From positions 124,001 through 188,000 of the IMG/VR virus record IMGVR_UViG_3300037010_003311: a stretch of 64,000 nt of DNA; one strand, 5' to 3'. Shown here one piece after another: positions 1 through 64,000 of this stretch (position 1 is the stretch's first letter; the number at the start of each line of letters is the position of its first letter). The translations under genes and the position numbers were made by a program. A model generated the notes under the pieces. It did not search any database and was not told the origin of the DNA. It was given only the letters and a program-made list of their open reading frames with translations.

Positions 1-1555
1 TTATGAGGGCTAATGTATATAATTTAACTGGTTGTACAATAGGGTCAAATATACTTGTTCCATACGGTGCATATTTATTAATTGGTGCTGAAAAGTTTAC
101 TAAGTGGTTACTAGATAAGAATCTAAATTTTAATTTAGATTTCTCTTTAATTTTATTATAAAGAATAGATTTAATACTATATAGAGAATCATCTGGTAAT
201 TTTAACTCATCAAAGTTAAAATTTTTATTCATTGTCTTAGAACGGCTTACTCGGATAATTTCTAAAATATTATCAGTAATAAACTTTGTCATTTTATCAA
301 TGGCTTCTTTGGTATTCTCTCTTCCATCTTTAGTTGCGTTAGTTTTACCATCAGATAGGAAACGTTTATAGACATCGATTTCATTAGATTCTTTAGAAGT
401 ACCATTATCTTCAATAATGATATAGCCATAAAGAATTGATTCGTCTTCAACTATAATAACTTTAGATGGATCAATACCGCGGAGCTGAATATCTTTTAGT
501 TTATCTATATCTAAATCTTCTAGATCTTCAAAATTGTAATCTTCATCCTCTGGGTTGGCATTGTTATCTGTACGGTATTGGTCATTCAAGAATGAAAATA
601 TATTATTCTCTTCTAGTAATACTTTTGGTTGGTTAGTTTTTAAAAAGGATTTTAATTTTAAACTGAAATCTGTTTCCGTAACGGCGCCACCATTCATACC
701 AACGAAAGCGTTTTCGAGCAGCATAGGTTCATCCCCACCATCAACATTAAAACCAATAGCTTCAAATTCAAAAAGATCTTTATAATATGCATGCTCTTTT
801 TTCAACTTTTCTGGAAAACTAGATTCCTGCAATAATTTGCTAGTATTAATAAAATTTTCTAGATTAGAAAAATTTACAATTTCCATAAAATAATTACCAT
901 ACTTTAATGTTTTGGGGATAATAAAATTCTTTAACTTGTTTTCTAATTCATAATAAGAAAACATGGTTTTTAAAAGATTTTCATAATGTTTTTTAATCTG
1001 AGTTTGTTCATCGCGAAAAACCATATTTGGATTATCACCAATAAATAAAAATCTTTTGGTCTGAATATTCTTCACGAAGATATTTTGGATATAAACATCC
1101 TGCATACGGAACGCTATATAATTCAAATCTGGAATTTCATCGTAAATCTGATAACGATCTTTTCTGTCACCACTTATAATGAAATCATTAAAATTACCAA
1201 GTAAGTTACTACTACTAGTGTTTAAAAATTCTCTAGTCTGATCTTCTTCTTTTGTAATATTTGCATTAGTAGTTAAACCATTGCTAGTGCGAATTTGTTG
1301 TATAGATTTACTAAAATCTTCTATTTCAAATCTCTGTACTTTATTAGCTACCGAGGAAAATGAACCATTATTCGATATGACATCTTCATAAACCGATTTT
1401 AACGACTTATCAATATTATCAATAAGTTTCATAGAGTTAAGGCTATTTAGTATAGTTTGATGGGTTGGTATTGGATTACCATTAGCATCAACACCACCAC
1501 CACCAACACCAACATCGCCCAAACTATCATCACTTCCCAAATCTCCAAAACCCAT
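1..1555 (-). CDS. Portal protein (T4 gp20-like), 3' end outside the window
   Basis: Not in the ORF track, apparently because the frame runs off the window. Both ends translated by hand in the same frame from ATG 1555: MGFGDLGSDD...DRKDRYQIYDEIPDLNYIAFRMQDVY... and ...KYAPYGTSIFDPIVQPVKLY. The R-Y-x-x-Y-D-E and PYGxS motifs are typical of gp20-like portals. Confidence 0.72.
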   Translation of the reverse strand, partial: MGFGDLGSDDSLGDVGVGGGGVDANGNPIPTHQTILNSLNSMKLIDNIDKSLKSVYEDVISNNGSFSSVANKVQRFEIEDFSKSIQQIRTSNGLTTNANITKEEDQTREFLNTSSSNLLGNFNDFIISGDRKDRYQIYDEIPDLNYIAFRMQDVYIQNIFVKNIQTKRFLFIGDNPNMVFRDEQTQIKKHYENLLKTMFSYYELENKLKNFIIPKTLKYGNYFMEIVNFSNLENFINTSKLLQESSFPEKLKKEHAYYKDLFEFEAIGFNVDGGDEPMLLENAFVGMNGGAVTETDFSLKLKSFLKTNQPKVLLEENNIFSFLNDQYRTDNNANPEDEDYNFEDLEDLDIDKLKDIQLRGIDPSKVIIVEDESILYGYIIIEDNGTSKESNEIDVYKRFLSDGKTNATKDGRENTKEAIDKMTKFITDNILEIIRVSRSKTMNKNFNFDELKLPDDSLYSIKSILYNKIKEKSKLKFRFLSSNHLVNFSAPINKYAPYGTSIFDPIVQPVKLYTLALI

Positions 1556-1559
1556 ATCA

Positions 1560-1988
1560 TCAGCTTCCCATAATCGCATCAATCATCCTTCTATTTATTT
1601 TTGCACTAGCTGTACCATTTGTATTATCTTTAAAATGCTCCATACTTTTATTGAATAGAGTTAAAAAGGTTTGGTGTATATATAATTGTAAGCCAGCTTT
1701 CGTATATACTTGTGCTAGGTTATCGATCAGTCTTTCATTAAGACTTGTACTAACATCAACAAAAAACCGTTGTTTAATCTCACTTAATACATTCTGGCTG
1801 ATATCTCGATCCATAATAATATTGGCTAAAAAATCATTCAATAAATAAAATTCAAACTTAGTCTTTAAATATCTATCAAAAAACTGCAAACTATTTTGAA
1901 GACTGGTATCGAATATCATACCCTCATGATATGGTAGCGGTTGAGGTTTGGCTCGATTAGAACCCCAAATTTTTTTAAAAAATTCCAT
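1560..1988 (-). CDS. Hypothetical protein
   Basis: 142-aa ORF with AAGGT RBS, packed in the operon before the portal. Confidence 0.7.
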   Translation of the reverse strand: MEFFKKIWGSNRAKPQPLPYHEGMIFDTSLQNSLQFFDRYLKTKFEFYLLNDFLANIIMDRDISQNVLSEIKQRFFVDVSTSLNERLIDNLAQVYTKAGLQLYIHQTFLTLFNKSMEHFKDNTNGTASAKINRRMIDAIMGS

Positions 1989-2005
1989 TAAAATTACCTT
2001 TTGTA

Positions 2006-2314
2006 TTAGTTGAATAATTTATCTACATCTAATGAAGCTATAGTAAAACTATTATGTATGTTGAAGTTTTTTTGGTTGCTTATACTACCGGTACCACCTA
2101 CCGTAGTTTCGGTGGTTGCGTCCAACAATGTAACTTCATCTAGTTCATCTAGTTCGTTTAGTGGACTAATCTCATTAATCTGTTCGTTTAACTTTGTTTC
2201 AAAATTATCAGATTCCTGATCTCTGAAATCATAATTATCTACTATTTCATCTTCGAAATCATCTAGGCCCTGTAGGTCATCATCGAAATCCATTACTTTT
2301 ATTCTCTCTTTCAT
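2006..2314 (-). CDS. Acidic hypothetical protein
   Basis: 102-aa D/E-rich ORF filling the operon gap. Confidence 0.6.
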   Translation of the reverse strand: MKERIKVMDFDDDLQGLDDFEDEIVDNYDFRDQESDNFETKLNEQINEISPLNELDELDEVTLLDATTETTVGGTGSISNQKNFNIHNSFTIASLDVDKLFN

Positions 2315-2325
2315 TTTAAATTTAT

Positions 2326-3576
2326 TTATATAAATAAAGTTTGCTTCTTTATATCCTTACTAATCGCCACCAGATTATTAATACTATCTTTCTCAGCTGG
2401 CCCATTAGGAATATTACTAGTATCTTTACTCATATCCGTAGCTCCACCAATACTAAAAATAATATCAGAAGGATCGGTCATACTATAATCTTTCATTTTA
2501 CCTTGTGCAAATCCATCATTGATTGGAACAATAACTAAACGAACATCAACGTTAAGTGGTTCATCATACTTATTATAAATAGTTTCTACCCCACCTCTTG
2601 TAATATTAATGGCATTTATAATACCATATTTAATATGCATAATACCATAAGCGTTCACATTCCAAATCATTGGATAACCATAGGTAAGACCATCGAAAGT
2701 AACTGGTGCGGCCGCTCGCAAAAGTATCTCTAATGGATCCTTAATATATTGTTGGATACTATCAGGATCACCACTCGGAGAAACTAGTTTAATATTTAAA
2801 TTTAGAGTACTACTATAATCAGTATTCGACCAAACTTTAGGTAGTTCAATTTTGACACCTTGTACTAAACCAGATAATGCCCCAAGTAAACCAAACTTGC
2901 CCTGTATTGCCAGCATACTTATACCAGCGTCTGATGTATATGATTTATACATCCCAGTTAGTAAACCCGCGGCTTGACCAACCGATGATTGGCTAATACT
3001 GTTACCAATTCCTTCAGCATACGCCTGTATCTTATTTTTTTCAGTATGATTAGAAATAACTTCGTTTGCTGTACCATCAGTTGTACCAAATACCATAAAC
3101 CCATTTCCAAGCGCTTTAAAGTTTGGAGGGTCTTTTAAGGTGCGGCCAAGATTTAGTAAATATGACCATTGATTTGTAGCTTTAAATGAAGTAACGGTTA
3201 GTGTAGCTATACCAGATGTGGTCTCCTCCAATTTGGTGATACTATCCGAAAACTTTTGCGTCCAACTTTCGCCGTCATTCTTTGCACTATTAGCTAGTGC
3301 GTCATATAAGTTCTTTATGAGTTCGGTTAAATCGGTTATAGTTTTACTTATAGCTTGCTCAGTGGTATTGTCTTTACCATCTGTTAAGGTTTTACCAATA
3401 TCAACCAGGTCCCCAAGCAAACCACCAGCATTCATTTTATAACCGGTTGGTATAAATTCTATCATCGATAAATTTTTTAATAGTCGGTTAGTGTAGAGGC
3501 CAGCTTTGCCGGCTTCAGGTAAAATTGAGTCATTATACCCTGGCATTTTACCTATTACATATTTACCATTTGCCAT
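2326..3576 (-). CDS. Putative baseplate hub / tail-tube initiator protein
   Basis: Directly follows the tape measure gene; strong AGGAG RBS; beta-rich C-terminal half (PKVWSNTDYS...IINAINITRG...PLNVDVRLVI) resembles tube-fold baseplate proteins. Function inferred from position. Confidence 0.45.
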   Translation of the reverse strand: MANGKYVIGKMPGYNDSILPEAGKAGLYTNRLLKNLSMIEFIPTGYKMNAGGLLGDLVDIGKTLTDGKDNTTEQAISKTITDLTELIKNLYDALANSAKNDGESWTQKFSDSITKLEETTSGIATLTVTSFKATNQWSYLLNLGRTLKDPPNFKALGNGFMVFGTTDGTANEVISNHTEKNKIQAYAEGIGNSISQSSVGQAAGLLTGMYKSYTSDAGISMLAIQGKFGLLGALSGLVQGVKIELPKVWSNTDYSSTLNLNIKLVSPSGDPDSIQQYIKDPLEILLRAAAPVTFDGLTYGYPMIWNVNAYGIMHIKYGIINAINITRGGVETIYNKYDEPLNVDVRLVIVPINDGFAQGKMKDYSMTDPSDIIFSIGGATDMSKDTSNIPNGPAEKDSINNLVAISKDIKKQTLFI

Positions 3577-3587
3577 GATATCTCCTT

Positions 3588-6500
3588 TTAATGTTTTGTA
3601 TACAATGGTGCAAATTGTACATCTTTAAATTTAGGATAACTATAAACCTTTTCAATGTAATCCCATAATGTTTCAGAATTCTTTTGATTATTTTTAATCT
3701 GTTCAAGCTGTTGGGCTAAAACATTTAATCCTTGGTTTGCGGTGTTTGCTGCAGCCAGGGCAACAGCATTCGACTGCTCTAGCAATTGGTTGCTAGCCTT
3801 TAATTGTTCATTATGTGTTTTCAATTGTGCCATAGTTTCTTCATGTTGTGCTTTAACCTGTTTATGCGAATCAACTACCGCTTTTTTAACTTTATCAACC
3901 CCTGAACTTGTTGTATCAGTCGCACTAGTTCCACTACCATTACCAGAAATACTAGTAACTAAAGAATCTATAGTTGATGTTGTGGTTTTAATCGCATCAT
4001 CGGTTGCTTTAGCTTGAGCAGTTACTCCACCTTCTATATAACTACCAGTTAAATTTAAAATGGTATTGCTTATTATTTTATCGAGTGCGGCATCTAAATC
4101 ACCACTAGAATAATGGCTCTTAAATGGCACATGTTTTTTCAGTTGAGCTCGTAAATCATTGATTTCTGCTCTTGTAATTTTTCCATCGGCTGACGCCTTT
4201 TTATACCACGGCCCAGTTACTCCATTCATATAATTGTATTCTGAAGTTAAATATTGTTGAAGGGATTTAATCTTTTTATCTGATTGATTAGAGGTTACAA
4301 AATTTTTTAAAGATGCTGGCATATTAGAAAAATAGTTTTGTTCCCAAAAATCTTCTTGTATTTTGCCAACCCCTTTCATATTTAATAATTGTTTTAACCA
4401 GGCTCGTTGGGAGTTAGATAAAACTTTACCATTTTTTGCAGCATCTACCGCATCATCTATTAATGATTTATGTTGTATATAAAATGAGTCGTTTTGAATA
4501 CTTTTATCTGCTAAAATTTTATCTAATACTTGTCCAGCCACTCCAGCTTTTCTATCAAATTGGTAGGCACCTATAGCATTTAAAGTGCCTTTATCATCCC
4601 CCGATTCATTATAGCGAATGTTTCCATAATCGGCATTTGCTGTTCCAGTTTCTCGTAAATGTAATATCGATTTAAAATCACCTTTACCAAATTGTGCAGT
4701 AAATTGATCAATTCTCTTGCCACTGACTACAGCATCTGTATTCGTTTGCCCAGTACCTAAACCGGCTGCATCTTTTATAGTAGATGATATCTGTTCACCC
4801 ATATAGGTTATAACTTTACCGAGTGATAAAAATGGACCAAATATAACTGAACCAAGAATACCACCAATCAACATACCAATAATACTATCTTCCCCAAAAA
4901 TCATACTTGATACTTTCATACCCTCTTTTACACCAGGCATATTTTCTTTAAGCCAACCACCAGTTTTTTTAGCAGCTCCTTTAAAATCAAAATTGCTAAT
5001 AGCTTTAGAAATTTTTACTATACCAGCTTCTGCATAATTACCTAAGATACCACCAATACCTGCTCCAAGTACTGATCCAAGACCTGGCAGTAAGTATGTA
5101 CCAAGTATACCACCAACTCCAGCTCCAATAGTAATTCCTAGATTATTTTTTACCATATTACTAATAGCTTCCCAAGTGGTAGCTTCAGAACCATCACTAT
5201 TAGTTTCAAATTGTTTAAACCAGTCTTGGAATTTATCTTGCGCTAATTTACCAATCATTGATCCTACCATCATGCCCGGATAACCACCAATTGCAAAACC
5301 TGCTGCACCACCAAGTATTGAACCAGCGTCTTTAATTAGGTTCCCACTAACCGATTTTATTTTATCTAAAAAGCTACGGTCTTTACCAGTCTTTGGATCA
5401 GTATCTGGTTCCATTAAATAACCAAGTACAGCATCACCACCAAGAGCTAGTAACCCAGCTTTACCCATACCAGCAACCTTACCACCAAGATATGAATTAG
5501 CAGATACGGCAGCTCTACCTGCCGCCCTACCCGCTTCTTTTAAAGTCGCTTTAGTATTAGTACGGACTTGTTTAAACCAGTTCCCTTTTTCTTTATGTTC
5601 CTCTAGCTTTTTAACATTTTCTCCATGCGCGGATGCTGCTTCACTCATTTTAGCTTTAGCTTCATTTAACTGAACATTGGCATCAAATATTGCTTGCTGT
5701 TTAGCTTCCTTAGCTGCTTTACTTTTAGCTTCGGTTGCATTAACCCTATCCAGATGGTCTTGTGCACTATTAATCGCGTCCATCTTACCTTTTAAATGTT
5801 CTTTAGTTTTATCGGCTTCTGCTTTAAGAGTAGCTTCTTTAATATGTCTGGCATTAACCATATCCATAATGGAGCCACCAAAATTTTTAAGACCTGGTAT
5901 TTTATTAACTAGGAAAGATGCAGTCTTACCAACAACGGCAGCTAGAATCATACCAGATACCGCAAGATGACCCCTCACCATGTCGGTTAATGATTTATAT
6001 TTATCATTCATTTTAGATAAAGCCGCAGCCAGCCCGAAAGCACCAAGCATTAAAGGCATTGATGTTAAGAAATTATCATCACCTCGTTCTTTCTTAGTCT
6101 TTGGATCGAGAAAACTAGCTATTCTAGCTAACCAGCGGATCTGTTCAGTTTGAGCCGTATTATTTTTCTTTAATTCCTCGGTCTGAGCTTCTTCATTTAT
6201 AAAAGCTTTAGCTTGAGCATCCTTTTGTTCTTGTGCTTGGGCTTTCTGTAAGTCAGTTTCATTCCCCCCAGCTAGACCTAGATGGTTGCGGCGATCAGCT
6301 TCTAAGAATGAAACCATCTCTGGAAATTTAGAAACTTGCCATTTAGGAATAACATGTTCGTCTTCGTGGACTACCCCAACTGGTTTTTCACCAGAGCTAT
6401 CAGGTTTAGTACCAGGTTTTGCTTTACCAGTATCACCCCCATCATTAAAACCTCTTCCGCCAGAGGCCATATGTGCCATAAGGGGATCAAATTCGTTTAC

Positions 6501-8573
6501 TAAATCCCGAATATGATTAAAATTATTATAAGCATATTCTCTAGATCTACTTACCGCGCGCCTACCAGCTAATTGTTCAAAGATCATACCCATAGTACTA
6601 TTTGGGAGGGTTTGACCTAACTCTCGTCTAAGTTTATCTTTAATAGTTTTATTACGAGCTCGTATTTCGTCAGCTGTCATAAGTTTACCGCTGAACTCGT
6701 CCATTGTTCTATCTTCGTCAGCTTGGAAAACACCAAGTTTATTACCGCGGCGTTGACGCTTAGATTCCATCTCAGCTAGGAATTTTAAATAATGGGCCTG
6801 TTCCGCATTATAGTTAACTAGTTTAGTAACTTGGTTAACGAAGTCCCCACTTAAGTAACTAGACATTAAATCAGATTTACTTAAACGATTTGCTCCAATA
6901 GCTGTGCGTAAGGTTCCTTCATCTTGTTCAGGATTAGAGTAAGTACTAGCCATATAGTTCTTGAGTTCTTTTTTTGCTCTATTCCAAAACGAGTCCGTCG
7001 GGTTACCGTCGCTGTCTACACCTTTCCAAGCATTATGTATATTCTTTATCCCTTTCCGACCCATTTTAAAGCCGCCAGATAGCGTATGCCATCCAGGAAT
7101 ATAACCAAGCATTTCATCTAAACCTTGCCATAACGATTCGAATGGCATATCTGGGTGGTCTTCTTCTTGTAAGGTTCTCTTTAAAAGATCTCCGGCATGA
7201 CCAGGTCTAGCTATACCAAAACCATCTTTACGAATACTTAATAATTCGTGACCAAGATACCTAATACCCTCATACATACCAGCAGCGAGCGAAATAGATT
7301 TAGAATAGTAAGAATCACTCGATTGAAGCACTTGGGCAGCACTAGTATGTAAAAGATCAGTAAATGCTACACTTATACTAAATTTTTCACTAAACTCTTG
7401 CTTAGCGTCCATTTCATGACGTTTACGATTTGCCCTATTAAATAACTCAACGCTACTTTTACCAGACAAAGTATTACCAATTTGATCACCAATAGATACT
7501 ACTGATTTAAGGTTTTGCCCAAATTGTGCAAAGCTTTGAGCAGCTTTCTGTAACATGTTTGGTGCCCGGCGAGTACCTTTTTGGTTATATATAGCAGCAT
7601 AACCATCTTCGCCAAACTTTTCGGAAGCTACATTTTGACCAGAGTTTGCTCCACCAACATCCTTATATTCTCTAGCATTAATAACTTCCTCAGCCATCGG
7701 TGCCAATACGCTTGTATGGCTCTCGATTAGCATTAAGACGTTAACCATTAAAGCTTCAGCTGGTGTTAATTGGCCTAACCCTTGGAGCAACCGTAATTGG
7801 CCTTGGATCTGAATCATATTACTATGTTGAATTTCTAACTGCATACCATTATGCAGTTGCATATTAGTATTAGCTGTAAACCGCTTAATATTATATGAAC
7901 CAGCGGCATCCATCATTTTAGACAGTTTACCCCCAGCCATATTAAGGGCCATCATAGTCATAATACCCATCAGTGCTGGTGGCATACTGCCAAGTAGTGC
8001 GCCTTTTGTTCCAGCACCTAAGAGAGAACCTATATTACCAGCTCCACCCATCATACCAGCGGAGAACATACCTAGGCCCTTGCCACCCGACATAGCACCC
8101 ATAAGGGTAAGTGGACTAACATCATGTAAAATATCTGGCATATAACCTAGAGCACCAGCTGCTTTAATAGCTGCACCAGTCGTCCCAATAGACTTACCAA
8201 TGTTAATTAAACCCATATTAGATAAAGCAGCTATATCTCCACCGGAATTTTGATAGCCTACTCTAGAACGGAGAGTAGCAATAGTCTTAATGTTTGCTTG
8301 GTTTTGTTGTTGTGTTTTATAACCGGTTGCCAAATCTCTTAAAGCTGTTGCCCCCATACCAACTGCACCCATATGTTGCATTATTGGACTACTGGTAGCA
8401 TTAGCAACTCCGGGTAATGCTGAATGGCCCATAGCGGAAAGCATTTTAAGCAGACTTAATTTTTGAGCAAGTGAACCCGCACTATCCATAATTGTAGAAG
8501 CTATTTTGCTCTCTTCCATCTCGCGTAACTCGCGCTCATATCGAGCACGTATTTCGTCTATATTTTGGCTCAT
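3588..8573 (-). CDS. Tail tape measure protein with C-terminal lysozyme-like domain
   Basis: 1661 aa with Ala/Gly-rich amphipathic and coiled-coil stretches, the GG-x-TG...GVVHEDEHVIP motif common in tape measure proteins, and a LRET...GAYQF lysozyme-like motif near the C-terminus. Confidence 0.8.
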   Translation of the reverse strand: MSQNIDEIRARYERELREMEESKIASTIMDSAGSLAQKLSLLKMLSAMGHSALPGVANATSSPIMQHMGAVGMGATALRDLATGYKTQQQNQANIKTIATLRSRVGYQNSGGDIAALSNMGLINIGKSIGTTGAAIKAAGALGYMPDILHDVSPLTLMGAMSGGKGLGMFSAGMMGGAGNIGSLLGAGTKGALLGSMPPALMGIMTMMALNMAGGKLSKMMDAAGSYNIKRFTANTNMQLHNGMQLEIQHSNMIQIQGQLRLLQGLGQLTPAEALMVNVLMLIESHTSVLAPMAEEVINAREYKDVGGANSGQNVASEKFGEDGYAAIYNQKGTRRAPNMLQKAAQSFAQFGQNLKSVVSIGDQIGNTLSGKSSVELFNRANRKRHEMDAKQEFSEKFSISVAFTDLLHTSAAQVLQSSDSYYSKSISLAAGMYEGIRYLGHELLSIRKDGFGIARPGHAGDLLKRTLQEEDHPDMPFESLWQGLDEMLGYIPGWHTLSGGFKMGRKGIKNIHNAWKGVDSDGNPTDSFWNRAKKELKNYMASTYSNPEQDEGTLRTAIGANRLSKSDLMSSYLSGDFVNQVTKLVNYNAEQAHYLKFLAEMESKRQRRGNKLGVFQADEDRTMDEFSGKLMTADEIRARNKTIKDKLRRELGQTLPNSTMGMIFEQLAGRRAVSRSREYAYNNFNHIRDLVNEFDPLMAHMASGGRGFNDGGDTGKAKPGTKPDSSGEKPVGVVHEDEHVIPKWQVSKFPEMVSFLEADRRNHLGLAGGNETDLQKAQAQEQKDAQAKAFINEEAQTEELKKNNTAQTEQIRWLARIASFLDPKTKKERGDDNFLTSMPLMLGAFGLAAALSKMNDKYKSLTDMVRGHLAVSGMILAAVVGKTASFLVNKIPGLKNFGGSIMDMVNARHIKEATLKAEADKTKEHLKGKMDAINSAQDHLDRVNATEAKSKAAKEAKQQAIFDANVQLNEAKAKMSEAASAHGENVKKLEEHKEKGNWFKQVRTNTKATLKEAGRAAGRAAVSANSYLGGKVAGMGKAGLLALGGDAVLGYLMEPDTDPKTGKDRSFLDKIKSVSGNLIKDAGSILGGAAGFAIGGYPGMMVGSMIGKLAQDKFQDWFKQFETNSDGSEATTWEAISNMVKNNLGITIGAGVGGILGTYLLPGLGSVLGAGIGGILGNYAEAGIVKISKAISNFDFKGAAKKTGGWLKENMPGVKEGMKVSSMIFGEDSIIGMLIGGILGSVIFGPFLSLGKVITYMGEQISSTIKDAAGLGTGQTNTDAVVSGKRIDQFTAQFGKGDFKSILHLRETGTANADYGNIRYNESGDDKGTLNAIGAYQFDRKAGVAGQVLDKILADKSIQNDSFYIQHKSLIDDAVDAAKNGKVLSNSQRAWLKQLLNMKGVGKIQEDFWEQNYFSNMPASLKNFVTSNQSDKKIKSLQQYLTSEYNYMNGVTGPWYKKASADGKITRAEINDLRAQLKKHVPFKSHYSSGDLDAALDKIISNTILNLTGSYIEGGVTAQAKATDDAIKTTTSTIDSLVTSISGNGSGTSATDTTSSGVDKVKKAVVDSHKQVKAQHEETMAQLKTHNEQLKASNQLLEQSNAVALAAANTANQGLNVLAQQLEQIKNNQKNSETLWDYIEKVYSYPKFKDVQFAPLYTKH

Positions 8574-8601
8574 ACTACCTCTTTAAAAAAATTTTTTTAA
8601 C

Positions 8602-8679
8602 TTTTATTTCAAAAGTTTCTAGAAATCCTATAGCTTCAAAGCTATAAAAACATGTGTAATATAGAAATATACCTCTATG
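8602..8679. repeat. Left arm of 78-bp inverted repeat flanking terminase
   Basis: Reverse complement matches 10874-10951 at 70/78 positions (manual alignment). Confidence 0.9.
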
Positions 8680-8734
8680 ATTGCAATTATCTCTAAGCAG
8701 CTATAAAAAATATTTCTAATATGATCGAAATTTT

Positions 8735-10660
8735 TTACATAATAATAAAGCTATTGAAATCGAAATCTTTGCTCGAACTTTTATTACGCTTAGCATCAAT
8801 TTTTTCAGCATGTGTTAGAGCTGAATCATCAGACTCATATATAATTTTATTTGCTCTGGATTTAACAACCAGGTTTTCATCTCTAGTTATAAGAGAGATA
8901 GATAAATAATCTTTTATATTTGCTGGGTTAAGCCCATATACTAATTGATTTTCTTCGATCTGTAAAATATTTTTCTTAATATTATATTTTCTTACCCAGA
9001 GTGTGAATCCGTAAGCTAAAACAACGTCATCATGTGAATTCTTACCTGCTTCGATTCTACCATTACGTTTATTCTCTAGGGTCCTAAGATCTTCTATTAA
9101 TAAGTCACCATGTATATATTCTGGATAAGTATTAACCATATACATAATTTCATTAAACATTTCATCCCGTTTACCACTACCTATATTTCCAGAATTGCTA
9201 GTATAGAAGCCATATACTATATCATCAGTATCACCAATGTGTTCTTTATACATATACTCGGAATAATCGAAAGCATCATATAATGGATCGGTATATAATA
9301 ATTCTTCTACTACTTCTTTACCAATACTATTTCTTTCGATAATAACTAAAAGATTCATTGGTGAAAGCTTATATTCAAGCGTTAAACCTTTAATACAACT
9401 TTTAAGTAGAGCCGCAAAACGTTTAACTACTGAAAACTTACCCTTCCATTCACCAACTTGTTGCCCAGATCTGGCATCTATTAAAACTAGAGCACTGAAA
9501 TCCGAATGTGGTCCAGCCGACATAGCGGTATCCACCCCTAGATAATATATTCCAAAAGGATCTAGTGGGGCAAATAGTTTAAATTTATTACCAAATGGTA
9601 ACACTAGTTCACTATCTGGTGTCTTAGCTATAAGTTTCATAATAACTTCATCTTCGAATAACGAAGTAGTTGAACCAAGGAAGTTAAGGTCAAGCTCTTG
9701 GTTAATTTTTCTGGTATCGAAGTTAAGTTCGCGTTTTTGTTCTTCATACCATTCTTGTGATCTAAATTCCGACCAATGTAATCTAAGACTAATGAAGTTA
9801 TTTCTTGACTTATCCCCTAACTCATCCATATAAGTTGGATATAGTTCTTTATTTTCATAATCGTATATATTATCAAAATGGGTACTGTTCTGATATATAT
9901 TATGGAAAAAGTTATCGCCGGCACCATTTGGAGTACTAGTAAATATAATACCATTTGGATAACCAAATTTTTTAGCAAAAATCTTAGCCGCAGAAATAGA
10001 TGGTTGCATAGCACCCCATACAGTTTGGGCATGTGGGATAAAAGCAGTTTCATCTATAAATACTAAGGGATTAGAAAGACCCCGACCTACCTTATCTGGA
10101 TCATTACTACCCGAAACAAAGCTAGCGGATATCTTACTACCATTCTTTAATTGTAAATAAGTTAACCTTTCCGCACTATTAGCATTTGGTACTTGTAACC
10201 AGATTGGTAAAGAATCCATCATCTCTTTCATACGGGAAATCATATCCAAAGCTCTCGTCTTATCCAGTGTTAAATAAGAAATTTGTAGTTTAGGGTAGAA
10301 TATCATACAATATAGTAAATAGAGGGCAGAAGTAGTTGTTTTACCTGATTGACGAGAACTCATATAAAGTACAGCATCATGCTGGTGAAACAGTTCTATT
10401 AATATTCTATACTTATTAGTGGAATTCCATTGTTCGGATTCCGCCATTGGAATACGTCCACCTGGTACCGGAATACTAATATAGTTTTCTATAAAATATA
10501 ATGGTGACATTTTACATTTGAACCATTCAATAGTTCTTTCATATGGGTTAAATGAATTTTTTTGTTTTTCAGTTAAGTAAGTATGTACTGGTAATGTATC
10601 AGTAGATTCTATAATTATTTCTGGATTAACGATTGAACGAATATCCTGTTTTCCAGACAT
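8735..10660 (-). CDS. terL: Terminase large subunit (T4 gp17-like)
   Basis: KCKMSPLYFIENY, Walker A SRQSGKTT, Walker B VFIDETAF, coupling motif TSTPNG, nuclease motifs LGVDTA and HDDVV. Confidence 0.95.
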   Translation of the reverse strand: MSGKQDIRSIVNPEIIIESTDTLPVHTYLTEKQKNSFNPYERTIEWFKCKMSPLYFIENYISIPVPGGRIPMAESEQWNSTNKYRILIELFHQHDAVLYMSSRQSGKTTTSALYLLYCMIFYPKLQISYLTLDKTRALDMISRMKEMMDSLPIWLQVPNANSAERLTYLQLKNGSKISASFVSGSNDPDKVGRGLSNPLVFIDETAFIPHAQTVWGAMQPSISAAKIFAKKFGYPNGIIFTSTPNGAGDNFFHNIYQNSTHFDNIYDYENKELYPTYMDELGDKSRNNFISLRLHWSEFRSQEWYEEQKRELNFDTRKINQELDLNFLGSTTSLFEDEVIMKLIAKTPDSELVLPFGNKFKLFAPLDPFGIYYLGVDTAMSAGPHSDFSALVLIDARSGQQVGEWKGKFSVVKRFAALLKSCIKGLTLEYKLSPMNLLVIIERNSIGKEVVEELLYTDPLYDAFDYSEYMYKEHIGDTDDIVYGFYTSNSGNIGSGKRDEMFNEIMYMVNTYPEYIHGDLLIEDLRTLENKRNGRIEAGKNSHDDVVLAYGFTLWVRKYNIKKNILQIEENQLVYGLNPANIKDYLSISLITRDENLVVKSRANKIIYESDDSALTHAEKIDAKRNKSSSKDFDFNSFIIM

Positions 10661-10695
10661 CTGTATTCCTTATAATTTTTAATTATTTTTATACC

Positions 10696-10702
10696 ATTTG
10701 TT
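10696..10702 (-). promoter_or_regulatory. AACAAAT candidate late-promoter motif (also 22185-22191, 26705-26711, 27619-27625, 38035-38041, 42622-42628)
   Basis: Same heptamer found 25-98 nt upstream of five virion/packaging genes and one hairpin RNA. Confidence 0.5.
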
Positions 10703-10751
10703 AAAAATATGTACTTTAGTATCGATTTTAGTTACATGCAACTAAGCTCAT

Positions 10752-10782
10752 ATGGGCTTACGAGCACCACTCGTAAGCCCAT
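10752..10782. other. 13-bp perfect hairpin upstream of terminase
   Basis: ATGGGCTTACGAG-cacca-CTCGTAAGCCCAT; no clear U tract, role unknown. Confidence 0.6.
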
Positions 10783-10873
10783 CTAAAGCAAAAATTCCAA
10801 GCACCCTCAACTAGTATAAAAAAATCAGTCGTTTATAAGTGATAAAAAATCTAACCTTAGCTATAATCCTAAA

Positions 10874-10951
10874 CATAGAGGTATATTTCTATATTACTTA
10901 TGTTTTTATAGCTTCAAAGCTATAGAATTTTTAGAACTTTTTGAAATAAAA
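10874..10951. repeat. Right arm of 78-bp inverted repeat flanking terminase
   Basis: Partner of 8602-8679; contains TATAGCTT-CA-AAGCTATA and the TATAGAAATAT motif. Confidence 0.9.
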
Positions 10952-11071
10952 ATCAAAAATTCGAAATCACCAACCGGAAATGTACTAAGTATCCGTAAAT
11001 ATCTAGTGAAAAATTTTGAAAAAATAAATTTAAACTTACTGTATTAAGTGGGCTCATCGATTGTAGTTACT

Positions 11072-11118
11072 AATATCTTTATTTGAGCGACAGGAAAAGT
11101 TACTTAGGCCATGTGGCC
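11072..11118. repeat. 47-bp direct repeat, copy downstream of endonuclease gene
   Basis: AATATCTTTATTTGAGCGACAGGAAAAGTTACTTAGGCCATGTGGCC is identical to 12744-12790. Confidence 0.95.
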
Positions 11119-11120
11119 AT

Positions 11121-12686
11121 TTAATCTAATTTATATGTAATAGACCCGGAATCATAAATTATAGCAAATTTATTATCTATTATAGTTTGAAGTTCATTAT
11201 TTGTAGATAAATTTTTTTCAAAACCAAATTTAGTTTTATGATTTTGAAATTCTGATTCGGAAAATAAAACATTACTATTATTGAGATGCCAATAAAAAGG
11301 TTCTGGTTCATTAATTGTAAATTCTTTAAAACCCAGCGTTTTATATAAATTATCGTTATCCCAACGTCTATCTATAGTAGTTTTAATTGACCCAACATAT
11401 TTTTCTCTAAAATTATTTAGTAATTTGCTAGCAGCCTCTAGTATATTATAACCAAGTTTGTTACAAAATCTTACTAATAACCATTCGTTGTCATTATCTG
11501 AGTTATTAAAAACCATTAAACTCATTAATTCTGCATCTTTATATAAACCATACGCTAGTGTACAATTGGTATAACCTTGTAAATGGTTATATTCTAGAAA
11601 AGTTTTTGCTTCTAGCTTAGATACATTCTTAATTTTTAAATCATTAGCATCAAGTTTTATACCTTTATCTAAAGTACCAGTGATTATAGATTTCCAGATA
11701 TTTTGTTTAATTGGGTTAATCCATTCTGTTTCAAATATATGTAATAGTTTTATGCCTTTGCTTTGGCAGGCATTGGTCTTTTGTAAGTGCCTAGATTGAC
11801 ATGTATATAATTGAGTCTGTTTAGTACATGATGCTCTTTTCTCAGACATATAACTGTGCCAATAAATACCATTATATTCAATTGCTAGTTTATAGTCTGG
11901 TACGTAAATATCTAATTCGTATGGTTTAATAACATCTCTTATATTTTCTTGGATTAAACTTTCTGGGATATTTATTTTAATTATATCAAGTACCTGCTTT
12001 TCAGAAATACTAATAAATGATAACCGGTTATAATCAATTTTTAATTCTTTAATTTTTTGATGTGTCCTAGCTTCCGAACAATTGAAATAAGTTTGGCATT
12101 TGATATAATCAAATCGTTTATCTTTATCAAGAAACTCTTCTATCCAGAATTCTTTATTATTCCAATTTTCAAAATTTAATAAATGACTATTTTTAAAATG
12201 CGAGCTTCCATATTTTTCTAAATTTTTATCCCTCATTTTAGATTTGGATGCTTCTAGCATATTTGGGTGCTTAACTCCATATATAAAAAGACAGGTTTCC
12301 CTACGTTTTCGAATAACTTCCGGGTTACTGGCAGCACAATTATAACCGGTCCGTTCAAAATAAGTTTCTTTTGCCTTAATTCTGGTTTCTTTTATTTTAC
12401 TTGGGTGATTAACCCCATATTTTTGCATACAAGTATTAATAGTATTGGTTTGTTTAATCCGAGCTCTGATTTCTTTAGTATTTTGCTTACAATTGAGATG
12501 CCCACATGTTAAACCATATCCCCGAGTGGTAGTAAAGAACTTTCTTATATTATTACAATCCATATTCAAGCATTTTAAATTCTCCAGATTTAAATTAAAT
12601 TTAAACTGATATTTAATAGCTTGTTTAATATCTTTAATTGTAATATCTGGAAATTGTGTTAATAATTCTTCTTCGGTAATGGTCAA
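11121..12686 (-). CDS. Free-standing homing endonuclease-like protein (Hef-like): Zn finger + KYG repeats + PD-(D/E)xK domain + NHLQG C-terminal domain
   Basis: C-x4-C...C-x4-C; ~23-aa KYG/YG repeats; ELDIYVPDYKLAIEYNGIYWHS nuclease motif; C-terminal NHLQG...RFC...YDSG domain. Confidence 0.8.
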   Translation of the reverse strand: MTITEEELLTQFPDITIKDIKQAIKYQFKFNLNLENLKCLNMDCNNIRKFFTTTRGYGLTCGHLNCKQNTKEIRARIKQTNTINTCMQKYGVNHPSKIKETRIKAKETYFERTGYNCAASNPEVIRKRRETCLFIYGVKHPNMLEASKSKMRDKNLEKYGSSHFKNSHLLNFENWNNKEFWIEEFLDKDKRFDYIKCQTYFNCSEARTHQKIKELKIDYNRLSFISISEKQVLDIIKINIPESLIQENIRDVIKPYELDIYVPDYKLAIEYNGIYWHSYMSEKRASCTKQTQLYTCQSRHLQKTNACQSKGIKLLHIFETEWINPIKQNIWKSIITGTLDKGIKLDANDLKIKNVSKLEAKTFLEYNHLQGYTNCTLAYGLYKDAELMSLMVFNNSDNDNEWLLVRFCNKLGYNILEAASKLLNNFREKYVGSIKTTIDRRWDNDNLYKTLGFKEFTINEPEPFYWHLNNSNVLFSESEFQNHKTKFGFEKNLSTNNELQTIIDNKFAIIYDSGSITYKLD

Positions 12687-12743
12687 ACTAAATTCCTATA
12701 TATTTATTACTTTAATTATATACTAAAATTCTGAATAATAATA

Positions 12744-12790
12744 AATATCTTTATTTGAGCGACAGGAAAAGTTACTTAGGCCATGTGGCC
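12744..12790. repeat. 47-bp direct repeat, copy upstream of endonuclease gene
   Basis: Identical to 11072-11118. Confidence 0.95.
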
Positions 12791-12799
12791 TAAGTAACT
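12760..12799 (-). terminator. Intrinsic terminator after tail tube gene, with CCTGTCG tail
   Basis: AGTTACTTAGGCCA/TGGCCTAAGTAACT stem followed on the minus strand by a T tract and CCTGTCG. Confidence 0.8.
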
Positions 12800-12833
12800 A
12801 TCTGTTACAATGTTCTGGTCGGGATAATTAAAA

Positions 12834-13613
12834 TTAACCAACAATACCATTTTGAACATTAGTATTTGAAACCAACTTATTGTAAATTAATTCAGTATTA
12901 TTGAATATTTTTGCACTGTTTAATATTGCTACAGCTGTAGCAACTACAGTATCGTTAGTTTCAGTTAATGGATAACCATCAAATCTATACTGCACTTGCG
13001 GACGAACAATGGAGTTATCCATAATATTACTATCATACGCGCTGTTAAGGTCAGTTAGACATTGAACACCATCATAGTATGCAACTTTAATTATATCACC
13101 TGTCGTCCATACTTGTGGGGAACCACCAACTTGACGAGCTACTGGTTTAGTTTGAATAACCATACAAGTTCCTTTATATTCAGAACTTGAAAAGTCTTTG
13201 GCAGCAATTGATGTACCAAGATATGGATCAAGGTATCCAGTCCAAGTACGGTGAACTCTCATAATTGGAGCTCCCCAATAATCTTTATATTGAATACCAA
13301 ATTCTCGAGTGATAGTTTGGCCAGCGAGGAAACTTGCTCCACCAGCTCCACCCATACCTTGTGTATCTTGTAGCATCATCTGTCTATCAGCATGAGGTGT
13401 ATAACCTTCAGCTGAAGATAATAGGTAGTTTTTAGCATTAGATCTGGTTATACCATCTTCCGTGAATAGAACATTTGGTAATCCAAAAAATACATAAAAA
13501 TAACCTTTAATAAATGGGTGGTCGGACGCAGTACGACCAGCCCCACCCGTATAACGATCAGCAGACGCTGTTGATGAATCTTTTATAGCAATTGTATTTA
13601 AAAAAGAGCTCAT
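12834..13613 (-). CDS. Tail tube protein
   Basis: 259 aa directly downstream of the sheath; tube-like pattern (W..Y.DP..G, YKG, terminal FDG). Confidence 0.72.
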   Translation of the reverse strand: MSSFLNTIAIKDSSTASADRYTGGAGRTASDHPFIKGYFYVFFGLPNVLFTEDGITRSNAKNYLLSSAEGYTPHADRQMMLQDTQGMGGAGGASFLAGQTITREFGIQYKDYWGAPIMRVHRTWTGYLDPYLGTSIAAKDFSSSEYKGTCMVIQTKPVARQVGGSPQVWTTGDIIKVAYYDGVQCLTDLNSAYDSNIMDNSIVRPQVQYRFDGYPLTETNDTVVATAVAILNSAKIFNNTELIYNKLVSNTNVQNGIVG

Positions 13614-13632
13614 TTTTTTCCTTTCTTATTTA

Positions 13633-15966
13633 TTATATAACGATAATTGGAATATCGATTACTTCGATAGTGCCAATAGGATTAACAGTAATACTCAAGC
13701 GGAGTGTGTATGTTGACTCGTTATAAACTGCATTAATATTTACAGAACTAAAAATACCATCTTTAAAGTTTTCATTAGAAACTTTATATTTCGACATGTA
13801 CTTATCCACACGTTCAACAGCAACATCAACTACATTAGAAGTCTCTTTACGTTGGACTAAATCTTTCAATAATTTAGGAAGATCTTTTCTTATACGGTGA
13901 ATAACTTTAACCACAGAACCTCTACTTAATTTGGAAGCTTTTTTATAAGCGGTTAATTGATCTATGAAATAAGTACCTTCTGGTTCAACTATGATAGTAT
14001 TAATTTGCATATTTCTTAATTTTGCAATTTGTGATGCACCTGGTTCATAAGCTAGGTTCTGACGAGTAGCATTCAGTAAACCACCTTTAGCGATATTAGC
14101 AACTGGTTCAGTTATACTATAATCTCTATCAGTTTTCAAGTGAGCCATTAAAGCATAATAAGAGGTTGGCATACGTAGACGCTGACCGTTAGTTAAACTG
14201 ATATGCTCTTTGTTAACTTGTGAACTATAAATCATAGTGTTATAAGAACTTAGGCTAAGTACCGAGTTTCTGATATCATAATCAGATTGTACAGCAGTTT
14301 CGTTGCTAGTGTTTGTACCAATATTATAGTTTACTGGTGGAACACTTACTAGTGGCATTGTTATACCAATACTATCACCAAATAATGTAATAGCATTAAT
14401 GACGTCAACATTGTTAGACCAATCTGGAACATAATCAAAATCATATTTTGGATACATTACTTCACGAATCTCTTTTGTATTATTAAAGAAATCAACTAGG
14501 ATATCTCTAGCTTTACAGGTTTGAGCCATTGATGGTAAATATAAGTATCCAGCGCTATTAAATAATGGATTAGTAGCTGTAGCACTATCGTCTTGTCCAC
14601 TCTCCATTTTAATATTGTGGTTTAGTAAATAGTTATAAATATACCAGCGTAAGAAACCAACTTGGTTATAAACTAGTTTACCCTCAGTATTTATAGTTAC
14701 TTGATAGTAAGAGTTATCACCATCAAAATATTTTATAGATGGAATATCTGTTGTAGCTGGATTAGCTATTAAATTATAACCAAGAGTCACTTTCGTTGCC
14801 GGAACTGAATTAGCATCACTCACACCACCAACTGGAACCCATACTAATTCTGCATAACGAATAGTACCAGTATTATCAACGAATGAAATGTATTGGATAT
14901 AATCTTTTGTATCATAATAAAAATTATCTGATTTAACTTGACGTGATATACTATATACTGTAGCTAATGAACCATCAGCTTGAGCAACAATATCACTCGT
15001 TCCAAATATTTCATATTTTTTACCAGCATCAATAAGTATTAAGCGGTTTGCTTGCCCCATTTCTGAATTCAATTGATCAATAGTTGCATATTTTCTTAAT
15101 TCATCACGGATCGTGCTTGAATTTAGATTAACGTCTGCATCGATATCAATTGCCATACTAATGAAATCATTTTTTAGTTTAGAGATTTGATTAACAAAAA
15201 GCTCTTCACCATTATACATATCCACTATTATTTTACCAGTTTTGTTATCTTGATCAATTAATGAAAAAGTAAACGAGTCACTCATAGATTTAACAGTACC
15301 ATTAGAATTTTCAAAAATTCCAGTTTTAATATAGTTAAATTTATAGTTAGTTTCACCATCGCGGTTACTATCTAGTTTTTCATAATCAGTAGCATTACTA
15401 AAAGTCATGAAAAGGTCATTGTACCCGATACCAGGTGCTTGAGCCAAGATACTAAATGCAATTCTACTATTATTAGGGTTTGGTATTGTTTTAGTATGAT
15501 CATGTGGATCAGTAATATAATCAGCACTTAAAGAATCAATAACTGAAACGTATTCATCTTTACTATTAATCTCTTCAAATGTTGAAACTTTAATAACTTT
15601 ACTATTACTATTATTATCTAATGCTTCATCTGCTAACTGATCGTACTTAGATGGTGCATATTTAGTTTTATCAATAGATATACAGTAGTTTGCATACGTA
15701 GCATCTGGTGATTTTAAACAGTAAGTTAAAACTTTATTAGTGAATTGGAATGCATCGTTTGCATACTCTAATCCAAGTCCATAACGATTAACATCAATCG
15801 CACCGTGTTTGTATTTTAGTTCAGATGGAGTTGTACACCAATTAAAACCTTTTCCGTACTTAGCGAATAAAGGTATAAACGGGACTCTACCACCAGCTAC
15901 AGATACTTCAGTAGTCGGTTGATCAATTACCGACGTTGTAATACCTGGTATTATATCATTTGCCAT
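13633..15966 (-). CDS. Tail sheath protein
   Basis: N-terminal IPGITTSVIDQ; C-terminal EPVANIAKG, QINTII, DQLT..K.SKLSR, VNPIGTIEVIDI, typical of contractile sheaths. Confidence 0.87.
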   Translation of the reverse strand: MANDIIPGITTSVIDQPTTEVSVAGGRVPFIPLFAKYGKGFNWCTTPSELKYKHGAIDVNRYGLGLEYANDAFQFTNKVLTYCLKSPDATYANYCISIDKTKYAPSKYDQLADEALDNNSNSKVIKVSTFEEINSKDEYVSVIDSLSADYITDPHDHTKTIPNPNNSRIAFSILAQAPGIGYNDLFMTFSNATDYEKLDSNRDGETNYKFNYIKTGIFENSNGTVKSMSDSFTFSLIDQDNKTGKIIVDMYNGEELFVNQISKLKNDFISMAIDIDADVNLNSSTIRDELRKYATIDQLNSEMGQANRLILIDAGKKYEIFGTSDIVAQADGSLATVYSISRQVKSDNFYYDTKDYIQYISFVDNTGTIRYAELVWVPVGGVSDANSVPATKVTLGYNLIANPATTDIPSIKYFDGDNSYYQVTINTEGKLVYNQVGFLRWYIYNYLLNHNIKMESGQDDSATATNPLFNSAGYLYLPSMAQTCKARDILVDFFNNTKEIREVMYPKYDFDYVPDWSNNVDVINAITLFGDSIGITMPLVSVPPVNYNIGTNTSNETAVQSDYDIRNSVLSLSSYNTMIYSSQVNKEHISLTNGQRLRMPTSYYALMAHLKTDRDYSITEPVANIAKGGLLNATRQNLAYEPGASQIAKLRNMQINTIIVEPEGTYFIDQLTAYKKASKLSRGSVVKVIHRIRKDLPKLLKDLVQRKETSNVVDVAVERVDKYMSKYKVSNENFKDGIFSSVNINAVYNESTYTLRLSITVNPIGTIEVIDIPIIVI

Positions 15967-15980
15967 AAAGGTCTCCTTTA

Positions 15981-16000
15981 AATATTTTGCGCAAAATATT
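15981..16000. promoter_or_regulatory. Perfect 20-bp palindrome next to the sheath RBS
   Basis: AATATTTTGCGCAAAATATT. Confidence 0.4.
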
Positions 16001-16091
16001 GTATTTTTTTGGGTTTGAATATTTCTGACGGTTTACTATAAACCTATTCCATAAAAGGCTATAAAACTTATACCGAGGTATAAGTAGTGGC

Positions 16092-16859
16092 TTATACCAA
16101 AATAAACCACTCGATCATAAGATCGTCACTAGCTTCTAACCACTTATTTAAAGTAGTGAATCTAGCAAAAATTGAACTATCAGCATTAAATTTTTCAGCA
16201 TCCGTAGCACCGAATGGTACATCTGGATTACCAATTTCGGTATTAACCATTAATAGAGAGGCTTCATTAAATCTAAATACCCTAGTTGGATAATTTGGAT
16301 TTTGATTACATTCATCTGCTAACACATACATAGTAAATTTAACAGTAGTTTTTGCACTGATATCTTTGAACACTTGATTTCCAGTGCTATCTATAGTACT
16401 GATATGATGTGTTTCATCAACTATCTCTATCTTACCACCATCGGCAGTAATAAGTTTTGATTTACCATTATGTATATAACGATAAATACCATTATCTAAA
16501 CTATTACCAGCACTAAATGGGACCGGATCAAATAAATCAGTATCATCATCAAATGGCCCTATTTTAGATGGTGTCTGACCAACATCACAACCACCAGAAC
16601 CAACGCGGAAGTATCTTATATTAAATTCTGCTCCATTTTCTTGCCCGACCAATTTTTTTAATAATTTTTCGCGACCCGCCAATACAACAAGATTGTTTTC
16701 AAGGATTGGTTCTCCCGTTCTAAGATTAGTAACTCTTACCCTACCAATCTCAGAATGGTTATGATCTAGATCTGGCCAAGTAGCCCAGGTCTCGTCGGCT
16801 GGAGAAAGATTACTACTATCTATTTCGGTAAATGTGGTTAATCTATTTTTTCTTTGCAT
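16092..16859 (-). CDS. Putative baseplate / fibre-attachment protein
   Basis: NLVVLAGR...F.VGSGG...NEASL...FARFT motif series seen in myophage baseplate proteins. Confidence 0.5.
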   Translation of the reverse strand: MQRKNRLTTFTEIDSSNLSPADETWATWPDLDHNHSEIGRVRVTNLRTGEPILENNLVVLAGREKLLKKLVGQENGAEFNIRYFRVGSGGCDVGQTPSKIGPFDDDTDLFDPVPFSAGNSLDNGIYRYIHNGKSKLITADGGKIEIVDETHHISTIDSTGNQVFKDISAKTTVKFTMYVLADECNQNPNYPTRVFRFNEASLLMVNTEIGNPDVPFGATDAEKFNADSSIFARFTTLNKWLEASDDLMIEWFILV

Positions 16860-16875
16860 TTAATTTCCTTAAAAT

Positions 16876-19113
16876 CTATAAATCAATAATTACACCATTA
16901 CGGTATACGCTTAATGTTACATCATCATTTATAAAAGAACCTGAATTTTGGTCTTTTATTTGTTTCACAATAGTAGTTCTATTGCTACCTTTTTTAGCAT
17001 CCACTCCGCTTGGTTCACGATTTAATACAATATTTCTGCTTAATTGCTTTGTACCAACTGCCGACTGATTTATAACCTTTAATGGTATAAAATTCATTTT
17101 ATCTTTAATTTTTAAAATCTGGGTATCGTCATTCATATAACTTTGATCAATATTAAAAAAATAATTTTCAAAAAGATTTATTATTGGATTAAAGAACTCT
17201 TTCTTAAACGTATCACTTAGTATGAATCGACTAAACATATCCCTAATAAAAATTTTAGATATTTTATCAGTTTTAGATACATCTGGATCAACTTGTCGGT
17301 ATAGATTCAAAAACGTTTCAAAATATATTTTATCACCAAGTGGTGGATCATTTGGATTTAATGGATCAATAACCTTTGCTATATCTTTTAATCTTTCAAT
17401 CTCTTGTATTAGCCTTGGATACTTAGATATAATCTTTTGTCTAAATAAAATATAATTTGATTCAGAATATGTAAGTAATAGATTAATAAAAGTATCTCTA
17501 TCTAATTCGGTGAGATTCCACTCATTTTTAATAAATGTTAATTCATCTATCGCGGCTGTGGCCACAGCCGCATCTAATATACCATTAGCTTTTTGTTCGT
17601 TTAAAAAGCCAGTTAATAGTTCAATCAATGGGGTTAAAGTCTCTGGCAGATTACCATATAACTTAGCCCTGAGATCAGCACTAGTAAATACTGTGTTTAA
17701 GTCTATATTTTCTTGAGTGCTTAGTAATGAATTAAATTTAAACTTAAATTCTTTTAACTGGTCATATGGTGCTAACTTTTTAATATATTTACCATTTTCT
17801 AGTACCCAAGTATCTGAATTATCGATCAATAGATTTTTATAATCCTGGATCAGGGTTTCAATAGTTGGTAACATAGTTAATGGATATTGGAAATAACTAT
17901 AATAGTTAGGAATAACTTCGTTTCGATCAAGTTTAGAATTAAATCTATAAACCGTAGTATCAAAATCCCAACCAGGATTCCGAAATTTAAGTTCTTCTAT
18001 TTTTATATAAGTTAGAATATTTAAGTAGTCACCAAGAGGTATACGATTACTATAATTACCAATATTTATATAAAACTTATTATTCTGTAAAGCTGTGGTA
18101 CCATACATGCGGACCAGATCTGGATACATGGACATAGTATCATAAATATCATCACCAGTATTATACTGTATATATAGTACATTAGTATGAACTGGAAAAA
18201 TGTTACGTTTAGTAACTCTATCATTTCTACTAATATATTGCTCAAGTCTCATAAAATATTTAGAAGTAACAATATTTGCATCTAAATCAGTAATTAACTT
18301 TTTTGGATCCATTATATAAACCGGTTTTAGTTTATAGGCATACTTCTTAATACCATGAGTCTGGGAATCTGATATACTAAGATCAGTCTTTATGGATCCC
18401 GTGAGATCTGAACTATCAATAAAAATTTCAAAAGGTTCACTATTTGCTGGATCTAGAGCAATTTGCTCAGCCGTTGGGGCAAGTGTAAATTTTATTTTGT
18501 ACCAAGGTTTAACTTTTAAAGTGACGGTGGTTACCTTTTTCATATTTGCGTAATCAAATGAAATAGTAAGATGTGGTGTCAAGGTTGGATAATGAACAGC
18601 AACTCCGATATTGCTAATATCTTTAGCATAATACTTTTCAATTGGATAATATTTACCATCATCTTCTAAGTATTCAATTTTATCTATAACTGGTACTTGG
18701 TATTTAGCATTCACATACTCATCAGTCTCTTCGACTACAACATTATAAAAATTTATATCACCAAGTACATCTTCCATGACCTGAGCAAATAGTTTATAGA
18801 TTTGGGGAGTACCTCTTTTCTCAAAGAGTTGGTTTAATATATATATTATTTTTGCTTTGTAATCATCTGGTATTGTTTTAGTAATATTATCATCTATACC
18901 AAATTGCATAAAATAAAGAGTCAAGAATTTTTTACTTGGTTGATTCTTTAAAAAATTTATTATGTCTTCTGGTATAGTCTGGTATAAATCGGATAATACG
19001 GTACTAAATAACTGTTTAATATCATTAGTATTATTCAAAGTATTAAACATTGGTAAAGTGACTAATAACTCGCTAAATTCATTGATAAGTTTATCATCTA
19101 TAAGCGTATTCAA
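16876..19113 (-). CDS. Putative baseplate wedge protein
   Basis: 745 aa in the structural operon; LFEKRGT resembles the Y..KGT wedge motif. Confidence 0.45.
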   Translation of the reverse strand: MNTLIDDKLINEFSELLVTLPMFNTLNNTNDIKQLFSTVLSDLYQTIPEDIINFLKNQPSKKFLTLYFMQFGIDDNITKTIPDDYKAKIIYILNQLFEKRGTPQIYKLFAQVMEDVLGDINFYNVVVEETDEYVNAKYQVPVIDKIEYLEDDGKYYPIEKYYAKDISNIGVAVHYPTLTPHLTISFDYANMKKVTTVTLKVKPWYKIKFTLAPTAEQIALDPANSEPFEIFIDSSDLTGSIKTDLSISDSQTHGIKKYAYKLKPVYIMDPKKLITDLDANIVTSKYFMRLEQYISRNDRVTKRNIFPVHTNVLYIQYNTGDDIYDTMSMYPDLVRMYGTTALQNNKFYINIGNYSNRIPLGDYLNILTYIKIEELKFRNPGWDFDTTVYRFNSKLDRNEVIPNYYSYFQYPLTMLPTIETLIQDYKNLLIDNSDTWVLENGKYIKKLAPYDQLKEFKFKFNSLLSTQENIDLNTVFTSADLRAKLYGNLPETLTPLIELLTGFLNEQKANGILDAAVATAAIDELTFIKNEWNLTELDRDTFINLLLTYSESNYILFRQKIISKYPRLIQEIERLKDIAKVIDPLNPNDPPLGDKIYFETFLNLYRQVDPDVSKTDKISKIFIRDMFSRFILSDTFKKEFFNPIINLFENYFFNIDQSYMNDDTQILKIKDKMNFIPLKVINQSAVGTKQLSRNIVLNREPSGVDAKKGSNRTTIVKQIKDQNSGSFINDDVTLSVYRNGVIIDL

Positions 19114-19152
19114 AATTTTCCTTTCAATCTAAATATCCATGACCGTATGGAT

Positions 19153-20130
19153 CTAAACTAGATCCAATGTTATGTTAATGAATGGGCTATATAACTCATA
19201 CAATGTTGCTACTGCAACATATAGCGCCGAGGCAGTTTGGGTTGTACCACTTGTTACTGCGGGCACTACCGCTACAATTGGATAACCATTATCATTAGTT
19301 TGGTATTTATAATTTAGTATGACTGGTAGATCTACTTTAGCTAATGTTTTTAAAGCATGTATCGTACGATTTACCAAAGTTTGATCATCTGCAGAAAGAC
19401 TAATATCACTAAAAAGGCACTTGGTTGGATTATAAAAACTTTTAATTGTTTTAATGAGATTAGCTTTCTGATTAATTAATCCAACGAAATTACTATAGTA
19501 ATGGCTTGGGTACCAAATATCAAATTCATTATTAAAGTAATATGTTTCATTAACTTGTACTAGGTCCAAACTACTTTTAACGAGTGGAGCGTTTTCATAA
19601 GTTATTTGGTATAGTTTTAGATCTTTATGTACGCTTTGAATATATGTTACCCCGAGTACCCGGAATATTTCATTTGGTTCGGAATAGAAGCTAAATAGAT
19701 CATCTGGTAATGGTTCAGTCATTTGAAATATAGTCATAGTGCTACTAGAATTAATATCATAACCAAATCTATCATCATTCCTACCAATTTGGTAGGATAA
19801 TGGATTATTGTTAAACGATGGGCAGAATTCATAAACATTATAAACGGAATCTTCTAATTTTTTAACATTATGAATACTTGTTTCATTATCGAAGTTACTA
19901 TTCTTTGGAATATAGTTATGGTAAAATTTTACAACAACCGAATCCTTTTTAGAGTTCAATAAATAATAGTTTAAGTTCTTAATATACTCTTTATATATAG
20001 AATACTGATAAAAATCTTGGGTTAATAAAGTAGCTCCTGATTCAAATATACCACCATCACTTGGTAGGTTCGGAAATGCTTTATTAACCGGATTATCAAT
20101 ATTTGCTTGATTCACTCGAGGAGTTGGCAT
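19153..20130 (-). CDS. Virion structural protein, possibly neck/head-closure (gp14-like)
   Basis: EPLPDDLFSF...EIFRVLGV resembles the gp14 P..GDLI.F...LFEI..V motif; weak. Confidence 0.4.
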   Translation of the reverse strand: MPTPRVNQANIDNPVNKAFPNLPSDGGIFESGATLLTQDFYQYSIYKEYIKNLNYYLLNSKKDSVVVKFYHNYIPKNSNFDNETSIHNVKKLEDSVYNVYEFCPSFNNNPLSYQIGRNDDRFGYDINSSSTMTIFQMTEPLPDDLFSFYSEPNEIFRVLGVTYIQSVHKDLKLYQITYENAPLVKSSLDLVQVNETYYFNNEFDIWYPSHYYSNFVGLINQKANLIKTIKSFYNPTKCLFSDISLSADDQTLVNRTIHALKTLAKVDLPVILNYKYQTNDNGYPIVAVVPAVTSGTTQTASALYVAVATLYELYSPFINITLDLV

Positions 20131-20160
20131 AATGGTTCCTTTCTGATTCGATCATCTAAT

Positions 20161-22158
20161 CTAATTAGCTACGACGTCTAAACTTAACAATTCGTTATTA
20201 ATACTAATAACTATTTGTAAAGTAACTTTTACAAACATACCATTATCCTGACTAATAGGGGTAATAGATACTAAATTAAAATTAGCCGAATACAATATAT
20301 TTAGCTGTATTATAAATTGGCTAAGTTCTTCGGTTATGAAAGTTACATTAAATGCTTTAGTTTGTATAAACTGTTTAATATATGATTTAAAGCCACCACT
20401 AAATGGTACTATGTTTTCTGTTAACCGTAAGTATGTACCAAATTGTGTAACAAAGAACTCTTTAAAATTATAAATTTTATTGAAATGGCCTTGGTTAAGG
20501 TTTATATCCAATAATGAAGTTGTTTGTAATATATATGGTTCGGCTCTTTTATTATTACGGTTAATCTTATAGAAGAAAACCATTAGAATCTGGTTAAGAT
20601 CCGCAGCCGATATAACAGCGGTATCTATAAAATTAATAAGTGGCTTATAATTTTCATATGCTAAATCACTATTATCAATATTACCTTCCTTATCATATAA
20701 TAAGAACTTCTCTAATTCCTTACAATGATTATAACCAGATGTGATACTAATATTAAATATTGTATTACTATCTGGAGCATCTGGGAATAGGAAGCCAGGA
20801 GCATTCATAAAAAGCTTTTTGTAATCACTACCAATGTTTGTTTTATTATACTTGCGGTCGTAAGTTTCATCAAATATATAAACCTGATTACTAATACTTT
20901 GTACCGGAGCATTACTAGTCGCACCAAAACCATAAAATATACTATTGTTAAAACGGAACGATTTATCTATTTCTTTAACGATTATTGAACTAGTCTTATC
21001 TATAGAAACATTAAAGTAATGTCTCTTTTTATTAGTAATAATAAAATCTAAAAATAAAGGATCAATTTTTCGTTCGTGTGAAGATGTAAAGGTTTGATAA
21101 TAATAATAGTTATATGTTGAATTATACTTTATTGTATGATTTTGTAAATAATTATAATCTGGATTCTGTAAAATTTCTGGTTTGAAAACAGCTTCGGTTC
21201 TACAAATGTTTACCGATAATATTATATTTCTTATATCTGGACTAATTTCAATATCTAAAATATTAGAGTTGGTTAAATTATAATAGAAAATTATATCTTT
21301 ACTAATTGAGTTATCTCGGGCCGATAAAGCTACTTCATAAATAACTGGTTCGAGATTATCGTTTTCAATAAACACTTTATTGAACTCTAAATGTAAACGA
21401 TTTGGAAACTTAGTATATAATGAATCTGGTATATTGCTATTACGACAAGCCTTATAAAAAATTGGATGCAAATTAGAATTATCGCGAAAGAGTGAAAGTA
21501 TTCGATCTTTATAAAAATATAATTTATTAGCACTCTCTTTTACATAGCTATTAAACAGCATAAACCGGAGGCCAATCTCGTTTTGAATAGCTATTGGCAT
21601 TTCTGCTAGTAGTATTGATTCTTTATTATTAAAACTAGATACTGGAATAAAATCTTTTAAATTATAAGTAATATAATCATTTTGGGTAATATAAACATCA
21701 TTCTCGAAACTATTAATTCGCTCTTTATAATGTGCCAAATCTTTTAGGCTTAATGATAATAGAGCTGTACTGGTACCAGCGGATTCCCAACCAGGGACAC
21801 CAGTGTTAGAAACTGGTTCTTTATTAACGATTGGTAAAAAGTTAACCAAAGAACTATAATCCGGTATAGTAACAACTTGTTGAGGTTCTATCCCAGTCGC
21901 TAATGGGATAGCGACTGCTGGCGTATTTGGTTCAATTAATGGTTGAGCTTGGTTAAGATGTGTATTAACCGTAGTATCAAAATTATTAGATACCAATTCT
22001 GTTATAGTTAACCATTTTACAATCGGGGTTGTTTTTATTGATGTAGTTGGAAAGTACTGGTCGTGAAGGTTAACATTAATTGTACCAGATATAATATTAC
22101 TCAATTTAGTAATTAAGTAAATCTGTAAAAACCCTTGATTGGGCATTGTATTAGCCAT
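20161..22158 (-). CDS. Virion structural protein, possible C-terminal gp25-like domain
   Basis: 665 aa, first gene of the structural operon; the last ~100 aa (YLRLTENIVPFSGGF...) weakly resemble gp25. Confidence 0.4.
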   Translation of the reverse strand: MANTMPNQGFLQIYLITKLSNIISGTINVNLHDQYFPTTSIKTTPIVKWLTITELVSNNFDTTVNTHLNQAQPLIEPNTPAVAIPLATGIEPQQVVTIPDYSSLVNFLPIVNKEPVSNTGVPGWESAGTSTALLSLSLKDLAHYKERINSFENDVYITQNDYITYNLKDFIPVSSFNNKESILLAEMPIAIQNEIGLRFMLFNSYVKESANKLYFYKDRILSLFRDNSNLHPIFYKACRNSNIPDSLYTKFPNRLHLEFNKVFIENDNLEPVIYEVALSARDNSISKDIIFYYNLTNSNILDIEISPDIRNIILSVNICRTEAVFKPEILQNPDYNYLQNHTIKYNSTYNYYYYQTFTSSHERKIDPLFLDFIITNKKRHYFNVSIDKTSSIIVKEIDKSFRFNNSIFYGFGATSNAPVQSISNQVYIFDETYDRKYNKTNIGSDYKKLFMNAPGFLFPDAPDSNTIFNISITSGYNHCKELEKFLLYDKEGNIDNSDLAYENYKPLINFIDTAVISAADLNQILMVFFYKINRNNKRAEPYILQTTSLLDINLNQGHFNKIYNFKEFFVTQFGTYLRLTENIVPFSGGFKSYIKQFIQTKAFNVTFITEELSQFIIQLNILYSANFNLVSITPISQDNGMFVKVTLQIVISINNELLSLDVVAN

Positions 22159-22245
22159 AAATCACCATCCATATAAAATTACCAATTTGTTTTTGTATAG
22201 AAATTTGGTACAGTTTGGTCTCTGCCATTACTTCGATCGCAGATG

Positions 22246-22270
22246 AAAGATTTTTTTAACGACATGAAAA
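22246..22270. repeat. 25-bp direct repeat downstream of endonuclease pair
   Basis: AAAGATTTTTTTAACGACATGAAAA, 24/25 identical to 24903-24927. Confidence 0.85.
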
Positions 22271-22293
22271 AGTTGGGCCACCTGGACCACAAC

Positions 22294-23601
22294 TTAATCT
22301 ATTTTAAAAACAAAATTACCGGAATCAAAAATAGCTTTATAACCATTAAGGTCTATAACTAGTTCTTTTTCAGTTAAATTTTCTTTATATACTTCAAGCT
22401 TTGTTTCAAGCTTATGTTTTTGGAAACTCTGTCGACTATGAAGTTTTGGTAAATTGTAATTATCAGTAATGTCTTCTCGCCAATAAAAATAATTTGGCTC
22501 AGCAACCTTTTCTTCATGGAATCCAATCTGTCTATATAAGTTTCCTTCTGACCAACGCCTATTTGCATATGATTTAATACTACCTGTATATTTAGCTTTG
22601 AATGCTTTGAGTAACCTGCTTGCACCACCTACTACACTATAACCTTTTGCATTACAAAACCGCATAAGCTCCCAATCTGTATTCTTATCAAATCGGCTTT
22701 TACTAAATGTCATAATAGATACTAATTCTTTTTGGTAGAATAAAGCAAATCGAATAAGTGCTTTACCAGTTCCTTGCAAGTGGTTACTTTCAACGAACTG
22801 ATTGCTTATTTTTAATAAACCTTTATGAGCCCGGTTGCTAGAATCAATCTCTATAATATCACATTTCCGAGCATAAATTCTATTAGATAAACCAAGAGCA
22901 TTTATTATCATGCTTTTCCAAATAAGTTGTTTGTTAGGATGTAGCCATTCTATATCATACATATATAGTACTTTTATACCAGTTTCAAGGCCACGATTAG
23001 TTGTATTCAAAAAATTATTTTTTTTGGATTTAAGATTACTTCTGGCTTCGATAATTGATTCGGCATTTGGAGTGATTGGGGTAAGCTTAGTAGCTAATTC
23101 TTTACTAATAAGGCTATCATTCAATAACTCGACTATTACTATCGAAACTTGTTGGTCTGGGAAATATATATCATTATCTAAAATATTAGCCTTATCACCA
23201 GCTAATACATAGTTAAATGATCTAGCCTCCAGCCACTGTACAATACTAGCAATAATAGTTTTTTTATTATTATATGTAGCCTCAGCTGGTAGAATATTTG
23301 GGATGGTTGGTACCTCTGGTTCCACAGCTTGAGTTATATGTTTCTTTTTAGATATAGTATTTACAATTTTAGTGATTTTCATATCTTTAATAGTACTAGC
23401 CATTTTAGCTTGGCAAGAATCACTACAGCAATATTTAAAACCAGCATCCGAATTTTTCCAAGCTTTTAAATTACCGCAATCCGGATTAATGCATTCTAAA
23501 TTATCTAAAGTTAATTGGAACTTATCCTTGTATTTTAGAATTCGTTTTATATTGAATTTATCTATGTTTGGATAATACTCTTTAAGTGTCGCTTCCGTCA
23601 T
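22294..23601 (-). CDS. Hef-like endonuclease paralog with degenerate nuclease motif
   Basis: Likely start ATG 23601 (AAGGGA RBS, 1 nt after the upstream stop). Shared N-terminal Zn-finger domain, no KYG repeats, DNDIYFPDQQVSIVIVELL in place of the nuclease motif, complete NHLQG domain. Confidence 0.75.
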   Translation of the reverse strand: MTEATLKEYYPNIDKFNIKRILKYKDKFQLTLDNLECINPDCGNLKAWKNSDAGFKYCCSDSCQAKMASTIKDMKITKIVNTISKKKHITQAVEPEVPTIPNILPAEATYNNKKTIIASIVQWLEARSFNYVLAGDKANILDNDIYFPDQQVSIVIVELLNDSLISKELATKLTPITPNAESIIEARSNLKSKKNNFLNTTNRGLETGIKVLYMYDIEWLHPNKQLIWKSMIINALGLSNRIYARKCDIIEIDSSNRAHKGLLKISNQFVESNHLQGTGKALIRFALFYQKELVSIMTFSKSRFDKNTDWELMRFCNAKGYSVVGGASRLLKAFKAKYTGSIKSYANRRWSEGNLYRQIGFHEEKVAEPNYFYWREDITDNYNLPKLHSRQSFQKHKLETKLEVYKENLTEKELVIDLNGYKAIFDSGNFVFKID

Positions 23602-23602
23602 T

Positions 23603-24790
23603 TTATCCCTTTTTAATTTTGAGTTCGTGTGGGTCATCTGTTCGCAGCTGTAATTGTCCAGAATCATATACCTGGAATTGAGTAGATTCAGTTTTAATTT
23701 TTGGCTCAATTATTAAATATTCTTCTAGGTTTATAGATTCTAGATAGCACCCATCGTCCAAAACATATGAAAAAGCCACTTCCGTAGCCCTTGGTTCTAA
23801 TTTAAATTTTATTGCATTCTGGATTTTAGAAATATTTTTTTCATAAGTATCTGTTTCATAAAGGTGTACTAAGCTAATACCAGCAGCAATACAAGCTAAT
23901 GATTTCTGCTGATGGTAGTACTTATCTGTACCAGCTTCAGTACTATGCCAATATAAACCATTATATTCCACGGCAAGTTTTAATGCCGGAATATAAATAT
24001 CCAACTCTAGTGGTTTAATTATGCTACGGTTGTTAGTATTGACCTCGTAGCCTAGTTCTTGTATGTAGCTAGCAAGCTGCTGCTCTTTTAAGCTGGAACC
24101 TTTAAACTTTTTATATTGTATGTTTAATCGCTTAGCTCTTTGCCATAAATGACCAGAGGTACAATTAAAGTGGTTCATACATTTTTCAATATTTAAATAA
24201 CCATCAACCATTAAAAAGTTTTCTGCCCAATATTTAGCATCATCCCAATGTACAAAGTTAGTAATATGCTTATTTAGATGGTTTTTACCAGCACCATATT
24301 TATTAGAGTTTGTATCTTTTGCTTTCAATATTGCTTCTGGATTCGAGGTAGTATGTTCATAACCAGTTCTAGTTAAATAAGTTTGTTTAGCTTTTAATCT
24401 GGTTTCTTTAATTTTACTAGGATGTTCAACTCCATAATTTTTAAGAGATGTTAATTTCTTCTTCTCTTTAATTAATGGGCTACAGCTATTGTATTCAAAT
24501 CCAAATCGTTTGAGGTTAGTAGCTTTTTGTTTAGAAAACATTATTTCTAAAATTTTGGGCTTAGAAACATTTTTACAAATGTCGCTACCACAAGTATGAC
24601 CGAATCCTTGCGTAGAATTTTGCCACTTCCGTAACAAACCGCAACTAGGATTAATACATTTAATATTGGCTACAGTATATTGGAACTTAGTTTGGTATTT
24701 GATGGATCGTTTCAAATCTATTAGCTTGGCATCAGGGAATTGGGCTCGTAACATTTCTAGGGTTAATGACATTGTTACAGAATCTGACAT
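23603..24790 (-). CDS. Homing endonuclease-like protein (Zn finger + KYG repeats + PD-(D/E)xK), short C-terminus
   Basis: ELDIYIPALKLAVEYNGLYWHS; lacks the NHLQG domain. Confidence 0.8.
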   Translation of the reverse strand: MSDSVTMSLTLEMLRAQFPDAKLIDLKRSIKYQTKFQYTVANIKCINPSCGLLRKWQNSTQGFGHTCGSDICKNVSKPKILEIMFSKQKATNLKRFGFEYNSCSPLIKEKKKLTSLKNYGVEHPSKIKETRLKAKQTYLTRTGYEHTTSNPEAILKAKDTNSNKYGAGKNHLNKHITNFVHWDDAKYWAENFLMVDGYLNIEKCMNHFNCTSGHLWQRAKRLNIQYKKFKGSSLKEQQLASYIQELGYEVNTNNRSIIKPLELDIYIPALKLAVEYNGLYWHSTEAGTDKYYHQQKSLACIAAGISLVHLYETDTYEKNISKIQNAIKFKLEPRATEVAFSYVLDDGCYLESINLEEYLIIEPKIKTESTQFQVYDSGQLQLRTDDPHELKIKKG

Positions 24791-24827
24791 ATATTTCCTT
24801 ACTAGAATATTGTTACAATCTACCTTT

Positions 24828-24838
24828 ATATTTCTATA
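24828..24838 (-). promoter_or_regulatory. TATAGAAATAT promoter-like motif (also 10883-10893, 41238-41248, 42263-42273, 44084-44094, 57027-57037, 63553-63563; plus-strand copy 8660-8670)
   Basis: Conserved 11-mer overlapping a TAnnAT -10-like hexamer, mostly 27-43 nt upstream of start codons. Confidence 0.65.
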
Positions 24839-24902
24839 CTAATTAAAATAGTACTGGGACTATAAACTGTAACAATATCCCTGTCGTAGGTGTTGCTAAA
24901 TA

Positions 24903-24927
24903 AAAGATTTTTTTAACGACAGGAAAA
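24903..24927. repeat. 25-bp direct repeat upstream of endonuclease pair
   Basis: AAAGATTTTTTTAACGACAGGAAAA. Confidence 0.85.
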
Positions 24928-24953
24928 TTTTAGAGGCTTACGCCTCTAAAATT
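24917..24953 (-). terminator. Intrinsic terminator after major capsid gene
   Basis: AATTTTAGAGGC-GTAA-GCCTCTAAAATT stem with GNRA loop, then TTCCTGTCG. Confidence 0.8.
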
Positions 24954-26607
24954 ATTGTTGCATTGTAGCAGAACCAGTATCTAGTGTTGATACAGCGTTA
25001 TTATCTGGTGTAGATAATTCACCGAAGTAAGTAACTCCAGATGTTTGACCTAGTGAATCATAGTTGAATCCTGAGATTCCAGTAATTTTGATTGTAGCAA
25101 TACCTTCAGAACGAACAATACCAATCCAGTTTCTTGATTTGATGAAAGTACGGTTGATAGAGTTTGTAACCTCGCGAATTACATAGAATGGTTTATGAGA
25201 CACTTCCAAAATTGTACTTTGGCTTAATGTTTCAGATTTTGTTACAAGGTGGATTAAATCATCAGCTACCGCAAATGATGAAATGATTTGTAACTTAGCG
25301 AAATCACCAGTTGTACCATTTTGACCCATTTCTCCAACAGCACCAGAAAATTTCATTGTAAATTCTTGAAGAGATTTCAATAATGCAGCTGCTTTAATTC
25401 CACAGATAACATAAGAGAATTCTAAACGAGTGTTTTTACGTACAATTTCTTGTAGCATTGTAATTACTGGTAAAATGTTTTTGAAGATATCAGCAAATGA
25501 TCTAGGGTTAGTACCGAAGTCAGCTTTGATTTTTGAAAAATCGACTTCTGCATAGTGACCAAATTTTTTAGCTGATGGAATGTTTGTTTCCAAAAGTTCA
25601 GCAATTTCATAATCTTTGTTCAATTTCATTTGATCTTTTACATAATCTTTTACTTGAGCAATGATATCTAGATTGTAAAGTGATTTCCAATCTTGGATGA
25701 TTTCTTCAATGTTTTCGATTTCGAAAGAATCTTCAACGTCTGCATTGATATCGATCATTGATTGTTCTGGTCTTGCTTTAACAACACCTTTACCATTACC
25801 AACACCAAAGATACGTGTACGGAAAGTAATTGAACCAGTTGTAACTGTTCCAAGGAAAGAGATATTTACTATACCATAAGTAACTTGACCATTATCAAAG
25901 TTTACTGAACCAGAAACACGGATAACACCAAGAGAACCACCATTAGCATCAGTTAAAGTAATATCTTCATCAAAATTACCACGAGCATCAGCAATAATGA
26001 TAACAGCCATATCATGTTGAGTATCTGTAGTACCATCATTAGTTGTGAAAGTGATGTTAGTTATTTTGAAATTTCTTTTATTGATACGGAATTGATCAAC
26101 ATTAGTTGTAATACCAGCCAAAGTGAAAAGATTTGAAACAGCTTTATAAGAAACTAGTGTAACATAACCAGGACGAACGATTTGGTTAGCATTTGGGAAG
26201 TAAACTTTAGTTTCAGCGCCATCAAGACCAATAATTTTAGCAGTCCATTTAAGACGTGGAATAGACATTATTGGTTTATCAGATGGATAAACTGTAACAG
26301 CTTGGCTTAATAGAGGCTCTGCATAAATATCAAGTAGCATAGGGAAAGATGTTACTGAATAAGAGATCGCTTCAGGTGATCCCAACATTGTTGTACCCTC
26401 TTCGATAATCATTTGACGTTGACGATCAAAAAGTGATTGGAAGAATGGTTTTTGACTCTCTTCAAAACCTTCTAAAAGCTTTTGAGTATAAGACTCATAA
26501 TACATATCATCAGTAATTACTGATGTTGATGTTAATGCATCATCAAAAATAACAGAGTTATCAGCAACGAATGCACCAAAGTTTTCTAAAATTAGACCTT
26601 CTTGCAT
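24952..26607 (-). CDS. Major capsid protein (distant T4 gp23 / HK97 fold)
   Basis: 551 aa immediately downstream of the prohead protease; strongly biased codons; IEEIIQDWKSLYNLD matches the gp23 E..QDL.A..G.D motif; followed by a strong terminator. Confidence 0.87.
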   Translation of the reverse strand: MQEGLILENFGAFVADNSVIFDDALTSTSVITDDMYYESYTQKLLEGFEESQKPFFQSLFDRQRQMIIEEGTTMLGSPEAISYSVTSFPMLLDIYAEPLLSQAVTVYPSDKPIMSIPRLKWTAKIIGLDGAETKVYFPNANQIVRPGYVTLVSYKAVSNLFTLAGITTNVDQFRINKRNFKITNITFTTNDGTTDTQHDMAVIIIADARGNFDEDITLTDANGGSLGVIRVSGSVNFDNGQVTYGIVNISFLGTVTTGSITFRTRIFGVGNGKGVVKARPEQSMIDINADVEDSFEIENIEEIIQDWKSLYNLDIIAQVKDYVKDQMKLNKDYEIAELLETNIPSAKKFGHYAEVDFSKIKADFGTNPRSFADIFKNILPVITMLQEIVRKNTRLEFSYVICGIKAAALLKSLQEFTMKFSGAVGEMGQNGTTGDFAKLQIISSFAVADDLIHLVTKSETLSQSTILEVSHKPFYVIREVTNSINRTFIKSRNWIGIVRSEGIATIKITGISGFNYDSLGQTSGVTYFGELSTPDNNAVSTLDTGSATMQQ

Positions 26608-26778
26608 AAATATATCCTTAAAAAATTTTTTTTGAAGTTGTATAGTACCAATATAATATACGAAATATCATATAATTTTAAAATAACTAGCTCTTCAACT
26701 AGATATTTGTTTATCAGTATTTATAATATGGTTTTTATCTTTGAATTTTGATTTAAGAGTTTTGTAAACGACTATTCG

Positions 26779-27594
26779 TTAGATTTTAAAACGAATTGCG
26801 TTGGCTTTACTATTTTTACTATTATCATTCAAAGTTCTAAACAATGAATCTATTAAAAAAGTAGTTGTTTCTTCAAGAGTACCTTTAATACAAGATGTAC
26901 CATCGCAAACAACTCTTTCACCTTTACTATTAACTGGAAAATACCCAAGATTTGAACTCTCAAGTAATACTTCAGAGCTAACAATCTCTTGTTTCATGCG
27001 GTTTAAGTTACTAATCTGTTTAAGCAGATTTGTACTCTCGTCGAAGAATTCAGTAATAACAGCATTACTATGACTTGGATTACTAACGACGTCAAAGGTT
27101 AAAGCTTTAAGACCTTTACCATCAACAATAACTGTACCATTTGGTTGAGTCGTCCCAGCTCCAAATGCTCTTAGGCTAAAACCAATACCAATTTTATCTT
27201 TCAATAAACGATAAAGATTCATTCCTGGATCATTAGTTAGTGTTTCACAATCAGCAACAATAAATTTACCATCAAATGTCAGATTAGTATAAACAATACA
27301 AGCATCTTTCAATCTAATAGTACTAGAACGTTTCATTCTTGACTCAAAATCTCCTTGTGGAGTTGGATGATCCATTTCACCAAGAAGTTTTCTTTCTAAG
27401 GCTTTTTGCTGTAATTGATCAATTATAGTTTGGAGTGCAAAAGATGTGTACATTCTACCATTATTATTAAGTACATTGGCTTCTTGCAAATATGCTCGAA
27501 ATCTAAGTTTAAATGCATTACCTACTTGGGATTCTTCTAATAGAGTAATTTTCGTAGGGACATAACTCTGTTCCTGGATTAAATCTATTTTCAT
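26779..27594 (-). CDS. Prohead core protease (T4 gp21-like)
   Basis: N.NGRMY, LGEMDHP, GFSLRAFG and TFDVVSNPSH catalytic motifs. Confidence 0.92.
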   Translation of the reverse strand: MKIDLIQEQSYVPTKITLLEESQVGNAFKLRFRAYLQEANVLNNNGRMYTSFALQTIIDQLQQKALERKLLGEMDHPTPQGDFESRMKRSSTIRLKDACIVYTNLTFDGKFIVADCETLTNDPGMNLYRLLKDKIGIGFSLRAFGAGTTQPNGTVIVDGKGLKALTFDVVSNPSHSNAVITEFFDESTNLLKQISNLNRMKQEIVSSEVLLESSNLGYFPVNSKGERVVCDGTSCIKGTLEETTTFLIDSLFRTLNDNSKNSKANAIRFKI

Positions 27595-27671
27595 TTATAG
27601 CCCTTTCATTAATTTGTAATTTGTTTCATGCTTTAATTTTAATTAAAATAAATTATTATGAAAGGCATTAA

Positions 27672-27699
27672 GAGACAATAGCTATTTAACTATCGTCTC
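27672..27699. terminator. Possible terminator hairpin
   Basis: GAGACAATAG...CTATCGTCTC imperfect stem just after the stop codon; lacks the CCTGTCG tail. Confidence 0.35.
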
Positions 27700-27709
27700 A
27701 CTTTTTTCA

Positions 27710-30700
27710 TTATGCATTAAACTCGCTATTAATACTTAAAATATTTAAAATATTATTATCTCTGTAATTCTCTATAGCCAGTTTTATAACACTTATATCA
27801 TTAAATATTTTTAAACTGAAGTTATTTAGTACTTGAGTAAGTAGATGACTTCTTGTTTCAATAGTACTTGTGCGGAACGAACTGGTTAAACCATAAGTTA
27901 TAAGCTGAGTATCCGTTATATCTAAATTAGTAAGATTTGTCTTATCGCTAGTTTTATTCATAATATCTATAACTATGTTTAAATTATTACGATTATCAAT
28001 AAAGTCAGTATATGATGTAGCAACCCGTGTTATTAAATCGGTATAACTAGTATCAATAACTGGTAATGAAATATTTATTTCACTACTATAATCAGTTATA
28101 ACTATACTATCTAAACTACTAATATAACCATTAAGAATTGTAGTTATATTCAATATCTCTTCTTTTTTCAAGAAATAATCAACAAAAGAAACGTAGGAGA
28201 CCATATAATTAAAATCTTCACTAACTGATTTAACTCTAGCCTCGCGTACAAACCTAGTAAGTTCTTCGGTATTCAAATCTACTGGTACTAGTGATATAAA
28301 CGATTTTACATCCTCTTTATAAACATAAAAGTTATCACCAATAACTGGAATATCAACATTTGTAGTAACTGCATCATTAGAACGATAGATTAAATTTTTA
28401 CTTCCATTAATAGCAATTATATCACCATGGGCATTACTTATAGCACTGAATGGAGTAATATTATTAAAATCTATATCCGGGAACGTTGTTGATCCTGCTG
28501 GTTTGCTACCAAGACTATCATAAATAAAATATTTACCATTATATTCATAACATATAACTTGTACGTTATCAAGCATTATATAAAAATATGGATTAGTAGT
28601 ATCCATATTATAATCATTTAGGAAGGTTAATGTTTTAAATGAACTAGTTTTAAAATCTGATGCTTGTAAACTTGAACCATCTATTTGGTAAACAGCCGGT
28701 AGTAAACGATTTGGAAACTGGCTCCTTGTTATAACGTTATCTCTAAGATCTAGTATTTTTAAGCGAGTAACTTCTTTGAAAGCTTCATTAATTAAATACC
28801 TTTCGTTATTAGTACCAATTGGTCCTAAATCAACACCAAATCTATAATTATTAACATCAGTATTTAGTAAAATAGTATCTATTATAAAATTTTTATCATT
28901 TAGTACAATAGGTGGTTTATTAAAATCCAACAATATTTTATTAATTTCATCTGTATAGTTAATAATATTTTTTTGATTATTATTAATCCTAGATTCAATT
29001 CTAACTATATCTAACCGAGCAAGTTCTGTATCATAACTATTTGACCCCCCAGTAAGCAATGCCTGATATCTACTTTTTGAACTAGCTAGTTCGCTTTGCA
29101 ATTGATCAGTTAAACTAAACTCATATGTGAGTCTATCCACCAAATAAGTATAATTAAACCGCTTCCTTTCATAATTGCTAAGATAGAAGATATCTAAAGC
29201 TAACGTTTCATTATTTTTTGTACGTTGTTTATCAGCTAGAGCTTTTGAATTCTGGTAACCTGTAATAAGAGTTTTATTATTATAAATTGTTTTATTGAGA
29301 TCTATAATTTTTTGCTTAACGAAGTTAATTATAATTTCCGTATAGTTTAACATGTTTGATAGCTTATGATTAAGAATCTGTAATGTGGTTAACAGATTTG
29401 TATAATAAATATTTGCTAAGTTAAGGGCCTCTATACTACTTTTATTGGTATTCAGTTCTTTAATAAGGGTATCAGCTTTAACCTGTCTGGCAGTTATTTC
29501 TGCTGCTGTATCAATTCTAGTGTTAACACTATAATCGATGGTCTTATTATTTTCATCGGTATACATGACACCAAGATTTGCAATTAGGTTAGTTGTAATA
29601 TCTTCTAGAACATCATTGGTATTATCTGGATCATCACCTAACGCAAGTTGGGTAACAGCTACCAATTTATCTAAATCAGATTGTATATTACCAGTGGCCT
29701 TCGTTAAAAGATCGTTTTTGATATTATTGATAGTTTCCAGTAAAATGTTAATAATTCTATTATTATTAGCAATGATAATGGATAATATAGCATTTTGGCC
29801 ATAAACGGTTTCTATACTGTTTAAGACTCGCGCTTTTAGATTGTTGCTCGCGGTCGAACCAGCTACAGAACCAGAAGCTACACAAAAGGTGTTATTAAAG
29901 AAGTGTACCATACTATCAGTATCTGGTTCTGTAAATCTAAGGGCTAGAATATCATTCTTATAAAGTGTATCTCCAGATGGGAACACTATATCTTTAATTA
30001 GGTAATTACTAAACCAAATACTAAAGTTTATGAAATCGGGAGTATCATTATTAGTATAATCTATAGTATATGGTACACCATTACTATCTAGGCTAATATT
30101 TGGAAGTTCACTGAAATCTAAAATAGTACCAAGATAATTACTATAATTCGTAACAGTGTTAGCCAAGGCAGTAGTACTAGTAAGCATATTATTAGCCAGT
30201 ATGTCATTACTATAATAAGAATTTACTGCTAGATACTCATCGGAAAATAGTTTATGGTTCCCATATAAATCTACCGCATTCGACCAATCAATTTCATTAC
30301 TATGATTAATGTTTAATAATAATTTAGTACGACTAACAGCATTTCCAACGGAAACCGCACCTGGAAAGTATCTGGTACTAATAAAACCACGAGTATCCCA
30401 TTCAATATAATTAGCAAGATCATACATAAGAATAGAACCATTAAAATAGTTGCTATCATCCTCTAGGTAGTAAATATTACCAACTTCGAGATTGACTAAT
30501 GGATGGTTATAAGTTAAACCATATCTATTAGTAAACGTAAATATCTTAACTGAACCATCAGCTTGTATTTCTTTTACAAGTTTCTGATACTGCATATCGA
30601 GCAAAACATTATCTGGATCCAAATCAATTAAACCACTAAAAAATACAAGATGAGTATCATTAATATTATCATAAAGATACAAGCCATTAACTTTATCAGT

Positions 30701-31669
30701 TTTCTGTCTTGAACTCATAGCTGGTTTATAAAGTTTATCTCTTTGATCGAAATAAACCATAGTTCCAGACTTTAATCCAATTTGGACATCAAGACTGGTG
30801 ATAGTTGTAAAAATAGATTTGCTTAAGCCTGCATTATTAAAGACCGAAAACATTTGATCTTGAATATTAGAGAATAGACTTTTAAAGTTTGCCATATACT
30901 TTTTAGATAACTGCTGCGGATTAATCCCTCGCTTATAGTAGCTAATAGTATTATCACTATTAATAATACTAACTAGTTCACCACTATCAATTAATGATTT
31001 TAAATCGCTACTATTAATGTTATTATAAACTTCGGGAGCGCTGCGAATAATATTACCATTATTATCTGTGGAAAATGTAGCTATCTCAAAATATGGTATA
31101 TTTTCAGTATCATAGTTATAAAGATTTTTATTAGCTATAATTTTAATTCTAGCTCTTTGTGCAGGTAGTTGTTGTAACCAACTATATTCAACTATAATTT
31201 TATAATCTAGATTTTTAAAAAGTTTAATCTCTTGTCCATCAAAGTTTGGATTAGTAAGATCTTGAACCGAATTTATAGAATCTAAATTTTCAGTAGGCGC
31301 TTCAAACAGAAAAAGAACTGGTTTCTTGAACTCAATAAACTGGTCATCAATAAAACAAGCACCTGGATTAACTCTAAAGATATGGTAAATTTTATTTAAC
31401 TTAACGTATTTCGTAACATCTTCTATAGTAAGGTACTGTGTAGCATTATTACTATCGACTAAAAGATAATCTACCGAAAACCCTTGTATATATGATATGG
31501 TATTTCCATCAATAGTTGTCTCTTTAAAGGCGGAAAACGTTTTCGAAACCATCTTTAGATAATCATGTGGGTCCCTAGCATCAGGATCAAGACCCCTAGT
31601 TTGGATGGAATCTTGTAAAGAGATGCTCGCATTTAATATATAACTATTATCAACTATTAAGGTTTGCAT
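27710..31669 (-). CDS. Large putative virion protein with coiled-coil segments
   Basis: ~1320 aa; likely start MQTLIV at 31669 (AAGGT RBS); located in the structural region; no recognisable catalytic motif. Confidence 0.6.
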   Translation of the reverse strand: MQTLIVDNSYILNASISLQDSIQTRGLDPDARDPHDYLKMVSKTFSAFKETTIDGNTISYIQGFSVDYLLVDSNNATQYLTIEDVTKYVKLNKIYHIFRVNPGACFIDDQFIEFKKPVLFLFEAPTENLDSINSVQDLTNPNFDGQEIKLFKNLDYKIIVEYSWLQQLPAQRARIKIIANKNLYNYDTENIPYFEIATFSTDNNGNIIRSAPEVYNNINSSDLKSLIDSGELVSIINSDNTISYYKRGINPQQLSKKYMANFKSLFSNIQDQMFSVFNNAGLSKSIFTTITSLDVQIGLKSGTMVYFDQRDKLYKPAMSSRQKTDKVNGLYLYDNINDTHLVFFSGLIDLDPDNVLLDMQYQKLVKEIQADGSVKIFTFTNRYGLTYNHPLVNLEVGNIYYLEDDSNYFNGSILMYDLANYIEWDTRGFISTRYFPGAVSVGNAVSRTKLLLNINHSNEIDWSNAVDLYGNHKLFSDEYLAVNSYYSNDILANNMLTSTTALANTVTNYSNYLGTILDFSELPNISLDSNGVPYTIDYTNNDTPDFINFSIWFSNYLIKDIVFPSGDTLYKNDILALRFTEPDTDSMVHFFNNTFCVASGSVAGSTASNNLKARVLNSIETVYGQNAILSIIIANNNRIINILLETINNIKNDLLTKATGNIQSDLDKLVAVTQLALGDDPDNTNDVLEDITTNLIANLGVMYTDENNKTIDYSVNTRIDTAAEITARQVKADTLIKELNTNKSSIEALNLANIYYTNLLTTLQILNHKLSNMLNYTEIIINFVKQKIIDLNKTIYNNKTLITGYQNSKALADKQRTKNNETLALDIFYLSNYERKRFNYTYLVDRLTYEFSLTDQLQSELASSKSRYQALLTGGSNSYDTELARLDIVRIESRINNNQKNIINYTDEINKILLDFNKPPIVLNDKNFIIDTILLNTDVNNYRFGVDLGPIGTNNERYLINEAFKEVTRLKILDLRDNVITRSQFPNRLLPAVYQIDGSSLQASDFKTSSFKTLTFLNDYNMDTTNPYFYIMLDNVQVICYEYNGKYFIYDSLGSKPAGSTTFPDIDFNNITPFSAISNAHGDIIAINGSKNLIYRSNDAVTTNVDIPVIGDNFYVYKEDVKSFISLVPVDLNTEELTRFVREARVKSVSEDFNYMVSYVSFVDYFLKKEEILNITTILNGYISSLDSIVITDYSSEINISLPVIDTSYTDLITRVATSYTDFIDNRNNLNIVIDIMNKTSDKTNLTNLDITDTQLITYGLTSSFRTSTIETRSHLLTQVLNNFSLKIFNDISVIKLAIENYRDNNILNILSINSEFNA

Positions 31670-32249
31670 TTTTAACCTTTTCAAAATTTGCATTTTTTGC
31701 TTTAATTCTAGCATCAACTTCTTTTAAAAATTGCGTTAGATCTATTTCAATTTGACCAACTAGCTGATAGATAACATTAACATCCATTACAAAGATAAGT
31801 TCGTTTAAGATATTTACATAATCCGTAAAACTTTCTAAAGTATTGACTTCTGTATTGTCCAATACAGAAAGGTTTTGTAAATTTTTTATCATATCTTGTA
31901 ATTCGTTAATTTTATCATACAACCTGAACTGAATAAATTTCTGATCGGCTATATCGATACTCTGTCCCATAATTGCGGCACTTGTATCTGGATCTGCGGT
32001 ACTAAGATCCCCATCACTAGTACCAAGATCACCAGACCCATCTAAACCATCTGAACCATCTGAACCATCGGACCCATTATCCTGAGAGCTAGATGACCCA
32101 TCTGAACCATCAGACCCATCATCTTGCTGGTTAGATGAACCAGATCCTTGCTGGTTAGAGCCACGACTGGCGCCATCTTCCAGTAGTAGCAATAAATCTG
32201 TATTATTTTCAAGTAAGAATTGTCTTGCTTGTGGTGATAATTTTAACAT
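31650..32249 (-). CDS. Acidic low-complexity protein, possible prohead core/internal protein
   Basis: Likely start 32249; GSD/DGS repeats; N-terminal LLE motifs resemble gp21-type cleavage sites. Confidence 0.5.
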   Translation of the reverse strand: MLKLSPQARQFLLENNTDLLLLLEDGASRGSNQQGSGSSNQQDDGSDGSDGSSSSQDNGSDGSDGSDGLDGSGDLGTSDGDLSTADPDTSAAIMGQSIDIADQKFIQFRLYDKINELQDMIKNLQNLSVLDNTEVNTLESFTDYVNILNELIFVMDVNVIYQLVGQIEIDLTQFLKEVDARIKAKNANFEKVKNANLNS

Positions 32250-32262
32250 TATATTTTTCCTA

Positions 32263-35200
32263 TTATAAAATTTCTTCACTCGTTTCATGATAAGTAGTAT
32301 TCGTTACATAATTAGAAACTGGCTTTACCAAATTAGAGAATGATTCCATTACATAAGTAGCACCAACTTTTAATTTAGTATCAGTATTGTAATCTGCGGC
32401 AACATCTAATGTTCGATTAAATAAATCGGCACCATTTATAAAAGCACTATTTTTAAAGTTTGTAACATTCGTAGAAACAACTGGGTCGGTATCTTTTTTG
32501 ATTAGATATTGATAATTAACTTCATCGAAATTAGTATAAATTAATCCAGGTAAGTTAAAGGTTGCTCTAATCGTATCTATATTGGTTTGGGTATAACTTA
32601 TCCCTGTACCAGCTAAATAAATGTTCCAACCAACTATGCCATAATTAGTACCAAGATTAGATACTGCATTGATAGTTAATGGATTAAATGAAAGATCTAA
32701 ACTGGAACCAACTTGTGATCTTTCTAAAAAGGTATCATCCCAGTTATCCTTATTACTATCATTAAATAAGGTTTGTAATATTGCCCAACTAGCCGAGGTA
32801 GCTTCTGGCCATTGTACAATACCAGCTTCATAGTATTTATTAGCCGAACCACCTATACTGGTAGCTAAACCAGTTAAAGACGTAAGCTTATTATTTTTAG
32901 CAATATAATTCCCAAAGACTGTGGTTGGACCACCAACTAAATCAGTAAGCATATTATTATTGCAACGAAAGTTGCCTTTTATAGTTGTAGGCAAACGATT
33001 ACCTATAATTGTAGTAAGACTTTTTAACTGGTTATCTTCAATAAAGAAATCTGATTCAGCTGTTGTATCCCAAATCCATTTAACATACTTACCAACTAAA
33101 TCTTTATATTTAGTAGCAGCTGTACCATTATTAGAAAGAATTTTATCTAATGTAAGATAGTTTCTAGATGATATAGAGGTAGCATTATCTATATTATCTA
33201 AGTGTACCCAGATAAAACTTGGTAAATGATTACTTAACCTGGATTCTTTTTCGATATTTATAAATTCGCGGGTACCTGGATCAACTAGGTTATTATTTAC
33301 TATCTCTTCATATTCAAAATAACGATTACTTAAATATACCGGACCGGTTGCTTTAATAATATAAGAATCAGTTACTTGATTGTAAGTTATGGTACAGCTA
33401 TCTTGTAAGCCATAGTAGCCTAAATCGCGCACAATAGTTTGTGGTGCACTAATATTTAATTCATAAATTTTATTTGCTCCATACCTCGATAACTGATCTA
33501 GATTCTCTAGCCCATTTATATATGTTGGCTCATTAAAAGAAAAATTATTATCATTTGGGTAAATGTTAATTGATTCGTTATTTAGTGCTGAAGTGAAAGT
33601 ACCAAAATCAGTTATTATCTCAATCTCATTATCAGTAACATTTTTATCATTTGGTGTCATAGCTTTGTAATTGATACCATTGAAGCTATTAGTGCGAACC
33701 GAATCGAAATAGTTATCAGTCACATATTCACTTTTAATAAAATTTATATCCCCAATCGGAGTACCATCATAATTAGTAATATCAATTATTTTAAAATAAT
33801 TTAATTCATACTCTGGTAAATAATCATGAGTGAATGTAGTAGAAATCTGGGAAAGAGTAGTACTAAAACTTATTTTAATATCTAAAGTAACATTATGTAA
33901 ATCTTCATACAACACTGGATTAGATATAAGATATGGATAAATTCTTATTTTATCACCAGGCATATTTTTATCTAACTTACTATTATAATTAATCCGGAAC
34001 ATATCCTGGAAAGGTACCCCGTTATCATTAATTATTTCTATTGCCGTCATTGTAGCACCAGTTACTGAACCAAAACCAAAATCAAATTCATTTAAAGTAG
34101 AGTATAGGTACTGTTTTGTTCCATCCATCTGAGGCCCACCAACCGAACCAGTTACTAAATTATATGCTGTAAACGGGATACGCTTAATAGTATAAAAATT
34201 AATAGTATAACTACCAGTTACACTAGATCTAGTTATAGTGTAGTTAATTTTATCAGTTGTTCCTGTGGATACTTGACTAGATACTAGTTGTAGGTCAGTA
34301 CTTATAGTTGACATATTGATCCAAGAGAAATACTTAATGAAAGAGTTATCTATTGGCTGGTATGGCTCTATTGGTAAAATTAAAGTATTACCAACATTAT
34401 GATTAGCCAGAAGCTTATCATTATAAAACATATTTAGTTTTATAATAACTGGGGCGCTCGCTTGGATTGGATTATTTTCACTATCGATTAATGAAAAACT
34501 ATATTTACCATTCTGGGTATCAGTGTGGTTTATTCTATTGAATTTAACATACTGACCAGTTACTGGCTTAGAAACTATTTCGAATGTTTCAGTAAATGGA
34601 AATATTGCCGGAGATGTTAATAATTCGGTTTCTGGTTGATAGTCTAAGATAAAGTCTTCAGTATAATATTTATTCTGGATTGCATCAAGCCCTATATCAT
34701 TATTGATCTCCATTATAAAATCAATTGAATTCTGCCCAGCGAAAATAATTAAATACCTTTCGATCTGTATAATTGCAGCCCTGGAATAATTAGAATAATC
34801 ATTACTAATAATCTGATAACTCGTAACTGGTTTCTGTATAGAAGAAGGGGTAATTATATATTCACCATTTCCGCGAGAACCAAGTATCTGATTAGTAAGT
34901 ACTTCTATTGCCCCACCTGTTGCAATGGACCCTAGAGATGGATCAACTTTAATAAGTTTAGAATCGGTACCATATACTAGTTCTCCTGTGCTATTATCAA
35001 CAGTTATAGATATAGTTCTATAATATAATGAACCATCAGTTCCATACTCAGGGAAAATATAACCATCGTTATTTTTATAGTAACTATAATCAAAATATTT
35101 ATTAACCGATTTCAAGTAGCAGAATTTACTAGCTATAGTTTCATCACTAGGAGTTTGGATTTCCGTAATAACTGCTCGGTTCTTATCAAATTGTGACATA

Positions 35201-38007
35201 TAAATTGTTTCAGTATGGAAGTTACTATTATTTGGAAGTTTCATAGTTCTAGTTAATGGTAAAGTAATTAGAGTATCTTGTGACCAAGCTCCAATATTGG
35301 TACCACTAAATTTAGGATTATTATCATCAATAGTATCCCCATTATTAATGACTCGGTTACCAAATCTAGTATCATTAATTATAAGTTTAATAATTGGTGT
35401 AAATGGTTGTGAATAATCAAGATTATCTACAATCTGTACTAATGGATTATTAGTAATACTTCCACTACTTATACCTTGGTTAAATACACCATTTTGACTA
35501 TATACCGATTTATCTCTTAAGGTAATAAAGCCATCGTTATAAACAACATTATAATTATCAGTTAAAATTACATAAAATTTGTAAGTAATATTATCTGCAG
35601 TAGTTATAGGCCTGGTATCATCGAAATAACATTTTTGAAATATTAAATCGTCTTTAGTGAATCCATAAACTGGTTCTGAGAACGTAAGAGTTACTATTTT
35701 CGTACGATTCGTAGTATCAGTAGTATCCACTGCGATACTAAAACTTGCGGTTGGCGTTGTTTTTGCAACAATCGATAGAGTTTTAGTAAGTACTACTTGC
35801 ATATCAGTTACATCAGTTAGTGTTATAGTTAAATGGTTATTACCAAGGGCAAATAGATATTCGATTGACCAAGTACCATCGGTATCTGAAATCGGTTCTG
35901 CTAAAATAGTTCCGGTATCTGAATTTTTAATTGTAATTTTAGAGTTTGGCTCAGTATCGGTTCCATATAGAGTTAAGTATTGTTTATTACTATAATCTTC
36001 GGCTATTGTTAAAATTGTAGCATTAGTAAGTTCTTGATATGGGGTAACCGGATTCAATTCATCATAAACATAAATATGATTAGACGTATTTTGATTTTGC
36101 TCATATATAATGAAAGCTGCATTAGAAAGTGCACTAGGAGTACCTATTGCATCAATAATACTATATTGTATAGTATTAGCCCCAATATTAAGATTTGGTA
36201 ATTGAAATATAAAACCATACTCATTTTCTGCTCTAGCATCAACGTTTAATGATTTAGAGAAAGCAAGAGTCGTACCAACATTTACACCATTTAAAAATAT
36301 ATTAACTGATGGTAGATCTCTAACTCCATTTTTATCTAAAATAACAAGAGGATCAATAAAACCAAGAATAAAGGGTTTCTGGTTACTAGTTGTACCATAC
36401 ATTTGCATCCGATGCAATTCATTAAAAGTTTCCCAACTATTTAAATTAGCTATCGTTTTAATATTTGGTACATAATAACTAGATATAATTGGAGCAGCTG
36501 GTAAATTACTCTGTACTGTAAAGTTTATAGCTGGTGAAGCTTTGCTTTCAAAGTTAGTATCTTTTACAGTGAAATAAATACTATGACTACCATCGGTTAA
36601 AGGATTAAATAAATATGTTTCAAAGCTACCATCCTGGTTAATAGAAGTTTGACCAAGTAAAGTCCTAACCCCAGCTATATCTTCGTAAATATTAATTAAA
36701 CTTTGATATTCGGAAATATTAATATTATAAGCTATTTTGGTAGCATATTCATTTATAGTTAATTTTTCTTTATTTTCATATATATGTAATAGTGTTGGAT
36801 CAATTATAGCGTTATTATCAATTACCATAGTTTCTGAAGAACTTGAAGCAGCATCTACTATGTCGGTTGGTATTGGAAACTGATTTAAATTAACAATACC
36901 ACTATTTATAACAGTTGGATCGAAACCAGCAACCGATGTAACCGGACTAACATTATTGACAGATGGTAACCTATTAATAAGACTATATAAATAAGTACCT
37001 TGTGTACTACCTTTTGGAATATAAATATTTTTAAGATTCTGCATCTTACAAACTATATCATGCCCAGAATGATTGATAGAATTTGAATATAATGTGAGTC
37101 TATCATAAAAAGTTAAACCCGTATATATTGGATCAGATTTTAATCTAAGAATATTATAATCACCAGTGCTAATATTAACTATTTTAAAGTCGTTGCTATA
37201 ATTATAAATATTTGGGATTACTTCATTATCTTTATAAATATAATTTACTAAGGTTGGAATAGTAAAAGTTTTAAATAGTTTTGGTATTACTATTCTTGAA
37301 TAAATATAAGTGGTGCCCACTATATCATAGGTTACAGCATTATCAATACTAAGAAACCATCTATTAATATTTATTGTCCCGGATGTATTGTAGGTAGCAT
37401 TATGTTTTTTTAGATTTAACTTATTATAGTTAGTTTGCGAACCTATATTATTGACACTAGTATCATTTAGAGTTATATAAAAATAACTATCGAAGTCAGT
37501 ATTTTGATGCAATAAATCTATAAAGTTACTAACTAGTGTACCAGCTGGTATCGTAAATGGTTGCTCATATACAACTATGGTTTCTAAGTTTACTGCGACT
37601 GGTTTATTAATTTCGATACTATTTAGTAATAGCTTAATAGTATTAGACCCTGAGGTCTGGGGAATTTGGAAAGTGATATCAGTTATATTTTCTCGGATTG
37701 CAGTAACTGGTGCAACCGTTTTAGTATCAACTGTATTGTAAAGTTGTACTCCTGTTTCGGCATTAACTACTCTATCACCAGATATATCTAAAACAGGTAT
37801 GGTAGTAAACCTATTCAGGTTCGCAGTAATTGTAACAGTATCTGAATTATCTAATAAGTTAGCATTAGGGATAAAAATATAATTGCTATCTCCATATCTA
37901 GGATAACTATTAGTGTTTAAATAATCAACCTCTTTTGCTGGATTAAAGGCATTGGTTAAGGTGAGATTCGCTAATTGCGAAATGTTAGTTATTGGTGTAG
38001 TTGCCAT
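32263..38007 (-). CDS. Very large virion protein with Ig-like domains and C-terminal LRR-like repeats
   Basis: 1914 aa; LTDGSHSI, GTWSI and TLTFSEPVYGF Ig-like signatures; N.LTSL.G.P..V.G.F.C repeats near the C-terminus. Confidence 0.65.
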   Translation of the reverse strand: MATTPITNISQLANLTLTNAFNPAKEVDYLNTNSYPRYGDSNYIFIPNANLLDNSDTVTITANLNRFTTIPVLDISGDRVVNAETGVQLYNTVDTKTVAPVTAIRENITDITFQIPQTSGSNTIKLLLNSIEINKPVAVNLETIVVYEQPFTIPAGTLVSNFIDLLHQNTDFDSYFYITLNDTSVNNIGSQTNYNKLNLKKHNATYNTSGTININRWFLSIDNAVTYDIVGTTYIYSRIVIPKLFKTFTIPTLVNYIYKDNEVIPNIYNYSNDFKIVNISTGDYNILRLKSDPIYTGLTFYDRLTLYSNSINHSGHDIVCKMQNLKNIYIPKGSTQGTYLYSLINRLPSVNNVSPVTSVAGFDPTVINSGIVNLNQFPIPTDIVDAASSSSETMVIDNNAIIDPTLLHIYENKEKLTINEYATKIAYNINISEYQSLINIYEDIAGVRTLLGQTSINQDGSFETYLFNPLTDGSHSIYFTVKDTNFESKASPAINFTVQSNLPAAPIISSYYVPNIKTIANLNSWETFNELHRMQMYGTTSNQKPFILGFIDPLVILDKNGVRDLPSVNIFLNGVNVGTTLAFSKSLNVDARAENEYGFIFQLPNLNIGANTIQYSIIDAIGTPSALSNAAFIIYEQNQNTSNHIYVYDELNPVTPYQELTNATILTIAEDYSNKQYLTLYGTDTEPNSKITIKNSDTGTILAEPISDTDGTWSIEYLFALGNNHLTITLTDVTDMQVVLTKTLSIVAKTTPTASFSIAVDTTDTTNRTKIVTLTFSEPVYGFTKDDLIFQKCYFDDTRPITTADNITYKFYVILTDNYNVVYNDGFITLRDKSVYSQNGVFNQGISSGSITNNPLVQIVDNLDYSQPFTPIIKLIINDTRFGNRVINNGDTIDDNNPKFSGTNIGAWSQDTLITLPLTRTMKLPNNSNFHTETIYMSQFDKNRAVITEIQTPSDETIASKFCYLKSVNKYFDYSYYKNNDGYIFPEYGTDGSLYYRTISITVDNSTGELVYGTDSKLIKVDPSLGSIATGGAIEVLTNQILGSRGNGEYIITPSSIQKPVTSYQIISNDYSNYSRAAIIQIERYLIIFAGQNSIDFIMEINNDIGLDAIQNKYYTEDFILDYQPETELLTSPAIFPFTETFEIVSKPVTGQYVKFNRINHTDTQNGKYSFSLIDSENNPIQASAPVIIKLNMFYNDKLLANHNVGNTLILPIEPYQPIDNSFIKYFSWINMSTISTDLQLVSSQVSTGTTDKINYTITRSSVTGSYTINFYTIKRIPFTAYNLVTGSVGGPQMDGTKQYLYSTLNEFDFGFGSVTGATMTAIEIINDNGVPFQDMFRINYNSKLDKNMPGDKIRIYPYLISNPVLYEDLHNVTLDIKISFSTTLSQISTTFTHDYLPEYELNYFKIIDITNYDGTPIGDINFIKSEYVTDNYFDSVRTNSFNGINYKAMTPNDKNVTDNEIEIITDFGTFTSALNNESINIYPNDNNFSFNEPTYINGLENLDQLSRYGANKIYELNISAPQTIVRDLGYYGLQDSCTITYNQVTDSYIIKATGPVYLSNRYFEYEEIVNNNLVDPGTREFINIEKESRLSNHLPSFIWVHLDNIDNATSISSRNYLTLDKILSNNGTAATKYKDLVGKYVKWIWDTTAESDFFIEDNQLKSLTTIIGNRLPTTIKGNFRCNNNMLTDLVGGPTTVFGNYIAKNNKLTSLTGLATSIGGSANKYYEAGIVQWPEATSASWAILQTLFNDSNKDNWDDTFLERSQVGSSLDLSFNPLTINAVSNLGTNYGIVGWNIYLAGTGISYTQTNIDTIRATFNLPGLIYTNFDEVNYQYLIKKDTDPVVSTNVTNFKNSAFINGADLFNRTLDVAADYNTDTKLKVGATYVMESFSNLVKPVSNYVTNTTYHETSEEIL

Positions 38008-38056
38008 AAAAATCGCCTTCGTAATAAATTACCGATTTGTTGAATTAGTATTTTAA

Positions 38057-38096
38057 CGACAGGAAAAAGCTACTATGTTGTACAACATAGTAGCTT
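38057..38096 (-). terminator. Intrinsic terminator separating accessory block from virion module
   Basis: Perfect 30-bp palindrome AAGCTACTATGTTGTACAACATAGTAGCTT ending in a T tract and CCTGTCG on the minus strand. Confidence 0.8.
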
Positions 38097-38100
38097 AGGA

Positions 38101-38769
38101 CTAATTTAATGGAGACCGATTATAATTAATGTTTAAGATTTGCGCATATTTATAACCATACATATGACCATTTACTTTTAATGTGTTTAATGTAGCATCG
38201 ATTGATCTTAAATCTGGATTAGGTTTAGTTTCTTGGTTAACCACTTTTAAACCATCCATTATAAAACTTATATCTGATTCATTTAATTCATATGCTTCCC
38301 AACCACTAGATGGTTGACATTTGAAATTCCAGTGGTTAGAGCTAAGGATTGAATAGGTTCCGGCTTTTATTATTTCACCACCCCAATTACCCCACGCCTT
38401 AGGTATTGGTCTACTAATAATTTTACCAATATTATTCGCGATACCATGATCTGGATGCAGATCACTTTCCGGAAATAGTACTATTTCCGGTTTATAAGTA
38501 GACATCAAAGAACTCAAATCAGTTACAATTGCATGAATATCATTATTAGTAAGTTCTGTATCAAAATACAATGGATGGTTCATAACAATATTTAAACTTG
38601 CATAAAATTCTTTGACCTCTTTAAACCGATTATCAGTATCGTGCCTTCTACCAGAACATAAGGTATAAATCATTATTCTATATCCAGCATCCATATATTT
38701 TTTTATAATACCGAAGCATCCAAAAATTGCATCATCTAGATGAGCTTCAATTATTAGAATTGTTTTCAT
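38101..38769 (-). CDS. PIG-L / LmbE family N-acetylsugar deacetylase
   Basis: EAHLDD and HPDH metal-binding motifs. Confidence 0.85.
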   Translation of the reverse strand: MKTILIIEAHLDDAIFGCFGIIKKYMDAGYRIMIYTLCSGRRHDTDNRFKEVKEFYASLNIVMNHPLYFDTELTNNDIHAIVTDLSSLMSTYKPEIVLFPESDLHPDHGIANNIGKIISRPIPKAWGNWGGEIIKAGTYSILSSNHWNFKCQPSSGWEAYELNESDISFIMDGLKVVNQETKPNPDLRSIDATLNTLKVNGHMYGYKYAQILNINYNRSPLN

Positions 38770-38774
38770 TTATA

Positions 38775-39107
38775 TTAAACCTTTTTTCTTTTGTCCCAGT
38801 AACTAAAAAACTTAGGATCAGTATATCTAAAAATATCGGAATGTAATTCCTCGATTAAATTATCATTCGGATGTATAAATGGATGAACCGTATTCTGGTA
38901 CCATTTTTTTTCAACTAATACATACAATTCAATTATTGAATAATATTCAAGCCAAACATATTGCAGTTTGTCTAGATTATTACCAGTTAATGACTCATTA
39001 TATACTTTAGTAGGAAACCAAGCAAATTTCAATCGGGCTCGGAAGCAGGTTTCTTTCTCTTTTGCTAGCATCCGGATCTCTTCTGAAAATACAAAACCGA
39101 GATTCAT
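38775..39107 (-). CDS. Hypothetical protein
   Basis: 110 aa; overlaps the upstream stop (ATGA); FAWFP..V...VWLE motif common in small phage proteins. Confidence 0.65.
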   Translation of the reverse strand: MNLGFVFSEEIRMLAKEKETCFRARLKFAWFPTKVYNESLTGNNLDKLQYVWLEYYSIIELYVLVEKKWYQNTVHPFIHPNDNLIEELHSDIFRYTDPKFFSYWDKRKKV

Positions 39108-39517
39108 TCTTTAACCTCACCTCTAGTGCCTAACTGTAGTACCATCGAACATTGTTCTATATTATTATGTAACTGATCGAAAATGCGATGCACTAATATT
39201 TCATCTGCCTCTCTAGTTTCCCCTGGTTCTGAAGAACTATTCGGCTTCCTCCCCTGATTCAAATATTCTATCGCTTTAATCAGGTTATCATAAATTTTGG
39301 ACTTACCGCCTCGGTTGGCAAGCATGACTAAATCTATTTCGCTATGTGGAATAGATTTAGCCAACTCCTGGATCATGGTTTGATATGGTAAATTAACTGT
39401 TTCCGCTTCTGGCCCTAGGTATGGTAAATTAACTGTTTCCGCTTCTAACCCAGCCAATTCAAGATACTCAAAAAAATCTGGAGTATTATTATCCTTTGGA
39501 TTAATTGGATTTGGCAT
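39104..39517 (-). CDS. Hypothetical protein with duplicated EAETVNLPY
   Basis: 137 aa; exact 27-bp repeat at 39384-39410 and 39420-39446. Confidence 0.6.
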   Translation of the reverse strand: MPNPINPKDNNTPDFFEYLELAGLEAETVNLPYLGPEAETVNLPYQTMIQELAKSIPHSEIDLVMLANRGGKSKIYDNLIKAIEYLNQGRKPNSSSEPGETREADEILVHRIFDQLHNNIEQCSMVLQLGTRGEVKE

Positions 39518-39941
39518 CTACTGTACCTTCAGCTGGGACATCTTTTAAAGCTTCGGTAACCATTGTTGCTAACTCAGGGTTTGATTCAATAACTTCCAGT
39601 TGCTGTTTAGTATTAGCAATAACTGTTTGTTCCTTAATTAACCATAATTTAATAACTTTGGCGCTGAGTTCAGATTTATTTAGATTTCTTAATCCATCAA
39701 GTTGTTGTTTACTTAGTTTAGTTAAAGATAATTCTTTAATTTTTTTAATTAGTACAGATTTAGACTTTGGTTTAAAATATTTTTTAGCTTGGAGCAATTT
39801 AGCCTCTAGCGTAAGTTGATTACTATTCTGTTTAACTTGGTTTTTAAGCTTCTCCGCCCAATTCTGATCATCTGAGATTACTTCATCTTGCGCACTCGTC
39901 ATAACATCTAACTTGTGGTTTTGTACATCTTCATTCATCAT
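39501..39941 (-). CDS. Hypothetical protein
   Basis: 146 aa with AAGGA RBS. Confidence 0.65.
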   Translation of the reverse strand: MMNEDVQNHKLDVMTSAQDEVISDDQNWAEKLKNQVKQNSNQLTLEAKLLQAKKYFKPKSKSVLIKKIKELSLTKLSKQQLDGLRNLNKSELSAKVIKLWLIKEQTVIANTKQQLEVIESNPELATMVTEALKDVPAEGTVDAKSN

Positions 39942-40020
39942 ATTTCCTTTTAAAATTTAATTTATGTTATTGAGACGATCTACGTCTTTTTAATTATTTT
40001 GATAATACTTAGTGTATCAG

Positions 40021-40548
40021 CTATTTATTCTCTCTTCTATCATGAATCAATAATTTTTTATTTGTAACTATTTGATCAGTCATTTTAAATAATTGGCTTG
40101 GGCTAAAAATATTATCATGTGGAAGACAACAAGTTGAATAACCGTAAGTAATATTATTTATAGAACTTAATTTATCTTCTAATTCCGAAATTTGGAATTC
40201 TTTTAATAATATTCCAAATTCGTCACCACCAATACGAAATATTTCCGAGCCGATACAATCTCTAAATGTGGATTCTATATTACTAGATACCTCTTTTATT
40301 AATTTATCACCAGCGTCGAAACCATCTAAACGATTAATATTATGTAAATTATTAATATCAATCAGCACTAATAAAAAATTTTTCTTCTCATAAGTACATT
40401 GTTCGTATAATGTATTAAGATAATTATCAAAATCTTTACGTAATTTAAAACCAGTAAGAAAATCATATTTATAACGTTTAACTTCTTCTTTTAGATATTG
40501 TACTTCATCTATTAAATTAAAGAAATTTTGTTCATTAAATTCAATCAT
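40021..40548 (-). CDS. GGDEF-domain protein (putative diguanylate cyclase)
   Basis: DFLTG, LIDINNL, GFDAGDKLI, FRIGGDEF; likely start ATG 40548 with AGGGAG RBS. Confidence 0.9.
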   Translation of the reverse strand: MIEFNEQNFFNLIDEVQYLKEEVKRYKYDFLTGFKLRKDFDNYLNTLYEQCTYEKKNFLLVLIDINNLHNINRLDGFDAGDKLIKEVSSNIESTFRDCIGSEIFRIGGDEFGILLKEFQISELEDKLSSINNITYGYSTCCLPHDNIFSPSQLFKMTDQIVTNKKLLIHDRRENK

Positions 40549-40560
40549 ATAATACTCCCT

Positions 40561-40643
40561 ATGACAAGAAAAATAGATTAACCAAGCAGTTGTTGGATCT
40601 GATGGGGAAGAATGGATTGTCATCAACTGCTTGGTTAATCTAT
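40561..40643 (-). terminator. Terminator/attenuator immediately upstream of GGDEF RBS
   Basis: Perfect 20-bp stem (40573-40592/40624-40643) followed by TTTTCTTGTCA, a variant of the TTTTCCTGTCG tail. Confidence 0.7.
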
Positions 40644-40654
40644 CTAAATTCGAG

Positions 40655-40835
40655 GGGGACCTAGTAGCTACTAGGTCCCCTGGTACATATGTTTATACTC
40701 TAAAACAAACTCCGTACCACTTCTAAAGGCATGAACTAACATAAGGATGCTCGTTCATCTACCTTTGGCCAAAGATTATAGACTAGCTTTAGGATTTTGA
40801 ATTGGATCACTAAATCCATCGTCGCTACCCGGACT
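40655..40835 (-). ncRNA. Candidate multi-hairpin RNA / leader
   Basis: Non-coding and GC-richer than flanks; successive stems AAAGGT/GCCTTT + ATGAAC/GTTCAT, TGGTAC/GTACCA + GTTTGT/ATAAAC, and a 26-bp perfect palindrome at 40655-40680. Mismatches resolve as G-U on the minus strand. Confidence 0.5.
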
Positions 40836-40843
40836 TATAATTT

Positions 40844-41209
40844 TTAAAAAATATTTTTGATTAAATTACTAGTAGGAACTAAATCCGATTTATTCATAAT
40901 AATAAATGGTCCGCGTTCATCACTCGTAGTATTAATTGTTACGCGATTCTCTTCCATAATTTCGCGATACTGATTAGTCTTAGCGACCGCCTCATCACGA
41001 ATGGTAAGTAAAAAAGCATTTTTACATTTTAAAATTTGATAAGAGCTTCTAGTGTAAGAAGTCCCACCTTCCGAAAATACATATGGATATCCCTCACTAT
41101 CATAACCAGCAAAATGCCCTTCATTAATACCAAATTCGGTATTGTGTTCTTGGTACATAACTGGATCATTAAGTTCCAAAACTATTTCATTATACCTGTC
41201 GCATCTCAT
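40844..41209 (-). CDS. Hypothetical protein
   Basis: 121 aa; AAGGA RBS; upstream TATAGAAATAT motif. Confidence 0.7.
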   Translation of the reverse strand: MRCDRYNEIVLELNDPVMYQEHNTEFGINEGHFAGYDSEGYPYVFSEGGTSYTRSSYQILKCKNAFLLTIRDEAVAKTNQYREIMEENRVTINTTSDERGPFIIMNKSDLVPTSNLIKNIF

Positions 41210-41327
41210 TTCTAATCCTTTATTTTTAATTATTTTAATATTTCTATAATAATTTAAATATAATATTGGCTAACAATAAATACAATGATTGAAACTAAGT
41301 ACTATTAAAAAAAAGTTTTCACATGAT

Positions 41328-42065
41328 TCATACTATACATCTTGGTTTATTCGTTTTAACCGATCCAATATTAAGTATTTTATACAATTCGTTATCTTGA
41401 GTCATTATGTGAGTGCACCCTTCATCGATGGCAATTGCTAATTCATTTTGCCAAATAGTACCATCCCAAGCGTTAGTCTCTGGTAAATTAACAGAAGCCA
41501 TAAAAATACGTTTAGTTTCATCGTTTGGTGAAACTTCATCATTGTTGTCTTCTACAATGTACCAATCTTCAGCAAGTACATCGGTTTGTGATGCTAACCA
41601 CGGTACAATTTTGTTATCTGCGGTTTTCATATCAATATGGGCATTGTAATTGATTTCGGTACCTTCCGGATAAATACCAAGTAACGGTGCACGATTCACT
41701 TTAAACGTACTACCGGGTACAAGAAATAAAAACATACCTTTGCCATTCCAGCCAGTTCTAGCAACTTTATTACCCGTCTTTAATGCTTGGATGGCTTCCC
41801 CAAAATTTAAACCACTTGCAATTGGACTAGGTTCTGATTCCACAAATGGTTCAAAATTAGCATGGAAGTATTCTTTTGTCACTAACCATTGATCATCATG
41901 ATTCCTTGGGTTACGAGCTACCATGTCTCCCTGTTTAGGTTTATTGCCCACTGTGTCTACTGGCATCGAAATCGTTGATATATCTAATCCAAACATAACT
42001 TCTTCAAAAGTTACTGGTCTAAGTTCAGCTATTGCTGATCTTTTATATTTTTTAAAATTTTTCAT
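41328..42065 (-). CDS. Tad2/DUF2829 anti-defence sponge domain fused to extra N- and C-terminal domains
   Basis: LNFGEAIQALKTGNKVARTGWNGKGMFL...VPWLASQTDVLAEDW is the DUF2829/Tad2 signature. Confidence 0.85.
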   Translation of the reverse strand: MKNFKKYKRSAIAELRPVTFEEVMFGLDISTISMPVDTVGNKPKQGDMVARNPRNHDDQWLVTKEYFHANFEPFVESEPSPIASGLNFGEAIQALKTGNKVARTGWNGKGMFLFLVPGSTFKVNRAPLLGIYPEGTEINYNAHIDMKTADNKIVPWLASQTDVLAEDWYIVEDNNDEVSPNDETKRIFMASVNLPETNAWDGTIWQNELAIAIDEGCTHIMTQDNELYKILNIGSVKTNKPRCIV

Positions 42066-42135
42066 TATATTATTTCCTTTTAAAATCTAAGTTCATATGC
42101 TAGAACTTTAGTAGCTGATAATAAAGCATTGGTTC

Positions 42136-42231
42136 CTAATTATGGTTTGTGGTGACACCAATTTTATCTTGTATTAAACCATCAAGTGTATCTCGATCAA
42201 AATCGCGCAAATTATTTTTCATATTATCCAT
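42136..42231 (-). CDS. 31-aa small ORF (possibly a gene remnant)
   Basis: Strong GGAGG RBS and upstream promoter motif; MDNMKNNLRDFDRDTLDGLIQDKIGVTTNHN. Confidence 0.4.
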   Translation of the reverse strand: MDNMKNNLRDFDRDTLDGLIQDKIGVTTNHN

Positions 42232-42336
42232 CTTATGTCCTCCCTTTTAATTAATTACATAAATATTTCTATATTAGAAAAAATAGTAAAACAACTATTG
42301 ATAAAATGAGGTACGTCTCAAAAATTAGGATTTTCG

Positions 42337-42402
42337 CGACAGGAAAACTTGCGACTACTAACATAAAGTGAGGAGACAATATGTTAGCAGTTGCAAGTTT
42401 TC
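42337..42402 (-). terminator. Terminator of tRNA transcript with C/U-rich loop
   Basis: ~22-bp stem, loop TTGTCTCCTCACTT, ending TTTTCCTGTCG. Confidence 0.75.
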
Positions 42403-42410
42403 AATATTAA

Positions 42411-42486
42411 TGGTGGAGAATAGCGGGGTCGAACCGCTGACCTACTGCTTGCAAGGCAGTCGCTCTCCCAACTGAGCTAATTCCCC
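42411..42486 (-). tRNA. tRNA-Ala(TGC)
   Basis: GGGGAAT TA GCTC..GAGC G ACTGC CT TGC AA GCAGT..AGCGG TTCGACC CCGCT ATTCTCC A CCA; G3-U70 pair; encoded CCA. Confidence 0.97.
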
Positions 42487-42506
42487 ATTAAAATATGCAA
42501 TTCAAG

Positions 42507-42618
42507 TGTCTAAGTATAACTTAATCATTAAGAATTTTATACAACAAGGAAATCATAAAGGAGGACAAAGAATGGGAAATCAAAGAACGGCAACATGGAT
42601 TAAGGTTATACTTAGACA
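42507..42618 (-). ncRNA. Candidate sRNA: 20-bp closing stem with ~70-nt C/U-rich loop
   Basis: TGTCTAAGTATAAC(C)TTAATC stem; the loop contains TTTGTCCTCCTTTATGATTTCCTT; AACAAAT motif directly upstream. Confidence 0.5.
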
Positions 42619-42693
42619 ACTATTTGTTATCACTATTTAAAATACCAAGCAAGTGCAACTTAGGTCTTATTTTGTGTAGGAACTATTTAAACA

Positions 42694-42773
42694 TGGCTGG
42701 GGAATGTAGGATTCAAACCTACAATCTCTATATTGTAAATATAGAGCTCTAATCATTTGGAGTAAATTTTCCC
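42694..42773 (-). pseudogene. Degenerate tRNA-Val(TAC)-like element
   Basis: Intact anticodon stem CTATA-TTTACAA-TATAG and T stem GTAGG/CCTAC, but T loop TTTGAAT and mispaired acceptor and D stems. Confidence 0.65.
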
Positions 42774-42778
42774 ATTAT

Positions 42779-42854
42779 TGGATCGGAGTGGAGGGTTCGA
42801 ACCTCCGACACGCAGCGCCAAAAGCTGCTGTTCTACCAACTGAACTAACTCCGA
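42779..42854 (-). tRNA. tRNA-Gln(TTG)
   Basis: TCGGAGT TA GTTC..GAAC A GCAGC TT TTG GC GCTGC..GGAGG TTCGAAC CCTCC ACTCCGA T CCA; U1-A72 pair. Confidence 0.93.
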
Positions 42855-42860
42855 ATAGGA

Positions 42861-43029
42861 GATAGCCGCGCCATCATTGATTACACAGTAGAGGTGTTTT
42901 AACTTATCTAGTATATTAAACTGGTTCACATATCTGCTTCACATTTTTACATCATGACTTCTCACCCCGGTCTGATATAACGCTGCTAAATAACGATTTT
43001 AAGTTTAATGGCATTCATCATCTGGCCAA
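42861..43029 (-). ncRNA. Candidate structured RNA upstream of tRNA-Gln
   Basis: Several long-range helices with G-U pairs on the minus strand; no ORF. Confidence 0.4.
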
Positions 43030-43045
43030 GATTAGATATTAGTTA

Positions 43046-44050
43046 TTAACGAGTTTGATAATTTACCATATCCGAAATGAGTTCATCTAACTTTTTATTA
43101 TATTTCGATATAGTTAATGGAATAAACATATTTTTAAGCATCCGTTTATTAATCTCTTCTTTGTAAACTTTAGTGTACTTAATCATATCTAAGTTCGAAT
43201 ATAAATCTTCTTTTTTACAAATTTTTATAATTTTACTAAGAACCTCTGTTAAATAATTATCACAAATATTTTGATCAGTTACTGTAAAACCAATATTAAA
43301 AATTAAGTTTTCTCGGTTTTTTGAACACTCAATAATTTTTAATAATTCCGGTTTAACATATTTTGATTCTATATTTGTGAACACTCTACGGATTTTTGGA
43401 TTTATAATACACGGTTTATTATTGATAACATTATGAATTAAAGTTGGTAATACCATCCCTGATTCTGGCTCATGGCCTATTCCAGTAATATTAAAAAATC
43501 TTACTATTTGTACATTAGGCAATTCTCTAAATAAGAACTCGGATACTAATTTTTGGCTCGCGTAGCCACCACGTTTGCTCAAAAGCGGGTTACTTATAGA
43601 TATTGGGGAATTATCAATTATATCCCCATTCTCTCCAAATACTTCGCTACTACTAGCAAACACTAATGGTATTTTACTCTTTTCAATAAAGTTATACACT
43701 TTAAGATTAATAGTTAACGCATCAGCAATTGTATTTTGATTAAGAATATTATTAACTCCAACTGGACTAGCAAGATGTATACAACAATCAAAAAAATGTT
43801 TCTTAAACTTAGGAAGTTTCTCTTTTACTAAATCTATATTATAACGAATAAGATTTTTATCATTGTAGTTATCTAAAAGGCGGCTACGACCATAATGCGT
43901 AATAACCTTAGGTTCATCCCCACCAATCATATAATTATATTCTTTATCAATTATATGAACTCTATAATTAAGATCTAATAGCCATTTAGTTATATGACTT
44001 CCAATAAAACCAGCTCCTCCAATAATTAAAATATTTTTCTTTTTTTTCAT
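43046..44050 (-). CDS. NAD-dependent nucleotide-sugar epimerase/dehydratase (extended SDR)
   Basis: GGAGFIG, HLASPVG, ASSSEVFG, YASQK, RFFN. Confidence 0.9.
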   Translation of the reverse strand: MKKKKNILIIGGAGFIGSHITKWLLDLNYRVHIIDKEYNYMIGGDEPKVITHYGRSRLLDNYNDKNLIRYNIDLVKEKLPKFKKHFFDCCIHLASPVGVNNILNQNTIADALTINLKVYNFIEKSKIPLVFASSSEVFGENGDIIDNSPISISNPLLSKRGGYASQKLVSEFLFRELPNVQIVRFFNITGIGHEPESGMVLPTLIHNVINNKPCIINPKIRRVFTNIESKYVKPELLKIIECSKNRENLIFNIGFTVTDQNICDNYLTEVLSKIIKICKKEDLYSNLDMIKYTKVYKEEINKRMLKNMFIPLTISKYNKKLDELISDMVNYQTR

Positions 44051-44129
44051 TATTAGTCCTTGGTATTAATTGAATTTATCTATATATTTCTATAATAGGT
44101 TAAATCGTTGATATCCGAACTATCAGTAA

Positions 44130-44918
44130 TTAGAACCAACCCAATGCTAACATAGTTTCTAATTCTACAATTGAATAAGATTGTAGGTTATCATACCTAT
44201 AAATACTTTTTTTAGAAATCAAATTATTTAAAAACATTTTAGTTACTTGGCAAGTTTGTTTAATAAAGTTTTCCTTATTAATAATGAAATTTACAATTTG
44301 ATCTTTGTCACCAACAAAACTACCATTCTTTAATTGAAATATTAAACCTTTATTTCTTGTACTATCATATACACGTGGAATATTTAAAATAAGATATTCT
44401 TTGATATTAGAACGAATATATCTTTCCATTGCTAATTTAAATACCGCATAATTATTAAATTCTTCTATATCAACCGTTGGTGCACTAAAACCTAGATTAT
44501 TAATCTTTACTGGTATCTCCTGGAATGTAGCCATACTACTAGCAAATATTAGCTTACATTTTAATGCTTTAGCAAGTTGTACGATATTAATAGTACCATC
44601 AATCATGGTTTGGCTAGTTTTAACTTCATTTTGGAAATCAAACTTATCACTAGGGCTTGCAAAATGAATAATGCAATCAACATTTTTAAATGACCGGTAC
44701 ATACTAACGATTTTCGAATCGCGTATATCTGAATCAATATAAATAATTTTATCAAATCGTTTAGTAAGTTCTGGCTTTAGTAATCCAATAAGATAACCTT
44801 TGCCACCAGTTATTAACGCTGTACCCATTATCCGTTTATTAATTTTCTTTTGTTCATCTTCAAATATAAATGTATTGGTGTTTACTATTTTGATATCATT
44901 TTGTTTCTTGGAGTTCAC
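44130..44918 (-). CDS. Second SDR nucleotide-sugar epimerase/reductase
   Basis: ITGGKGYLIG, IHFAS, FASS, YAVFK; true start may be ATG 44828. Confidence 0.8.
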   Translation of the reverse strand: MNSKKQNDIKIVNTNTFIFEDEQKKINKRIMGTALITGGKGYLIGLLKPELTKRFDKIIYIDSDIRDSKIVSMYRSFKNVDCIIHFASPSDKFDFQNEVKTSQTMIDGTINIVQLAKALKCKLIFASSMATFQEIPVKINNLGFSAPTVDIEEFNNYAVFKLAMERYIRSNIKEYLILNIPRVYDSTRNKGLIFQLKNGSFVGDKDQIVNFIINKENFIKQTCQVTKMFLNNLISKKSIYRYDNLQSYSIVELETMLALGWF

Positions 44919-45369
44919 TATCTTTTCCTAATCTTATATAAAATATTCCATTTGGATAACTATTTATTTCGGCTAAATTATTTTTAAACTCATATAATGT
45001 TTCTGGATCATAAAAAGGAATATCCAGCATCTTCATTATTTCGTAATCATCATCTAATTGATGACCAATACCAAATTTTTCATAACCATACTTACCAGCA
45101 TTACAAATTATAATTTTACCGAAGTGTGATCCAAAGTGTTTACAACTAAATTTTAACTGTTCGAGCCTATGAATAATAAATCCGGCAACACCATAAATGT
45201 AAACGGTGTTACCTTCCGAAGCAATACCAGCTGCTACATTAACTAAATTGCTTTCACCAAGATTACAATTTATAATTTTAGCTTTAGATGGAAATCGTTC
45301 GGTATTCCACATATCTGCATGCAGTAGGTAATCAGTATCTTTTAAACTATCAGCAAAGGTCATGCGCAT
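44896..45369 (-). CDS. Transketolase-like pyrimidine-binding subunit (short)
   Basis: NCNLGESNLVNVAAGIASEG, F..HRLEQLK, G.GH, YIRLG. Confidence 0.85.
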   Translation of the reverse strand: MRMTFADSLKDTDYLLHADMWNTERFPSKAKIINCNLGESNLVNVAAGIASEGNTVYIYGVAGFIIHRLEQLKFSCKHFGSHFGKIIICNAGKYGYEKFGIGHQLDDDYEIMKMLDIPFYDPETLYEFKNNLAEINSYPNGIFYIRLGKDSELQETK

Positions 45370-45423
45370 AATAATTCCTTTTTAAGGCAAATATACGATT
45401 TCTATGTTCGATATAATTTATCA

Positions 45424-46173
45424 TCATTTAATAAACCTTTCCAGAAACTTCATCTTTTTTAATTTATCGCTAATGGTAAGTCCATTAAGATGTTTTAAAC
45501 TTTCTAGATTTTTATAGTGCCATTTAACCGAATCAATTTCCATCTCTAGTACTCCATCACCCTTTATCGTATGAATAAAGATAACCACTGGTTTTACTTT
45601 CAGTTCCTGACAATTGGATACTTTTTTAAATTGCTCATCAAAGCTTCGTACCAAATTTATTTTTGGATTAATATATATATCCCAGACCTCCCAATCATTT
45701 ATTTCAAACAATTGTATGTATGAGGAATGTAACTTATTGTCAGCGAGAGGGCCAGTTAATTGCATTTTATTAAAATCTATAGTTACTACCATTTGTAATT
45801 GGTTTTGGCCAATGAACTGGATCGCTTCATATGTAGGCCCCATCTGTAAAGCGGCATCGCTAATATTAACCCATGTTGGTTTATCGGATACTAGACTAAT
45901 TCCAGCCGCTACCCCTAAAGCGTTACCAAGAGTCTCTTCGCTGAAATTTACAAATGGTAACTCTTTATGCTTAATACCATAAGAATATTCAGAAATTGGT
46001 TTAATTGTGGTATCTAACCAACCATTCTTTTCCCAAGTATAATAATAAGCTTCTGCCCCAAACGGTTTACCAATTACTATATTCCAATCTTTAGTTACTA
46101 ACCCATTACTAAATATATAATCTAAATAGTATAATTGTGAAAGAGCACTAGGTATATGCATATTATAACCCAA
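45424..46173 (-). CDS. Transketolase-like TPP-binding subunit
   Basis: HIPSALS, TLGNALGVAAG, SDAALQMG..YEA...DFNKMQ, HTIKGDGV, WHY. Confidence 0.85.
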   Translation of the reverse strand: MGYNMHIPSALSQLYYLDYIFSNGLVTKDWNIVIGKPFGAEAYYYTWEKNGWLDTTIKPISEYSYGIKHKELPFVNFSEETLGNALGVAAGISLVSDKPTWVNISDAALQMGPTYEAIQFIGQNQLQMVVTIDFNKMQLTGPLADNKLHSSYIQLFEINDWEVWDIYINPKINLVRSFDEQFKKVSNCQELKVKPVVIFIHTIKGDGVLEMEIDSVKWHYKNLESLKHLNGLTISDKLKKMKFLERFIK

Positions 46174-47026
46174 ACAATGATTTTAAATCTTCTGTTATGG
46201 AATACCCAATTGAATACTCCATCGGTGTATATTCATTTAAAATTTTTATTAACTTAGTATCTATTTCTCTATTAAAGACTGGAGCGATTAATTTATATGA
46301 ATCATTCATACCAAATAATTTGCAGTTAAATATTTCATAATTTAACCGAATCATAATTCTTTTATGATTAAACAGTTTTAATTTATTATTTTGATCGGTC
46401 GTGTCTAATATACAACTATTTTCGTAAATATTTGGGAAATAGCTAAAAATATTATTTTTTGTATATAATGGAAATTCATAAAATCTTTTATATAAATCAA
46501 TTATTAAATCAATATCATTTTTAAGTAGTGGCTCAAAAGGTTTCCAAATAGAACCAGATAAAGCACTGGTTCTATAATATGGTCTCGGCCCATCTTTTAT
46601 TTCAAAATCATTAACGGTAGGATTCGTTTTCGAAAGTACTTTAACCGCTTCAATATACTCACTAAAACTTGGAATATATGGTTCATTACTAGTAGCAGCT
46701 GCAATTAAAGCTTCATGACAATTAATCATCTGCTTTAAATCAATACTACACTCAATTTCCAAATCTTTAAGTAACTTATTACTAATTTTAAAATTTTCAA
46801 TTATTTCAGGTGTAATATTTGCTGCATTATAGAAGTTATTATTATAATGATCTTCTAAACTAGCAAGAGATTTATAATAATAAGTAAAGTTAATATCGCG
46901 GAATACAAACCCCGCCGAGTCATCTATAAATATTATAGGATTAAGAGCCGTTGCTGCATCATCAGCGTACAGCTCATTAATGTATTTCGTTTCCGCCTCA
47001 ATTATGGCTTGCCTCGATTCGTTCAT
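46163..47026 (-). CDS. Hypothetical protein in tailoring cluster
   Basis: Likely start 47026 (AAGGGGG RBS); overlaps the downstream gene. Confidence 0.65.
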   Translation of the reverse strand: MNESRQAIIEAETKYINELYADDAATALNPIIFIDDSAGFVFRDINFTYYYKSLASLEDHYNNNFYNAANITPEIIENFKISNKLLKDLEIECSIDLKQMINCHEALIAAATSNEPYIPSFSEYIEAVKVLSKTNPTVNDFEIKDGPRPYYRTSALSGSIWKPFEPLLKNDIDLIIDLYKRFYEFPLYTKNNIFSYFPNIYENSCILDTTDQNNKLKLFNHKRIMIRLNYEIFNCKLFGMNDSYKLIAPVFNREIDTKLIKILNEYTPMEYSIGYSITEDLKSLFGL

Positions 47027-47067
47027 GGTTTCCCCCTTTAAATAGATTTGAATCACAGTTAAGCGAA

Positions 47068-48042
47068 TCAATAATTACATATACTAAATGTTAATAATTC
47101 GGAATCCGAAACATTTGAATTATCTATTTTTATTTCAGAAAGAATAGTTTCAATCTCTTTTATTTTAATAGTTTTTGTTTCGTTTTCGTAATGTATTTCT
47201 ACTTCATCTTTATTTATAAAAAATGATGCTGATGGGTTATAGTTCAACGAGGTTTTATCTAATTTCGAAGTATTGTACATATCAAATATTTTTTCTATAT
47301 CGGAAAACTTATCGATAATAGGTTCCCGGCCATAATTAAGAAATTTAAAATTATCTCGAACAAAGTCGAAGCATTCTTTATAGCTTTTAATAAATGTTAT
47401 AGTTTTATATATTTTGAACTTATTTAATACACTTGCTTCAGTAATATTAAATGGTTCAAAGATTCTATAATCGAACCCAATATTAATATAGATATTCTCT
47501 AAATTAAGAGTTTTTAAATACTCTAAAAATCCTAAATACTTTTTAGGATCTTCTGTAACAACTAAATTCAAATTAACATAACCATAATATTTATATGTTG
47601 TTATAATATTTTGAATTATAAATTTTAGTGACCATCTTGGTCCGTTTGTACGTTCTGGGTCCTCGATATGTGGACTAATAACCATATCAACATTCTCTAT
47701 TTTATAGAGCTCTTTAATTATAGTATTAAACTTTTTTATCGGTATTTCACCATTAGTGAAAACATAACCTTTATAATTTTCAATGACTTGTTGCTTATAT
47801 CGCATTAGCTCAATAAAATATGGAGCTAATAATAGTTCACCACCAGCTTCCATAAATATTTTACCTTGCTTTGGCATTACATGATTAAAGTATGGTACTA
47901 TATCGAAGTTTCCAGAATGGTTTTCGGTTATTGTATTATTTAGAAAATTATAACAGAAGTCACATTTTAAATTACATTCGGTGTACCACTCGACACATAT
48001 AATAATATCATCTGGATCAATACTGATTCGGTGGGAACTCAT
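47068..48042 (-). CDS. Radical SAM protein
   Basis: CNLKCDFC, GGE, FTNG. Confidence 0.9.
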   Translation of the reverse strand: MSSHRISIDPDDIIICVEWYTECNLKCDFCYNFLNNTITENHSGNFDIVPYFNHVMPKQGKIFMEAGGELLLAPYFIELMRYKQQVIENYKGYVFTNGEIPIKKFNTIIKELYKIENVDMVISPHIEDPERTNGPRWSLKFIIQNIITTYKYYGYVNLNLVVTEDPKKYLGFLEYLKTLNLENIYINIGFDYRIFEPFNITEASVLNKFKIYKTITFIKSYKECFDFVRDNFKFLNYGREPIIDKFSDIEKIFDMYNTSKLDKTSLNYNPSASFFINKDEVEIHYENETKTIKIKEIETILSEIKIDNSNVSDSELLTFSICNY

Positions 48043-48626
48043 TAATAATCCTTAATTATAAACATCGGGTACTTAGGAGCTTTCATTTGGAAAGCATAAT
48101 CAACTAAAAATTTTTTTTCATCTTCGAAATTATTAAGAAATGGTTTTTGTACAAAAATATAATTATTAAAAATTAAAAAGGTATCTATCAATGGTACAAT
48201 CCCAGTAGTTAAAACATGATCGAATAGTAGATCGGCAAACTTAATACCACAATATTGTTTAATAATCAAATTATCTTTATTTGGATAGTTCTTTATAAAC
48301 TCTATAATATCTTGATCAGGTAAAGCGTTAGGATTTATTATGTTAGTATAATTATTATTAATTTTATAGAAAAAGTTTTTATCCTGGATGCGTGGGGTAA
48401 ATACTTCTAATTTAGTATGATCGCTTGCAACCTTAAAGCCATAATGTTCGTGAGCAAGAAGTGTACTAACTACATCAGACTGCTTGAAATCAAGAATCTT
48501 TTCTATAAGTGGTTCATAAAAGCCATAATCATCTAAAAATTCTTGAATCTTTCTAGTTTTAATATATTTAATTTTTTCTTCATTGCTAAAAATTTCATCA
48601 CCTTTTATTTGAATAATATTTCCCAT
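48042..48626 (-). CDS. Hypothetical protein in tailoring cluster
   Basis: Likely start 48626 (GAGG RBS); TAATG coupling to the next gene. Confidence 0.65.
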   Translation of the reverse strand: MGNIIQIKGDEIFSNEEKIKYIKTRKIQEFLDDYGFYEPLIEKILDFKQSDVVSTLLAHEHYGFKVASDHTKLEVFTPRIQDKNFFYKINNNYTNIINPNALPDQDIIEFIKNYPNKDNLIIKQYCGIKFADLLFDHVLTTGIVPLIDTFLIFNNYIFVQKPFLNNFEDEKKFLVDYAFQMKAPKYPMFIIKDY

Positions 48627-48636
48627 ATTAATACCT

Positions 48637-49485
48637 CTAATTTTCCCAAAACTCATTATCAAAATAACAAAAATTATTATGACATTGAGATATTATATAT
48701 TCGTTACCACTAAAATTAAATTCCGAAAGTTTGATGCCAGTTTTATTAGTAAATATATCATTAAAACATTTATATACTACATTATCCTGAATAAATAAAA
48801 CGAAATTTTTAATATGGCACCGTTTATTAAAACTAGAGGTATTATTTTTCCATATTTCATAATTACTTAATTTATTAAACCGATGCGGTATAAATGCCCA
48901 ATCATTTTTTAAATACTTAAAATTTTTATCTTGTTCCAAAGAAACTAAATGTTTACTACTTGGACTAGCATCAAGTTTTTTTGGTAATAATGGATAGTAT
49001 TGAACTTTGTCTTTATAAATCAATTTTAACTTTTTATATAATTCGATATTTGACCGAGGTAGATCCATTATGGAGATTTCGTTAAGATTTGAACTAAATG
49101 TATTAATTGTTTTTAGTAGTTCAATAAATTTAGTTTCAGTATAATGAAAAGAGTAATTTAATTTTATATCAGGGTATGATGCTACGGCTGCTTCGACTAC
49201 CGCGGGGTTAGAACCATTAGTCTGCAAAATTATAGAACCAAAGTAACTTTTAGCTAATAGTATTAAATCTATAAGTTCTGGGTGCAAAGTAGGTTCGCCT
49301 CCAAATATAAATAAAATATTATTATCAATACCTGATTCTTTAACCCTAAGTTTATCGAAAAAATTTTTTAGATTCAAGAAATCTATTTTTGTATAGTCTA
49401 TAGATGATTCAAGCGATTTATGCATATCCTCACAATACGGACAATTGTAATTACAACTTTCAATTAATCGGTACTCTATTTTCAT
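48637..49485 (-). CDS. Radical SAM protein with C-terminal Cys cluster
   Basis: CNYNCPYC, GGEPTLHP, QTNGS; C...C...CHNNFC. Confidence 0.92.
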   Translation of the reverse strand: MKIEYRLIESCNYNCPYCEDMHKSLESSIDYTKIDFLNLKNFFDKLRVKESGIDNNILFIFGGEPTLHPELIDLILLAKSYFGSIILQTNGSNPAVVEAAVASYPDIKLNYSFHYTETKFIELLKTINTFSSNLNEISIMDLPRSNIELYKKLKLIYKDKVQYYPLLPKKLDASPSSKHLVSLEQDKNFKYLKNDWAFIPHRFNKLSNYEIWKNNTSSFNKRCHIKNFVLFIQDNVVYKCFNDIFTNKTGIKLSEFNFSGNEYIISQCHNNFCYFDNEFWEN

Positions 49486-50596
49486 TTGGCCCTCTATTTT
49501 TTACTTTTAGTGTTTTTAGTAAACCATCGCAGAAGCACCCATTATGAGGGCAACACTTAGGAATAATAGCTTTAATATTTTTGAAAAAATTAAAATTTGT
49601 AGTAAGATCAGCCCGTATATTAAAACAAAATTGTTTTACTTCTCCACGAAAGTTAATTTCATAATTATTATTATAACAATCCCAACCTTTAAAATGTGCA
49701 AATTTTTTAGAATAGATATCATAATCATTTAATAATAGTGGAGTCTCTATATCTGGTTCGGACCAATAGATAATATTTGGTTTATATAAAGCCTCTTGTT
49801 CTAGGTACTGGAATTCATTATAAAATTCTTCTGTATAATTATGTAGTTTATGCATATCACCATCATCATATAAAAAATGTGGATGGATTTCTATCCCATT
49901 GGTTATCAATTCGCGAATTATATTCTTAATAAATGGCCAATATTTTTTATCTGGGTGCAGCATCACATTTACTTTATTTCTATAACCTTTATTTTGCATA
50001 GTTAAAATTTTATCAATGAACTGATTATATTTATCTATATATTCAAAATGAATGCTCCATAAAAAATATATTTTTGGACCACCCCTAGTATCATTAGAAG
50101 TTTGTTTTATAGAATTTTCATAATGATCAATATCTGGTAAAGATTCAAAGAACTCTAAAGGTTGGATGGAATTAGTAGTTATATATAGTCTAGAATCCGG
50201 GTGCCGGTTAATAGCTTTCCAACTTAATTCCATTAATTCCAAAAACCTAGGATGGATGGTTGGTTCACCACCTTGGAAACCTAAAAATATTGGTAGGGTG
50301 CTGCGCTCTAAAGCCGCTATAACTAGCTTTTGCCGGTTCCAAGTATCTTGCTTATTCCATAAACCATCTGGGGAATATTGTTTAATTGCATAACAGTAAG
50401 CGCAATTCAGTTGACACTTAGTACTAACGTCCCAGTGGATATATAACCGGTTAACTTTATGAATATGTTCTACTGATATGGCTTCTGGAGCAGTCGATAC
50501 AATATTTGTATTACCGTGACCCAATAGTTTAAATTCATTTAGTTTGTCTAAGATATCTATTTTTTCCATATTTAAGTAGTTCCATTTCATTTTCAT
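49460..50596 (-). CDS. Radical SAM protein with C-terminal Cys cluster
   Basis: CQLNCAYC, GGEPTIHP, TTNS; GWDC...C...CCPHNGCFC. Confidence 0.92.
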   Translation of the reverse strand: MKMKWNYLNMEKIDILDKLNEFKLLGHGNTNIVSTAPEAISVEHIHKVNRLYIHWDVSTKCQLNCAYCYAIKQYSPDGLWNKQDTWNRQKLVIAALERSTLPIFLGFQGGEPTIHPRFLELMELSWKAINRHPDSRLYITTNSIQPLEFFESLPDIDHYENSIKQTSNDTRGGPKIYFLWSIHFEYIDKYNQFIDKILTMQNKGYRNKVNVMLHPDKKYWPFIKNIIRELITNGIEIHPHFLYDDGDMHKLHNYTEEFYNEFQYLEQEALYKPNIIYWSEPDIETPLLLNDYDIYSKKFAHFKGWDCYNNNYEINFRGEVKQFCFNIRADLTTNFNFFKNIKAIIPKCCPHNGCFCDGLLKTLKVKNRGPNENRVPIN

Positions 50597-51377
50597 AATT
50601 TATTTCTCTAAAGTTTTCTATTTCTAGTAGTGAGAGTTGACTCCAGTCTAAATCCTCTGAATAAGGTTTAAGTAGTCGTAGTTTAAAAATAGATAATGGG
50701 GTCTTTGTTAAATTATCAAAAAATCCATTTTTATTATATATATAATAATAAAAATTCTTAGATTTATATTCGTTTGATCCATTCCAATCATCAATAAAAT
50801 ATAAAATATCATATTGATTGAAAAAATTTATAAGTCGTTGATAATCTTTATTATTTGGATCAAGTATTGAAACTTCTAATATAGTATTTTTAGATTGTTT
50901 TAAATAATCTTGCAAGTCTAAAAATTTTGATTCAGTTTTAAGTTTCAATAATTCTGGATGAATACTTATATTTAAAATTAGTAATATATTAGTATCTTTA
51001 AATATATCTATTACATACTTATAAAAACTTAAAGACCCTGAAAAATTTGTAGGTATTACTAAACGAACAGCTTTGTCGGCAAACATATTCTTTATAAGAT
51101 TAAGATATGGTATAACAGTATCTTTAAATAATGATAACTCTCCACCTTGTATAATTAAAAAGAATTGTTCGATCTCGTTTTTCTTACATTCTAATAAAAA
51201 GAATTTTAGATTATAAGTTAATGTTTTTAAATCAATAAGCTTTTTTTGTGAAGTTTCTGAACCCTGTGAACAGTAACTACAACTGAAGTTACAATAACTA
51301 GTTAATTCTATTGTTAGATTCACACTTTTTAATTTTGGGTTAATTTTTAACCGTTGTATTATTGAGGAATCTTTCAT
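50535..51377 (-). CDS. Radical SAM protein
   Basis: CNFSCSYC, GGE, TNFS, SIHPE. Confidence 0.9.
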   Translation of the reverse strand: MKDSSIIQRLKINPKLKSVNLTIELTSYCNFSCSYCSQGSETSQKKLIDLKTLTYNLKFFLLECKKNEIEQFFLIIQGGELSLFKDTVIPYLNLIKNMFADKAVRLVIPTNFSGSLSFYKYVIDIFKDTNILLILNISIHPELLKLKTESKFLDLQDYLKQSKNTILEVSILDPNNKDYQRLINFFNQYDILYFIDDWNGSNEYKSKNFYYYIYNKNGFFDNLTKTPLSIFKLRLLKPYSEDLDWSQLSLLEIENFREINYENEMELLKYGKNRYLRQTK

Positions 51378-51999
51378 CTTTATTATGCTCCGGAAAACTT
51401 ATATTATCTAAACCATCACATGTTTGGATAAACATTTGTTTTTTTATTAAGGTTATTTTGCCATCCGAGCCATCCACGGATTGTTTAAGTATTTGAAAAA
51501 GTTTCCAATCATTATCTAGGTGATTATTTAATAACTCAGATGGAAAACTAGGTAATAATTCTTTTTTAAAAATAATTTGCGAAAGTTGGAATAAATCATT
51601 TGTAGTTTCTATTTTAAAATTATTTCTATAAGTTAGTTGTAGTAACCGATCTTCTAATTTAGCCGGTTTGTAATTCATATAAATTAATGAAGAATCTAAA
51701 ACTAAATGTTCAACAAAAGATGATGATAAATAATCATCGTCTTCTAAAAAGTAAATGTATTCACCACTAGCTAAATCAAATAAATGTTTATATAAATAAC
51801 CTAAATTATTATTACTATAATATGAATATCTAATCGGGTAAGAATCGGAGTATATTTCCTGAATATCTTTACTATCGTTATTAACGAGAACTTCTATATT
51901 AAATGAAAATTTAAACTGTAAAATACTATTAATACACCGTTCAAATAACTTTGGTCGGTTATGAGTTAAAATCAATATGCTCAATTTGGGGATAGACAT
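51340..51999 (-). CDS. GT2 (GT-A) glycosyltransferase
   Basis: ILILTHNRP, VNND, GEYIYFLEDDD. Confidence 0.9.
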   Translation of the reverse strand: MSIPKLSILILTHNRPKLFERCINSILQFKFSFNIEVLVNNDSKDIQEIYSDSYPIRYSYYSNNNLGYLYKHLFDLASGEYIYFLEDDDYLSSSFVEHLVLDSSLIYMNYKPAKLEDRLLQLTYRNNFKIETTNDLFQLSQIIFKKELLPSFPSELLNNHLDNDWKLFQILKQSVDGSDGKITLIKKQMFIQTCDGLDNISFPEHNKDERFLNNTTVKN

Positions 52000-53014
52000 C
52001 TTGCTTTCCTTTTAATTGTTTTTCTATACCATCACATTCTTTAAACCATTTACATTTCATACACTCTTTTGGCTTATAATAAGTGTATTCTCTAGATCGT
52101 TTTGCTGCATTCCATCCTAATTCTAAAGACTCGGACCAAGTATATTGTTTATTATTATCAAATTTATAATCTCCATTATAAACTTCTTTATTCCAATCAG
52201 TTGTATCAAATACGTGCTGAAACTGACCATAAACTAAATCTGTAAATTCCCCAGCAAAGCAAAAGGGCAAATACCGAATACGAATATCAAATTCTGGATA
52301 ACTAACTTTAAGCTGGCGTATAGTATTCAAAACTGGAACACTAAGCTCTTCGTATTTAATTATGTTGGATTTTGCATTATCATCCCAATAATTATGAAAT
52401 ATGAAATTTACTTGTTTTAATCCAAACTTGATAAAATGGTATATTACTTGTAAAAAACTATTATCTATACAATTACGGTTACTAGTTGTAATAGTGCAGT
52501 TAATACGGGTTATAATACCATTAGATAATGAATTGGTAATAGCTTTAACTAAGTTTTTATAAGCTCCTGGTTTACCAACTATTTCATCATGATAATGATC
52601 GGTACCATGCATACTGAATAAAATCTCTTTTAATCCATAATCTTTAGACTTAAGAAGGAAATCAAGATCTTTAAATTTTTGACCATGACTAAGAGTACTA
52701 ACATGATCAAATCCTTCGTTACAATATTTTAAAATCCTAAACCAGTCTGGGTGAATACTACTTTCTCCACCACTAAGTTCGATTTCTTTAATAAGGCTAT
52801 AACTGCTAATATAATCAATACGGTCTTTAATAATTTTAAAATTATCCATCTTATCTAAACGATCTTTATAATAACAGAATGTACAATTCAGATTACAAAG
52901 AGTTCCGGTATCCAATTTTGCTCGCTTACAAAGAGGGTTAGTTTGTTCGGACCATAATGGATTAATTTCTGGCGTAGCAATTAAATTATAATTCATTTTA
53001 TCCCTTTTTTCCAT
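51959..53014 (-). CDS. Radical SAM protein, HxsC-like C-terminus
   Basis: CNLNCTFC, SGGE, YLPFC, K.KECMKCKWFKECDG. Confidence 0.9.
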   Translation of the reverse strand: MEKRDKMNYNLIATPEINPLWSEQTNPLCKRAKLDTGTLCNLNCTFCYYKDRLDKMDNFKIIKDRIDYISSYSLIKEIELSGGESSIHPDWFRILKYCNEGFDHVSTLSHGQKFKDLDFLLKSKDYGLKEILFSMHGTDHYHDEIVGKPGAYKNLVKAITNSLSNGIITRINCTITTSNRNCIDNSFLQVIYHFIKFGLKQVNFIFHNYWDDNAKSNIIKYEELSVPVLNTIRQLKVSYPEFDIRIRYLPFCFAGEFTDLVYGQFQHVFDTTDWNKEVYNGDYKFDNNKQYTWSESLELGWNAAKRSREYTYYKPKECMKCKWFKECDGIEKQLKGKQDVYPQIEHIDFNS

Positions 53015-53079
53015 TAATAATACCTTTGTGTAGATAATTGATTTTTCTCTTAAAGATAGTAGTTACTCTACACAATTCG

Positions 53080-54066
53080 TTATTTTTTACCAAGAATTTG
53101 TCTTATCGTTTCGATAATTATATCCGAATCATCCAAATATAAGCTATCGAAATTATTTTCTATATCCCATTTTCTAACCATCAGACCAGTGTCGATTTTT
53201 AAATAATCTTCGTCAATATCATTATCGTAAATTACTGGAATACCAAAATATTTACATTCCGCAATCATACGAGGACTACAATCCCATTTACGATCTATTG
53301 GTGTATAGATATATGCTGACATAATTTCAAAAATATTATGGATTGGTACTACTCTATAGCAAACTTGTTTATCAATAATAGGATTATCAAGTAAAGGGCT
53401 CTCTTTATTAATAAGAATAAGTAAGCGTTCGTGGTTATTCAAATTAGATAAATGTTTTTTAATAGTACAATTATCGATCAGTTTACAATTACTCGTAGCA
53501 TATAATATTACATTCTTTGGTAATTGACTTTCCATATGATTAAAGCTATCAGTTTTTAATATTGGATTTAAAGCATTAAAGTTTAATTTTTTAACATAAT
53601 TAAGTTTCTTTGCATTGAGTGGTAATTTATAATTTAATCGTTCATCCACCATAAATAATATTTTATCAATTAAGTTATTATACAACTGGAACTTGGAGTA
53701 ATCTCTAGTCCCACATGGAAATAAAATCAAACCTTTTACATTATATATATTTACCTCATTAAGTAAACCATCGGTAAAAATTAGAATGGAGTTAGGACAA
53801 TTATAAATTCTTGGCCTACTAAATTTAATTTTTAAATCTTTTACTAAATTTGGATCATACTTAGATAATGCTATTTCCATTTCTTCTTTACTAATATCCT
53901 CACCAAAAACTATTTCAACTTTATAATATTTATTTAGTAAGATATAATATTCGATTACTTCAAAAAAATGGCCACAAATTCCATGTTTATTATCATGACT
54001 ACTATAAGTAAGTATTACTTCTGCATCCGAAGTAAAAGCCAATTGCTTTTTAATTTTATTTTCCAT
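53080..54066 (-). CDS. Putative GT-B glycosyltransferase-like protein
   Basis: DCSPRMIAECKYFGIPVI resembles the GT-B E-x7-E-A...G.PV motif; paralog of 57074-57916. Confidence 0.5.
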   Translation of the reverse strand: MENKIKKQLAFTSDAEVILTYSSHDNKHGICGHFFEVIEYYILLNKYYKVEIVFGEDISKEEMEIALSKYDPNLVKDLKIKFSRPRIYNCPNSILIFTDGLLNEVNIYNVKGLILFPCGTRDYSKFQLYNNLIDKILFMVDERLNYKLPLNAKKLNYVKKLNFNALNPILKTDSFNHMESQLPKNVILYATSNCKLIDNCTIKKHLSNLNNHERLLILINKESPLLDNPIIDKQVCYRVVPIHNIFEIMSAYIYTPIDRKWDCSPRMIAECKYFGIPVIYDNDIDEDYLKIDTGLMVRKWDIENNFDSLYLDDSDIIIETIRQILGKK

Positions 54067-54874
54067 TATTATTCCAGTTTTGTTTACATATATTAAAGTT
54101 TTTTAAACTATTAATTGTTGGCTGAAATTGATTAGAACTAAATGAGGTACATGTTTTGCATATATCTGGAGTGATACCATCTTTAAAATCTTTAAATAAT
54201 TTATATCGTTTACCATCTAAATAAAGATCTTTAAAATTGGTTTTATAAATATTTCCAAGTATAGCATCTTTAGTGAGATCGGTTGGTTCTCCGGAACAAG
54301 TGCAATAATTGAAATCACCATTTGATAAAATTCGTGGTACCCATAGATTTGAACACACTCCAGTTATTTTTGGAACATTTATTCGGGATTGAGTTTCACA
54401 ATCATAATCATAAAATCTGTTCCGATTACTTAATTCGATATTGATACCATATTGTTTTGCAAGTTGAATATTTTCTTCAATCTTATAAAAAAATTTATCC
54501 TTAGCTCTTGTCTGGTATTTAAATTCTTCTATCCCATCGCATCCATAATGAGAAACATGAATTTTTAATTTTTTTAAATTAATACCATTCGTAGTTAACT
54601 TATCGAAATTTATTTTAGAAAAATTTGTATGAAATTCAATTGTTTTAAGATTTGAATTGGTGAATAATTTTAGAATTTCATATATATCTGGGTGCAAAAA
54701 TATTTCACCTCGACTTGGAGTTAATTTTAAATATGTTATTTTTAGTTCATTGATATCTTTAATTAAAGTTTTGATTGTGTCGAGGTTAATTATTTCTAAT
54801 GGTTCTTTTGTATTACCCGCCCCACAAAAATAGCACTTAAAATTACACTGATTAATGATCTCAATTGCCAACAT
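54056..54874 (-). CDS. Radical SAM protein with SPASM/twitch-like domain
   Basis: CNFKCYFC; CSNLW...NGDFNYC...LGNI...CKTC. Confidence 0.92.
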   Translation of the reverse strand: MLAIEIINQCNFKCYFCGAGNTKEPLEIINLDTIKTLIKDINELKITYLKLTPSRGEIFLHPDIYEILKLFTNSNLKTIEFHTNFSKINFDKLTTNGINLKKLKIHVSHYGCDGIEEFKYQTRAKDKFFYKIEENIQLAKQYGINIELSNRNRFYDYDCETQSRINVPKITGVCSNLWVPRILSNGDFNYCTCSGEPTDLTKDAILGNIYKTNFKDLYLDGKRYKLFKDFKDGITPDICKTCTSFSSNQFQPTINSLKNFNICKQNWNNNGK

Positions 54875-55226
54875 CTATAAGACCTTTTCGATTATCAGAA
54901 GCTATGGTTTTACACACTCGATAATCAAGTCGTTTAATCTTTCTGTAAACGTTAGGGTAATCCATTTTCAGATTATCTAAATAAATTTTAAAACAATCAA
55001 GTTCGAATTCAATCTCGGAAAAGTATTCAGTGGTTTGATTAAAAAAGAGTTTCGTGGCTGGATCAGCAACCGTTTCAATACCTACCTCAAAGTTTTTACT
55101 TCGGCCACATAACATGTAGTTATATGTGGCTAGTTGTGGTATAGTATTAGCTATATTAACAGACCGTAGATTATTGGAATTTAACTGAGATGATTCTTTA
55201 TCACATTCGTATTTTGGATCTGGCAT
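54861..55226 (-). CDS. Hypothetical protein
   Basis: 121 aa; AAGGA RBS; overlaps the next gene. Confidence 0.65.
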   Translation of the reverse strand: MPDPKYECDKESSQLNSNNLRSVNIANTIPQLATYNYMLCGRSKNFEVGIETVADPATKLFFNQTTEYFSEIEFELDCFKIYLDNLKMDYPNVYRKIKRLDYRVCKTIASDNRKGLIDVGN

Positions 55227-55239
55227 TAATCTAATCCTT

Positions 55240-56766
55240 TTAACTTTTTAATATATATATTTGTCTACCACGAGTAATAGCAACATATATTAATCGTAGC
55301 ACTGTATCTAAATCTTTACGTAAGAATGCAATAAGTTCATCACCATTAATGAAAACGTGGTCATACGTGCTCCCTTGTAGCTTATGGAAAGTATTAGCAA
55401 ATACTGGTCTAACGAAAGCGTATTTCTTTTTGAAATCATAGAACTTTGCCCAAGCATCCCGTCTTTTGCTACCAACTTCTTTAGATGCTATATCAGCAAG
55501 TTGTTTTAGTTTCTCTTGGTACTTCTTAACATATTTTGAATCTAGAATATTAAATGTTAAACCATCTTCGTCGGTACAGTACCAATACTCATACTGTTTA
55601 TCGAATGTTTGCTTATGTTTAATTTCAGCTATAGTAACTATATCTCCATTATTGTATTGGATACCACCATTTTTATCATATGGTTTTAAAAAGATAATTT
55701 TTTCACCAGGGATATATTCTGGAATAATACCATCTGGATAATCATTAATGTTATTCATATATCTAATATAAGTATTATACTCTTGTACTAGTCTATTAGT
55801 ATAGCATCCAATAATTTTATCTTCGGTCTCTATTTCAAAGTACCTTTTCATAAACTGTCCAGCATCGGAAAAGCATTCTATATCTGGTTTAGGAGTAGTC
55901 ATGAATTCCATCAATTTAGATATGTTGTATTGCTCATTATCATTGATGCATTCAATAAGCCATAAAGCAAAATGGGTAATACTCGAATCTTCTTTTTGTC
56001 GTACAACTTGCTTAAGTTCATATCTATTTACTAATGGGTTTCGTTTATTAAAAATAAAATTCATTTGGCCATTTACTGGCTTAATTTGATAACTGTCCCC
56101 AATAAAGATAATCTGTTTCCTGACACGGTTAGAAAGCAGTTCAAATAGCATCATAGCCATATCATGATTAATCATACTAGACTCATCCACAATTAGATAA
56201 TCGCAATAAATAATGTCTGCTCTAAGGTCTACTTCATTATTTACAAATATTTCGTTACCATCGTCGTCTATAGCGTGTTTTAAACCAAGAAACGAATGTA
56301 ACGTTTTAAAATATAAGCGTCTACTCATTTCGAGGTCAAAATCGTCCATTTCAAGCTGACGTTGAATCATATTCTTAATGACTTTTAAAGCCTGGTGTGT
56401 TGGAGTGATAATTGCTATAGTTGGATAACTTTCGCTTTCATAAAGTCGTTCGACCACATTACTAGTAATTGTACTTTTACCGGTCCCGGCAAAACCTTCA
56501 ATACTAATAACTTGTTCGGTTTTATCTTTATTTTCTAAAATATTAGTAGTGACGTATTCTTGGATCTCATTTAGATCAATTTCTAATTTTTTAGGTTTAA
56601 CTTTCTTTGGTTTTGGGGCTATATCCCACCCACCCAAATAAAACTCTTCTTCTACTATAGGGACCGTAGGCATTTGTGGTGGATTTGGTGCAGTCGTTAC
56701 TTCAACTGCTTCTTGTGCCCCAATTACTTCACCCTCTAACTCGGTATCTAATATTATTGATTTCAT
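55240..56766 (-). CDS. dda: Dda/RecD-like SF1B DNA helicase
   Basis: GFAGTGKST, TPTH, IVDESSM, IGDSYQIKPV, RQ, TFHKLQGSTYD, YVAITR; likely start 56766 (GAGGAG RBS). Confidence 0.9.
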   Translation of the reverse strand: MKSIILDTELEGEVIGAQEAVEVTTAPNPPQMPTVPIVEEEFYLGGWDIAPKPKKVKPKKLEIDLNEIQEYVTTNILENKDKTEQVISIEGFAGTGKSTITSNVVERLYESESYPTIAIITPTHQALKVIKNMIQRQLEMDDFDLEMSRRLYFKTLHSFLGLKHAIDDDGNEIFVNNEVDLRADIIYCDYLIVDESSMINHDMAMMLFELLSNRVRKQIIFIGDSYQIKPVNGQMNFIFNKRNPLVNRYELKQVVRQKEDSSITHFALWLIECINDNEQYNISKLMEFMTTPKPDIECFSDAGQFMKRYFEIETEDKIIGCYTNRLVQEYNTYIRYMNNINDYPDGIIPEYIPGEKIIFLKPYDKNGGIQYNNGDIVTIAEIKHKQTFDKQYEYWYCTDEDGLTFNILDSKYVKKYQEKLKQLADIASKEVGSKRRDAWAKFYDFKKKYAFVRPVFANTFHKLQGSTYDHVFINGDELIAFLRKDLDTVLRLIYVAITRGRQIYILKS

Positions 56767-56814
56767 TTTTACTCCTCTATTTTCTTTAACCTTTATTTTT
56801 AACGCGTGAGAAAT

Positions 56815-56838
56815 ATAGCGGTGGTTTCCCACCGCTAT
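56815..56838. terminator. GC-rich hairpin upstream of helicase
   Basis: ATAGCGGTGG-tttc-CCACCGCTAT (GAAA loop on the minus strand). Confidence 0.45.
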
Positions 56839-57073
56839 TTTAAACCTTTTGATTTTGCCAGAATATAATCATCGATTATGGTTGATTGATTATATATACC
56901 ATTTGTATTTCTAGAAGCATTTGAACCACGCTCCATCATAAAGACCGAGACCATTCTCACTTTTGATAAAATATATTTTAACATTGTTGGTGAATCCTTT
57001 TCTTTTAAGAATTACAAGTTGCTTATATATTTCTATTATTACTATTTAATAGTTTTAGACCGATGCATGATTG

Positions 57074-57916
57074 TTAATCATTTAAAAAATCTTTTATAAG
57101 AATATCATTTTCCGTTAGCCAATATTCATTTAAATCGTTGGATGTGTACCTATCATAAATACTATCATTTTTATATTCATCTTTCACAAATATAACGTTC
57201 AAATTTTTTTTATAGAATTTAGCTTCCGGGATCAATCTATTATTAGTATCTAGCGCACCATTATGAACATAAAGAATATTATTAACCGTATCATATATAT
57301 TTAAATTTTGAGTATGTGTCTTAAAAATATAATCGGGTGGTAAAAATGCTCGTATATCGTTAACGGTTGATGACAAGCTAGAAACATAGGTTTTATTATT
57401 TTTTATATCGGATTGTAGTTCTTTAAATATATCGAATTTTAATTTAAGACGAGTTCGTTTAAAAAATTTCTGATAATCATAATAACCATATATAGTAGTG
57501 ATTGGATAGGGAATACCCAATTTCATATCTTTAGTATTATTACAATAAAGATATTTAATACCATTTGGGTTGAGCCAATAAATTTCATTATAGCTTTTTA
57601 CATCAAGAAATAATACTTTATCCAATTTCAAAGAATAACAATCAAGTCTAGAAATAAATTTAATATTATCTAGCACTTGTTCTATGATTTCCGGTTTATA
57701 TTTATTATTATAAAGTGTAAGAACTTTTTCTTTGATTTTAGTATCATTTGGATCGCAAACTATATAAAAATTTATCGTCGCATCATTATTTTTGCCAATA
57801 ATTTGGAATAATTGGTAAAAATATTCAAATGTATAAAGTAAGGTGCCATTAATTTGATTATATTTTTGCCAATAATAAACCACTCCATATTTTATCTTTG
57901 AATCAGATACTAACAT
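57074..57916 (-). CDS. Putative GT-B glycosyltransferase-like protein (paralog of 53080-54066)
   Basis: INGTLLYTFEY ~ ICGHFFEVIEY; DTNNRLIPEAKFY ~ DCSPRMIAECKYF; likely start 57916. Confidence 0.5.
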   Translation of the reverse strand: MLVSDSKIKYGVVYYWQKYNQINGTLLYTFEYFYQLFQIIGKNNDATINFYIVCDPNDTKIKEKVLTLYNNKYKPEIIEQVLDNIKFISRLDCYSLKLDKVLFLDVKSYNEIYWLNPNGIKYLYCNNTKDMKLGIPYPITTIYGYYDYQKFFKRTRLKLKFDIFKELQSDIKNNKTYVSSLSSTVNDIRAFLPPDYIFKTHTQNLNIYDTVNNILYVHNGALDTNNRLIPEAKFYKKNLNVIFVKDEYKNDSIYDRYTSNDLNEYWLTENDILIKDFLND

Positions 57917-58562
57917 AACCAGCTTTTGATATCCAATCTTTTTTAAATCTATTATAAATCTCAGTTGATTCTTCCAATGTATCAGCGTCACGAATCTCAT
58001 TTTTTAGTTTACAATAATTATCGTATGCGGCAAACGCTCTAGATATTTCATCCTTATTCATTAGATACTTTTCTAGAAGATCAATAAGTTCATCATTTTC
58101 TTTTTCTAATATTTCAATATACTTTTCTTCTTTATTTGCATCAGTAATAAAATAACCTTGTTCCATAAGACTATTATTTAGTACTATAAATTCATAATAG
58201 GTAAGATTTGCAACTGTATTAATTTTTTGATCAAAGAATCTTTCTGCTTCAAGTAATATGTTTTGCTTCGCTTGTTCAAGCAATACATCAACGTGTATCT
58301 CTGGTAAAGAATCTTTTACAACTATATCATATGGCTCGAGTTTTGTTAAACCTCTAAATTCGGTTATCAATACCGCTTTATCAAGTTTTAGGTATTTGTC
58401 TACTTTTGTAGCACTTGCTTTAGTTAATGGTGCAATCCTATACCCAATATCATAATCCTTAAGTTTACTACTAGTTTGATCAATGATTTCGATTATTTGA
58501 TATAGGCCAATCTGTATTTTTTTACATAATGCAAATTTTGCTGCATTTTGATTTTTTTCCAT
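57903..58562 (-). CDS. Hypothetical protein in radical SAM operon
   Basis: Likely start ATG 58562 (AAGGA RBS); helical, acidic C-terminal half. Confidence 0.7.
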   Translation of the reverse strand: MEKNQNAAKFALCKKIQIGLYQIIEIIDQTSSKLKDYDIGYRIAPLTKASATKVDKYLKLDKAVLITEFRGLTKLEPYDIVVKDSLPEIHVDVLLEQAKQNILLEAERFFDQKINTVANLTYYEFIVLNNSLMEQGYFITDANKEEKYIEILEKENDELIDLLEKYLMNKDEISRAFAAYDNYCKLKNEIRDADTLEESTEIYNRFKKDWISKAGYVSI

Positions 58563-59868
58563 TCGAATTTTCCTTAATTTTAATTTTACCAGCGTTCCAT
58601 AAGGCGCGGGTTTTGTGCACCATCCGGCTTTCTGGTTCAAGTATTTTATAATCTACACCAAGTGGATAGCAACCAGAATCCAAGTCATATATATCTATCA
58701 CAGTGTCTGGATCATAAGCTATAAATTTATCTATTTGCTCTTTCCAATTGCTTAAGTTTATATCTTCATATAACTGAAGCAACCGAATACCGGCCTCTAA
58801 GCAGGCTAAAGCTTTTCGTTGGTGTCGGTACTTACAAAAATCGTAATCTAGTTGTTGTGAGCTGATCCCTATGGTTTCGTGGTAGCTATGCCAATAACTA
58901 CCATTCCATTCTATTGCCAATTTTAAGCTAGGTATCCAAATGTCTAGCTCCTGATTTGGTATTATGGTCCGTTCATTTGCTACCGCTGGAACACCTAAGC
59001 TTTCTAAATATGGTATTATAGCTTGTTCCTGTAAACTAGTTGCTGCGGTCTTGGTATATTTTATACCAAGTTTTTTAATTTGGGTATGGGTAGCTGGTTG
59101 TTCACAATTAAAATAATCCATACATGTTATATAATCAAAATAATTATCGTTTGTTATAAAATTTCTTTTCCAGAATTCGATATCGTTCCAATATTTAGCA
59201 TTAGTATAATGTTTACGTTTTGGATTACTTACCCCATATTTTTCGATATTATTTTTAATCATCTTTTCTTTAATATCTTTATTTTGTAAAGGTTTTGATA
59301 CACCATACTTAATTAAACTTGATTCCTGTTGTTTACGTTTAATTTCTGAATTAGAATTTGGACTTTTGGTACCATATTTTTCGATATTATTTTTAATCAT
59401 CTTTTCTTTAATTGCCGGATGTTGCATAGAAGTTGTATAACCATATATTTGTAAACAAGCTTCTTGTTGCTTACGCTTAATTTCCGGGACCGAATTCGGG
59501 CTGCTGGTACCATATTTTTTAATACTGTTTTGAACCATTTTTTCTTTAACCACTAAACTTTGAATAGGGTTTTCGACACCAAATCTATCTAAACTAGTTT
59601 GTTTATATTTTATTTTTCTTAATCTAATTATTTCCGGCCTCATTATATTATAGCATTCGGTTGAACAACAATATTTGAGCCCAGATTTTGTAGTACCTTT
59701 CGATTTCAAATTTTTACAATCCTGATTTAAACACTTTATATTTTCTAAAGTTAACTCAAATTTTAATTGATATTTTACTATAAAATTTAATTGTCGGATT
59801 GTTAAATTTTTTGCTTCTGGATACGCATCTTTAATTAATTCTGGGGTTAATTTATGTTTCTGTAACAA
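58522..59868 (-). CDS. Homing endonuclease-like protein (Zn finger + six KYG-type repeats + PD-(D/E)xK)
   Basis: ELDIWIPSLKLAIEWNGSYWHS; exact 41-bp internal duplication at 59234-59274 and 59372-59412. Confidence 0.8.
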   Translation of the reverse strand: MLQKHKLTPELIKDAYPEAKNLTIRQLNFIVKYQLKFELTLENIKCLNQDCKNLKSKGTTKSGLKYCCSTECYNIMRPEIIRLRKIKYKQTSLDRFGVENPIQSLVVKEKMVQNSIKKYGTSSPNSVPEIKRKQQEACLQIYGYTTSMQHPAIKEKMIKNNIEKYGTKSPNSNSEIKRKQQESSLIKYGVSKPLQNKDIKEKMIKNNIEKYGVSNPKRKHYTNAKYWNDIEFWKRNFITNDNYFDYITCMDYFNCEQPATHTQIKKLGIKYTKTAATSLQEQAIIPYLESLGVPAVANERTIIPNQELDIWIPSLKLAIEWNGSYWHSYHETIGISSQQLDYDFCKYRHQRKALACLEAGIRLLQLYEDINLSNWKEQIDKFIAYDPDTVIDIYDLDSGCYPLGVDYKILEPESRMVHKTRALWNAGKIKIKENSNGKKSKCSKICIM

Positions 59869-59870
59869 TC

Positions 59871-60773
59871 TTAAACTCTATTAATTTTAGCTTCTAAGTC
59901 AATTACTTGTTTAGTTAAACTAGTTACTTGTTGCTTTAAGTTTTGGACTTCTGCTATTAGTGGACCAATTAACTGTTGATAGTTTACCATATAATAACCA
60001 TCTAAGTCTTGGGTTAAAGCCTCGGAATCGCGTAATTCGGTGTTTAAGAGGCTTTGAGCAATGATACCATAATGCTTTTGTGGTAGAGCCGTAACTTTAT
60101 CCGCAGCTAGGTACTGGAACTTAACTGCTCGAACATTATCCAGAATGCCAGACTCGAGAGTCTGAATATTTGCTTTTAGTCTTTCATCCGAGTAGTTACA
60201 ACCACAGTTACCATTACACGAGCATACTACGTTGCACTTGCAGTCTTGGTCACAACCGGATTGATTAATTACCGTATTATTTAAATTATCTATTATTGAT
60301 CTAATGAAAGCCGCATTAATGATATCGGCGCCATCAGATTTATCTACTGGTGAGGCTGATAGTGTAGATGGTTGTTGCCAGGCATTTTGTAAAGCTTTGA
60401 CTCGGTTAACTACATCTAACCATAACTGACCATAAACTATATGCTTATCAAATGGGGTCTGCCCATTCGCATCAAGATCGATAGTCTGCATCAGCCCTCC
60501 ACCAAGATATGGTAAAGCATTACCAGCAGCATCGTGGAGAGGATTATTTATATATCTATTAATCTCTTCGTTAACAACGTCTACCAATGTTTTAATTATA
60601 TCGGTATCGTAAATAATATGTTGAGCTATTGGATTGCTATCATTTAAAGCCGAAAGTATTGTTGCTGACGTTGGCCAATTTACAACTTGTGCGTCGTCAG
60701 ACCCAGACCCTAAAGCATGTGCCGGGTCATGTGCATTTATATGGCATAAACCATTTGGTGTATTATCTGCCAT
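59871..60773 (-). CDS. Cys-rich protein with C-terminal peptidase S74 intramolecular chaperone (putative radical SAM substrate / virion fibre)
   Basis: CDQDCKCNVVCSCNGNCGCNY directly followed by SDERLKANI...YGIIAQ...VNYQQLIGPLI..VQ.L coiled coil. Confidence 0.8.
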   Translation of the reverse strand: MADNTPNGLCHINAHDPAHALGSGSDDAQVVNWPTSATILSALNDSNPIAQHIIYDTDIIKTLVDVVNEEINRYINNPLHDAAGNALPYLGGGLMQTIDLDANGQTPFDKHIVYGQLWLDVVNRVKALQNAWQQPSTLSASPVDKSDGADIINAAFIRSIIDNLNNTVINQSGCDQDCKCNVVCSCNGNCGCNYSDERLKANIQTLESGILDNVRAVKFQYLAADKVTALPQKHYGIIAQSLLNTELRDSEALTQDLDGYYMVNYQQLIGPLIAEVQNLKQQVTSLTKQVIDLEAKINRV

Positions 60774-62083
60774 TAATTCTCCTTTAACATTTTATGTAGT
60801 ATTCTATCTATACTACCAAAGCTTTTATAGAATATACAATTATTGAATTCATTATCGTTATTATATAGATTTTGTATCTGGGTGCTTGATGACTCGGGTA
60901 TTTCGGATGTACTCTGGTTACCAGTTCTAGCTTTATTTAATGAATAGATAGCAGCTGGGCACATCGCACAATACGTAGCGGCACAATCCGTACAAACTGA
61001 GTTCAAATTTTCAACATTATAATTTTCAGCTATTTTATAACGTTCTAAGAAAGCTACTATTTCATTGTATCCAGTTTCCATCAATGGCTCCATAAAATTT
61101 AAACTCATTTTTAAATCTTTGCTATCTTTAATATATAAAGAACCATGGCAGAAGTTTAATGAACCATCCACGTTAAGAGCAATAAGATTTGAACCAGCCG
61201 AACAATGGCTGCGATGACTAAGATTATTATAACCTGAGGTACCAGCCTTAAACCAACTCATAATAAACGAATTATACTTTTTATAAAATTGGTATTCTTT
61301 TTTAACTATTTCCGTAATTGCGGTAGTAAAATGTTTTACTAACTCTAGTTTTTTATTTACCGGTAAAATATTAACATAATCCAATGTTGGTGAGTACTGT
61401 ACATTAATATTCTTTAAATTTGGGTATTTAACCCGTATTAAATTGTCTATCTGATAGAACTCATCCCAAGTGTCGATTAAAGTATCTACCGTCTCTAGTG
61501 CTTGTAATGGTATCGTAGCTTTTAGGCTAAGAAAGTTCAAACCCGTAGTACCGGTACTACCAGTATCACAATAATCTTTTACTATATTTAAAAAATTATT
61601 CAATACTTCCTTTTTAGTGGATGTCCCGGTTTTGGTTAACCGGTATTGATCATTAATTACTTTACCATCATACGATACTTGGATAGTTAAACGATTTAGT
61701 ATATCCAATGATTTAAAGTGATCCAGTATCCGGTTAAGGTTCTTTGCATTATAACCATTTGTATAAATCATGAACTTAATACCATAATTTAGTTTAAAAG
61801 CGTTTGCTGCTCTAATTATGATATCTGGGTTAAGTGTAGGTTCTCCACCCCAGAATGTTATACATATGGAATCAAACCGCTCCATAAAGTAACTACTCCT
61901 TTGTAAAAATTTAATATTTTCAAAAATGGTCTCATAATCTGTAAGCTTGGTTCTATCAGTCTTTTCCCCCTCGAAGCAGTATGTACAAGCTAAGTCACAT
62001 AATGCCGTGGTGGTAATCTCAAATACAAACTCTCTAAGTACTTTGGGTTCAGGTTGTATGATTGATTCTACTATCTCTTTCAT
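60773..62083 (-). CDS. Radical SAM/SPASM maturase
   Basis: CDLACTYC, FWGGEPTL, TNG, VSYDG; CSAG...FCH...CTDCAATYCAMCPA. Confidence 0.93.
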   Translation of the reverse strand: MKEIVESIIQPEPKVLREFVFEITTTALCDLACTYCFEGEKTDRTKLTDYETIFENIKFLQRSSYFMERFDSICITFWGGEPTLNPDIIIRAANAFKLNYGIKFMIYTNGYNAKNLNRILDHFKSLDILNRLTIQVSYDGKVINDQYRLTKTGTSTKKEVLNNFLNIVKDYCDTGSTGTTGLNFLSLKATIPLQALETVDTLIDTWDEFYQIDNLIRVKYPNLKNINVQYSPTLDYVNILPVNKKLELVKHFTTAITEIVKKEYQFYKKYNSFIMSWFKAGTSGYNNLSHRSHCSAGSNLIALNVDGSLNFCHGSLYIKDSKDLKMSLNFMEPLMETGYNEIVAFLERYKIAENYNVENLNSVCTDCAATYCAMCPAAIYSLNKARTGNQSTSEIPESSSTQIQNLYNNDNEFNNCIFYKSFGSIDRILHKMLKEN

Positions 62084-62382
62084 TTTAAATCATTTAGAAA
62101 GTTTTCTGCCATTTCCGTTAATTTGGAAAGATTAACATCCGGTTCGGACTCTATATTAGAAGACATTATAGATTCTAAAATGTCTTTCATCTGTTCAGGA
62201 TCTATTCGGTAATCATTATCATCTACTTGCTTAAGTAACGCTTCCAAGGTACTCAGTAAAAACATATCTAAAGTGCGGTCTTCATCTTTTATATTAGCAT
62301 ACGCTAAAGCTATACCAACTGCGGCAAGAAAATACTTTTGATTTTTCTTTTTTTGTAACTCTATTTCATTTAACGGTTTCAT
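62080..62382 (-). CDS. Small helical hypothetical protein coupled between two SPASM enzymes
   Basis: 100 aa; ATGA overlap with the downstream gene. Confidence 0.7.
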   Translation of the reverse strand: MKPLNEIELQKKKNQKYFLAAVGIALAYANIKDEDRTLDMFLLSTLEALLKQVDDNDYRIDPEQMKDILESIMSSNIESEPDVNLSKLTEMAENFLNDLK

Positions 62383-62383
62383 T

Positions 62384-63526
62384 TTAACTCTCCATTTCTA
62401 TTATTGTTTTTAGTTGATTTTTTATATTTGTATTTGTTGTACCCTGCGATATTATGGCTAAAGCGTACTGATTTAACCTTTTGAATATATTGCACAGGTT
62501 TTCTTCTGGTACGAAGTCGTTTGTGACAATCTGTGCTAAACAACCTTTATCACATACATTTTTAATACTGCATGCCTGGCAAGTAGGATTGTTTATAGCC
62601 TGGTCATAATCTTTGACTGTAAGTTTTTTATCCATGAAGGAGTTACATGAATATATTTCATTATCTGGTCCTATAAGTAACTTATTCGATGGGGTGGAAT
62701 TATCAGAAACTGGTAGAACACCACAACTTGAAATACTAACTGATTTCATTTTGTAAATTATATTTTTAACAATCCATTCCCGGAATATACTTGGTATTCT
62801 ACCAGAATACATAGGGCTCAAAATAAATTGATATAATTCCAATAACTGCTGGAATAGTTCAGATACTGATTCATTATCCCAAATACCATTGTCGCGTACT
62901 AAAGTTAAATGTGGTTCTAAATTATAATTATCCTTAATCCATCTATAATTCTTTAAAATAGATACCCGCTTAATACCAGTTGGATAAATCATTGTATGAC
63001 AAAATGGTGCACAATACTTTAGTAAAGTTTTAAATTCTGGAGCCTGGTATTGTTCCAATACCCTAGTATTACCGCGCTGTGGTCGCTGTATATCAGTCCA
63101 TAAACCATCGAATGAAAATATGACTTGCACTGGAGACTTACGATATGTTTTGTCCGTTAATCGTTTTAAGTTTTCTTCCGTTGCTAGAAGCATATTACTG
63201 GGTAACTTATAATATACCTGATATGGTGGATGATCTGATGCCGAGAATAGTTCATCTAAACCATCTAGTATTTCTAAAATAAGATTGGTCTTCAATAATG
63301 GTTCTCCACCAAAGAAATCAATATATATTTTATTAGTATTTAAAACTTGGGTTGCTGGTTGCTTTGGATGGTTTAGCTTTTCTAAGTATTGTTGTATGAA
63401 CTCTATGGTTCGATGAGGTTCAATTGCCTGGTGGTTGCTATTATCAAAATTATAACAATAACTACAATTTAGATTACATTGTTTGGTTAGCATAATAGTT
63501 ATATAAATATTTTCTTTCACGTACAC
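62384..63526 (-). CDS. Radical SAM/SPASM maturase
   Basis: CNLNCSYC, FFGGEPLL, SFDG; CG...YSC...CQACSIKNVCDKGC...C. Confidence 0.93.
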   Translation of the reverse strand: MYVKENIYITIMLTKQCNLNCSYCYNFDNSNHQAIEPHRTIEFIQQYLEKLNHPKQPATQVLNTNKIYIDFFGGEPLLKTNLILEILDGLDELFSASDHPPYQVYYKLPSNMLLATEENLKRLTDKTYRKSPVQVIFSFDGLWTDIQRPQRGNTRVLEQYQAPEFKTLLKYCAPFCHTMIYPTGIKRVSILKNYRWIKDNYNLEPHLTLVRDNGIWDNESVSELFQQLLELYQFILSPMYSGRIPSIFREWIVKNIIYKMKSVSISSCGVLPVSDNSTPSNKLLIGPDNEIYSCNSFMDKKLTVKDYDQAINNPTCQACSIKNVCDKGCLAQIVTNDFVPEENLCNIFKRLNQYALAIISQGTTNTNIKNQLKTIIEMES

Positions 63527-63604
63527 TCTTTTGGTTTTTGATAATTTAATTAATATTTCTATAATATAGTTTATAGTGCTTGTGCTAGATCTGTGTTGAT
63601 CCAG

Positions 63605-63638
63605 CGACAGGAAAAGTGATTGGGCATAAAGCCCAATC
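63605..63638 (-). terminator. Intrinsic terminator after tail-fibre gene
   Basis: GATTGGGC/GCCCAATC stem followed by ACTTTTCCTGTCG. Confidence 0.75.
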
Positions 63639-63639
63639 T

Positions 63640-64000
63640 TTAAACTTTTAATTCTACGATTCCATCAACTGAATCACTTAAAGCTATTCCAATAAATGAA
63701 AATTGATAATTGTTTGGTAGGTTCCATCTTTGATAACCAACTGCTTTGCCACCATTACTTGCTAAAAGATATTCACCTTTAGCAACTGGTGCCGCAACTT
63801 TAACTGGGATACGACCTTTTAGTGCAATAAATGGATTATACAGATCATACATCTTACCGGTAGTTTCTAACTCTTCTGGTGATAGAGTACCAAGATTATC
63901 ATTCATTCTAAATGCTGGTTTCTTAGAAACTACTCCAGCTAGTGGCATACCTGGTTCAAAAAGAGTTACCTCCTGGCTTCCACCTATTGCTAATATAGTA
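63640..64000 (-). CDS. C-terminus of tail fibre with peptidase G2-like autocleaving chaperone; 5' end outside the window
   Basis: Frame stays open to the window edge: TILAIGGSQEVT...GVVSKKPAFRMN...IALKGRIPVKV...KGEYL, typical of fibre C-terminal chaperones in T4-like phages. Confidence 0.7.
   Translation of the reverse strand, partial: TILAIGGSQEVTLFEPGMPLAGVVSKKPAFRMNDNLGTLSPEELETTGKMYDLYNPFIALKGRIPVKVAAPVAKGEYLLASNGGKAVGYQRWNLPNNYQFSFIGIALSDSVDGIVELKV

What the first reader, a model, noticed from the sequence alone, without database searches (positions are those of the whole stretch)
22246..24953. Second case: endonuclease pair after the capsid terminator is flanked by a 25-bp duplication of the same terminator tail
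Seen: 22246-22270 and 24903-24927 match at 24/25 positions and again span the CGACAGGAAAA motif plus its downstream flank. The downstream copy has only a weak hairpin. Two separate insertions of one gene family both duplicate a terminator tail. Inference: this family targets the conserved terminator motif as a safe harbour behind highly expressed late genes.
Basis: partly seen in the sequence, partly recalled or inferred. Interest (0 to 1): 0.65.

Follow-up and report, generated by a model that had tools for sequence, protein, structure and literature searches.

The report
Endonuclease cassette bracketed by terminator copies
In an uncultivated jumbo phage, two selfish homing-endonuclease genes sit just behind the capsid gene between two copies of a conserved terminator element, which looks like recombination at a shared regulatory signal and not like an enzyme that targets that signal.

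Summary
22243-22270 and 24900-24927 match at 26 of 28 positions; simulated sequence gave at most 21.

On the coding (minus) strand the repeat is the 3' tail of a genome-wide element: a variable RNA hairpin followed by TTTTCCTGTCG. The 227-kb phage genome has about 17 copies.

Between the two copies lie a TATAGAAAT promoter-like site and two Hef-like (Vsr/EDxHD-type) homing endonuclease genes. A has an intact nuclease motif. B has a degenerate one.

- **Relatives:** three have an empty site. Two of these carry one element and one carries two elements with no gene between. Another relative has B alone between two elements.
- **Same genome:** two more endonuclease genes of this family and two unrelated small genes are bracketed by near-identical neighbouring elements. 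Three other family members have no element nearby.
- **More distant relatives:** their slot behind the capsid gene holds 0, 1 or 2 endonuclease genes, although their tail motif differs or is missing there. All post-capsid endonucleases form one clade.

[quoted passage not shown] is therefore supported. "The family targets the motif" is not.

The best reading is a locus-specific homing endonuclease in a self-contained cassette whose edges are recombination-prone regulatory elements, like the PeSL elements of T4-type phages. The step that made the duplicate is unresolved.

The parts
24952..26607 (-). Major capsid protein gene (551 aa), the gene whose terminator is duplicated
   Evidence: Pfam Gp23 weak match (E 1.5e-4). 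PHROG 20655 major head protein (3e-8). 73-79% identical homologues in metagenomes. A prohead protease gene lies just upstream at 26779-27594.
24928..24951 (-). Upstream hairpin (12-bp perfect stem, GUAA loop) that starts right after the capsid stop codon
   Evidence: Sequence. RNA fold -16.5 kcal/mol, z -6.2.
24917..24927 (-). Conserved tail TTTTCCTGTCG, upstream copy
   Evidence: The 10-mer TTTCCTGTCG occurs 15 times in the genome (13 on the minus strand, 2 on the plus). The reversed control pattern occurs 0 times.
24900..24927 (-). Upstream copy of the 28-nt direct repeat (tail plus TTAAAAAAATCTTTTAT)
   Evidence: the repeat finder family D2, 26/28. Alignment.
24830..24838 (-). TATAGAAAT promoter-like motif in the spacer upstream of ORF A
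   Evidence: The motif occurs 22 times on the minus strand and 8 on the plus, upstream of many genes. It is also present upstream of the B-type gene in L002. Function is inferred.
23603..24790 (-). ORF A, 395 aa. Hef-like homing endonuclease, short form: zinc-finger N-terminus, DUF7487 and an intact Vsr/EDxHD-like nuclease motif (ELDIYIP...AVEYNGLYWHS); no C-terminal domain
   Evidence: Pfam DUF7487 5e-13 and MTES_1575 3.8e-4. PHROG 3339 homing endonuclease 9.6e-48, profile positions 137-354. Alignment A1. The family profile matches the I-Bth0305I nuclease 3R3P at E 0.0013.
22294..23601 (-). ORF B, 435 aa from the ATG at 23601 (1 nt after A's stop). Hef-like derivative: zinc-finger N-terminus and the C-terminal NHLQG (GNAT-like) domain; DUF7487 missing and the catalytic NGxYWH motif degenerate
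   Evidence: PHROG 3339 1.1e-65, profile positions 307-533. No Pfam hit. Alignment A1. A gene with the same architecture sits at the same site in L002 (44% identity). The two form a clade at 99/98.
22270..22295 (-). Downstream hairpin (bulged, weaker) that overlaps B's stop codon
   Evidence: Fold -10.1 kcal/mol and -13.2 kcal/mol, z -2.45. No other copy in the genome.
22260..22270 (-). Tail, downstream copy, variant TTTTCATGTCG (1 mismatch)
22243..22270 (-). Downstream copy of the 28-nt direct repeat
22183..22192 (-). AAACAAATTG promoter-like motif ahead of the next gene
   Evidence: The motif AAACAAATWG occurs 8 times on the minus strand and 0 on the plus. AACAAATTAG sits in the same position at the empty sites of L005, L012 and L004.
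20161..22158 (-). Next resident gene (665 aa, unknown function). It follows the capsid gene directly in relatives with an empty site
   Evidence: Orthologues in L004, L005 and L012 directly after the capsid gene.
11072..12790 (-).

Best explanation
**What the repeat is.** The 28-nt repeat is part of a regulatory element that marks the ends of transcription units in this jumbo phage clade. On the minus-strand transcript it is a variable RNA hairpin followed by the conserved tail UUUUCCUGUCG. A promoter-like or ribosome-binding sequence often follows.

**What lies between the copies.** The interval holds a self-contained cassette: a TATAGAAAT promoter-like site, ORF A, ORF B, then the cassette's own hairpin and tail. 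It is inserted between the capsid terminator and the promoter of the next gene.

**Why it is at this site.** B belongs to an old lineage of Hef-like homing endonucleases tied to the post-capsid slot. Free-standing homing endonucleases usually sit beside the conserved gene they cut. A is a later arrival of a different sub-lineage. Its insertion added no further element.

**Where the second tail came from.** I infer that it arose, and stays similar to its neighbour, through recombination at these conserved elements. That could be unequal exchange, circle excision and integration, or gene conversion, as proposed for PeSL elements of T4-type phages. I do not think it comes from an endonuclease that recognises the motif. 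The second copy also insulates the cassette and restores a terminator-then-promoter context for the next gene.

**Shown:** the anatomy, the genome-wide element, empty and occupied alleles, cargo that is not an endonuclease, and the locus-specific clade.

**Inferred:** that the hairpin and tail terminate transcription, what the endonuclease cuts, and which recombination step made the duplicate.
For: - **Element:** about 17 copies of hairpin plus tail, oriented with transcription. G-U wobble changes keep the stems paired only in the sense RNA.
- **Empty sites:** L005 and L012 have one element. L004 has two elements 52 nt apart with no gene between. L002/L013 has B alone between two elements.
- **Neighbour similarity:** among all 136 element pairs, the five neighbouring pairs share the longest identity beyond the core (49, 38, 36, 20 and 17 nt). 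Three bracket endonuclease genes and two bracket other small ORFs.
- **Same slot, different cargo:** the slot before the terminase gene holds an endonuclease here and in L013. In L011 it holds a small unrelated gene between two elements, and that gene's family sits elsewhere in this genome.
- **Family members without elements:** three loci in this genome.
- **Distant clade:** the post-capsid slot holds 0, 1 or 2 endonuclease genes, and the TTTTCCTGTCG tail is replaced by a different sequence or absent.
- **Clade:** all post-capsid endonucleases group together at 95/95.
- **Neighbours of the family:** capsid, large terminase and RNA polymerase beta-like genes. This is the known pattern for phage homing endonuclease genes (PMC10448857). 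Hef of phage U5 cuts the neighbouring nrdB gene (PMC2988022).
- **Precedent:** PeSL elements (PMC2839356, PMC4122927).
Against: - Three of the five neighbouring near-identical pairs bracket members of one family that makes up only 7 of roughly 300 genes. Some link between endonuclease insertion and duplication therefore remains likely.
- In cases 1 and 3 the duplicate includes the locus-specific hairpin. A cassette arriving from another locus by exchange in the tail would not produce that.
- In three pairs the duplicate begins inside the 5' arm of the hairpin. No model I have predicts this.
- In the relatives, neighbouring elements are not homogenised (L002, L004, L011). Conversion is therefore not universal.
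- PeSL elements carry sigma-70-like early promoters, which these elements lack.
Confidence: 0.55

Rival explanations
1. Endonucleases of this family recognise and cut the conserved terminator element, and insertion at a staggered break duplicates the tail like a target-site duplication. The motif would be a safe harbour behind highly expressed late genes.
For: - Three of six loci of the family in this genome lie directly behind an element and are followed by a near-identical copy.
- L002 shows the same arrangement.
- In cases 1 and 3 the downstream copy is a 47-49-nt copy of the resident element cut off inside the hairpin arm. That looks like a duplicated target.
- Removing one copy plus the cargo gives the architecture of the empty sites.
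Against: - Three loci of the family have no element.
- Pairs around genes that are not endonucleases exist.
- Repeat lengths vary: 28, 47, 49 and 60 nt.
- All motif copies in the genome are intact, so the enzyme would cut its own genome.
- The distant clade holds endonuclease genes in the same slot although the TTTTCCTGTCG tail is replaced by a different sequence or absent there.
- The post-capsid endonucleases form a locus-specific clade.
- A's arrival next to B added no duplicate.
- Known Hef and EDxHD enzymes cut coding sequence and leave no duplication (PMC2988022, PMC3239194).
Confidence: 0.12
2. No duplication happened at this locus. The cassette simply has its own terminator, and the two tails look alike because every terminator in this clade must carry the same functional tail and a similar A-rich spacer.
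For: - 17 of the 28 nt (TTTTCCTGTCGTTAAAA) are shared by the orthologous elements of L002 and, nearly, L005.
- The two hairpins are unrelated.
- B has been at this site since before the split from the L002 lineage (44% identity, same architecture). A relic of the original insertion should have decayed by now.
- One non-neighbouring pair shares 15 nt beyond the core through a common promoter-like motif.
Against: - Beyond the 17 consensus bases, 10 of the remaining 11 positions of the repeat match, and 11 of 13 in the same register if one counts two bases further, although this stretch is not conserved in any relative.
- This pair still ranks fifth of 136, and the four above it are also neighbouring pairs.
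- The 28-nt repeat exceeds every simulation.
Confidence: 0.18
3. The duplicates are by-products of illegitimate, one-sided double-strand-break repair. The endonuclease cuts in or near the neighbouring conserved gene or the hairpin. One end copies the donor's element and endonuclease gene, and the new strand rejoins the other broken end by microhomology inside the hairpin. The result is a full upstream element and a truncated downstream one.
For: - In cases 1 and 3 and in one other pair the downstream copy starts inside the 5' arm. Upstream hairpins fold at -21 to -22 kcal/mol and downstream ones at -7 to -14.
- Homing with homology on one side only, joined at microhomologies, is documented for T4 introns (Parker et al. 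1999, as summarised in PMC2988022).
- In L017 an endonuclease gene is flanked by a duplicated promoter segment (21/22), not by a terminator tail. Whatever lies at the junction seems to get duplicated.
Against: - The pair at 225034/224555 has the same truncated-arm geometry and no endonuclease gene.
- Case 2 has different hairpins.
- There are no donor or recipient pairs with which to test it.
Confidence: 0.15

Closest known systems
PeSL (promoter-early stem-loop) mobile regulatory cassettes of T4-type phages (Arbiol et al. 2010, PMC2839356; Comeau et al. 2014, PMC4122927)
   Same: - Short conserved composite regulatory motifs with a terminator stem-loop.
- Many dispersed copies oriented with transcription.
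- They bracket genes that are present or absent between related phages.
- Different cargo occupies the same slot in different phages.
- Tandem or neighbouring copies occur.
   Different: - Here the conserved part is an 11-nt tail 3' of a variable hairpin, not a sigma-70-like early promoter.
- The elements lie in the late structural region beside core genes (capsid, terminase), not in hyperplastic regions.
- The main cargo is homing endonuclease genes.
- Circular intermediates are untested here.
- The host phage is an uncultivated jumbo phage that encodes an RNA polymerase beta-like protein.
Free-standing Hef-like / EDxHD (Vsr-like) homing endonucleases (Hef of phage U5; I-Bth0305I, PDB 3R3P, PMC3239194; review PMC2988022)
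   Same: - A carries the Vsr-like motif, and the family profile matches 3R3P.
- The genes are free-standing, sit next to conserved essential genes, and are present or absent among relatives.
- Phage records annotate homologues as 'Hef-like homing endonuclease'.
   Different: - This family has an N-terminal four-cysteine zinc finger, DUF7487 repeats and a GNAT-like C-terminal domain, not NUMOD/HTH modules.
- B has lost the catalytic motif yet is conserved.
- No cleavage data exist.
- I found no description of flanking duplicated terminators for Hef in the papers I could read.
Clustering of homing endonuclease genes beside essential phage genes (Barth et al. 2023, PMC10448857)
   Same: Family members sit next to capsid, terminase and polymerase genes, and they mark places where gene content differs between relatives.
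   Different: That study covers T5orf172 and HNH families and does not describe duplicated terminator elements.
SegB-driven segmental amplification in phage T6 (PMC13096335)
   Same: A homing endonuclease locus where short homologies at the cassette edges give duplicated units.
   Different: That case is tandem amplification of the whole unit under selection from a defence system. This one is a single cassette between short regulatory repeats.

Membership tests
Hef-like / EDxHD (Vsr-like) homing endonuclease | Vsr-like nuclease domain with the conserved catalytic residues | tested here: met
   For ORF A: ELDIYIP...AVEYNGLYWHS aligns with full-length members. The A1 family profile matches the I-Bth0305I nuclease 3R3P at E 0.0013 over this motif. 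Pfam MTES_1575 is below its cut-off (3.8e-4). PHROG 3339 'homing endonuclease' scores 9.6e-48.
Hef-like / EDxHD (Vsr-like) homing endonuclease | The same catalytic motif in ORF B | tested here: not met
   B and its L002 counterpart lack NGxYWH and DUF7487. Only a degenerate DIYFP...VIVELLNDS stretch remains, read by eye from the B row. B does match the C-terminal half of PHROG 3339 (1.1e-65). It is a relative by descent, probably not an active nuclease of this type.
Hef-like / EDxHD (Vsr-like) homing endonuclease | Free-standing gene beside a conserved gene, present or absent among related genomes | tested here: met
   Empty site in L004, L005, L012, L014 and L018. Occupied site here and in L002, L016, L017 and L019.
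Hef-like / EDxHD (Vsr-like) homing endonuclease | Site-specific cleavage of the allele that lacks the endonuclease, and biased inheritance in co-infection | not testable with these tools
   Needs protein and a cultured phage-host pair.
PeSL-type mobile regulatory cassette | Dispersed conserved motif containing a terminator stem-loop, oriented with transcription | tested here: met
   About 17 elements. Hairpins fold at -10 to -22 kcal/mol in 15 of 17. The 10-mer occurs 15 times and the reversed control 0 times.
PeSL-type mobile regulatory cassette | Motif includes a strong sigma-70-like early promoter | tested here: not met
   No sigma-70-like site above background (18 found, 16.2 expected). 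Instead AAACAAATWG (8 of 17 elements) or a ribosome-binding site follows the tail.
PeSL-type mobile regulatory cassette | Elements flank genes that differ between related phages; different cargo in the same slot | tested here: met
   Post-capsid and pre-terminase slots.
PeSL-type mobile regulatory cassette | Recombination between flanking copies gives circles or deletions | not testable with these tools
Transposon-like insertion with target-site duplication | Fixed-length duplication and a transposase or integrase in the insert | tested here: not met
   Repeat lengths are 28, 47, 49 and 60 nt. The inserts encode only Hef-like proteins.
Intrinsic (factor-independent) terminator | Stable hairpin immediately followed by a U-tract | tested here: inconclusive
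   The hairpin is present, but only 4 U precede CCUGUCG, and the simple scan did not report it. No data on RNA 3' ends.

The most novel reading that the evidence does not exclude
The hairpin-plus-TTTTCCTGTCG element is itself the insertion site of a transposon-like form of homing endonuclease mobility. The endonuclease (or the phage recombination machinery acting on the extruded hairpin) breaks the DNA inside the 5' arm, and the cassette is copied in with a 28-60-nt duplication. Endonuclease cassettes could then hop between any of the roughly 17 terminator sites and between diverged phages that share only the tail.
Probability: 0.1. Interest if true: 0.75.

Novelty: new variant of a known kind. 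Interest (0 to 1): 0.42.

Why it matters
This would extend the PeSL idea, that conserved regulatory motifs serve as portable homology for gene shuffling, in three ways:
- to an unrelated, uncultivated jumbo phage clade;
- to the late structural region, beside core genes;
- to homing endonuclease genes as the main cargo.

It also gives a concrete, testable picture of how selfish endonuclease genes settle beside core genes without disturbing their expression: an insulated cassette with its own terminator copy.

Separately, it flags an unusually strict 11-nt terminator tail. What recognises it (the phage polymerase, a processing enzyme, or something else) is unknown.

For annotation, it warns against reading flanking repeats of a conserved regulatory motif as target-site duplications.

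Tried and rejected
**Searches that gave nothing**
- Megablast of 20161-26607 against phage records: no match.
- tblastn of the capsid protein against phage records: only distant Staphylococcus jumbo phages, no use for empty alleles.
- IMG/VR scan with the capsid protein: a single distant relative, L001.
- Metagenome scan with the gene X protein, to find empty alleles for case 3: nothing.
- Rfam over the whole window: only two tRNAs, no family for the element.
- Single-sequence search of ORF C against solved structures: nothing. Only the family profile reached 3R3P.
- Simple terminator scan: does not report the elements, because the U-tract is short.
- blastn-short of the downstream hairpin and both spacers against the genome: no donor locus. 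Only shared promoter-like motifs appeared.
- The paper on Hef and SegH (PMC1275590) is not held. What I say about Hef's target rests on the review PMC2988022.

**Ideas considered and rejected**
- That A and B are a recent tandem duplicate. Their zinc fingers are only 43% identical, and A groups with D and H2.
- That the inverted CCCTGTCG at 24879-24886 is a third element. Its count fits chance.

**Not run:** structure and complex predictions. No claim in this report rests on a fold or on A binding B.
Full report
**Setting.** The window is bases 124001-188000 of a single 226,657-bp virus contig with 31.9% G+C, rated 81% complete. Nearly all genes in the window run on the minus strand. The contig encodes a gp23-like capsid protein, a prohead protease, a large terminase and an RNA polymerase beta-like protein. 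It is therefore an uncultivated jumbo phage. Its closest capsid homologues are 73-79% identical and come from metagenomes.

**The observation.** The repeat is real. 22243-22270 and 24900-24927 match at 26/28. Simulated sequence gave at most 21.

Read on the coding strand:
- The upstream copy follows the capsid stop codon and a perfect 12-bp hairpin (-16.5 kcal/mol, z -6.2).
- The downstream copy follows ORF B's stop and a bulged hairpin (-13.2 kcal/mol, z -2.45).

**The element.** The shared core TTTTCCTGTCG is not special to this locus. The genome has about 17 copies of 'variable hairpin plus TTT(T)CCTGTCG', oriented with transcription. The 10-mer occurs 15 times and its reversed control never.

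Hairpin sequences differ between loci, but G-U wobble changes keep them paired in the sense RNA. The element therefore acts at the RNA level, most likely as a terminator or processing site.

The tail is often followed within 3-4 nt by AAACAAATWG (8 on the minus strand, 0 on the plus) or by a ribosome-binding site. A second promoter-like motif, TATAGAAAT, occurs 22 times on the minus strand and 8 on the plus.

**The genes.**
- **ORF A (23603-24790)** and **ORF B (22294-23601 from its ATG)** both match PHROG 3339 'homing endonuclease'. They match complementary halves of the profile: A positions 137-354, B positions 307-533.
- **Full-length members** have a four-cysteine zinc finger, DUF7487, a Vsr-like nuclease (ELDIYxP...AIEYNGxYWHS) and a C-terminal NHLQG domain.
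- **Family assignment.** The family profile matches the I-Bth0305I nuclease domain (3R3P, E 0.0013) and, weakly, a GNAT fold. Phage records call homologues 'Hef-like homing endonuclease'. The literature places Hef enzymes in the Vsr-like family (PMC3239194).
- **A versus B.** A keeps the catalytic motif but lacks the C-terminal domain. B lacks DUF7487 and the NGxYWH motif.

**The family in this genome.** There are seven genes at six loci.
- The other three (H1, H2 just after the RNA polymerase beta-like gene, and D) sit in tight operons with no element.

**Neighbouring elements resemble each other whatever the cargo.** Among all 136 pairs of elements, the five neighbouring pairs are exactly the five with the longest identity beyond the core: 49, 38, 36, 20 and 17 nt. 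Two of them bracket small ORFs that are not endonucleases.

In three pairs the duplicate begins inside the 5' arm of the hairpin. The upstream hairpin is then full (-21 to -22 kcal/mol) and the downstream one weakened (-7 to -14).

**Relatives, close clade (capsid 73-79% identical).**
- L005 and L012 have capsid, one element and then the orthologue of the 665-aa gene. This is the empty site.
- L004 has no endonuclease but two elements 52 nt apart.
- L002/L003/L013 has a B-type gene alone (44% identical, same architecture) between two elements. Those two share only ACTTTTCCTGTCGTTAAAA.

Removing one repeat plus the cargo from this genome reproduces the empty architecture: tail, spacer, AACAAATWG, gene.

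Because B predates the split from the L002 lineage, the extra identity here (10 of the 11 repeat positions beyond the locus consensus) is probably younger than the insertion itself.

**The slot before the terminase gene (case 1).** L013 has a 522-aa endonuclease there, with an upstream element only. L011 has a small unrelated gene between two elements. Homologues of that gene form a three-gene tandem family elsewhere in this genome, and one member of it is itself bracketed by a 59/60 pair.

**Relatives, distant clade (capsid 49-54% identical).** The slot between the capsid gene and gene X holds:
- no endonuclease gene in L014 and L018;
- one in L017 and L019;
- two in L016 (the same contig as L001).

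The tail there is a different sequence in L014, L018 and L019 (TTCTTGTC-like) and absent in L016 and L017. In L017 the endonuclease gene is flanked by a duplicated promoter segment, TACTATAGAAATAATAA (21/22).

**Phylogeny.** In a tree of the C-terminal domain, all post-capsid endonucleases (B, L002-B, both L016 genes, L017) form one group at 95/95, apart from C, L013, HEG3 and H1. A groups with D and H2 at 97/97.

**Interpretation.**
- **Placement.** The site of the cassette is best explained by ordinary homing endonuclease biology. A lineage stays tied to a slot beside a conserved gene (PMC2988022, PMC10448857), and the spacer between terminator and promoter is the spot that tolerates an insert.
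- **The second tail.** It belongs to a self-contained cassette. The element family behaves like PeSL elements (PMC2839356, PMC4122927): conserved regulatory sequences that bracket variable cargo and recombine with their neighbours.
- **Still open.** Why endonuclease genes are the commonest cargo, and why duplicates start inside the hairpin arm. One-sided break repair joined at microhomology is a live rival.

**Limits.**
- There are no close relatives (over 80% capsid identity), no reads and no transcripts.
- Terminator function, endonuclease activity and target are inferred.
- The contig is a metagenome assembly. Repeats of 28-60 nt are shorter than typical reads and should not cause misassembly; this is my judgement, not a test.

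Noticed in passing
G000:C1:120491-121954 (about 2-3.5 kb before the window start; locus L008): A third Hef-like gene (466 aa, genome 120528-121925) lies between two 49-nt copies of hairpin, GTTTCCTGTCG and a ribosome-binding site (48/49). Its ATG is 16 nt after the tail, so it uses the duplicated ribosome-binding site.
   Followed up: yes
window 22183-22192 and genome-wide: AAACAAATWG occurs 8 times, all on the minus strand. It usually lies 3-4 nt after the tail, which makes many elements composite terminator-promoter units. It loosely resembles the AACA(N6)TW late promoter of phage AR9; that comparison is from memory and untested.
   Followed up: partly
window 24830-24838 and genome-wide: TATAGAAAT occurs 22 times on the minus strand and 8 on the plus, upstream of many genes, including ORF A, the terminase gene and gene X. 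The related AACATAGAAAT precedes each gene in L001. This is probably a second promoter class.
   Followed up: partly
L004:11640-11727 (same region as L011:3633-3720): Two complete elements with different hairpins lie 52 nt apart behind the capsid gene, with no gene between. This could be a double terminator or the footprint of a lost cassette.
   Followed up: partly
window 22294-24790; L002:9282-10493: A and B are complementary partial forms of the full-length protein, and each has its own zinc finger. The B form, which lacks the nuclease motif, is conserved at the same site in another phage. It may be a domesticated DNA-binding protein or a partner of an A-type nuclease.
   Followed up: partly
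L017:7573-7627 and 9330-9409; L018:7724-7848: In the distant clade the palindrome CGATCTTTAAAGATCG recurs 2-4 times in the spacer between the capsid gene and gene X. It looks like an operator. One copy plus the promoter is duplicated in front of the L017 endonuclease gene.
   Followed up: partly
G000:C1:224555-226108 (locus L010); L011:13160-13640: Three tandem paralogues share a nearly identical 47-aa N-terminus and have unrelated glycine-rich C-termini. One is bracketed by a 59/60 element pair. A homologue sits in the slot before the terminase gene in L011.
   Followed up: partly
window 24879-24886 (+): An inverted partial copy of the core (CCCTGTCG) lies 30 nt from the upstream tail and could pair with it in RNA. 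Genome-wide counts of antisense CCTGTCG fit chance.
   Followed up: yes
G000:C1:83931-87039 (locus L007): A short-form Hef-like gene (H2) overlaps the end of an RNA polymerase beta-like gene (Pfam Rpb2 domain 6, 1.8e-23). The phage therefore appears to encode a multisubunit RNA polymerase.
   Followed up: no
window 42337-42486 and 42782-42854: Two tRNA genes lie on the minus strand. An element copy with almost no hairpin (-2.2 kcal/mol) lies 66 nt downstream of the first tRNA.
   Followed up: no
L013:14800-14860: The endonuclease gene before the terminase gene in this relative has no downstream element. Only TCGTCGTTAA is present, which may be a decayed remnant of the tail.
   Followed up: no

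What the first reader, a model, noticed from the sequence alone, without database searches (positions are those of the whole stretch)
40021..40548. Minimal phage diguanylate cyclase lacking the inhibitory I-site
Seen: a short N-terminal coiled coil and DFLTG lead into a stand-alone GGDEF domain with intact GGDEF. The RxxD position reads CIGS, and DxDxFKxxND is altered to DINNLHNINR. Known: RxxD mediates c-di-GMP feedback inhibition. Inference: an unregulated cyclase that could shut down motility or receptor display (superinfection exclusion) or perturb nucleotide-signalling immunity; the substitutions might alter activity or product.
Basis: partly seen in the sequence, partly recalled or inferred. 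Interest (0 to 1): 0.6.

Follow-up and report, generated by a model that had tools for sequence, protein, structure and literature searches.

The report
Small phage c-di-GMP synthase gene
An uncultivated jumbo phage from microbial mats carries a stripped-down, probably always-on enzyme that makes the bacterial signal c-di-GMP; the enzyme type is well known, but this phage-only version sits beside genes that disarm bacterial immunity.

Summary
Window 40021-40548 (- strand) is a 175-aa ORF with a good ribosome-binding site. It has a three-heptad N-terminal helix, the DFLTG entry motif and a GGDEF domain (Pfam E=1e-19).

The feedback I-site position reads CIGS, and the DxDxFKxxND loop reads DINNLHNINR.

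These are not private oddities. The gene belongs to a clade seen only in phage or metagenome DNA, with 32 core members of 147-222 aa. In that clade RIGGDEF, the metal Asp, the guanine-reading Asn and the phosphate Lys never vary, and the guanine-reading Asp is kept in 30 of 32. RxxD is absent from all 32, and the loop Lys is usually His.

The changed loop residues bind GTP through their main chain in PleD, so a changed product is unlikely. dN/dS is 0.13-0.39.

Best reading: a constitutive, product-insensitive diguanylate cyclase that raises c-di-GMP in the infected cell. This phage record shows no EAL, HD-GYP or PilZ gene, so the signal would act through host receptors.

Small phage GGDEF genes are already annotated elsewhere, so this is a new member of a known kind.

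One lead is worth following. The gene pairs with a Tad2-like sponge gene in two separate subclades, and with Acb1/Acb2 or NAMPT genes in others.

The parts
40021..40548 (-). Coding sequence of the 175-aa mini-GGDEF protein (P0001), stop codon included
   Evidence: ORF and translation; Pfam GGDEF E=1.1e-19; dN/dS 0.13-0.39 against close homologues
40555..40559 (-). Shine-Dalgarno sequence GGGAG, 6 nt before the ATG
   Evidence: Read from the sequence
40474..40533 (-). N-terminal helix (residues 6-25) with three heptads; putative dimerising coiled-coil stalk
   Evidence: AF2 helix 6-25. The best structural matches are zipper/stalk plus GGDEF structures 3i5c, 6ttr and 6zxb. The homodimer prediction gave no verdict.
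40024..40470 (-). GGDEF domain (residues 27-175), starting at YDFLTG, with a 16-residue deletion after the GGDEF strand
   Evidence: Pfam; profile alignment to DgcR 6zxb over positions 16-168; Foldseek TM 0.65-0.76 to solved GGDEF domains
40330..40359 (-). Phosphate-binding loop and base-reading stretch DINNLHNINR (residues 64-73): D64 = metal Asp, H69 in place of the loop Lys, N72 = guanine Asn
   Evidence: Sequence. In the 32 core members D64 and N72 are invariant and position 69 is His in 28 and Lys in 4.
40246..40257 (-). I-site position (residues 98-101) reading CIGS instead of RxxD
   Evidence: Sequence; RxxD absent in 53 of 56 small phage GGDEFs
40216..40230 (-). GGDEF catalytic motif (residues 107-111), preceded by invariant R105
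   Evidence: Sequence; RIGGDEF invariant in alignment A1 and in the 32 core members
40549..40843 (-). 295-nt structured region upstream of the gene. It holds a perfect 13-bp hairpin (40655-40680) and a 23-bp hairpin (40573-40643) followed by a U-run just before the ribosome-binding site.
   Evidence: Inverted repeats. The fold of 40530-40850 gives z=-5.9 against shuffles. No Rfam family reaches threshold. The region is about 97% identical in L160, so covariation cannot be tested.
41328..42065 (-). Neighbouring 245-aa protein: a small N-terminal domain fused to a Tad2-like (anti-Thoeris sponge) domain at residues 85-172. It is the only Tad2-like gene in the 226.7-kb record, two genes upstream.
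   Evidence: Pfam PF11195 E=5.6e-28; single copy in the genome; closest solved structure ModTad2 9eib, E=3e-23; the N-domain is free-standing elsewhere
40844..41209 (-). 121-aa ORF of unknown function between the Tad2-like gene and the GGDEF gene; conserved (75% identity) next to the GGDEF gene in L006

Best explanation
The gene encodes a small cytoplasmic diguanylate cyclase. A three-heptad N-terminal helix zips two copies together and holds the two GGDEF half-sites, each loaded with GTP and Mg2+, in a productive arrangement. No sensor domain and no RxxD feedback site are present. The enzyme should therefore be on whenever it is expressed and should not be throttled by its product. It converts 2 GTP into 3',3'-c-di-GMP in the infected cell. 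This phage record shows no EAL, HD-GYP or PilZ gene, so the c-di-GMP would act through the host's own receptors. The likely effect is a push towards the sessile, non-motile, matrix-producing state, with remodelling of surface appendages and glycans, which would also hinder superinfection. Shown here: domain identity, fold, conservation of catalytic and guanine-reading residues, absence of the I-site, purifying selection, and a clade seen only in phage DNA. Inferred: dimerisation through the helix, constitutive activity, c-di-GMP as the product, and the downstream host effect.
For: - Domain identity: Pfam GGDEF E=1.1e-19 and TIGR00254 E=8.5e-15.
- Fold: the AF2 model has pLDDT 87. Its best structural matches are the GCN4-zipper-WspR GGDEF fusion 3i5c, DgcB coiled coil plus GGDEF 6ttr, and DgcR 6zxb, with TM 0.69-0.76. 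The profile aligns to DgcR across positions 16-168.
- Active site: five of the seven PleD reference residues listed in PMC6629876 are kept. These are D64, N72, D81, D109 and K165. In the 32 core members D64, N72, R105, GGDEF and K165 are invariant, and D81 is kept in 30.
- Tolerated changes: the replaced loop positions act through main-chain atoms in PleD (PMC7288161).
- Selection: dN/dS is 0.13-0.39.
- Link to c-di-GMP turnover: two other lineages place a c-di-GMP-type phosphodiesterase gene directly beside the mini-GGDEF. These are an EAL gene in L008 and an HD-GYP gene at L029:5403-5978.
- No turnover or receptor genes in this phage: no EAL, HD-GYP or PilZ was found in the record.
- Habitat: microbial mat and sediment metagenomes, that is, biofilm habitats.
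- Precedent: GGDEF genes are annotated in Bordetella and Pseudomonas phages, and lysogens of one such phage over-produce biofilm (PMC8471281).
Against: - No biochemical data exist for any member of this clade.
- Two of the seven reference residues are changed. K332 is His here. The R446 equivalent, H169, is not conserved in the clade, so phosphate binding may be weaker or different.
- The 16-residue deletion removes part of the canonical domain.
- The homodimer prediction did not reach its mark and counts neither way.
- The host is unknown, so I cannot say whether it has c-di-GMP receptors.
- No RNA data show when the gene is expressed.
- The neighbours point at least as much to immune evasion as to motility control.
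Confidence: 0.55

Rival explanations
1. Counter-defence enzyme. The cyclase is part of an immune-evasion island, and its nucleotide product interferes with host nucleotide-based immunity. It could occupy effector or receptor sites as a competitor, or it could supply a decoy dinucleotide that keeps sponge-sensing guard systems of the Panoptes type silent while the phage's own sponge mops up immune signals.
For: - In this 226.7-kb record the only Tad2-like gene lies about 780 bp from the GGDEF gene.
- The pair recurs in relatives of 77-81% identity, with the gene order changed (L006, L007, L161).
- It recurs again in a distant subclade, L045 and L041, at about 38% identity. There GGDEF, the Tad2-like gene and the small N-domain gene are nearly the only genes of the 12-kb loci that have homologues in this phage.
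- In L012 the gene overlaps the stop of an Acb1 gene and lies near an Acb2/Tad1-hairpin gene.
- In L026 it lies two genes from a NAMPT gene.
- The Panoptes paper shows that sponges trigger a guard which is held off by a constitutively made cyclic dinucleotide from a minimal palm-domain cyclase (PMC12657218).
Against: - Most lineages show no such neighbour. Across 27 clusters the neighbours are mainly replication and nucleotide-metabolism genes and small unknown ORFs.
- Acb1 is usually 6-87 kb away.
- Accessory genes cluster in phage genomes anyway, so adjacency is weak evidence.
- The guanine-reading residues predict 3',3'-c-di-GMP, not the 2',3'-c-di-AMP or 3',2'-cGAMP used by the known Panoptes systems.
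- c-di-GMP activates, rather than blocks, STING-type CBASS effectors (PMC10680739).
- There is no PADLOC match.
Confidence: 0.2
2. Catalytically weak or inactive GGDEF that works by binding. It would hold GTP or c-di-GMP, or dock onto a host c-di-GMP enzyme or receptor, rather than synthesise the signal.
For: The K332 and R446 equivalents are replaced and the domain is shortened. Phages are known to manipulate host cyclases by binding them, as with peptides that bind YfiN (PMC8085984).
Against: Strict invariance of RIGGDEF, the metal Asp, the guanine Asn and K442 across 32 divergent members is what catalysis demands. It is more than binding usually needs. The protein has no RxxD, which is the usual c-di-GMP-binding site of degenerate GGDEF receptors.
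Confidence: 0.1
3. Altered product: the changed loop makes the enzyme produce another nucleotide, such as cGAMP, c-di-AMP, linear pppGpG or a non-canonical linkage.
For: Palm-domain cyclases can switch products with few substitutions (PMC12657218).
Against: N72 and D81, the two residues that read guanine, are kept. The changed positions contact phosphates through the backbone. Adjacent EAL or HD-GYP genes in two lineages fit c-di-GMP.
Confidence: 0.08
4. Decaying passenger gene with no function in infection.
For: One relative, L008, carries a truncated 117-aa copy.
Against: The frame is intact, the ribosome-binding site is strong, dN/dS is 0.13-0.39, and there is a clade of 32 conserved members.
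Confidence: 0.03

Closest known systems
DgcR of Leptospira (Rec - coiled coil - GGDEF; PDB 6zxb/6zxc/6zxm)
   Same: Best profile match (E=5e-20), aligned from the stalk helix through the C-terminal AD...AK motif. It has the same stalk-then-DxLTG-then-GGDEF layout.
   Different: DgcR has a phospho-receiver domain that controls the stalk, plus an I-site. The phage protein has neither, and it lacks 16 residues after the GGDEF strand.
GCN4 leucine zipper - WspR GGDEF fusion (PDB 3i5c) and DgcB coiled coil + GGDEF (PDB 6ttr)
   Same: Top structural matches (Foldseek E about 1e-10, TM 0.69-0.73). Each is a short parallel zipper placed directly before a GGDEF domain, which is the architecture proposed here.
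   Different: 3i5c is an engineered protein. WspR and DgcB keep RxxD product inhibition and belong to regulated bacterial pathways.
PleD of Caulobacter (reference diguanylate cyclase)
   Same: D327, N335, D344, E370 and K442 all have equivalents: D64, N72, D81, D109 and K165.
   Different: K332 is His here. The R446 equivalent is H169 and varies in the clade. The R359xxD I-site is absent. There are no receiver domains.
Annotated phage GGDEF proteins: Bacillus phage G gp350, Bacillus phage SP-15 'diguanylate cyclase' (183 aa), Bordetella phage CN1/LK3 (152 aa), Pseudomonas Yuavirus
   Same: All are small GGDEF proteins encoded by phages. They are the closest viral folds in BFVD. Phage G also matches by tblastn at 32% identity. 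LK3 lysogens form more biofilm (PMC8471281).
   Different: They are at most about 30% identical, and none came up as a member of the DINxLH clade. No isolate phage in INPHARED has a close relative. None has been characterised biochemically, as far as my searches show.
mCpol / OptS of the Panoptes defence system
   Same: A minimal stand-alone palm-domain cyclase of similar size that constitutively makes a cyclic dinucleotide (PMC12657218).
   Different: It is host-encoded, lacks the GGDEF motif, reads adenine and makes 2',3'-c-di-AMP. The phage protein matches Pfam GGDEF only; no mCpol family appeared among matches up to E=1.
Hypr GGDEF enzymes (cGAMP-producing GGDEFs)
   Same: Same domain family.
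   Different: From my own knowledge, Hypr enzymes have Ser in place of the D344-equivalent Asp. Here it is Asp (D81), kept in 30 of 32 clade members.

Membership tests
GGDEF diguanylate cyclase (Pfam PF00990 / TIGR00254) | Significant match to the family profile above the curated cut-off | tested here: met
   71.3 bits against a cut-off of 23.8, E=1.1e-19. TIGR00254 scores 54.8 against 37.4. Only profile positions 2-96 of 161 align.
GGDEF diguanylate cyclase (Pfam PF00990 / TIGR00254) | Intact GG[D/E]EF motif with the preceding Arg | tested here: met
   R105-I-G-G-D-E-F111; invariant in the clade
GGDEF diguanylate cyclase (Pfam PF00990 / TIGR00254) | Metal-binding Asp (PleD D327) and guanine-reading Asn and Asp (N335, D344) | tested here: met
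   D64, N72 and D81, with the PleD spacing of 9 between the Asn and the Asp. They are kept in 32, 32 and 30 of 32 core members. They are reported as essential (PMC7288161).
GGDEF diguanylate cyclase (Pfam PF00990 / TIGR00254) | Phosphate-binding side chains K442 and R446, and the loop Lys K332 | tested here: not met
   K165 (=K442) is invariant. The R446 equivalent is H169 and varies in the clade. K332 is His in 28 of 32 members. K332 contacts the phosphates through its main chain in PleD, so this is a partial failure only.
GGDEF diguanylate cyclase (Pfam PF00990 / TIGR00254) | The GGDEF alpha/beta fold | tested here: met
   AF2 pLDDT 87. Foldseek probability 1.00 and TM 0.65-0.76 to more than 40 solved GGDEF domains. 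There is a 16-residue deletion.
GGDEF diguanylate cyclase (Pfam PF00990 / TIGR00254) | Homodimerisation that brings two GTP-loaded half-sites together | tested here: inconclusive
   The heptad pattern and stalk-type structural matches favour it. The complex prediction median of 0.35 fell below the 0.42 mark, so there is no verdict.
GGDEF diguanylate cyclase (Pfam PF00990 / TIGR00254) | Synthesis of c-di-GMP from GTP | not testable with these tools
   Needs an enzyme assay
Product-inhibited diguanylate cyclases (I-site class) | RxxD motif five residues before GGDEF | tested here: not met
   The position reads CIGS. RxxD is absent in 53 of 56 small phage GGDEFs.
mCpol / Cas10-type minimal polymerase | Match to the mCpol or Cas10 palm families rather than to GGDEF | tested here: not met
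   GGDEF was the only enzyme family among Pfam matches up to E=1, and no PADLOC model matched.
Known anti-defence protein families (Tad1, Tad2, Acb1, Acb2) | Sequence membership of the GGDEF protein itself | tested here: not met
   The GGDEF protein matches none of them. Only its neighbours do.

The most novel reading that the evidence does not exclude
The mini-GGDEF and the Tad2-like sponge, with its small fused N-domain, form a mobile counter-defence module. The sponge removes host immune nucleotides, while the phage cyclase floods the cell with a cyclic dinucleotide. That nucleotide either keeps sponge-sensing guard effectors (Panoptes-like logic) liganded and silent, or competes at immune receptors. 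This would be the first phage-made signalling nucleotide used against bacterial immunity.
Probability: 0.1. Interest if true: 0.85.

Novelty: new member of a known kind. Interest (0 to 1): 0.4.

Why it matters
Phages are known to destroy or soak up bacterial signalling nucleotides. Phages that make one are barely studied. A feedback-free cyclase of about 150-220 aa is a simple handle on how a virus rewires a host's sessile-or-motile decision, here in a biofilm habitat. It could also serve as a compact tool for raising c-di-GMP. The recurring position beside anti-Thoeris, anti-CBASS and NAD-salvage genes raises the testable possibility that c-di-GMP synthesis is itself part of immune evasion. 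As it stands, the gene is an ordinary enzyme in an interesting place.

Tried and rejected
- Homodimer prediction (complex prediction, two copies): median score 0.35, below the 0.42 mark. No verdict; not used as evidence either way.
- PADLOC defence models: no match.
- Near-identical or distant DNA in isolate phages: none. tblastn gave only hits of at most 33% identity, many of them on bacterial-looking records.
- Rfam on the structured upstream region: no family at threshold. A sub-threshold SNORD12 match is a hairpin artefact. ARAGORN found no tRNA-like gene there. Comparison with L160 is too close (about 97%) to test covariation.
- A general Acb1 link: rejected. Acb1 is present in 10 of 35 records but lies 6-87 kb from the GGDEF gene in all of them. 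Only L012 has it adjacent.
- A general EAL, HD-GYP or receiver partner: rejected. EAL was found in 1 of 34 other records and Response_reg in 1 of 35. Adjacency occurs only in L008 and L029.
- A conserved operon partner: rejected. The Pfam tally of 150 neighbours from 27 clusters shows no family in more than three.
- A c-di-GMP-binding Tad2: unlikely. The window's Tad2-like domain is of the short-insertion type. It aligns with a 10-residue gap against SptTad2, and in HgmTad2 the long insertion forms the cyclic-dinucleotide pocket.
- Bacterial origin or prophage copies: among 185,579 species genomes the best 80 matches are multi-domain bacterial proteins in every case I checked. The exception is one 203-aa copy on a 9-kb contig binned with an archaeal MAG, probably a phage contig.
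- Expression data: no RNA run holds the region. Read laying was not used because only DNA contigs were on offer.
- The large representative-protein search was not run.
- Host identity could not be determined.

Full report
**What is there**

Window 40021-40548 on the minus strand is an uninterrupted 175-codon ORF. Its ATG is preceded by GGGAG at a 6-nt spacing, and its closest homologues start at the same methionine. A longer TTG-initiated frame reaching 40626 begins inside an upstream hairpin, and nothing supports it.

The protein matches Pfam GGDEF at 71 bits, E=1.1e-19. It also matches NCBIfam TIGR00254 at E=8.5e-15, along with many named diguanylate cyclases. It has no PADLOC match.

- DFLTG at residues 29-33.
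- DINNLHNINR at residues 64-73.
- CIGS at the I-site position, residues 98-101.
- GGDEF at residues 107-111.

I checked these against the DNA and by script.

**The genome**

The window lies in a single 226,657-bp viral record of about 30% G+C. CheckV rates it 81% complete. It carries a T4-type large terminase, very large structural-looking ORFs and tRNA genes.

It has no near relative among 50,697 isolate phage records. The same DNA turns up in microbial-mat and sediment metagenomes. It is therefore an uncultivated jumbo phage whose host is unknown.

**Structure**

AlphaFold2, run on an 18-sequence alignment, gives mean pLDDT 87. The model has a helix over residues 6-25 followed by the GGDEF alpha/beta fold. 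The hydrophobic residues F9, L12, V16, L19, V23 and Y26 follow a 3-4 heptad spacing.

Foldseek's best solved matches are proteins in which a short parallel coiled coil leads straight into a GGDEF domain:
- the GCN4 zipper-WspR fusion (3i5c);
- DgcB coiled coil plus GGDEF (6ttr);
- phytochrome-linked cyclases;
- DgcR (6zxb).

A profile of the family aligns to DgcR from the stalk to the C-terminal AD...AK motif, with one 16-residue gap just after the GGDEF strand. That deletion, together with a divergent C-terminal half, explains why Pfam aligns only positions 2-96 of its 161-position model. 'Minimal' is a fair description.

**Active site**

I used the PleD reference residues as listed in PMC6629876 and described in PMC7288161.

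| PleD residue | Role | Here | In 32 core clade members |
|---|---|---|---|
| D327 | metal binding | D64 | invariant |
| K332 | phosphate loop (main chain) | H69 | His in 28, Lys in 4 |
| N335 | reads guanine | N72 | invariant |
| D344 | reads guanine | D81 | kept in 30 |
| E370 | metal and alpha-phosphate | D109 | invariant |
| K442 | phosphate | K165 | invariant |
| R446 | phosphate | H169 | not conserved |

The spacing between N72 and D81 matches the spacing between N335 and D344 in PleD. The review states that F330, F331 and K332 bind the phosphates through main-chain atoms, and that D327, N335 and D344 are the residues reported as essential.

I see no sequence basis for a changed base specificity.

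**The family**

The word-index protein search found 17 relatives of 102-205 aa. All came from metagenomes, and two sit on contigs of 224 kb and 236 kb that carry T4-like genes.

A scan of IMG/VR gave 65 loci. About 38 of them encode small proteins of 141-222 aa. The 32 core members fall into 27 clusters at 60% identity.

Within the 32 core members:
- R105, GGDEF, D64, N72 and K165 are invariant.
- D81 is kept in 30.
- H69 is His in 28 and Lys in 4.
- The R446 position varies.

RxxD is absent in 53 of 56 small phage GGDEFs. The three that have it are outliers that also keep the canonical DxDxFKxIND.

Among one genome for each of 185,579 prokaryotic species, the best matches I checked are multi-domain bacterial proteins of 427-795 aa. 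The exception is one 203-aa copy on a 9-kb contig that was probably mis-binned.

A quick maximum-likelihood tree puts the 32 core phage proteins, the window's included, on one side of a branch with SH-aLRT 97. On the other side are 34 bacterial GGDEFs and 8 other phage GGDEFs. This was a quick search, not the finished careful one, and the bacterial rows were picked as the family's best matches.

Close homologues show dN/dS of 0.13-0.39. The gene is therefore a maintained member of a clade seen only in phage DNA. The missing I-site and the DINxLH loop are clade signatures, not decay.

**Most likely mechanism**

Two GTP-loaded GGDEF domains must meet for catalysis. That requirement is established knowledge of the family, not something I tested. 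Here the only element upstream of the domain is a short zipper, with no sensor and no I-site. The simplest reading is a constitutive, product-insensitive diguanylate cyclase.

The record has no recognisable EAL, HD-GYP or PilZ gene, so the signal would be read by host proteins.

In two other lineages a phosphodiesterase gene sits directly beside the mini-GGDEF. One is an EAL gene in L008, where the GGDEF copy is truncated. The other is an HD-GYP gene overlapping the GGDEF start in L029. Both fit c-di-GMP as the currency.

I cannot show what the phage gains. In a mat habitat the obvious options are to hold the infected cell in the sessile state, to shut down flagella or pili, or to change surface glycans and so exclude other phages. 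Annotated GGDEF genes in Bordetella and Pseudomonas phages, and hyper-biofilm lysogens of one of them, are the nearest precedent (PMC8471281).

**The neighbourhood lead**

Two genes upstream, at 41328-42065, lies a 245-aa protein whose residues 85-172 form a Tad2-like domain (E=5.6e-28). It is the only such gene in the record.

In relatives whose GGDEF is 77-81% identical (L006, L007, L161), a 113-115-aa Tad2-like gene lies immediately downstream instead. The pair has therefore stayed together through a rearrangement.

In a distant subclade (L045 and L041, GGDEF about 38% identical) a Tad2-like gene again follows the GGDEF stop codon directly, although the L041 copy is degraded. In those 12-kb loci only three genes have homologues at this locus in the window's genome: GGDEF, the Tad2-like gene and a 78-aa gene. 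L045 has one further match elsewhere in the genome.

The 78-aa gene corresponds to the N-terminal 75 residues of the window's fusion protein. The same small domain stands free next to a Tad2-like gene in L163. In L162 it follows a NAMPT plus NMNAT/Nudix pair.

Other counter-defence neighbours of mini-GGDEF genes are Acb1 and Acb2 in L012 and NAMPT in L026.

There is evidence against a tight functional link:
- Only 4 of 35 records have any Tad2-like gene, and in one of those it lies 28 kb away.
- Acb1 is usually far away.
- The neighbour tally across 27 clusters shows no dominant partner.
- The window's Tad2-like domain is the short-insertion type, closest to ModTad2. It lacks the long insertion that gives HgmTad2 its picomolar c-di-GMP pocket (PMC10680739). 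The phage cyclase would therefore not saturate its own sponge, but there is also no direct chemical link between the two proteins.

My reading is that the mini-GGDEF often lies in counter-defence islands. That is suggestive but not decisive.

The Panoptes work shows that sponges can trip a guard held off by a constitutively made dinucleotide from a minimal palm-domain cyclase (PMC12657218). A phage cyclase that refills such a pool is conceivable. However, the predicted product here (3',3'-c-di-GMP) is not the known Panoptes signal.

**Comparison with what is known, and novelty**

By profile, motif, fold and five of seven reference residues, this is a GGDEF-family protein. Enzyme activity and dimerisation are untested; the homodimer prediction gave no verdict. 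It is not an I-site-regulated cyclase, not an mCpol, and by its D81 not a Hypr-type cGAMP synthase.

Small GGDEF proteins are already annotated in isolate phages: Bacillus phage SP-15 at 183 aa, Bordetella phage CN1 at 152 aa, and Bacillus phage G gp350. My literature searches found no biochemical study of any phage GGDEF and no description of this clade. Those searches cover open-access papers and preprints only.

I file it as a new member of a known kind, with a moderately interesting clade-level twist.

**Limits**

- No enzyme data, no host assignment and no expression data.
- The tree is a quick one.
- My gene calls in related loci come from a simple ORF picker.
- Neighbourhood statistics are informal, because related loci are not independent.

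Noticed in passing
window 41328-42065 (-); L045:3581-3817; L041:2887-3123; L162:6001-6213; L163:767-1102: The Tad2-like neighbour is a fusion protein. Its first 75 or so residues are a small domain that stands alone (70-111 aa) in other phages. In L045 and L041 it lies 2-3 kb from the mini-GGDEF. In L163 it lies next to a 244-aa Tad2-like gene. In L162 it follows a NAMPT plus NMNAT/Nudix (NAD-salvage) pair. It looks like an uncharacterised component of NAD/Thoeris counter-defence.
   Followed up: partly
window 40549-40843 (- strand): The 295-nt gap before the GGDEF gene folds far better than shuffles (z=-5.9). It has a perfect 13-bp GC-rich hairpin (40655-40680) and a 23-bp hairpin (40573-40643) followed by a U-run just before the ribosome-binding site. 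It could be tandem terminators, an attenuator or a small RNA. No Rfam family matches. It is absent in L006, where the upstream gene abuts the GGDEF gene.
   Followed up: partly
L029:5403-5978 and L008:7950-9149: In two other phage lineages a c-di-GMP-type phosphodiesterase gene sits directly beside the mini-GGDEF. One is an HD-GYP gene (191 aa, HHHEKW...GYP) that overlaps the GGDEF start. The other is an EAL gene (230 aa) after a truncated 117-aa GGDEF.
   Followed up: partly
L012:1282-3835: An Acb1 gene whose stop overlaps the mini-GGDEF start. It is followed by a ParM/MreB-like gene, an Acb2/Tad1-hairpin gene and, further on, a protein resembling a histidine kinase: a dense counter-defence island.
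   Followed up: no
window 43046-54874 and 38101-38769 (-): A run of sugar-chemistry genes: two NAD-dependent epimerase/dehydratases, a transketolase-like protein, three radical-SAM proteins and a family-2 glycosyltransferase, plus a PIG-L-type deacetylase just downstream of the GGDEF region. They could modify DNA, virions or the host surface.
   Followed up: partly
window 42411-42854 (-): Three tRNA genes (Ala-TGC, Val-TAC, Gln-TTG) between the Tad2-like gene and the sugar cluster.
   Followed up: no
window 3588-8573, 27710-31717, 32263-38007 (-): Very large ORFs of 1661, 1335 and 1914 aa, probably structural or tail-fibre proteins. The 1914-aa ORF ends about 2 kb from the GGDEF gene.
   Followed up: no
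window 11121-12686, 58522-59868, 60773-62083 (-): Two DUF7487 proteins and a further radical-SAM/4Fe-4S protein. An SF1 helicase lies at 55240-56832.
   Followed up: no
L006:2906-3274: A 122-aa stand-alone receiver (Response_reg) gene follows the GGDEF-Tad2-like pair in the 81%-identical relative. It has no counterpart in the window.
   Followed up: partly

What the first reader, a model, noticed from the sequence alone, without database searches (positions are those of the whole stretch)
40549..40843. Riboswitch/attenuator-like architecture ahead of the GGDEF gene
Seen: ~290 nt of non-coding DNA with three to four hairpins whose mismatches are G-U on the minus strand, then a 20-bp terminator whose tail ends at the GGDEF RBS. 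The terminator loop holds ATGACAA, complementary to the TTGTCAT tail beside the RBS. I see no promoter motif between the terminator and the gene. Inference: GGDEF expression depends on regulated read-through, or this is a stand-alone sRNA. I could not match the c-di-GMP riboswitch consensus.
Basis: partly seen in the sequence, partly recalled or inferred. Interest (0 to 1): 0.6.

Follow-up and report, generated by a model that had tools for sequence, protein, structure and literature searches.

The report
Phage terminator cassette, not a riboswitch
The structured spacer ahead of this phage's GGDEF gene is most likely not a ligand-sensing riboswitch but a patchwork junction that ends in one enlarged, partly decayed copy of a terminator-like hairpin cassette repeated about twenty times in the genome.

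Summary
The window lies in a 226-kb uncultivated phage from microbial-mat, sediment and vent metagenomes. The 295-nt spacer (40549-40843, minus strand) and its 20-bp hairpin are real. The excess structure comes only from two perfect palindromes, 40573-40643 and 40655-40680. The upstream 164 nt folds no better than shuffled sequence (z = -1.6).

No Rfam family fits, and I found no antiterminator pairing. The ATGACAA/TTGTCAT match is a chance-level 7-mer that two relatives do not keep.

Relatives do not keep the leader. One (81% identical GGDEF) lacks two of the five hairpins. Others place GGDEF directly behind a short hairpin, or overlapping an EAL gene.

The long hairpin is kept. In the 81% relative its tail is TTTCCTGTTGT, a genome-wide motif. 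About 19 intergenic copies of [quoted passage not shown] exist, and orthologous stems show compensatory changes. The window's own tail has decayed (8 of 11).

Whole gene modules are gained, lost or reordered at these repeats, as with the PeSL cassettes of T4-like phages.

GGDEF probably depends on read-through from a promoter-like box before the upstream 121-aa gene. Nothing suggests that a ligand controls it. There is no RNA evidence.

The parts
40549..40843 (-). Non-coding spacer between the 121-aa ORF and the GGDEF gene (295 nt, 38.6% G+C against 31.9% for the genome). It is a patchwork of segments with different histories.
40573..40643 (-). Long hairpin H5. It has a perfect 20-bp stem (arms 40573-40592 and 40624-40643) and a 31-nt loop with a pyrimidine-rich UUCCC centre. 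It occupies the place of the hairpin of the dispersed cassette.
   Evidence: It is kept in L006 and L007, with 15 of 19 pairs invariant, one compensatory change, two G-U pairs on the gene strand and one mismatch. In related metagenome contigs most changes fall in the loop.
40561..40572 (-). U-rich tail TTTTCTTGTCAT. It is a decayed copy of the cassette motif TTTCCTGTCGC (8 of 11 positions).
   Evidence: A weight matrix built from the cassette tails scores the window 0.5 bits, L006 0.3 bits and the L007 orthologue 18.1 bits, which is in the range of genuine copies. Alignment.
40546..40560 (-). Shine-Dalgarno sequence AGGGAG (40555-40560) and the ATG of GGDEF (40546-40548).
40655..40680 (-). Hairpin H4, a perfect 11-bp G+C-rich stem with a 4-nt loop and no U-tract or motif behind it. 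It is present in the window and in L006 only and is absent from L007.
40682..40718 (-). Weak hairpin H3. L007 keeps the sequence at about 80% identity, but the outer stem is lost there.
40725..40766 (-). Hairpin H2. In L007 the orthologue is a clean 10-bp stem followed by ATTTTT, which looks like the terminator of the 121-aa gene.
40781..40830 (-). Weak hairpin H1. It lies in an insertion of about 80-100 nt found only in the window and L006. L007 and a related contig lack it (read joint 40742->40846). Its outer stem is broken in L006.
40775..40801 (-). Promoter-like site TTCAAA-N15-TATAAT inside the insertion. The spacing is too short for the scan's 16-18 nt rule. It would be the possible start of an sRNA or of a second GGDEF transcript.
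   Evidence: Read directly. The scan did not call it.
40844..41209 (-). 121-aa ORF of unknown function, the upstream gene of the unit. In relatives it sits at different positions relative to GGDEF.
41214..41265 (-). Repeated promoter-like box (core TATAGAAATATTAA at 41235-41248, then TAATTAAAAATAAAGG and the ATG). It is the nearest candidate start of the transcript that reaches GGDEF.
40021..40548 (-). GGDEF gene (175 aa). RIGGDEF is intact, with an N-terminal coiled-coil-like segment.
38056..38096 (-). Canonical cassette copy: a 13-bp hairpin with a 4-nt loop plus TTTCCTGTCGT. It lies directly behind the stop of the preceding ORF (38101-38769) and ahead of the 1914-aa gene.
42336..42397 (-). 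Cassette copy behind the tRNA cluster: a long hairpin plus TTTCCTGTCGC, followed 48 nt later by a promoter-like box.
24916..24953 (-). Canonical cassette copy.
22259..22295 (-). Cassette copy with tail TTTCATGTCGT.
12759..12799 (-). Canonical cassette copy. A second copy at 11087-11120 has the same 3' arm and tail but has lost the 5' arm.
63604..63638 (-). Canonical cassette copy, followed 17 nt later by a promoter-like box.

Best explanation
The spacer is a fast-evolving junction between two shuffled gene modules in a variable island (tRNAs, Tad2-like gene, 121-aa ORF, GGDEF) of an uncultivated 226-kb phage.

Its last element is a 20-bp hairpin with a U-rich tail. This is the local copy, enlarged and with a decayed motif, of a cassette dispersed through the genome. 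The cassette consists of a stem-loop of variable sequence placed right behind a stop codon, a conserved tail UUUCCUGUCGC, an A-run, and the ribosome-binding site of the next gene.

The cassette most likely acts at the RNA level as an intrinsic terminator or attenuator and as a 3'-end hairpin. GGDEF would then be the distal gene of a transcript that starts at the promoter-like box before the 121-aa gene, or further upstream. It would be made from the fraction of polymerases that read through up to three hairpins (H2, H4, H5). This would be constitutive damping, not ligand control.

At the DNA level the repeated cassettes and promoter-like boxes serve as recombination points where modules are inserted, lost or reordered.

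Shown: the dispersed family; conservation of the stem structure with changing sequence; orthology of the long hairpin's tail with the canonical motif; loss of the rest of the leader in relatives; absence of an antiterminator; module gains and losses bounded by the repeats.

Inferred: termination or attenuation, read-through, and which promoter is used.
For: 1. The family exists.
- TCCTGTC occurs 17 times on the minus strand and 3 times on the plus strand. Nearly every intergenic copy is preceded by a hairpin.
- Twenty-one motif copies with a hairpin of -9 kcal/mol or better were found. Only 3.8% of random 38-nt windows fold that well.
- About 19 copies are intergenic. Most have the hairpin starting within -10 to +42 nt of an upstream stop codon, and the next start codon 14-125 nt downstream.

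2. Structure matters, not sequence. Stems differ between copies. The orthologous cassette in five relatives is 100% paired, with three compensatory pairs and one U-G pair.

3. The long hairpin belongs to the family. In L007 the same hairpin is followed by TTTTTTCCTGTTGTAAAAA. This scores 18.1 bits, and only 20 of 453,266 genome positions score as high.

4. A copy marks the end of a transcription unit. Behind the last minus-strand gene, at the point where the two gene blocks converge, there is a hairpin plus TTTTCCTGCCCAAAAAAACAAA and no gene downstream on that strand.

5. The leader is not kept.
- H1 and H4 are missing in L007.
- L009, L094 and L098 have only a short canonical cassette before GGDEF.
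- In L146 GGDEF overlaps an EAL gene.
- The parts of the spacer shared with L007 are about 80% identical, which equals third-codon-position identity (75-80%) and gives no sign of extra constraint.

6. Modules are shuffled at the repeats.
- L007 and L095 carry the 121-aa homologue between sequences that are contiguous in L009. The breakpoints lie at the cassette.
- Related metagenome contigs skip 40743-40845, 39749-41251 or 41269-42267, or join 41251 to 40021, which gives the order GGDEF then 121-aa gene as in L094.

7. No riboswitch features were found.
Against: - There is no transcript evidence of any kind. All six sequencing runs that hold the phage are DNA.
- A conserved 11-nt tail is not needed for intrinsic termination. 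Its conservation suggests sequence-specific recognition by a phage polymerase, an endonuclease or an antiterminator, which this explanation does not account for.
- The window's own tail fails the motif matrix (0.5 bits). Its membership rests on orthology with L007.
- A 31-nt loop is unusual for a terminator. L007 and the read variants partly keep its UUCCC centre, which may mean an extra function.
- Only three distinct sequences of the long hairpin are available, so its covariation is not significant (175 of 500 shuffles do as well).
- The phage's RNA polymerase usage is unknown. The Pfam model for sigma-70 region 2 found nothing. The search with the T7-type RNA polymerase model was uninformative, because its control rang in no genome.
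Confidence: 0.6

Rival explanations
1. The cassette tail is a sequence-specific signal, either a short promoter for a phage-encoded polymerase or a cleavage site for an endoribonuclease. On this reading the downstream mRNA, including that of GGDEF, gets its own 5' end just behind the hairpin. Read-through is then irrelevant or secondary.
For: - Eleven conserved bases plus an A-run directly behind hairpins of free sequence are more than an intrinsic terminator needs.
- Many copies lie 14-40 nt before a start codon with no other promoter-like sequence between.
- The motif is kept in relatives.
Against: - A full copy sits behind the last gene of a converging block, where there is nothing to express.
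- Long-form copies are followed, at a variable distance of 17-53 nt, by a separate promoter-like box.
- The copy before GGDEF has decayed in the window and, by a different change, in L006, yet the gene stays intact.
- No T7-type polymerase was detected, although that search is weak.
Confidence: 0.18
2. The spacer encodes a stand-alone small RNA of about 200 nt. It would start at the TTCAAA-N15-TATAAT site (40775-40801) and end at the long hairpin.
For: - There is a perfect TATAAT with a weak -35.
- A strong terminator-like hairpin lies about 200 nt downstream.
- Weak hairpins favour the minus strand.
- The promoter-bearing segment is a discrete insertion.
Against: - The 15-nt spacing is outside the usual range, and the scan did not call the site.
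- The segment exists only in the window and in L006, where two predicted stems are already broken.
- The body folds at chance level.
- There is no Rfam match and no other copy in the genome.
Confidence: 0.08
3. One reading: a ligand-sensing riboswitch or regulated attenuator. Upstream hairpins would form an aptamer that decides whether the long hairpin terminates transcription before GGDEF.
For: - The layout resembles one: a structured leader, a terminator-like hairpin, then a ribosome-binding site.
- The gene is a nucleotide-signalling enzyme.
- Relatives L094 and L098 carry a different, highly conserved leader of about 160 nt before their cassette and GGDEF.
Against: - No Rfam family matches, even at E <= 10.
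- The upstream 164 nt has z = -1.56.
- No antiterminator complementarity was found.
- The loop-tail pairing is not conserved.
- H1 and H4 are missing in L007, and the whole leader is missing in L009, L094, L098 and L146.
- The same terminal layout precedes unrelated genes.
Confidence: 0.05
4. The palindromes act only as DNA, as recombination hot spots or as small mobile palindromic insertions. They would have no role in RNA.
For: - The two strong hairpins are perfect palindromes and equally stable on both strands.
- Module breakpoints coincide with the repeats.
- H4 is present or absent as a unit.
Against: - All copies have the same orientation as the genes (17 minus against 3 plus, following the gene strand).
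- They sit just behind stop codons and just before ribosome-binding sites.
- G-U and U-G pairs occur only on the gene strand in orthologous stems.
- No target-site duplication flanks the long hairpin.
Confidence: 0.07

Closest known systems
PeSL cassettes (promoter-early stem-loops) of T4-like phages RB49, phi1, PST and nt-1 (PMC2839356, PMC4122927)
   Same: - Both are short composite regulatory sequences repeated in intergenic spaces of variable regions.
- Both contain a stem-loop placed between a stop codon and the next ribosome-binding site.
- In both, gains, losses and replacements of small ORFs between close relatives are bounded by the repeats.
- Near-identical pairs flank single small ORFs here, as in RB49 and phi1.
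   Different: - PeSLs are defined by a strong sigma-70-like promoter next to the stem-loop, with conservation over about 100 bp.
- Here the conserved part next to the stem is an 11-nt tail, TTTCCTGTCGC, with no -35/-10 pattern.
- The promoter-like box TATAGAAATATTAA is a separate repeat at variable distance, and many copies lack it.
- The phage is not a recognisable T4 relative. PHROGs recognises only a tail sheath among six large proteins.
- Terminator and promoter activity were measured for PeSLs and not here.
Intrinsic (factor-independent) terminators and constitutive attenuators inside operons
   Same: A stable stem is followed at once by a U-rich run. The hairpin lies between two co-oriented genes with no promoter behind it.
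   Different: The 31-nt loop and 20-bp stem are far outside the usual size. The canonical copies have only 3-4 U and then a conserved CCUGUCGC.
c-di-GMP-I and c-di-GMP-II riboswitches and other nucleotide-sensing riboswitches with terminator expression platforms
   Same: A long leader, a terminator-like hairpin and a ribosome-binding site come before a gene of nucleotide second-messenger metabolism.
   Different: There is no model match, no conserved aptamer, no antiterminator and no conservation across homologues.
RNase III processing hairpins between genes of phage T7
   Same: Long, nearly perfect intergenic stems of about 20 bp sit between co-transcribed genes. Cleavage would leave a 3' hairpin on the upstream message and free the downstream ribosome-binding site.
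   Different: This is a recalled resemblance only and was not tested. T7 sites have an internal loop at the cleavage site, whereas this stem is perfect. The canonical copies (10-14 bp) are too short for RNase III.

Membership tests
c-di-GMP-I / c-di-GMP-II riboswitch (or any Rfam riboswitch or leader) | Match to the family covariance model at or above the gathering score | tested here: not met
   The gathering scan of the window finds only two tRNAs. The permissive scan of 40400-41000 at E <= 10 lists only snoRNA, miRNA and sRNA noise on the long hairpin, and no riboswitch.
Riboswitch or attenuator architecture in general | A sensor domain conserved in sequence and structure across homologous loci | tested here: not met
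   H1 and H4 are absent in L007. The leader is absent in L009, L094, L098 and L146. The upstream 164 nt has z = -1.56. The shared parts are no more conserved than third codon positions.
Riboswitch or attenuator architecture in general | An alternative (antiterminator) pairing that competes with the terminator stem | tested here: not met
   Only four 7-nt inverted matches occur in 331 nt, and none of them pairs with either stem arm. The loop-tail match is not conserved.
Intrinsic terminator | A stable stem followed immediately by a U-tract, downstream of a gene on the same strand | tested here: met
   The 20-bp stem (about -32 kcal/mol) is followed by UUUU(U)CUUGU, 271 nt behind the stop codon of the 121-aa gene. 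The scan did not call it because of the 31-nt loop.
Intrinsic terminator | Transcripts end there | not testable with these tools
   No RNA run holds the phage.
Dispersed hairpin + TTTCCTGTCGC cassette of this phage lineage | Hairpin directly followed by the conserved tail motif | tested here: inconclusive
   The window tail matches 8 of 11 positions and scores 0.5 bits, and L006 scores 0.3 bits; 562 genome positions score as well as the window tail. The orthologous tail in L007 scores 18.1 bits, within the range of genuine copies (14.5-33.6 bits).
Dispersed hairpin + TTTCCTGTCGC cassette of this phage lineage | Position between a stop codon and the next ribosome-binding site, on the gene strand | tested here: met
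   The tail is followed by AGGGAG and the ATG. The element lies on the same strand as all neighbouring genes.
PeSL (T4-like promoter-early stem-loop) | Repeated intergenic stem-loop cassettes that bound module gains and losses between close relatives | tested here: met
   About 19 copies exist. The L007/L095 against L009 indel and the read joints lie at the repeats.
PeSL (T4-like promoter-early stem-loop) | A strong sigma-70-like promoter adjacent to the stem-loop | tested here: not met
   No -35/-10 pattern lies next to the hairpins. The promoter scan of 39500-43200 finds fewer sites than in shuffles (16 against 19.8). A separate AT-rich box stands at variable distance.
C/D-box snoRNA (SNORD12) | Gathering score; C box and D box with a terminal stem | tested here: not met
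   The score is 35.4 bits against a gathering score of 43. Forty model positions, including the D-box side, are unmatched. The C-box-like UGAUGA is UGAUAA in L007.

The most novel reading that the evidence does not exclude
The conserved tail UUUCCUGUCGC behind free-sequence hairpins could be the recognition signal of a so far undescribed, lineage-specific transcription punctuation system. That system might be a factor-dependent terminator or antiterminator, a processing site, or a hairpin-plus-motif promoter in an uncharacterised jumbo phage. The enlarged hairpin before GGDEF, with its kept UUCCC loop centre, could be a gene-specific variant that recruits an extra regulator of this second-messenger gene.
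Probability: 0.15. Interest if true: 0.55.

Novelty: new variant of a known kind. Interest (0 to 1): 0.3.

Why it matters
The riboswitch lead can be dropped. That saves effort on a phage-borne c-di-GMP switch that is most likely not there.

What remains has modest value. This is a deeply divergent 226-kb phage lineage from mats and vents. Its genes are punctuated by a compact, easily recognised cassette and by a second promoter-like box. Accessory genes, including GGDEF, Tad2-like, receiver and EAL genes that probably interfere with host signalling and defence, are reshuffled at these repeats. That extends the PeSL idea of mobile regulatory cassettes beyond T4-like phages. The conserved 11-nt tail also gives a defined target for finding the factor that reads it.

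Tried and rejected
- A phage database blastn of 40000-41300 gave no match.
- Exact-pattern scans of viral contigs for the two palindromes gave none.
- A scan for the cassette tail plus A-run gave 32 single hits, which is the chance level, and no contig with several copies.
- A scan for a 27-mer of the L094/L098 leader gave none.
- Genome-collection scans found nothing for the long hairpin. The promoter-like box gave two unrelated AT-rich hits.
- The metagenome-contig scan with a GGDEF profile returned only distant GGDEF genes (at most 42% identity) and no close relatives. Loci from human-gut metagenomes in that list were not opened.
- The only IMG/VR relative (L005, 35% identity) has its own TTGACT-N17-TATAAT promoter and lacks the cassette.
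- A MAFFT alignment of 21 cassette copies was not in structural register, so RNAalifold predicted nothing. A covariance model of the cassette was therefore not built. A weight matrix plus per-copy folding was used instead.
- I considered that the 121-aa protein might be an RNA-binding (KH) protein acting on the C-rich loop. The Pfam hit is below the cut-off (18.2 against 23.4 bits). The AlphaFold model is unusable (pLDDT 41). The Atlas search gave nothing above noise. The idea was dropped.
- An anti-Shine-Dalgarno role for the loop or the tail was considered. The possible pairings are 4-5 bp and are not kept in L006 or L007, so the idea was rejected.
- Searches of the phage's own genome: the sigma-70 region 2 model found nothing, and the T7-type RNA polymerase search was uninformative because its control rang in no genome.
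- PHROGs recognised only a tail sheath among six large proteins.

Full report
**Context.** The window is bases 124001-188000 of a 226,657-bp IMG/VR virus record with 31.9% G+C. The runs that hold it are all DNA, from microbial-mat, sediment and hydrothermal-vent metagenomes. Around the finding every gene is on the minus strand. In transcription order they are:
- three tRNAs (42411-42854);
- a hairpin cassette and a small ORF;
- a 245-aa Tad2-like gene (41328-42065);
- a 121-aa ORF (40844-41209);
- the 295-nt spacer;
- a 175-aa GGDEF gene (40021-40548) with RIGGDEF intact.

**The observation.** The spacer, the hairpins and the layout "20-bp stem, U-rich tail, AGGGAG, ATG" are all in the sequence.
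- The whole region folds far better than shuffles (z = -5.9), but so does the opposite strand (z = -5.1).
- The signal comes from two perfect palindromes. H5 is at 40573-40643, with a 20-bp stem and a 31-nt loop. H4 is at 40655-40680, with an 11-bp stem and a 4-nt loop.
- The upstream 164 nt, holding H1-H3, has z = -1.56, and 14 of 200 shuffles fold as well.
- The minus-strand advantage of 11 kcal/mol comes from these three weak hairpins.
- The ATGACAA/TTGTCAT complementarity is one of four 7-nt inverted matches in 331 nt, which is what chance predicts.
- No segment is complementary to either arm of H5, so there is no antiterminator.
- Rfam gives nothing at gathering scores. At E <= 10 it gives only miRNA and snoRNA noise on H5. 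The SNORD12 hit (35.4 bits against 43) lacks the D-box half, and its UGAUGA is not kept in a relative.

**A dispersed cassette.** A genome-wide search for perfect hairpins showed that many are followed on the gene strand by the same words, TTTCCTGTCG.
- TCCTGTC occurs 17 times on the minus strand and 3 times on the plus strand, following the gene strand.
- Allowing two mismatches in TTTCCTGTCGC and asking for a hairpin of -9 kcal/mol or better just upstream gives 21 copies. Only 3.8% of random 38-nt windows fold that well.
- About 19 copies are intergenic. Their hairpins mostly start within -10 to +42 nt of the stop codon of the preceding ORF. The stems are 8-16 bp and differ in sequence, with loops of 4-6 nt.
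- The tail is followed by one or two bases, an A-run and, 14-125 nt later, a Shine-Dalgarno sequence and a start codon.
- Window copies lie at 63604-63638, 42336-42397, 38056-38096, 24916-24953, 22259-22295 and 12759-12799. A half copy lies at about 11087-11120.
- One full copy stands behind the last minus-strand gene, at the point where the plus and minus gene blocks converge. No gene follows it on that strand. This speaks for a role at transcript 3' ends rather than as a promoter.
- A second repeat is an AT-rich promoter-like box (TACTATT, about 8 nt, GTAT, TATAGAAATATTAA, 2 nt, TAATTAAA, then the ribosome-binding site). It precedes many genes, including the 121-aa ORF, where the core matches perfectly at 41235-41248. 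It follows long-form cassettes at variable distance.

**Relatives.** IMG/VR and the JGI metagenome collection gave no close relatives. The word-index protein search did, and their contigs were fetched.
- L006 (GGDEF 95% identical) has the same spacer with about 13 changes. Several break predicted pairs of H1, of the small GGCC palindrome and of H2. Its tail reads TTTTTTCCTATCAT.
- L007 and L008 (81%) have a 197-nt spacer. It lacks the H1 segment of about 80 nt and lacks H4. It keeps H2 as a clean 10-bp stem plus ATTTTT, and it keeps H5.
- In L007 the tail of H5 is TTTTTTCCTGTTGTAAAAA. It scores 18.1 bits on the cassette matrix, as high as genuine copies. The window and L006 tails score 0.5 and 0.3 bits. 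H5 is thus the hairpin of a cassette whose tail has decayed independently in the window (C to T) and in L006 (G to A).
- In L009 (77%), L094 and L098, GGDEF lies directly behind a short canonical cassette. In L146 it overlaps the stop of an EAL gene. In L005 (35%) it has its own TTGACT-N17-TATAAT promoter.
- The H5 stem in the three available versions has 15 of 19 invariant pairs, one G-C to A-U exchange, two G-U pairs on the gene strand and one mismatch. That is too few sequences for significance.
- The orthologous short cassette in five relatives is 100% paired, with three compensatory pairs.
- The spacer parts shared by the window and L007 are about 80% identical, the same as third codon positions of the flanking genes (75-80%). 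Nothing beyond the stem is visibly constrained.

**Shuffling.** Gene order differs between relatives:
- GGDEF, 121-aa gene, Tad2, receiver (L094);
- 121-aa gene, spacer, GGDEF, Tad2, receiver (L007);
- GGDEF, Tad2 (L009, L098);
- Tad2, 121-aa gene, spacer, GGDEF (window).

The sequence upstream of the cassette is the same in L007, L009 and L095. The 121-aa module is present or absent exactly at the cassette. Contigs of four metagenomes laid on 38000-43500 show joints that skip 40743-40845 (the H1 segment), 39749-41251 (GGDEF plus spacer plus 121-aa gene) or 41269-42267 (Tad2). Others join 41251 to 40021 across about 20 nt that read like the promoter-like box, which gives the L094 order. In those contigs, changes in H5 fall mostly in the loop. 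This behaviour is that described for PeSL cassettes of T4-like phages (PMC2839356, PMC4122927). The difference is that PeSLs carry a sigma-70-type promoter beside the stem-loop, whereas here the conserved neighbour is the 11-nt tail.

**Mechanism.** The best-supported reading is that H5 is a terminator- or attenuator-type hairpin of a generic punctuation cassette. GGDEF would be expressed by read-through from the box at 41235-41248 or from further upstream, damped by H2, H4 and H5. Nothing points to a ligand.
- The main weakness is that the conserved tail is unexplained by simple intrinsic termination. It may be read by a phage factor, which is the promoter or processing rival (0.18).
- The sRNA rival rests on a TTCAAA-N15-TATAAT site inside a lineage-specific insertion (0.08).
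- The riboswitch reading keeps about 0.05.
- Only RNA end mapping can settle this, and no RNA run holds the phage.

**Limits.**
- The cassette is confined to this lineage. Scans of viral contigs and of GTDB genomes found no other carrier.
- The host and the polymerase used are unknown.
- The 121-aa protein could not be assigned.

Noticed in passing
L094:1938-2092, L095:236-392, L098:1862-2020 (relatives; absent from the window's genome): A non-coding element of about 150 nt, closed by a 21-bp stem, lies between a tRNA cluster and the GGDEF/121-aa module. RNAalifold predicts 55 pairs, and 14 of them show compensatory changes among only three sequences. No Rfam family matches. This looks like a genuine structured RNA of unknown kind.
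   Followed up: partly
L094:2086-2290 and L098:2014-2230: A further leader of about 160 nt lies directly before the cassette and GGDEF. It is about 93% identical between two relatives whose cassette stem differs by three compensatory pairs and whose 5' UTRs differ. It contains a run of stop codons in all three frames, so it is non-coding. This is a better riboswitch-like candidate than the window's spacer, but only two sequences exist, and an exact 27-mer scan found no more.
   Followed up: partly
Genome-wide; window copies at 63604-63638, 42336-42397, 38056-38096, 24916-24953, 22259-22295, 12759-12799 and 11087-11120: Near-identical cassette pairs flank single small ORFs. The genome positions are 224564/225043, 201591/201948, 120500/121954 and 61642/62754/63633, and in the window 11097/12769, where one copy has lost its 5' arm. 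This is the arrangement that yields excisable mini-circles in RB49 and phi1.
   Followed up: partly
window 41214-41265, 42243-42288, 24821-24863, 63542-63587; also L007, L009, L094-L098: A second repeated intergenic box with core TATAGAAATATTAA is followed by TAATTAAA and the ribosome-binding site. It is probably the promoter type of this lineage. It is also a recombination point: the read joints and the changes in gene order end in it.
   Followed up: partly
window 40021-42065; L007, L009, L012, L094, L096, L098, L146: The small stand-alone GGDEF gene travels with Tad2-like (Thoeris anti-defence), receiver-domain, EAL, Macro and HU-like genes in a variable island behind a tRNA cluster. This suggests a set of genes that manipulate host nucleotide signalling and defence. 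In L098 the GGDEF gene appears split into two ORFs (77 and 102 aa).
   Followed up: no
window 41328-42065: The Tad2-like protein of the window is 245 aa, with the Tad2 domain at residues 87-171. The relatives' versions are 112-115 aa. The window's version therefore has N- and C-terminal extensions or a fusion.
   Followed up: no
window 40580-40636 (minus): The loop of the long hairpin gives a sub-threshold SNORD12 match (35.4 bits, E = 1.4e-5 for the 601 nt searched) through UGAUGAC and UUCCCCAUCAGAUC. It has no D box and is not conserved in L007, so I judge it chance.
   Followed up: yes
genome 98310-98486 (outside the window): At the point where the plus- and minus-strand gene blocks converge, a cassette copy is followed by a second large hairpin (16-bp stem, 24-nt loop). 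This is probably a bidirectional terminator region.
   Followed up: partly
window 32263-38007, 3588-8573, 27710-31717: Three very large ORFs (1914, 1661 and 1335 aa) have no PHROG match at E <= 1e-5. The phage is very distant from described ones.
   Followed up: no
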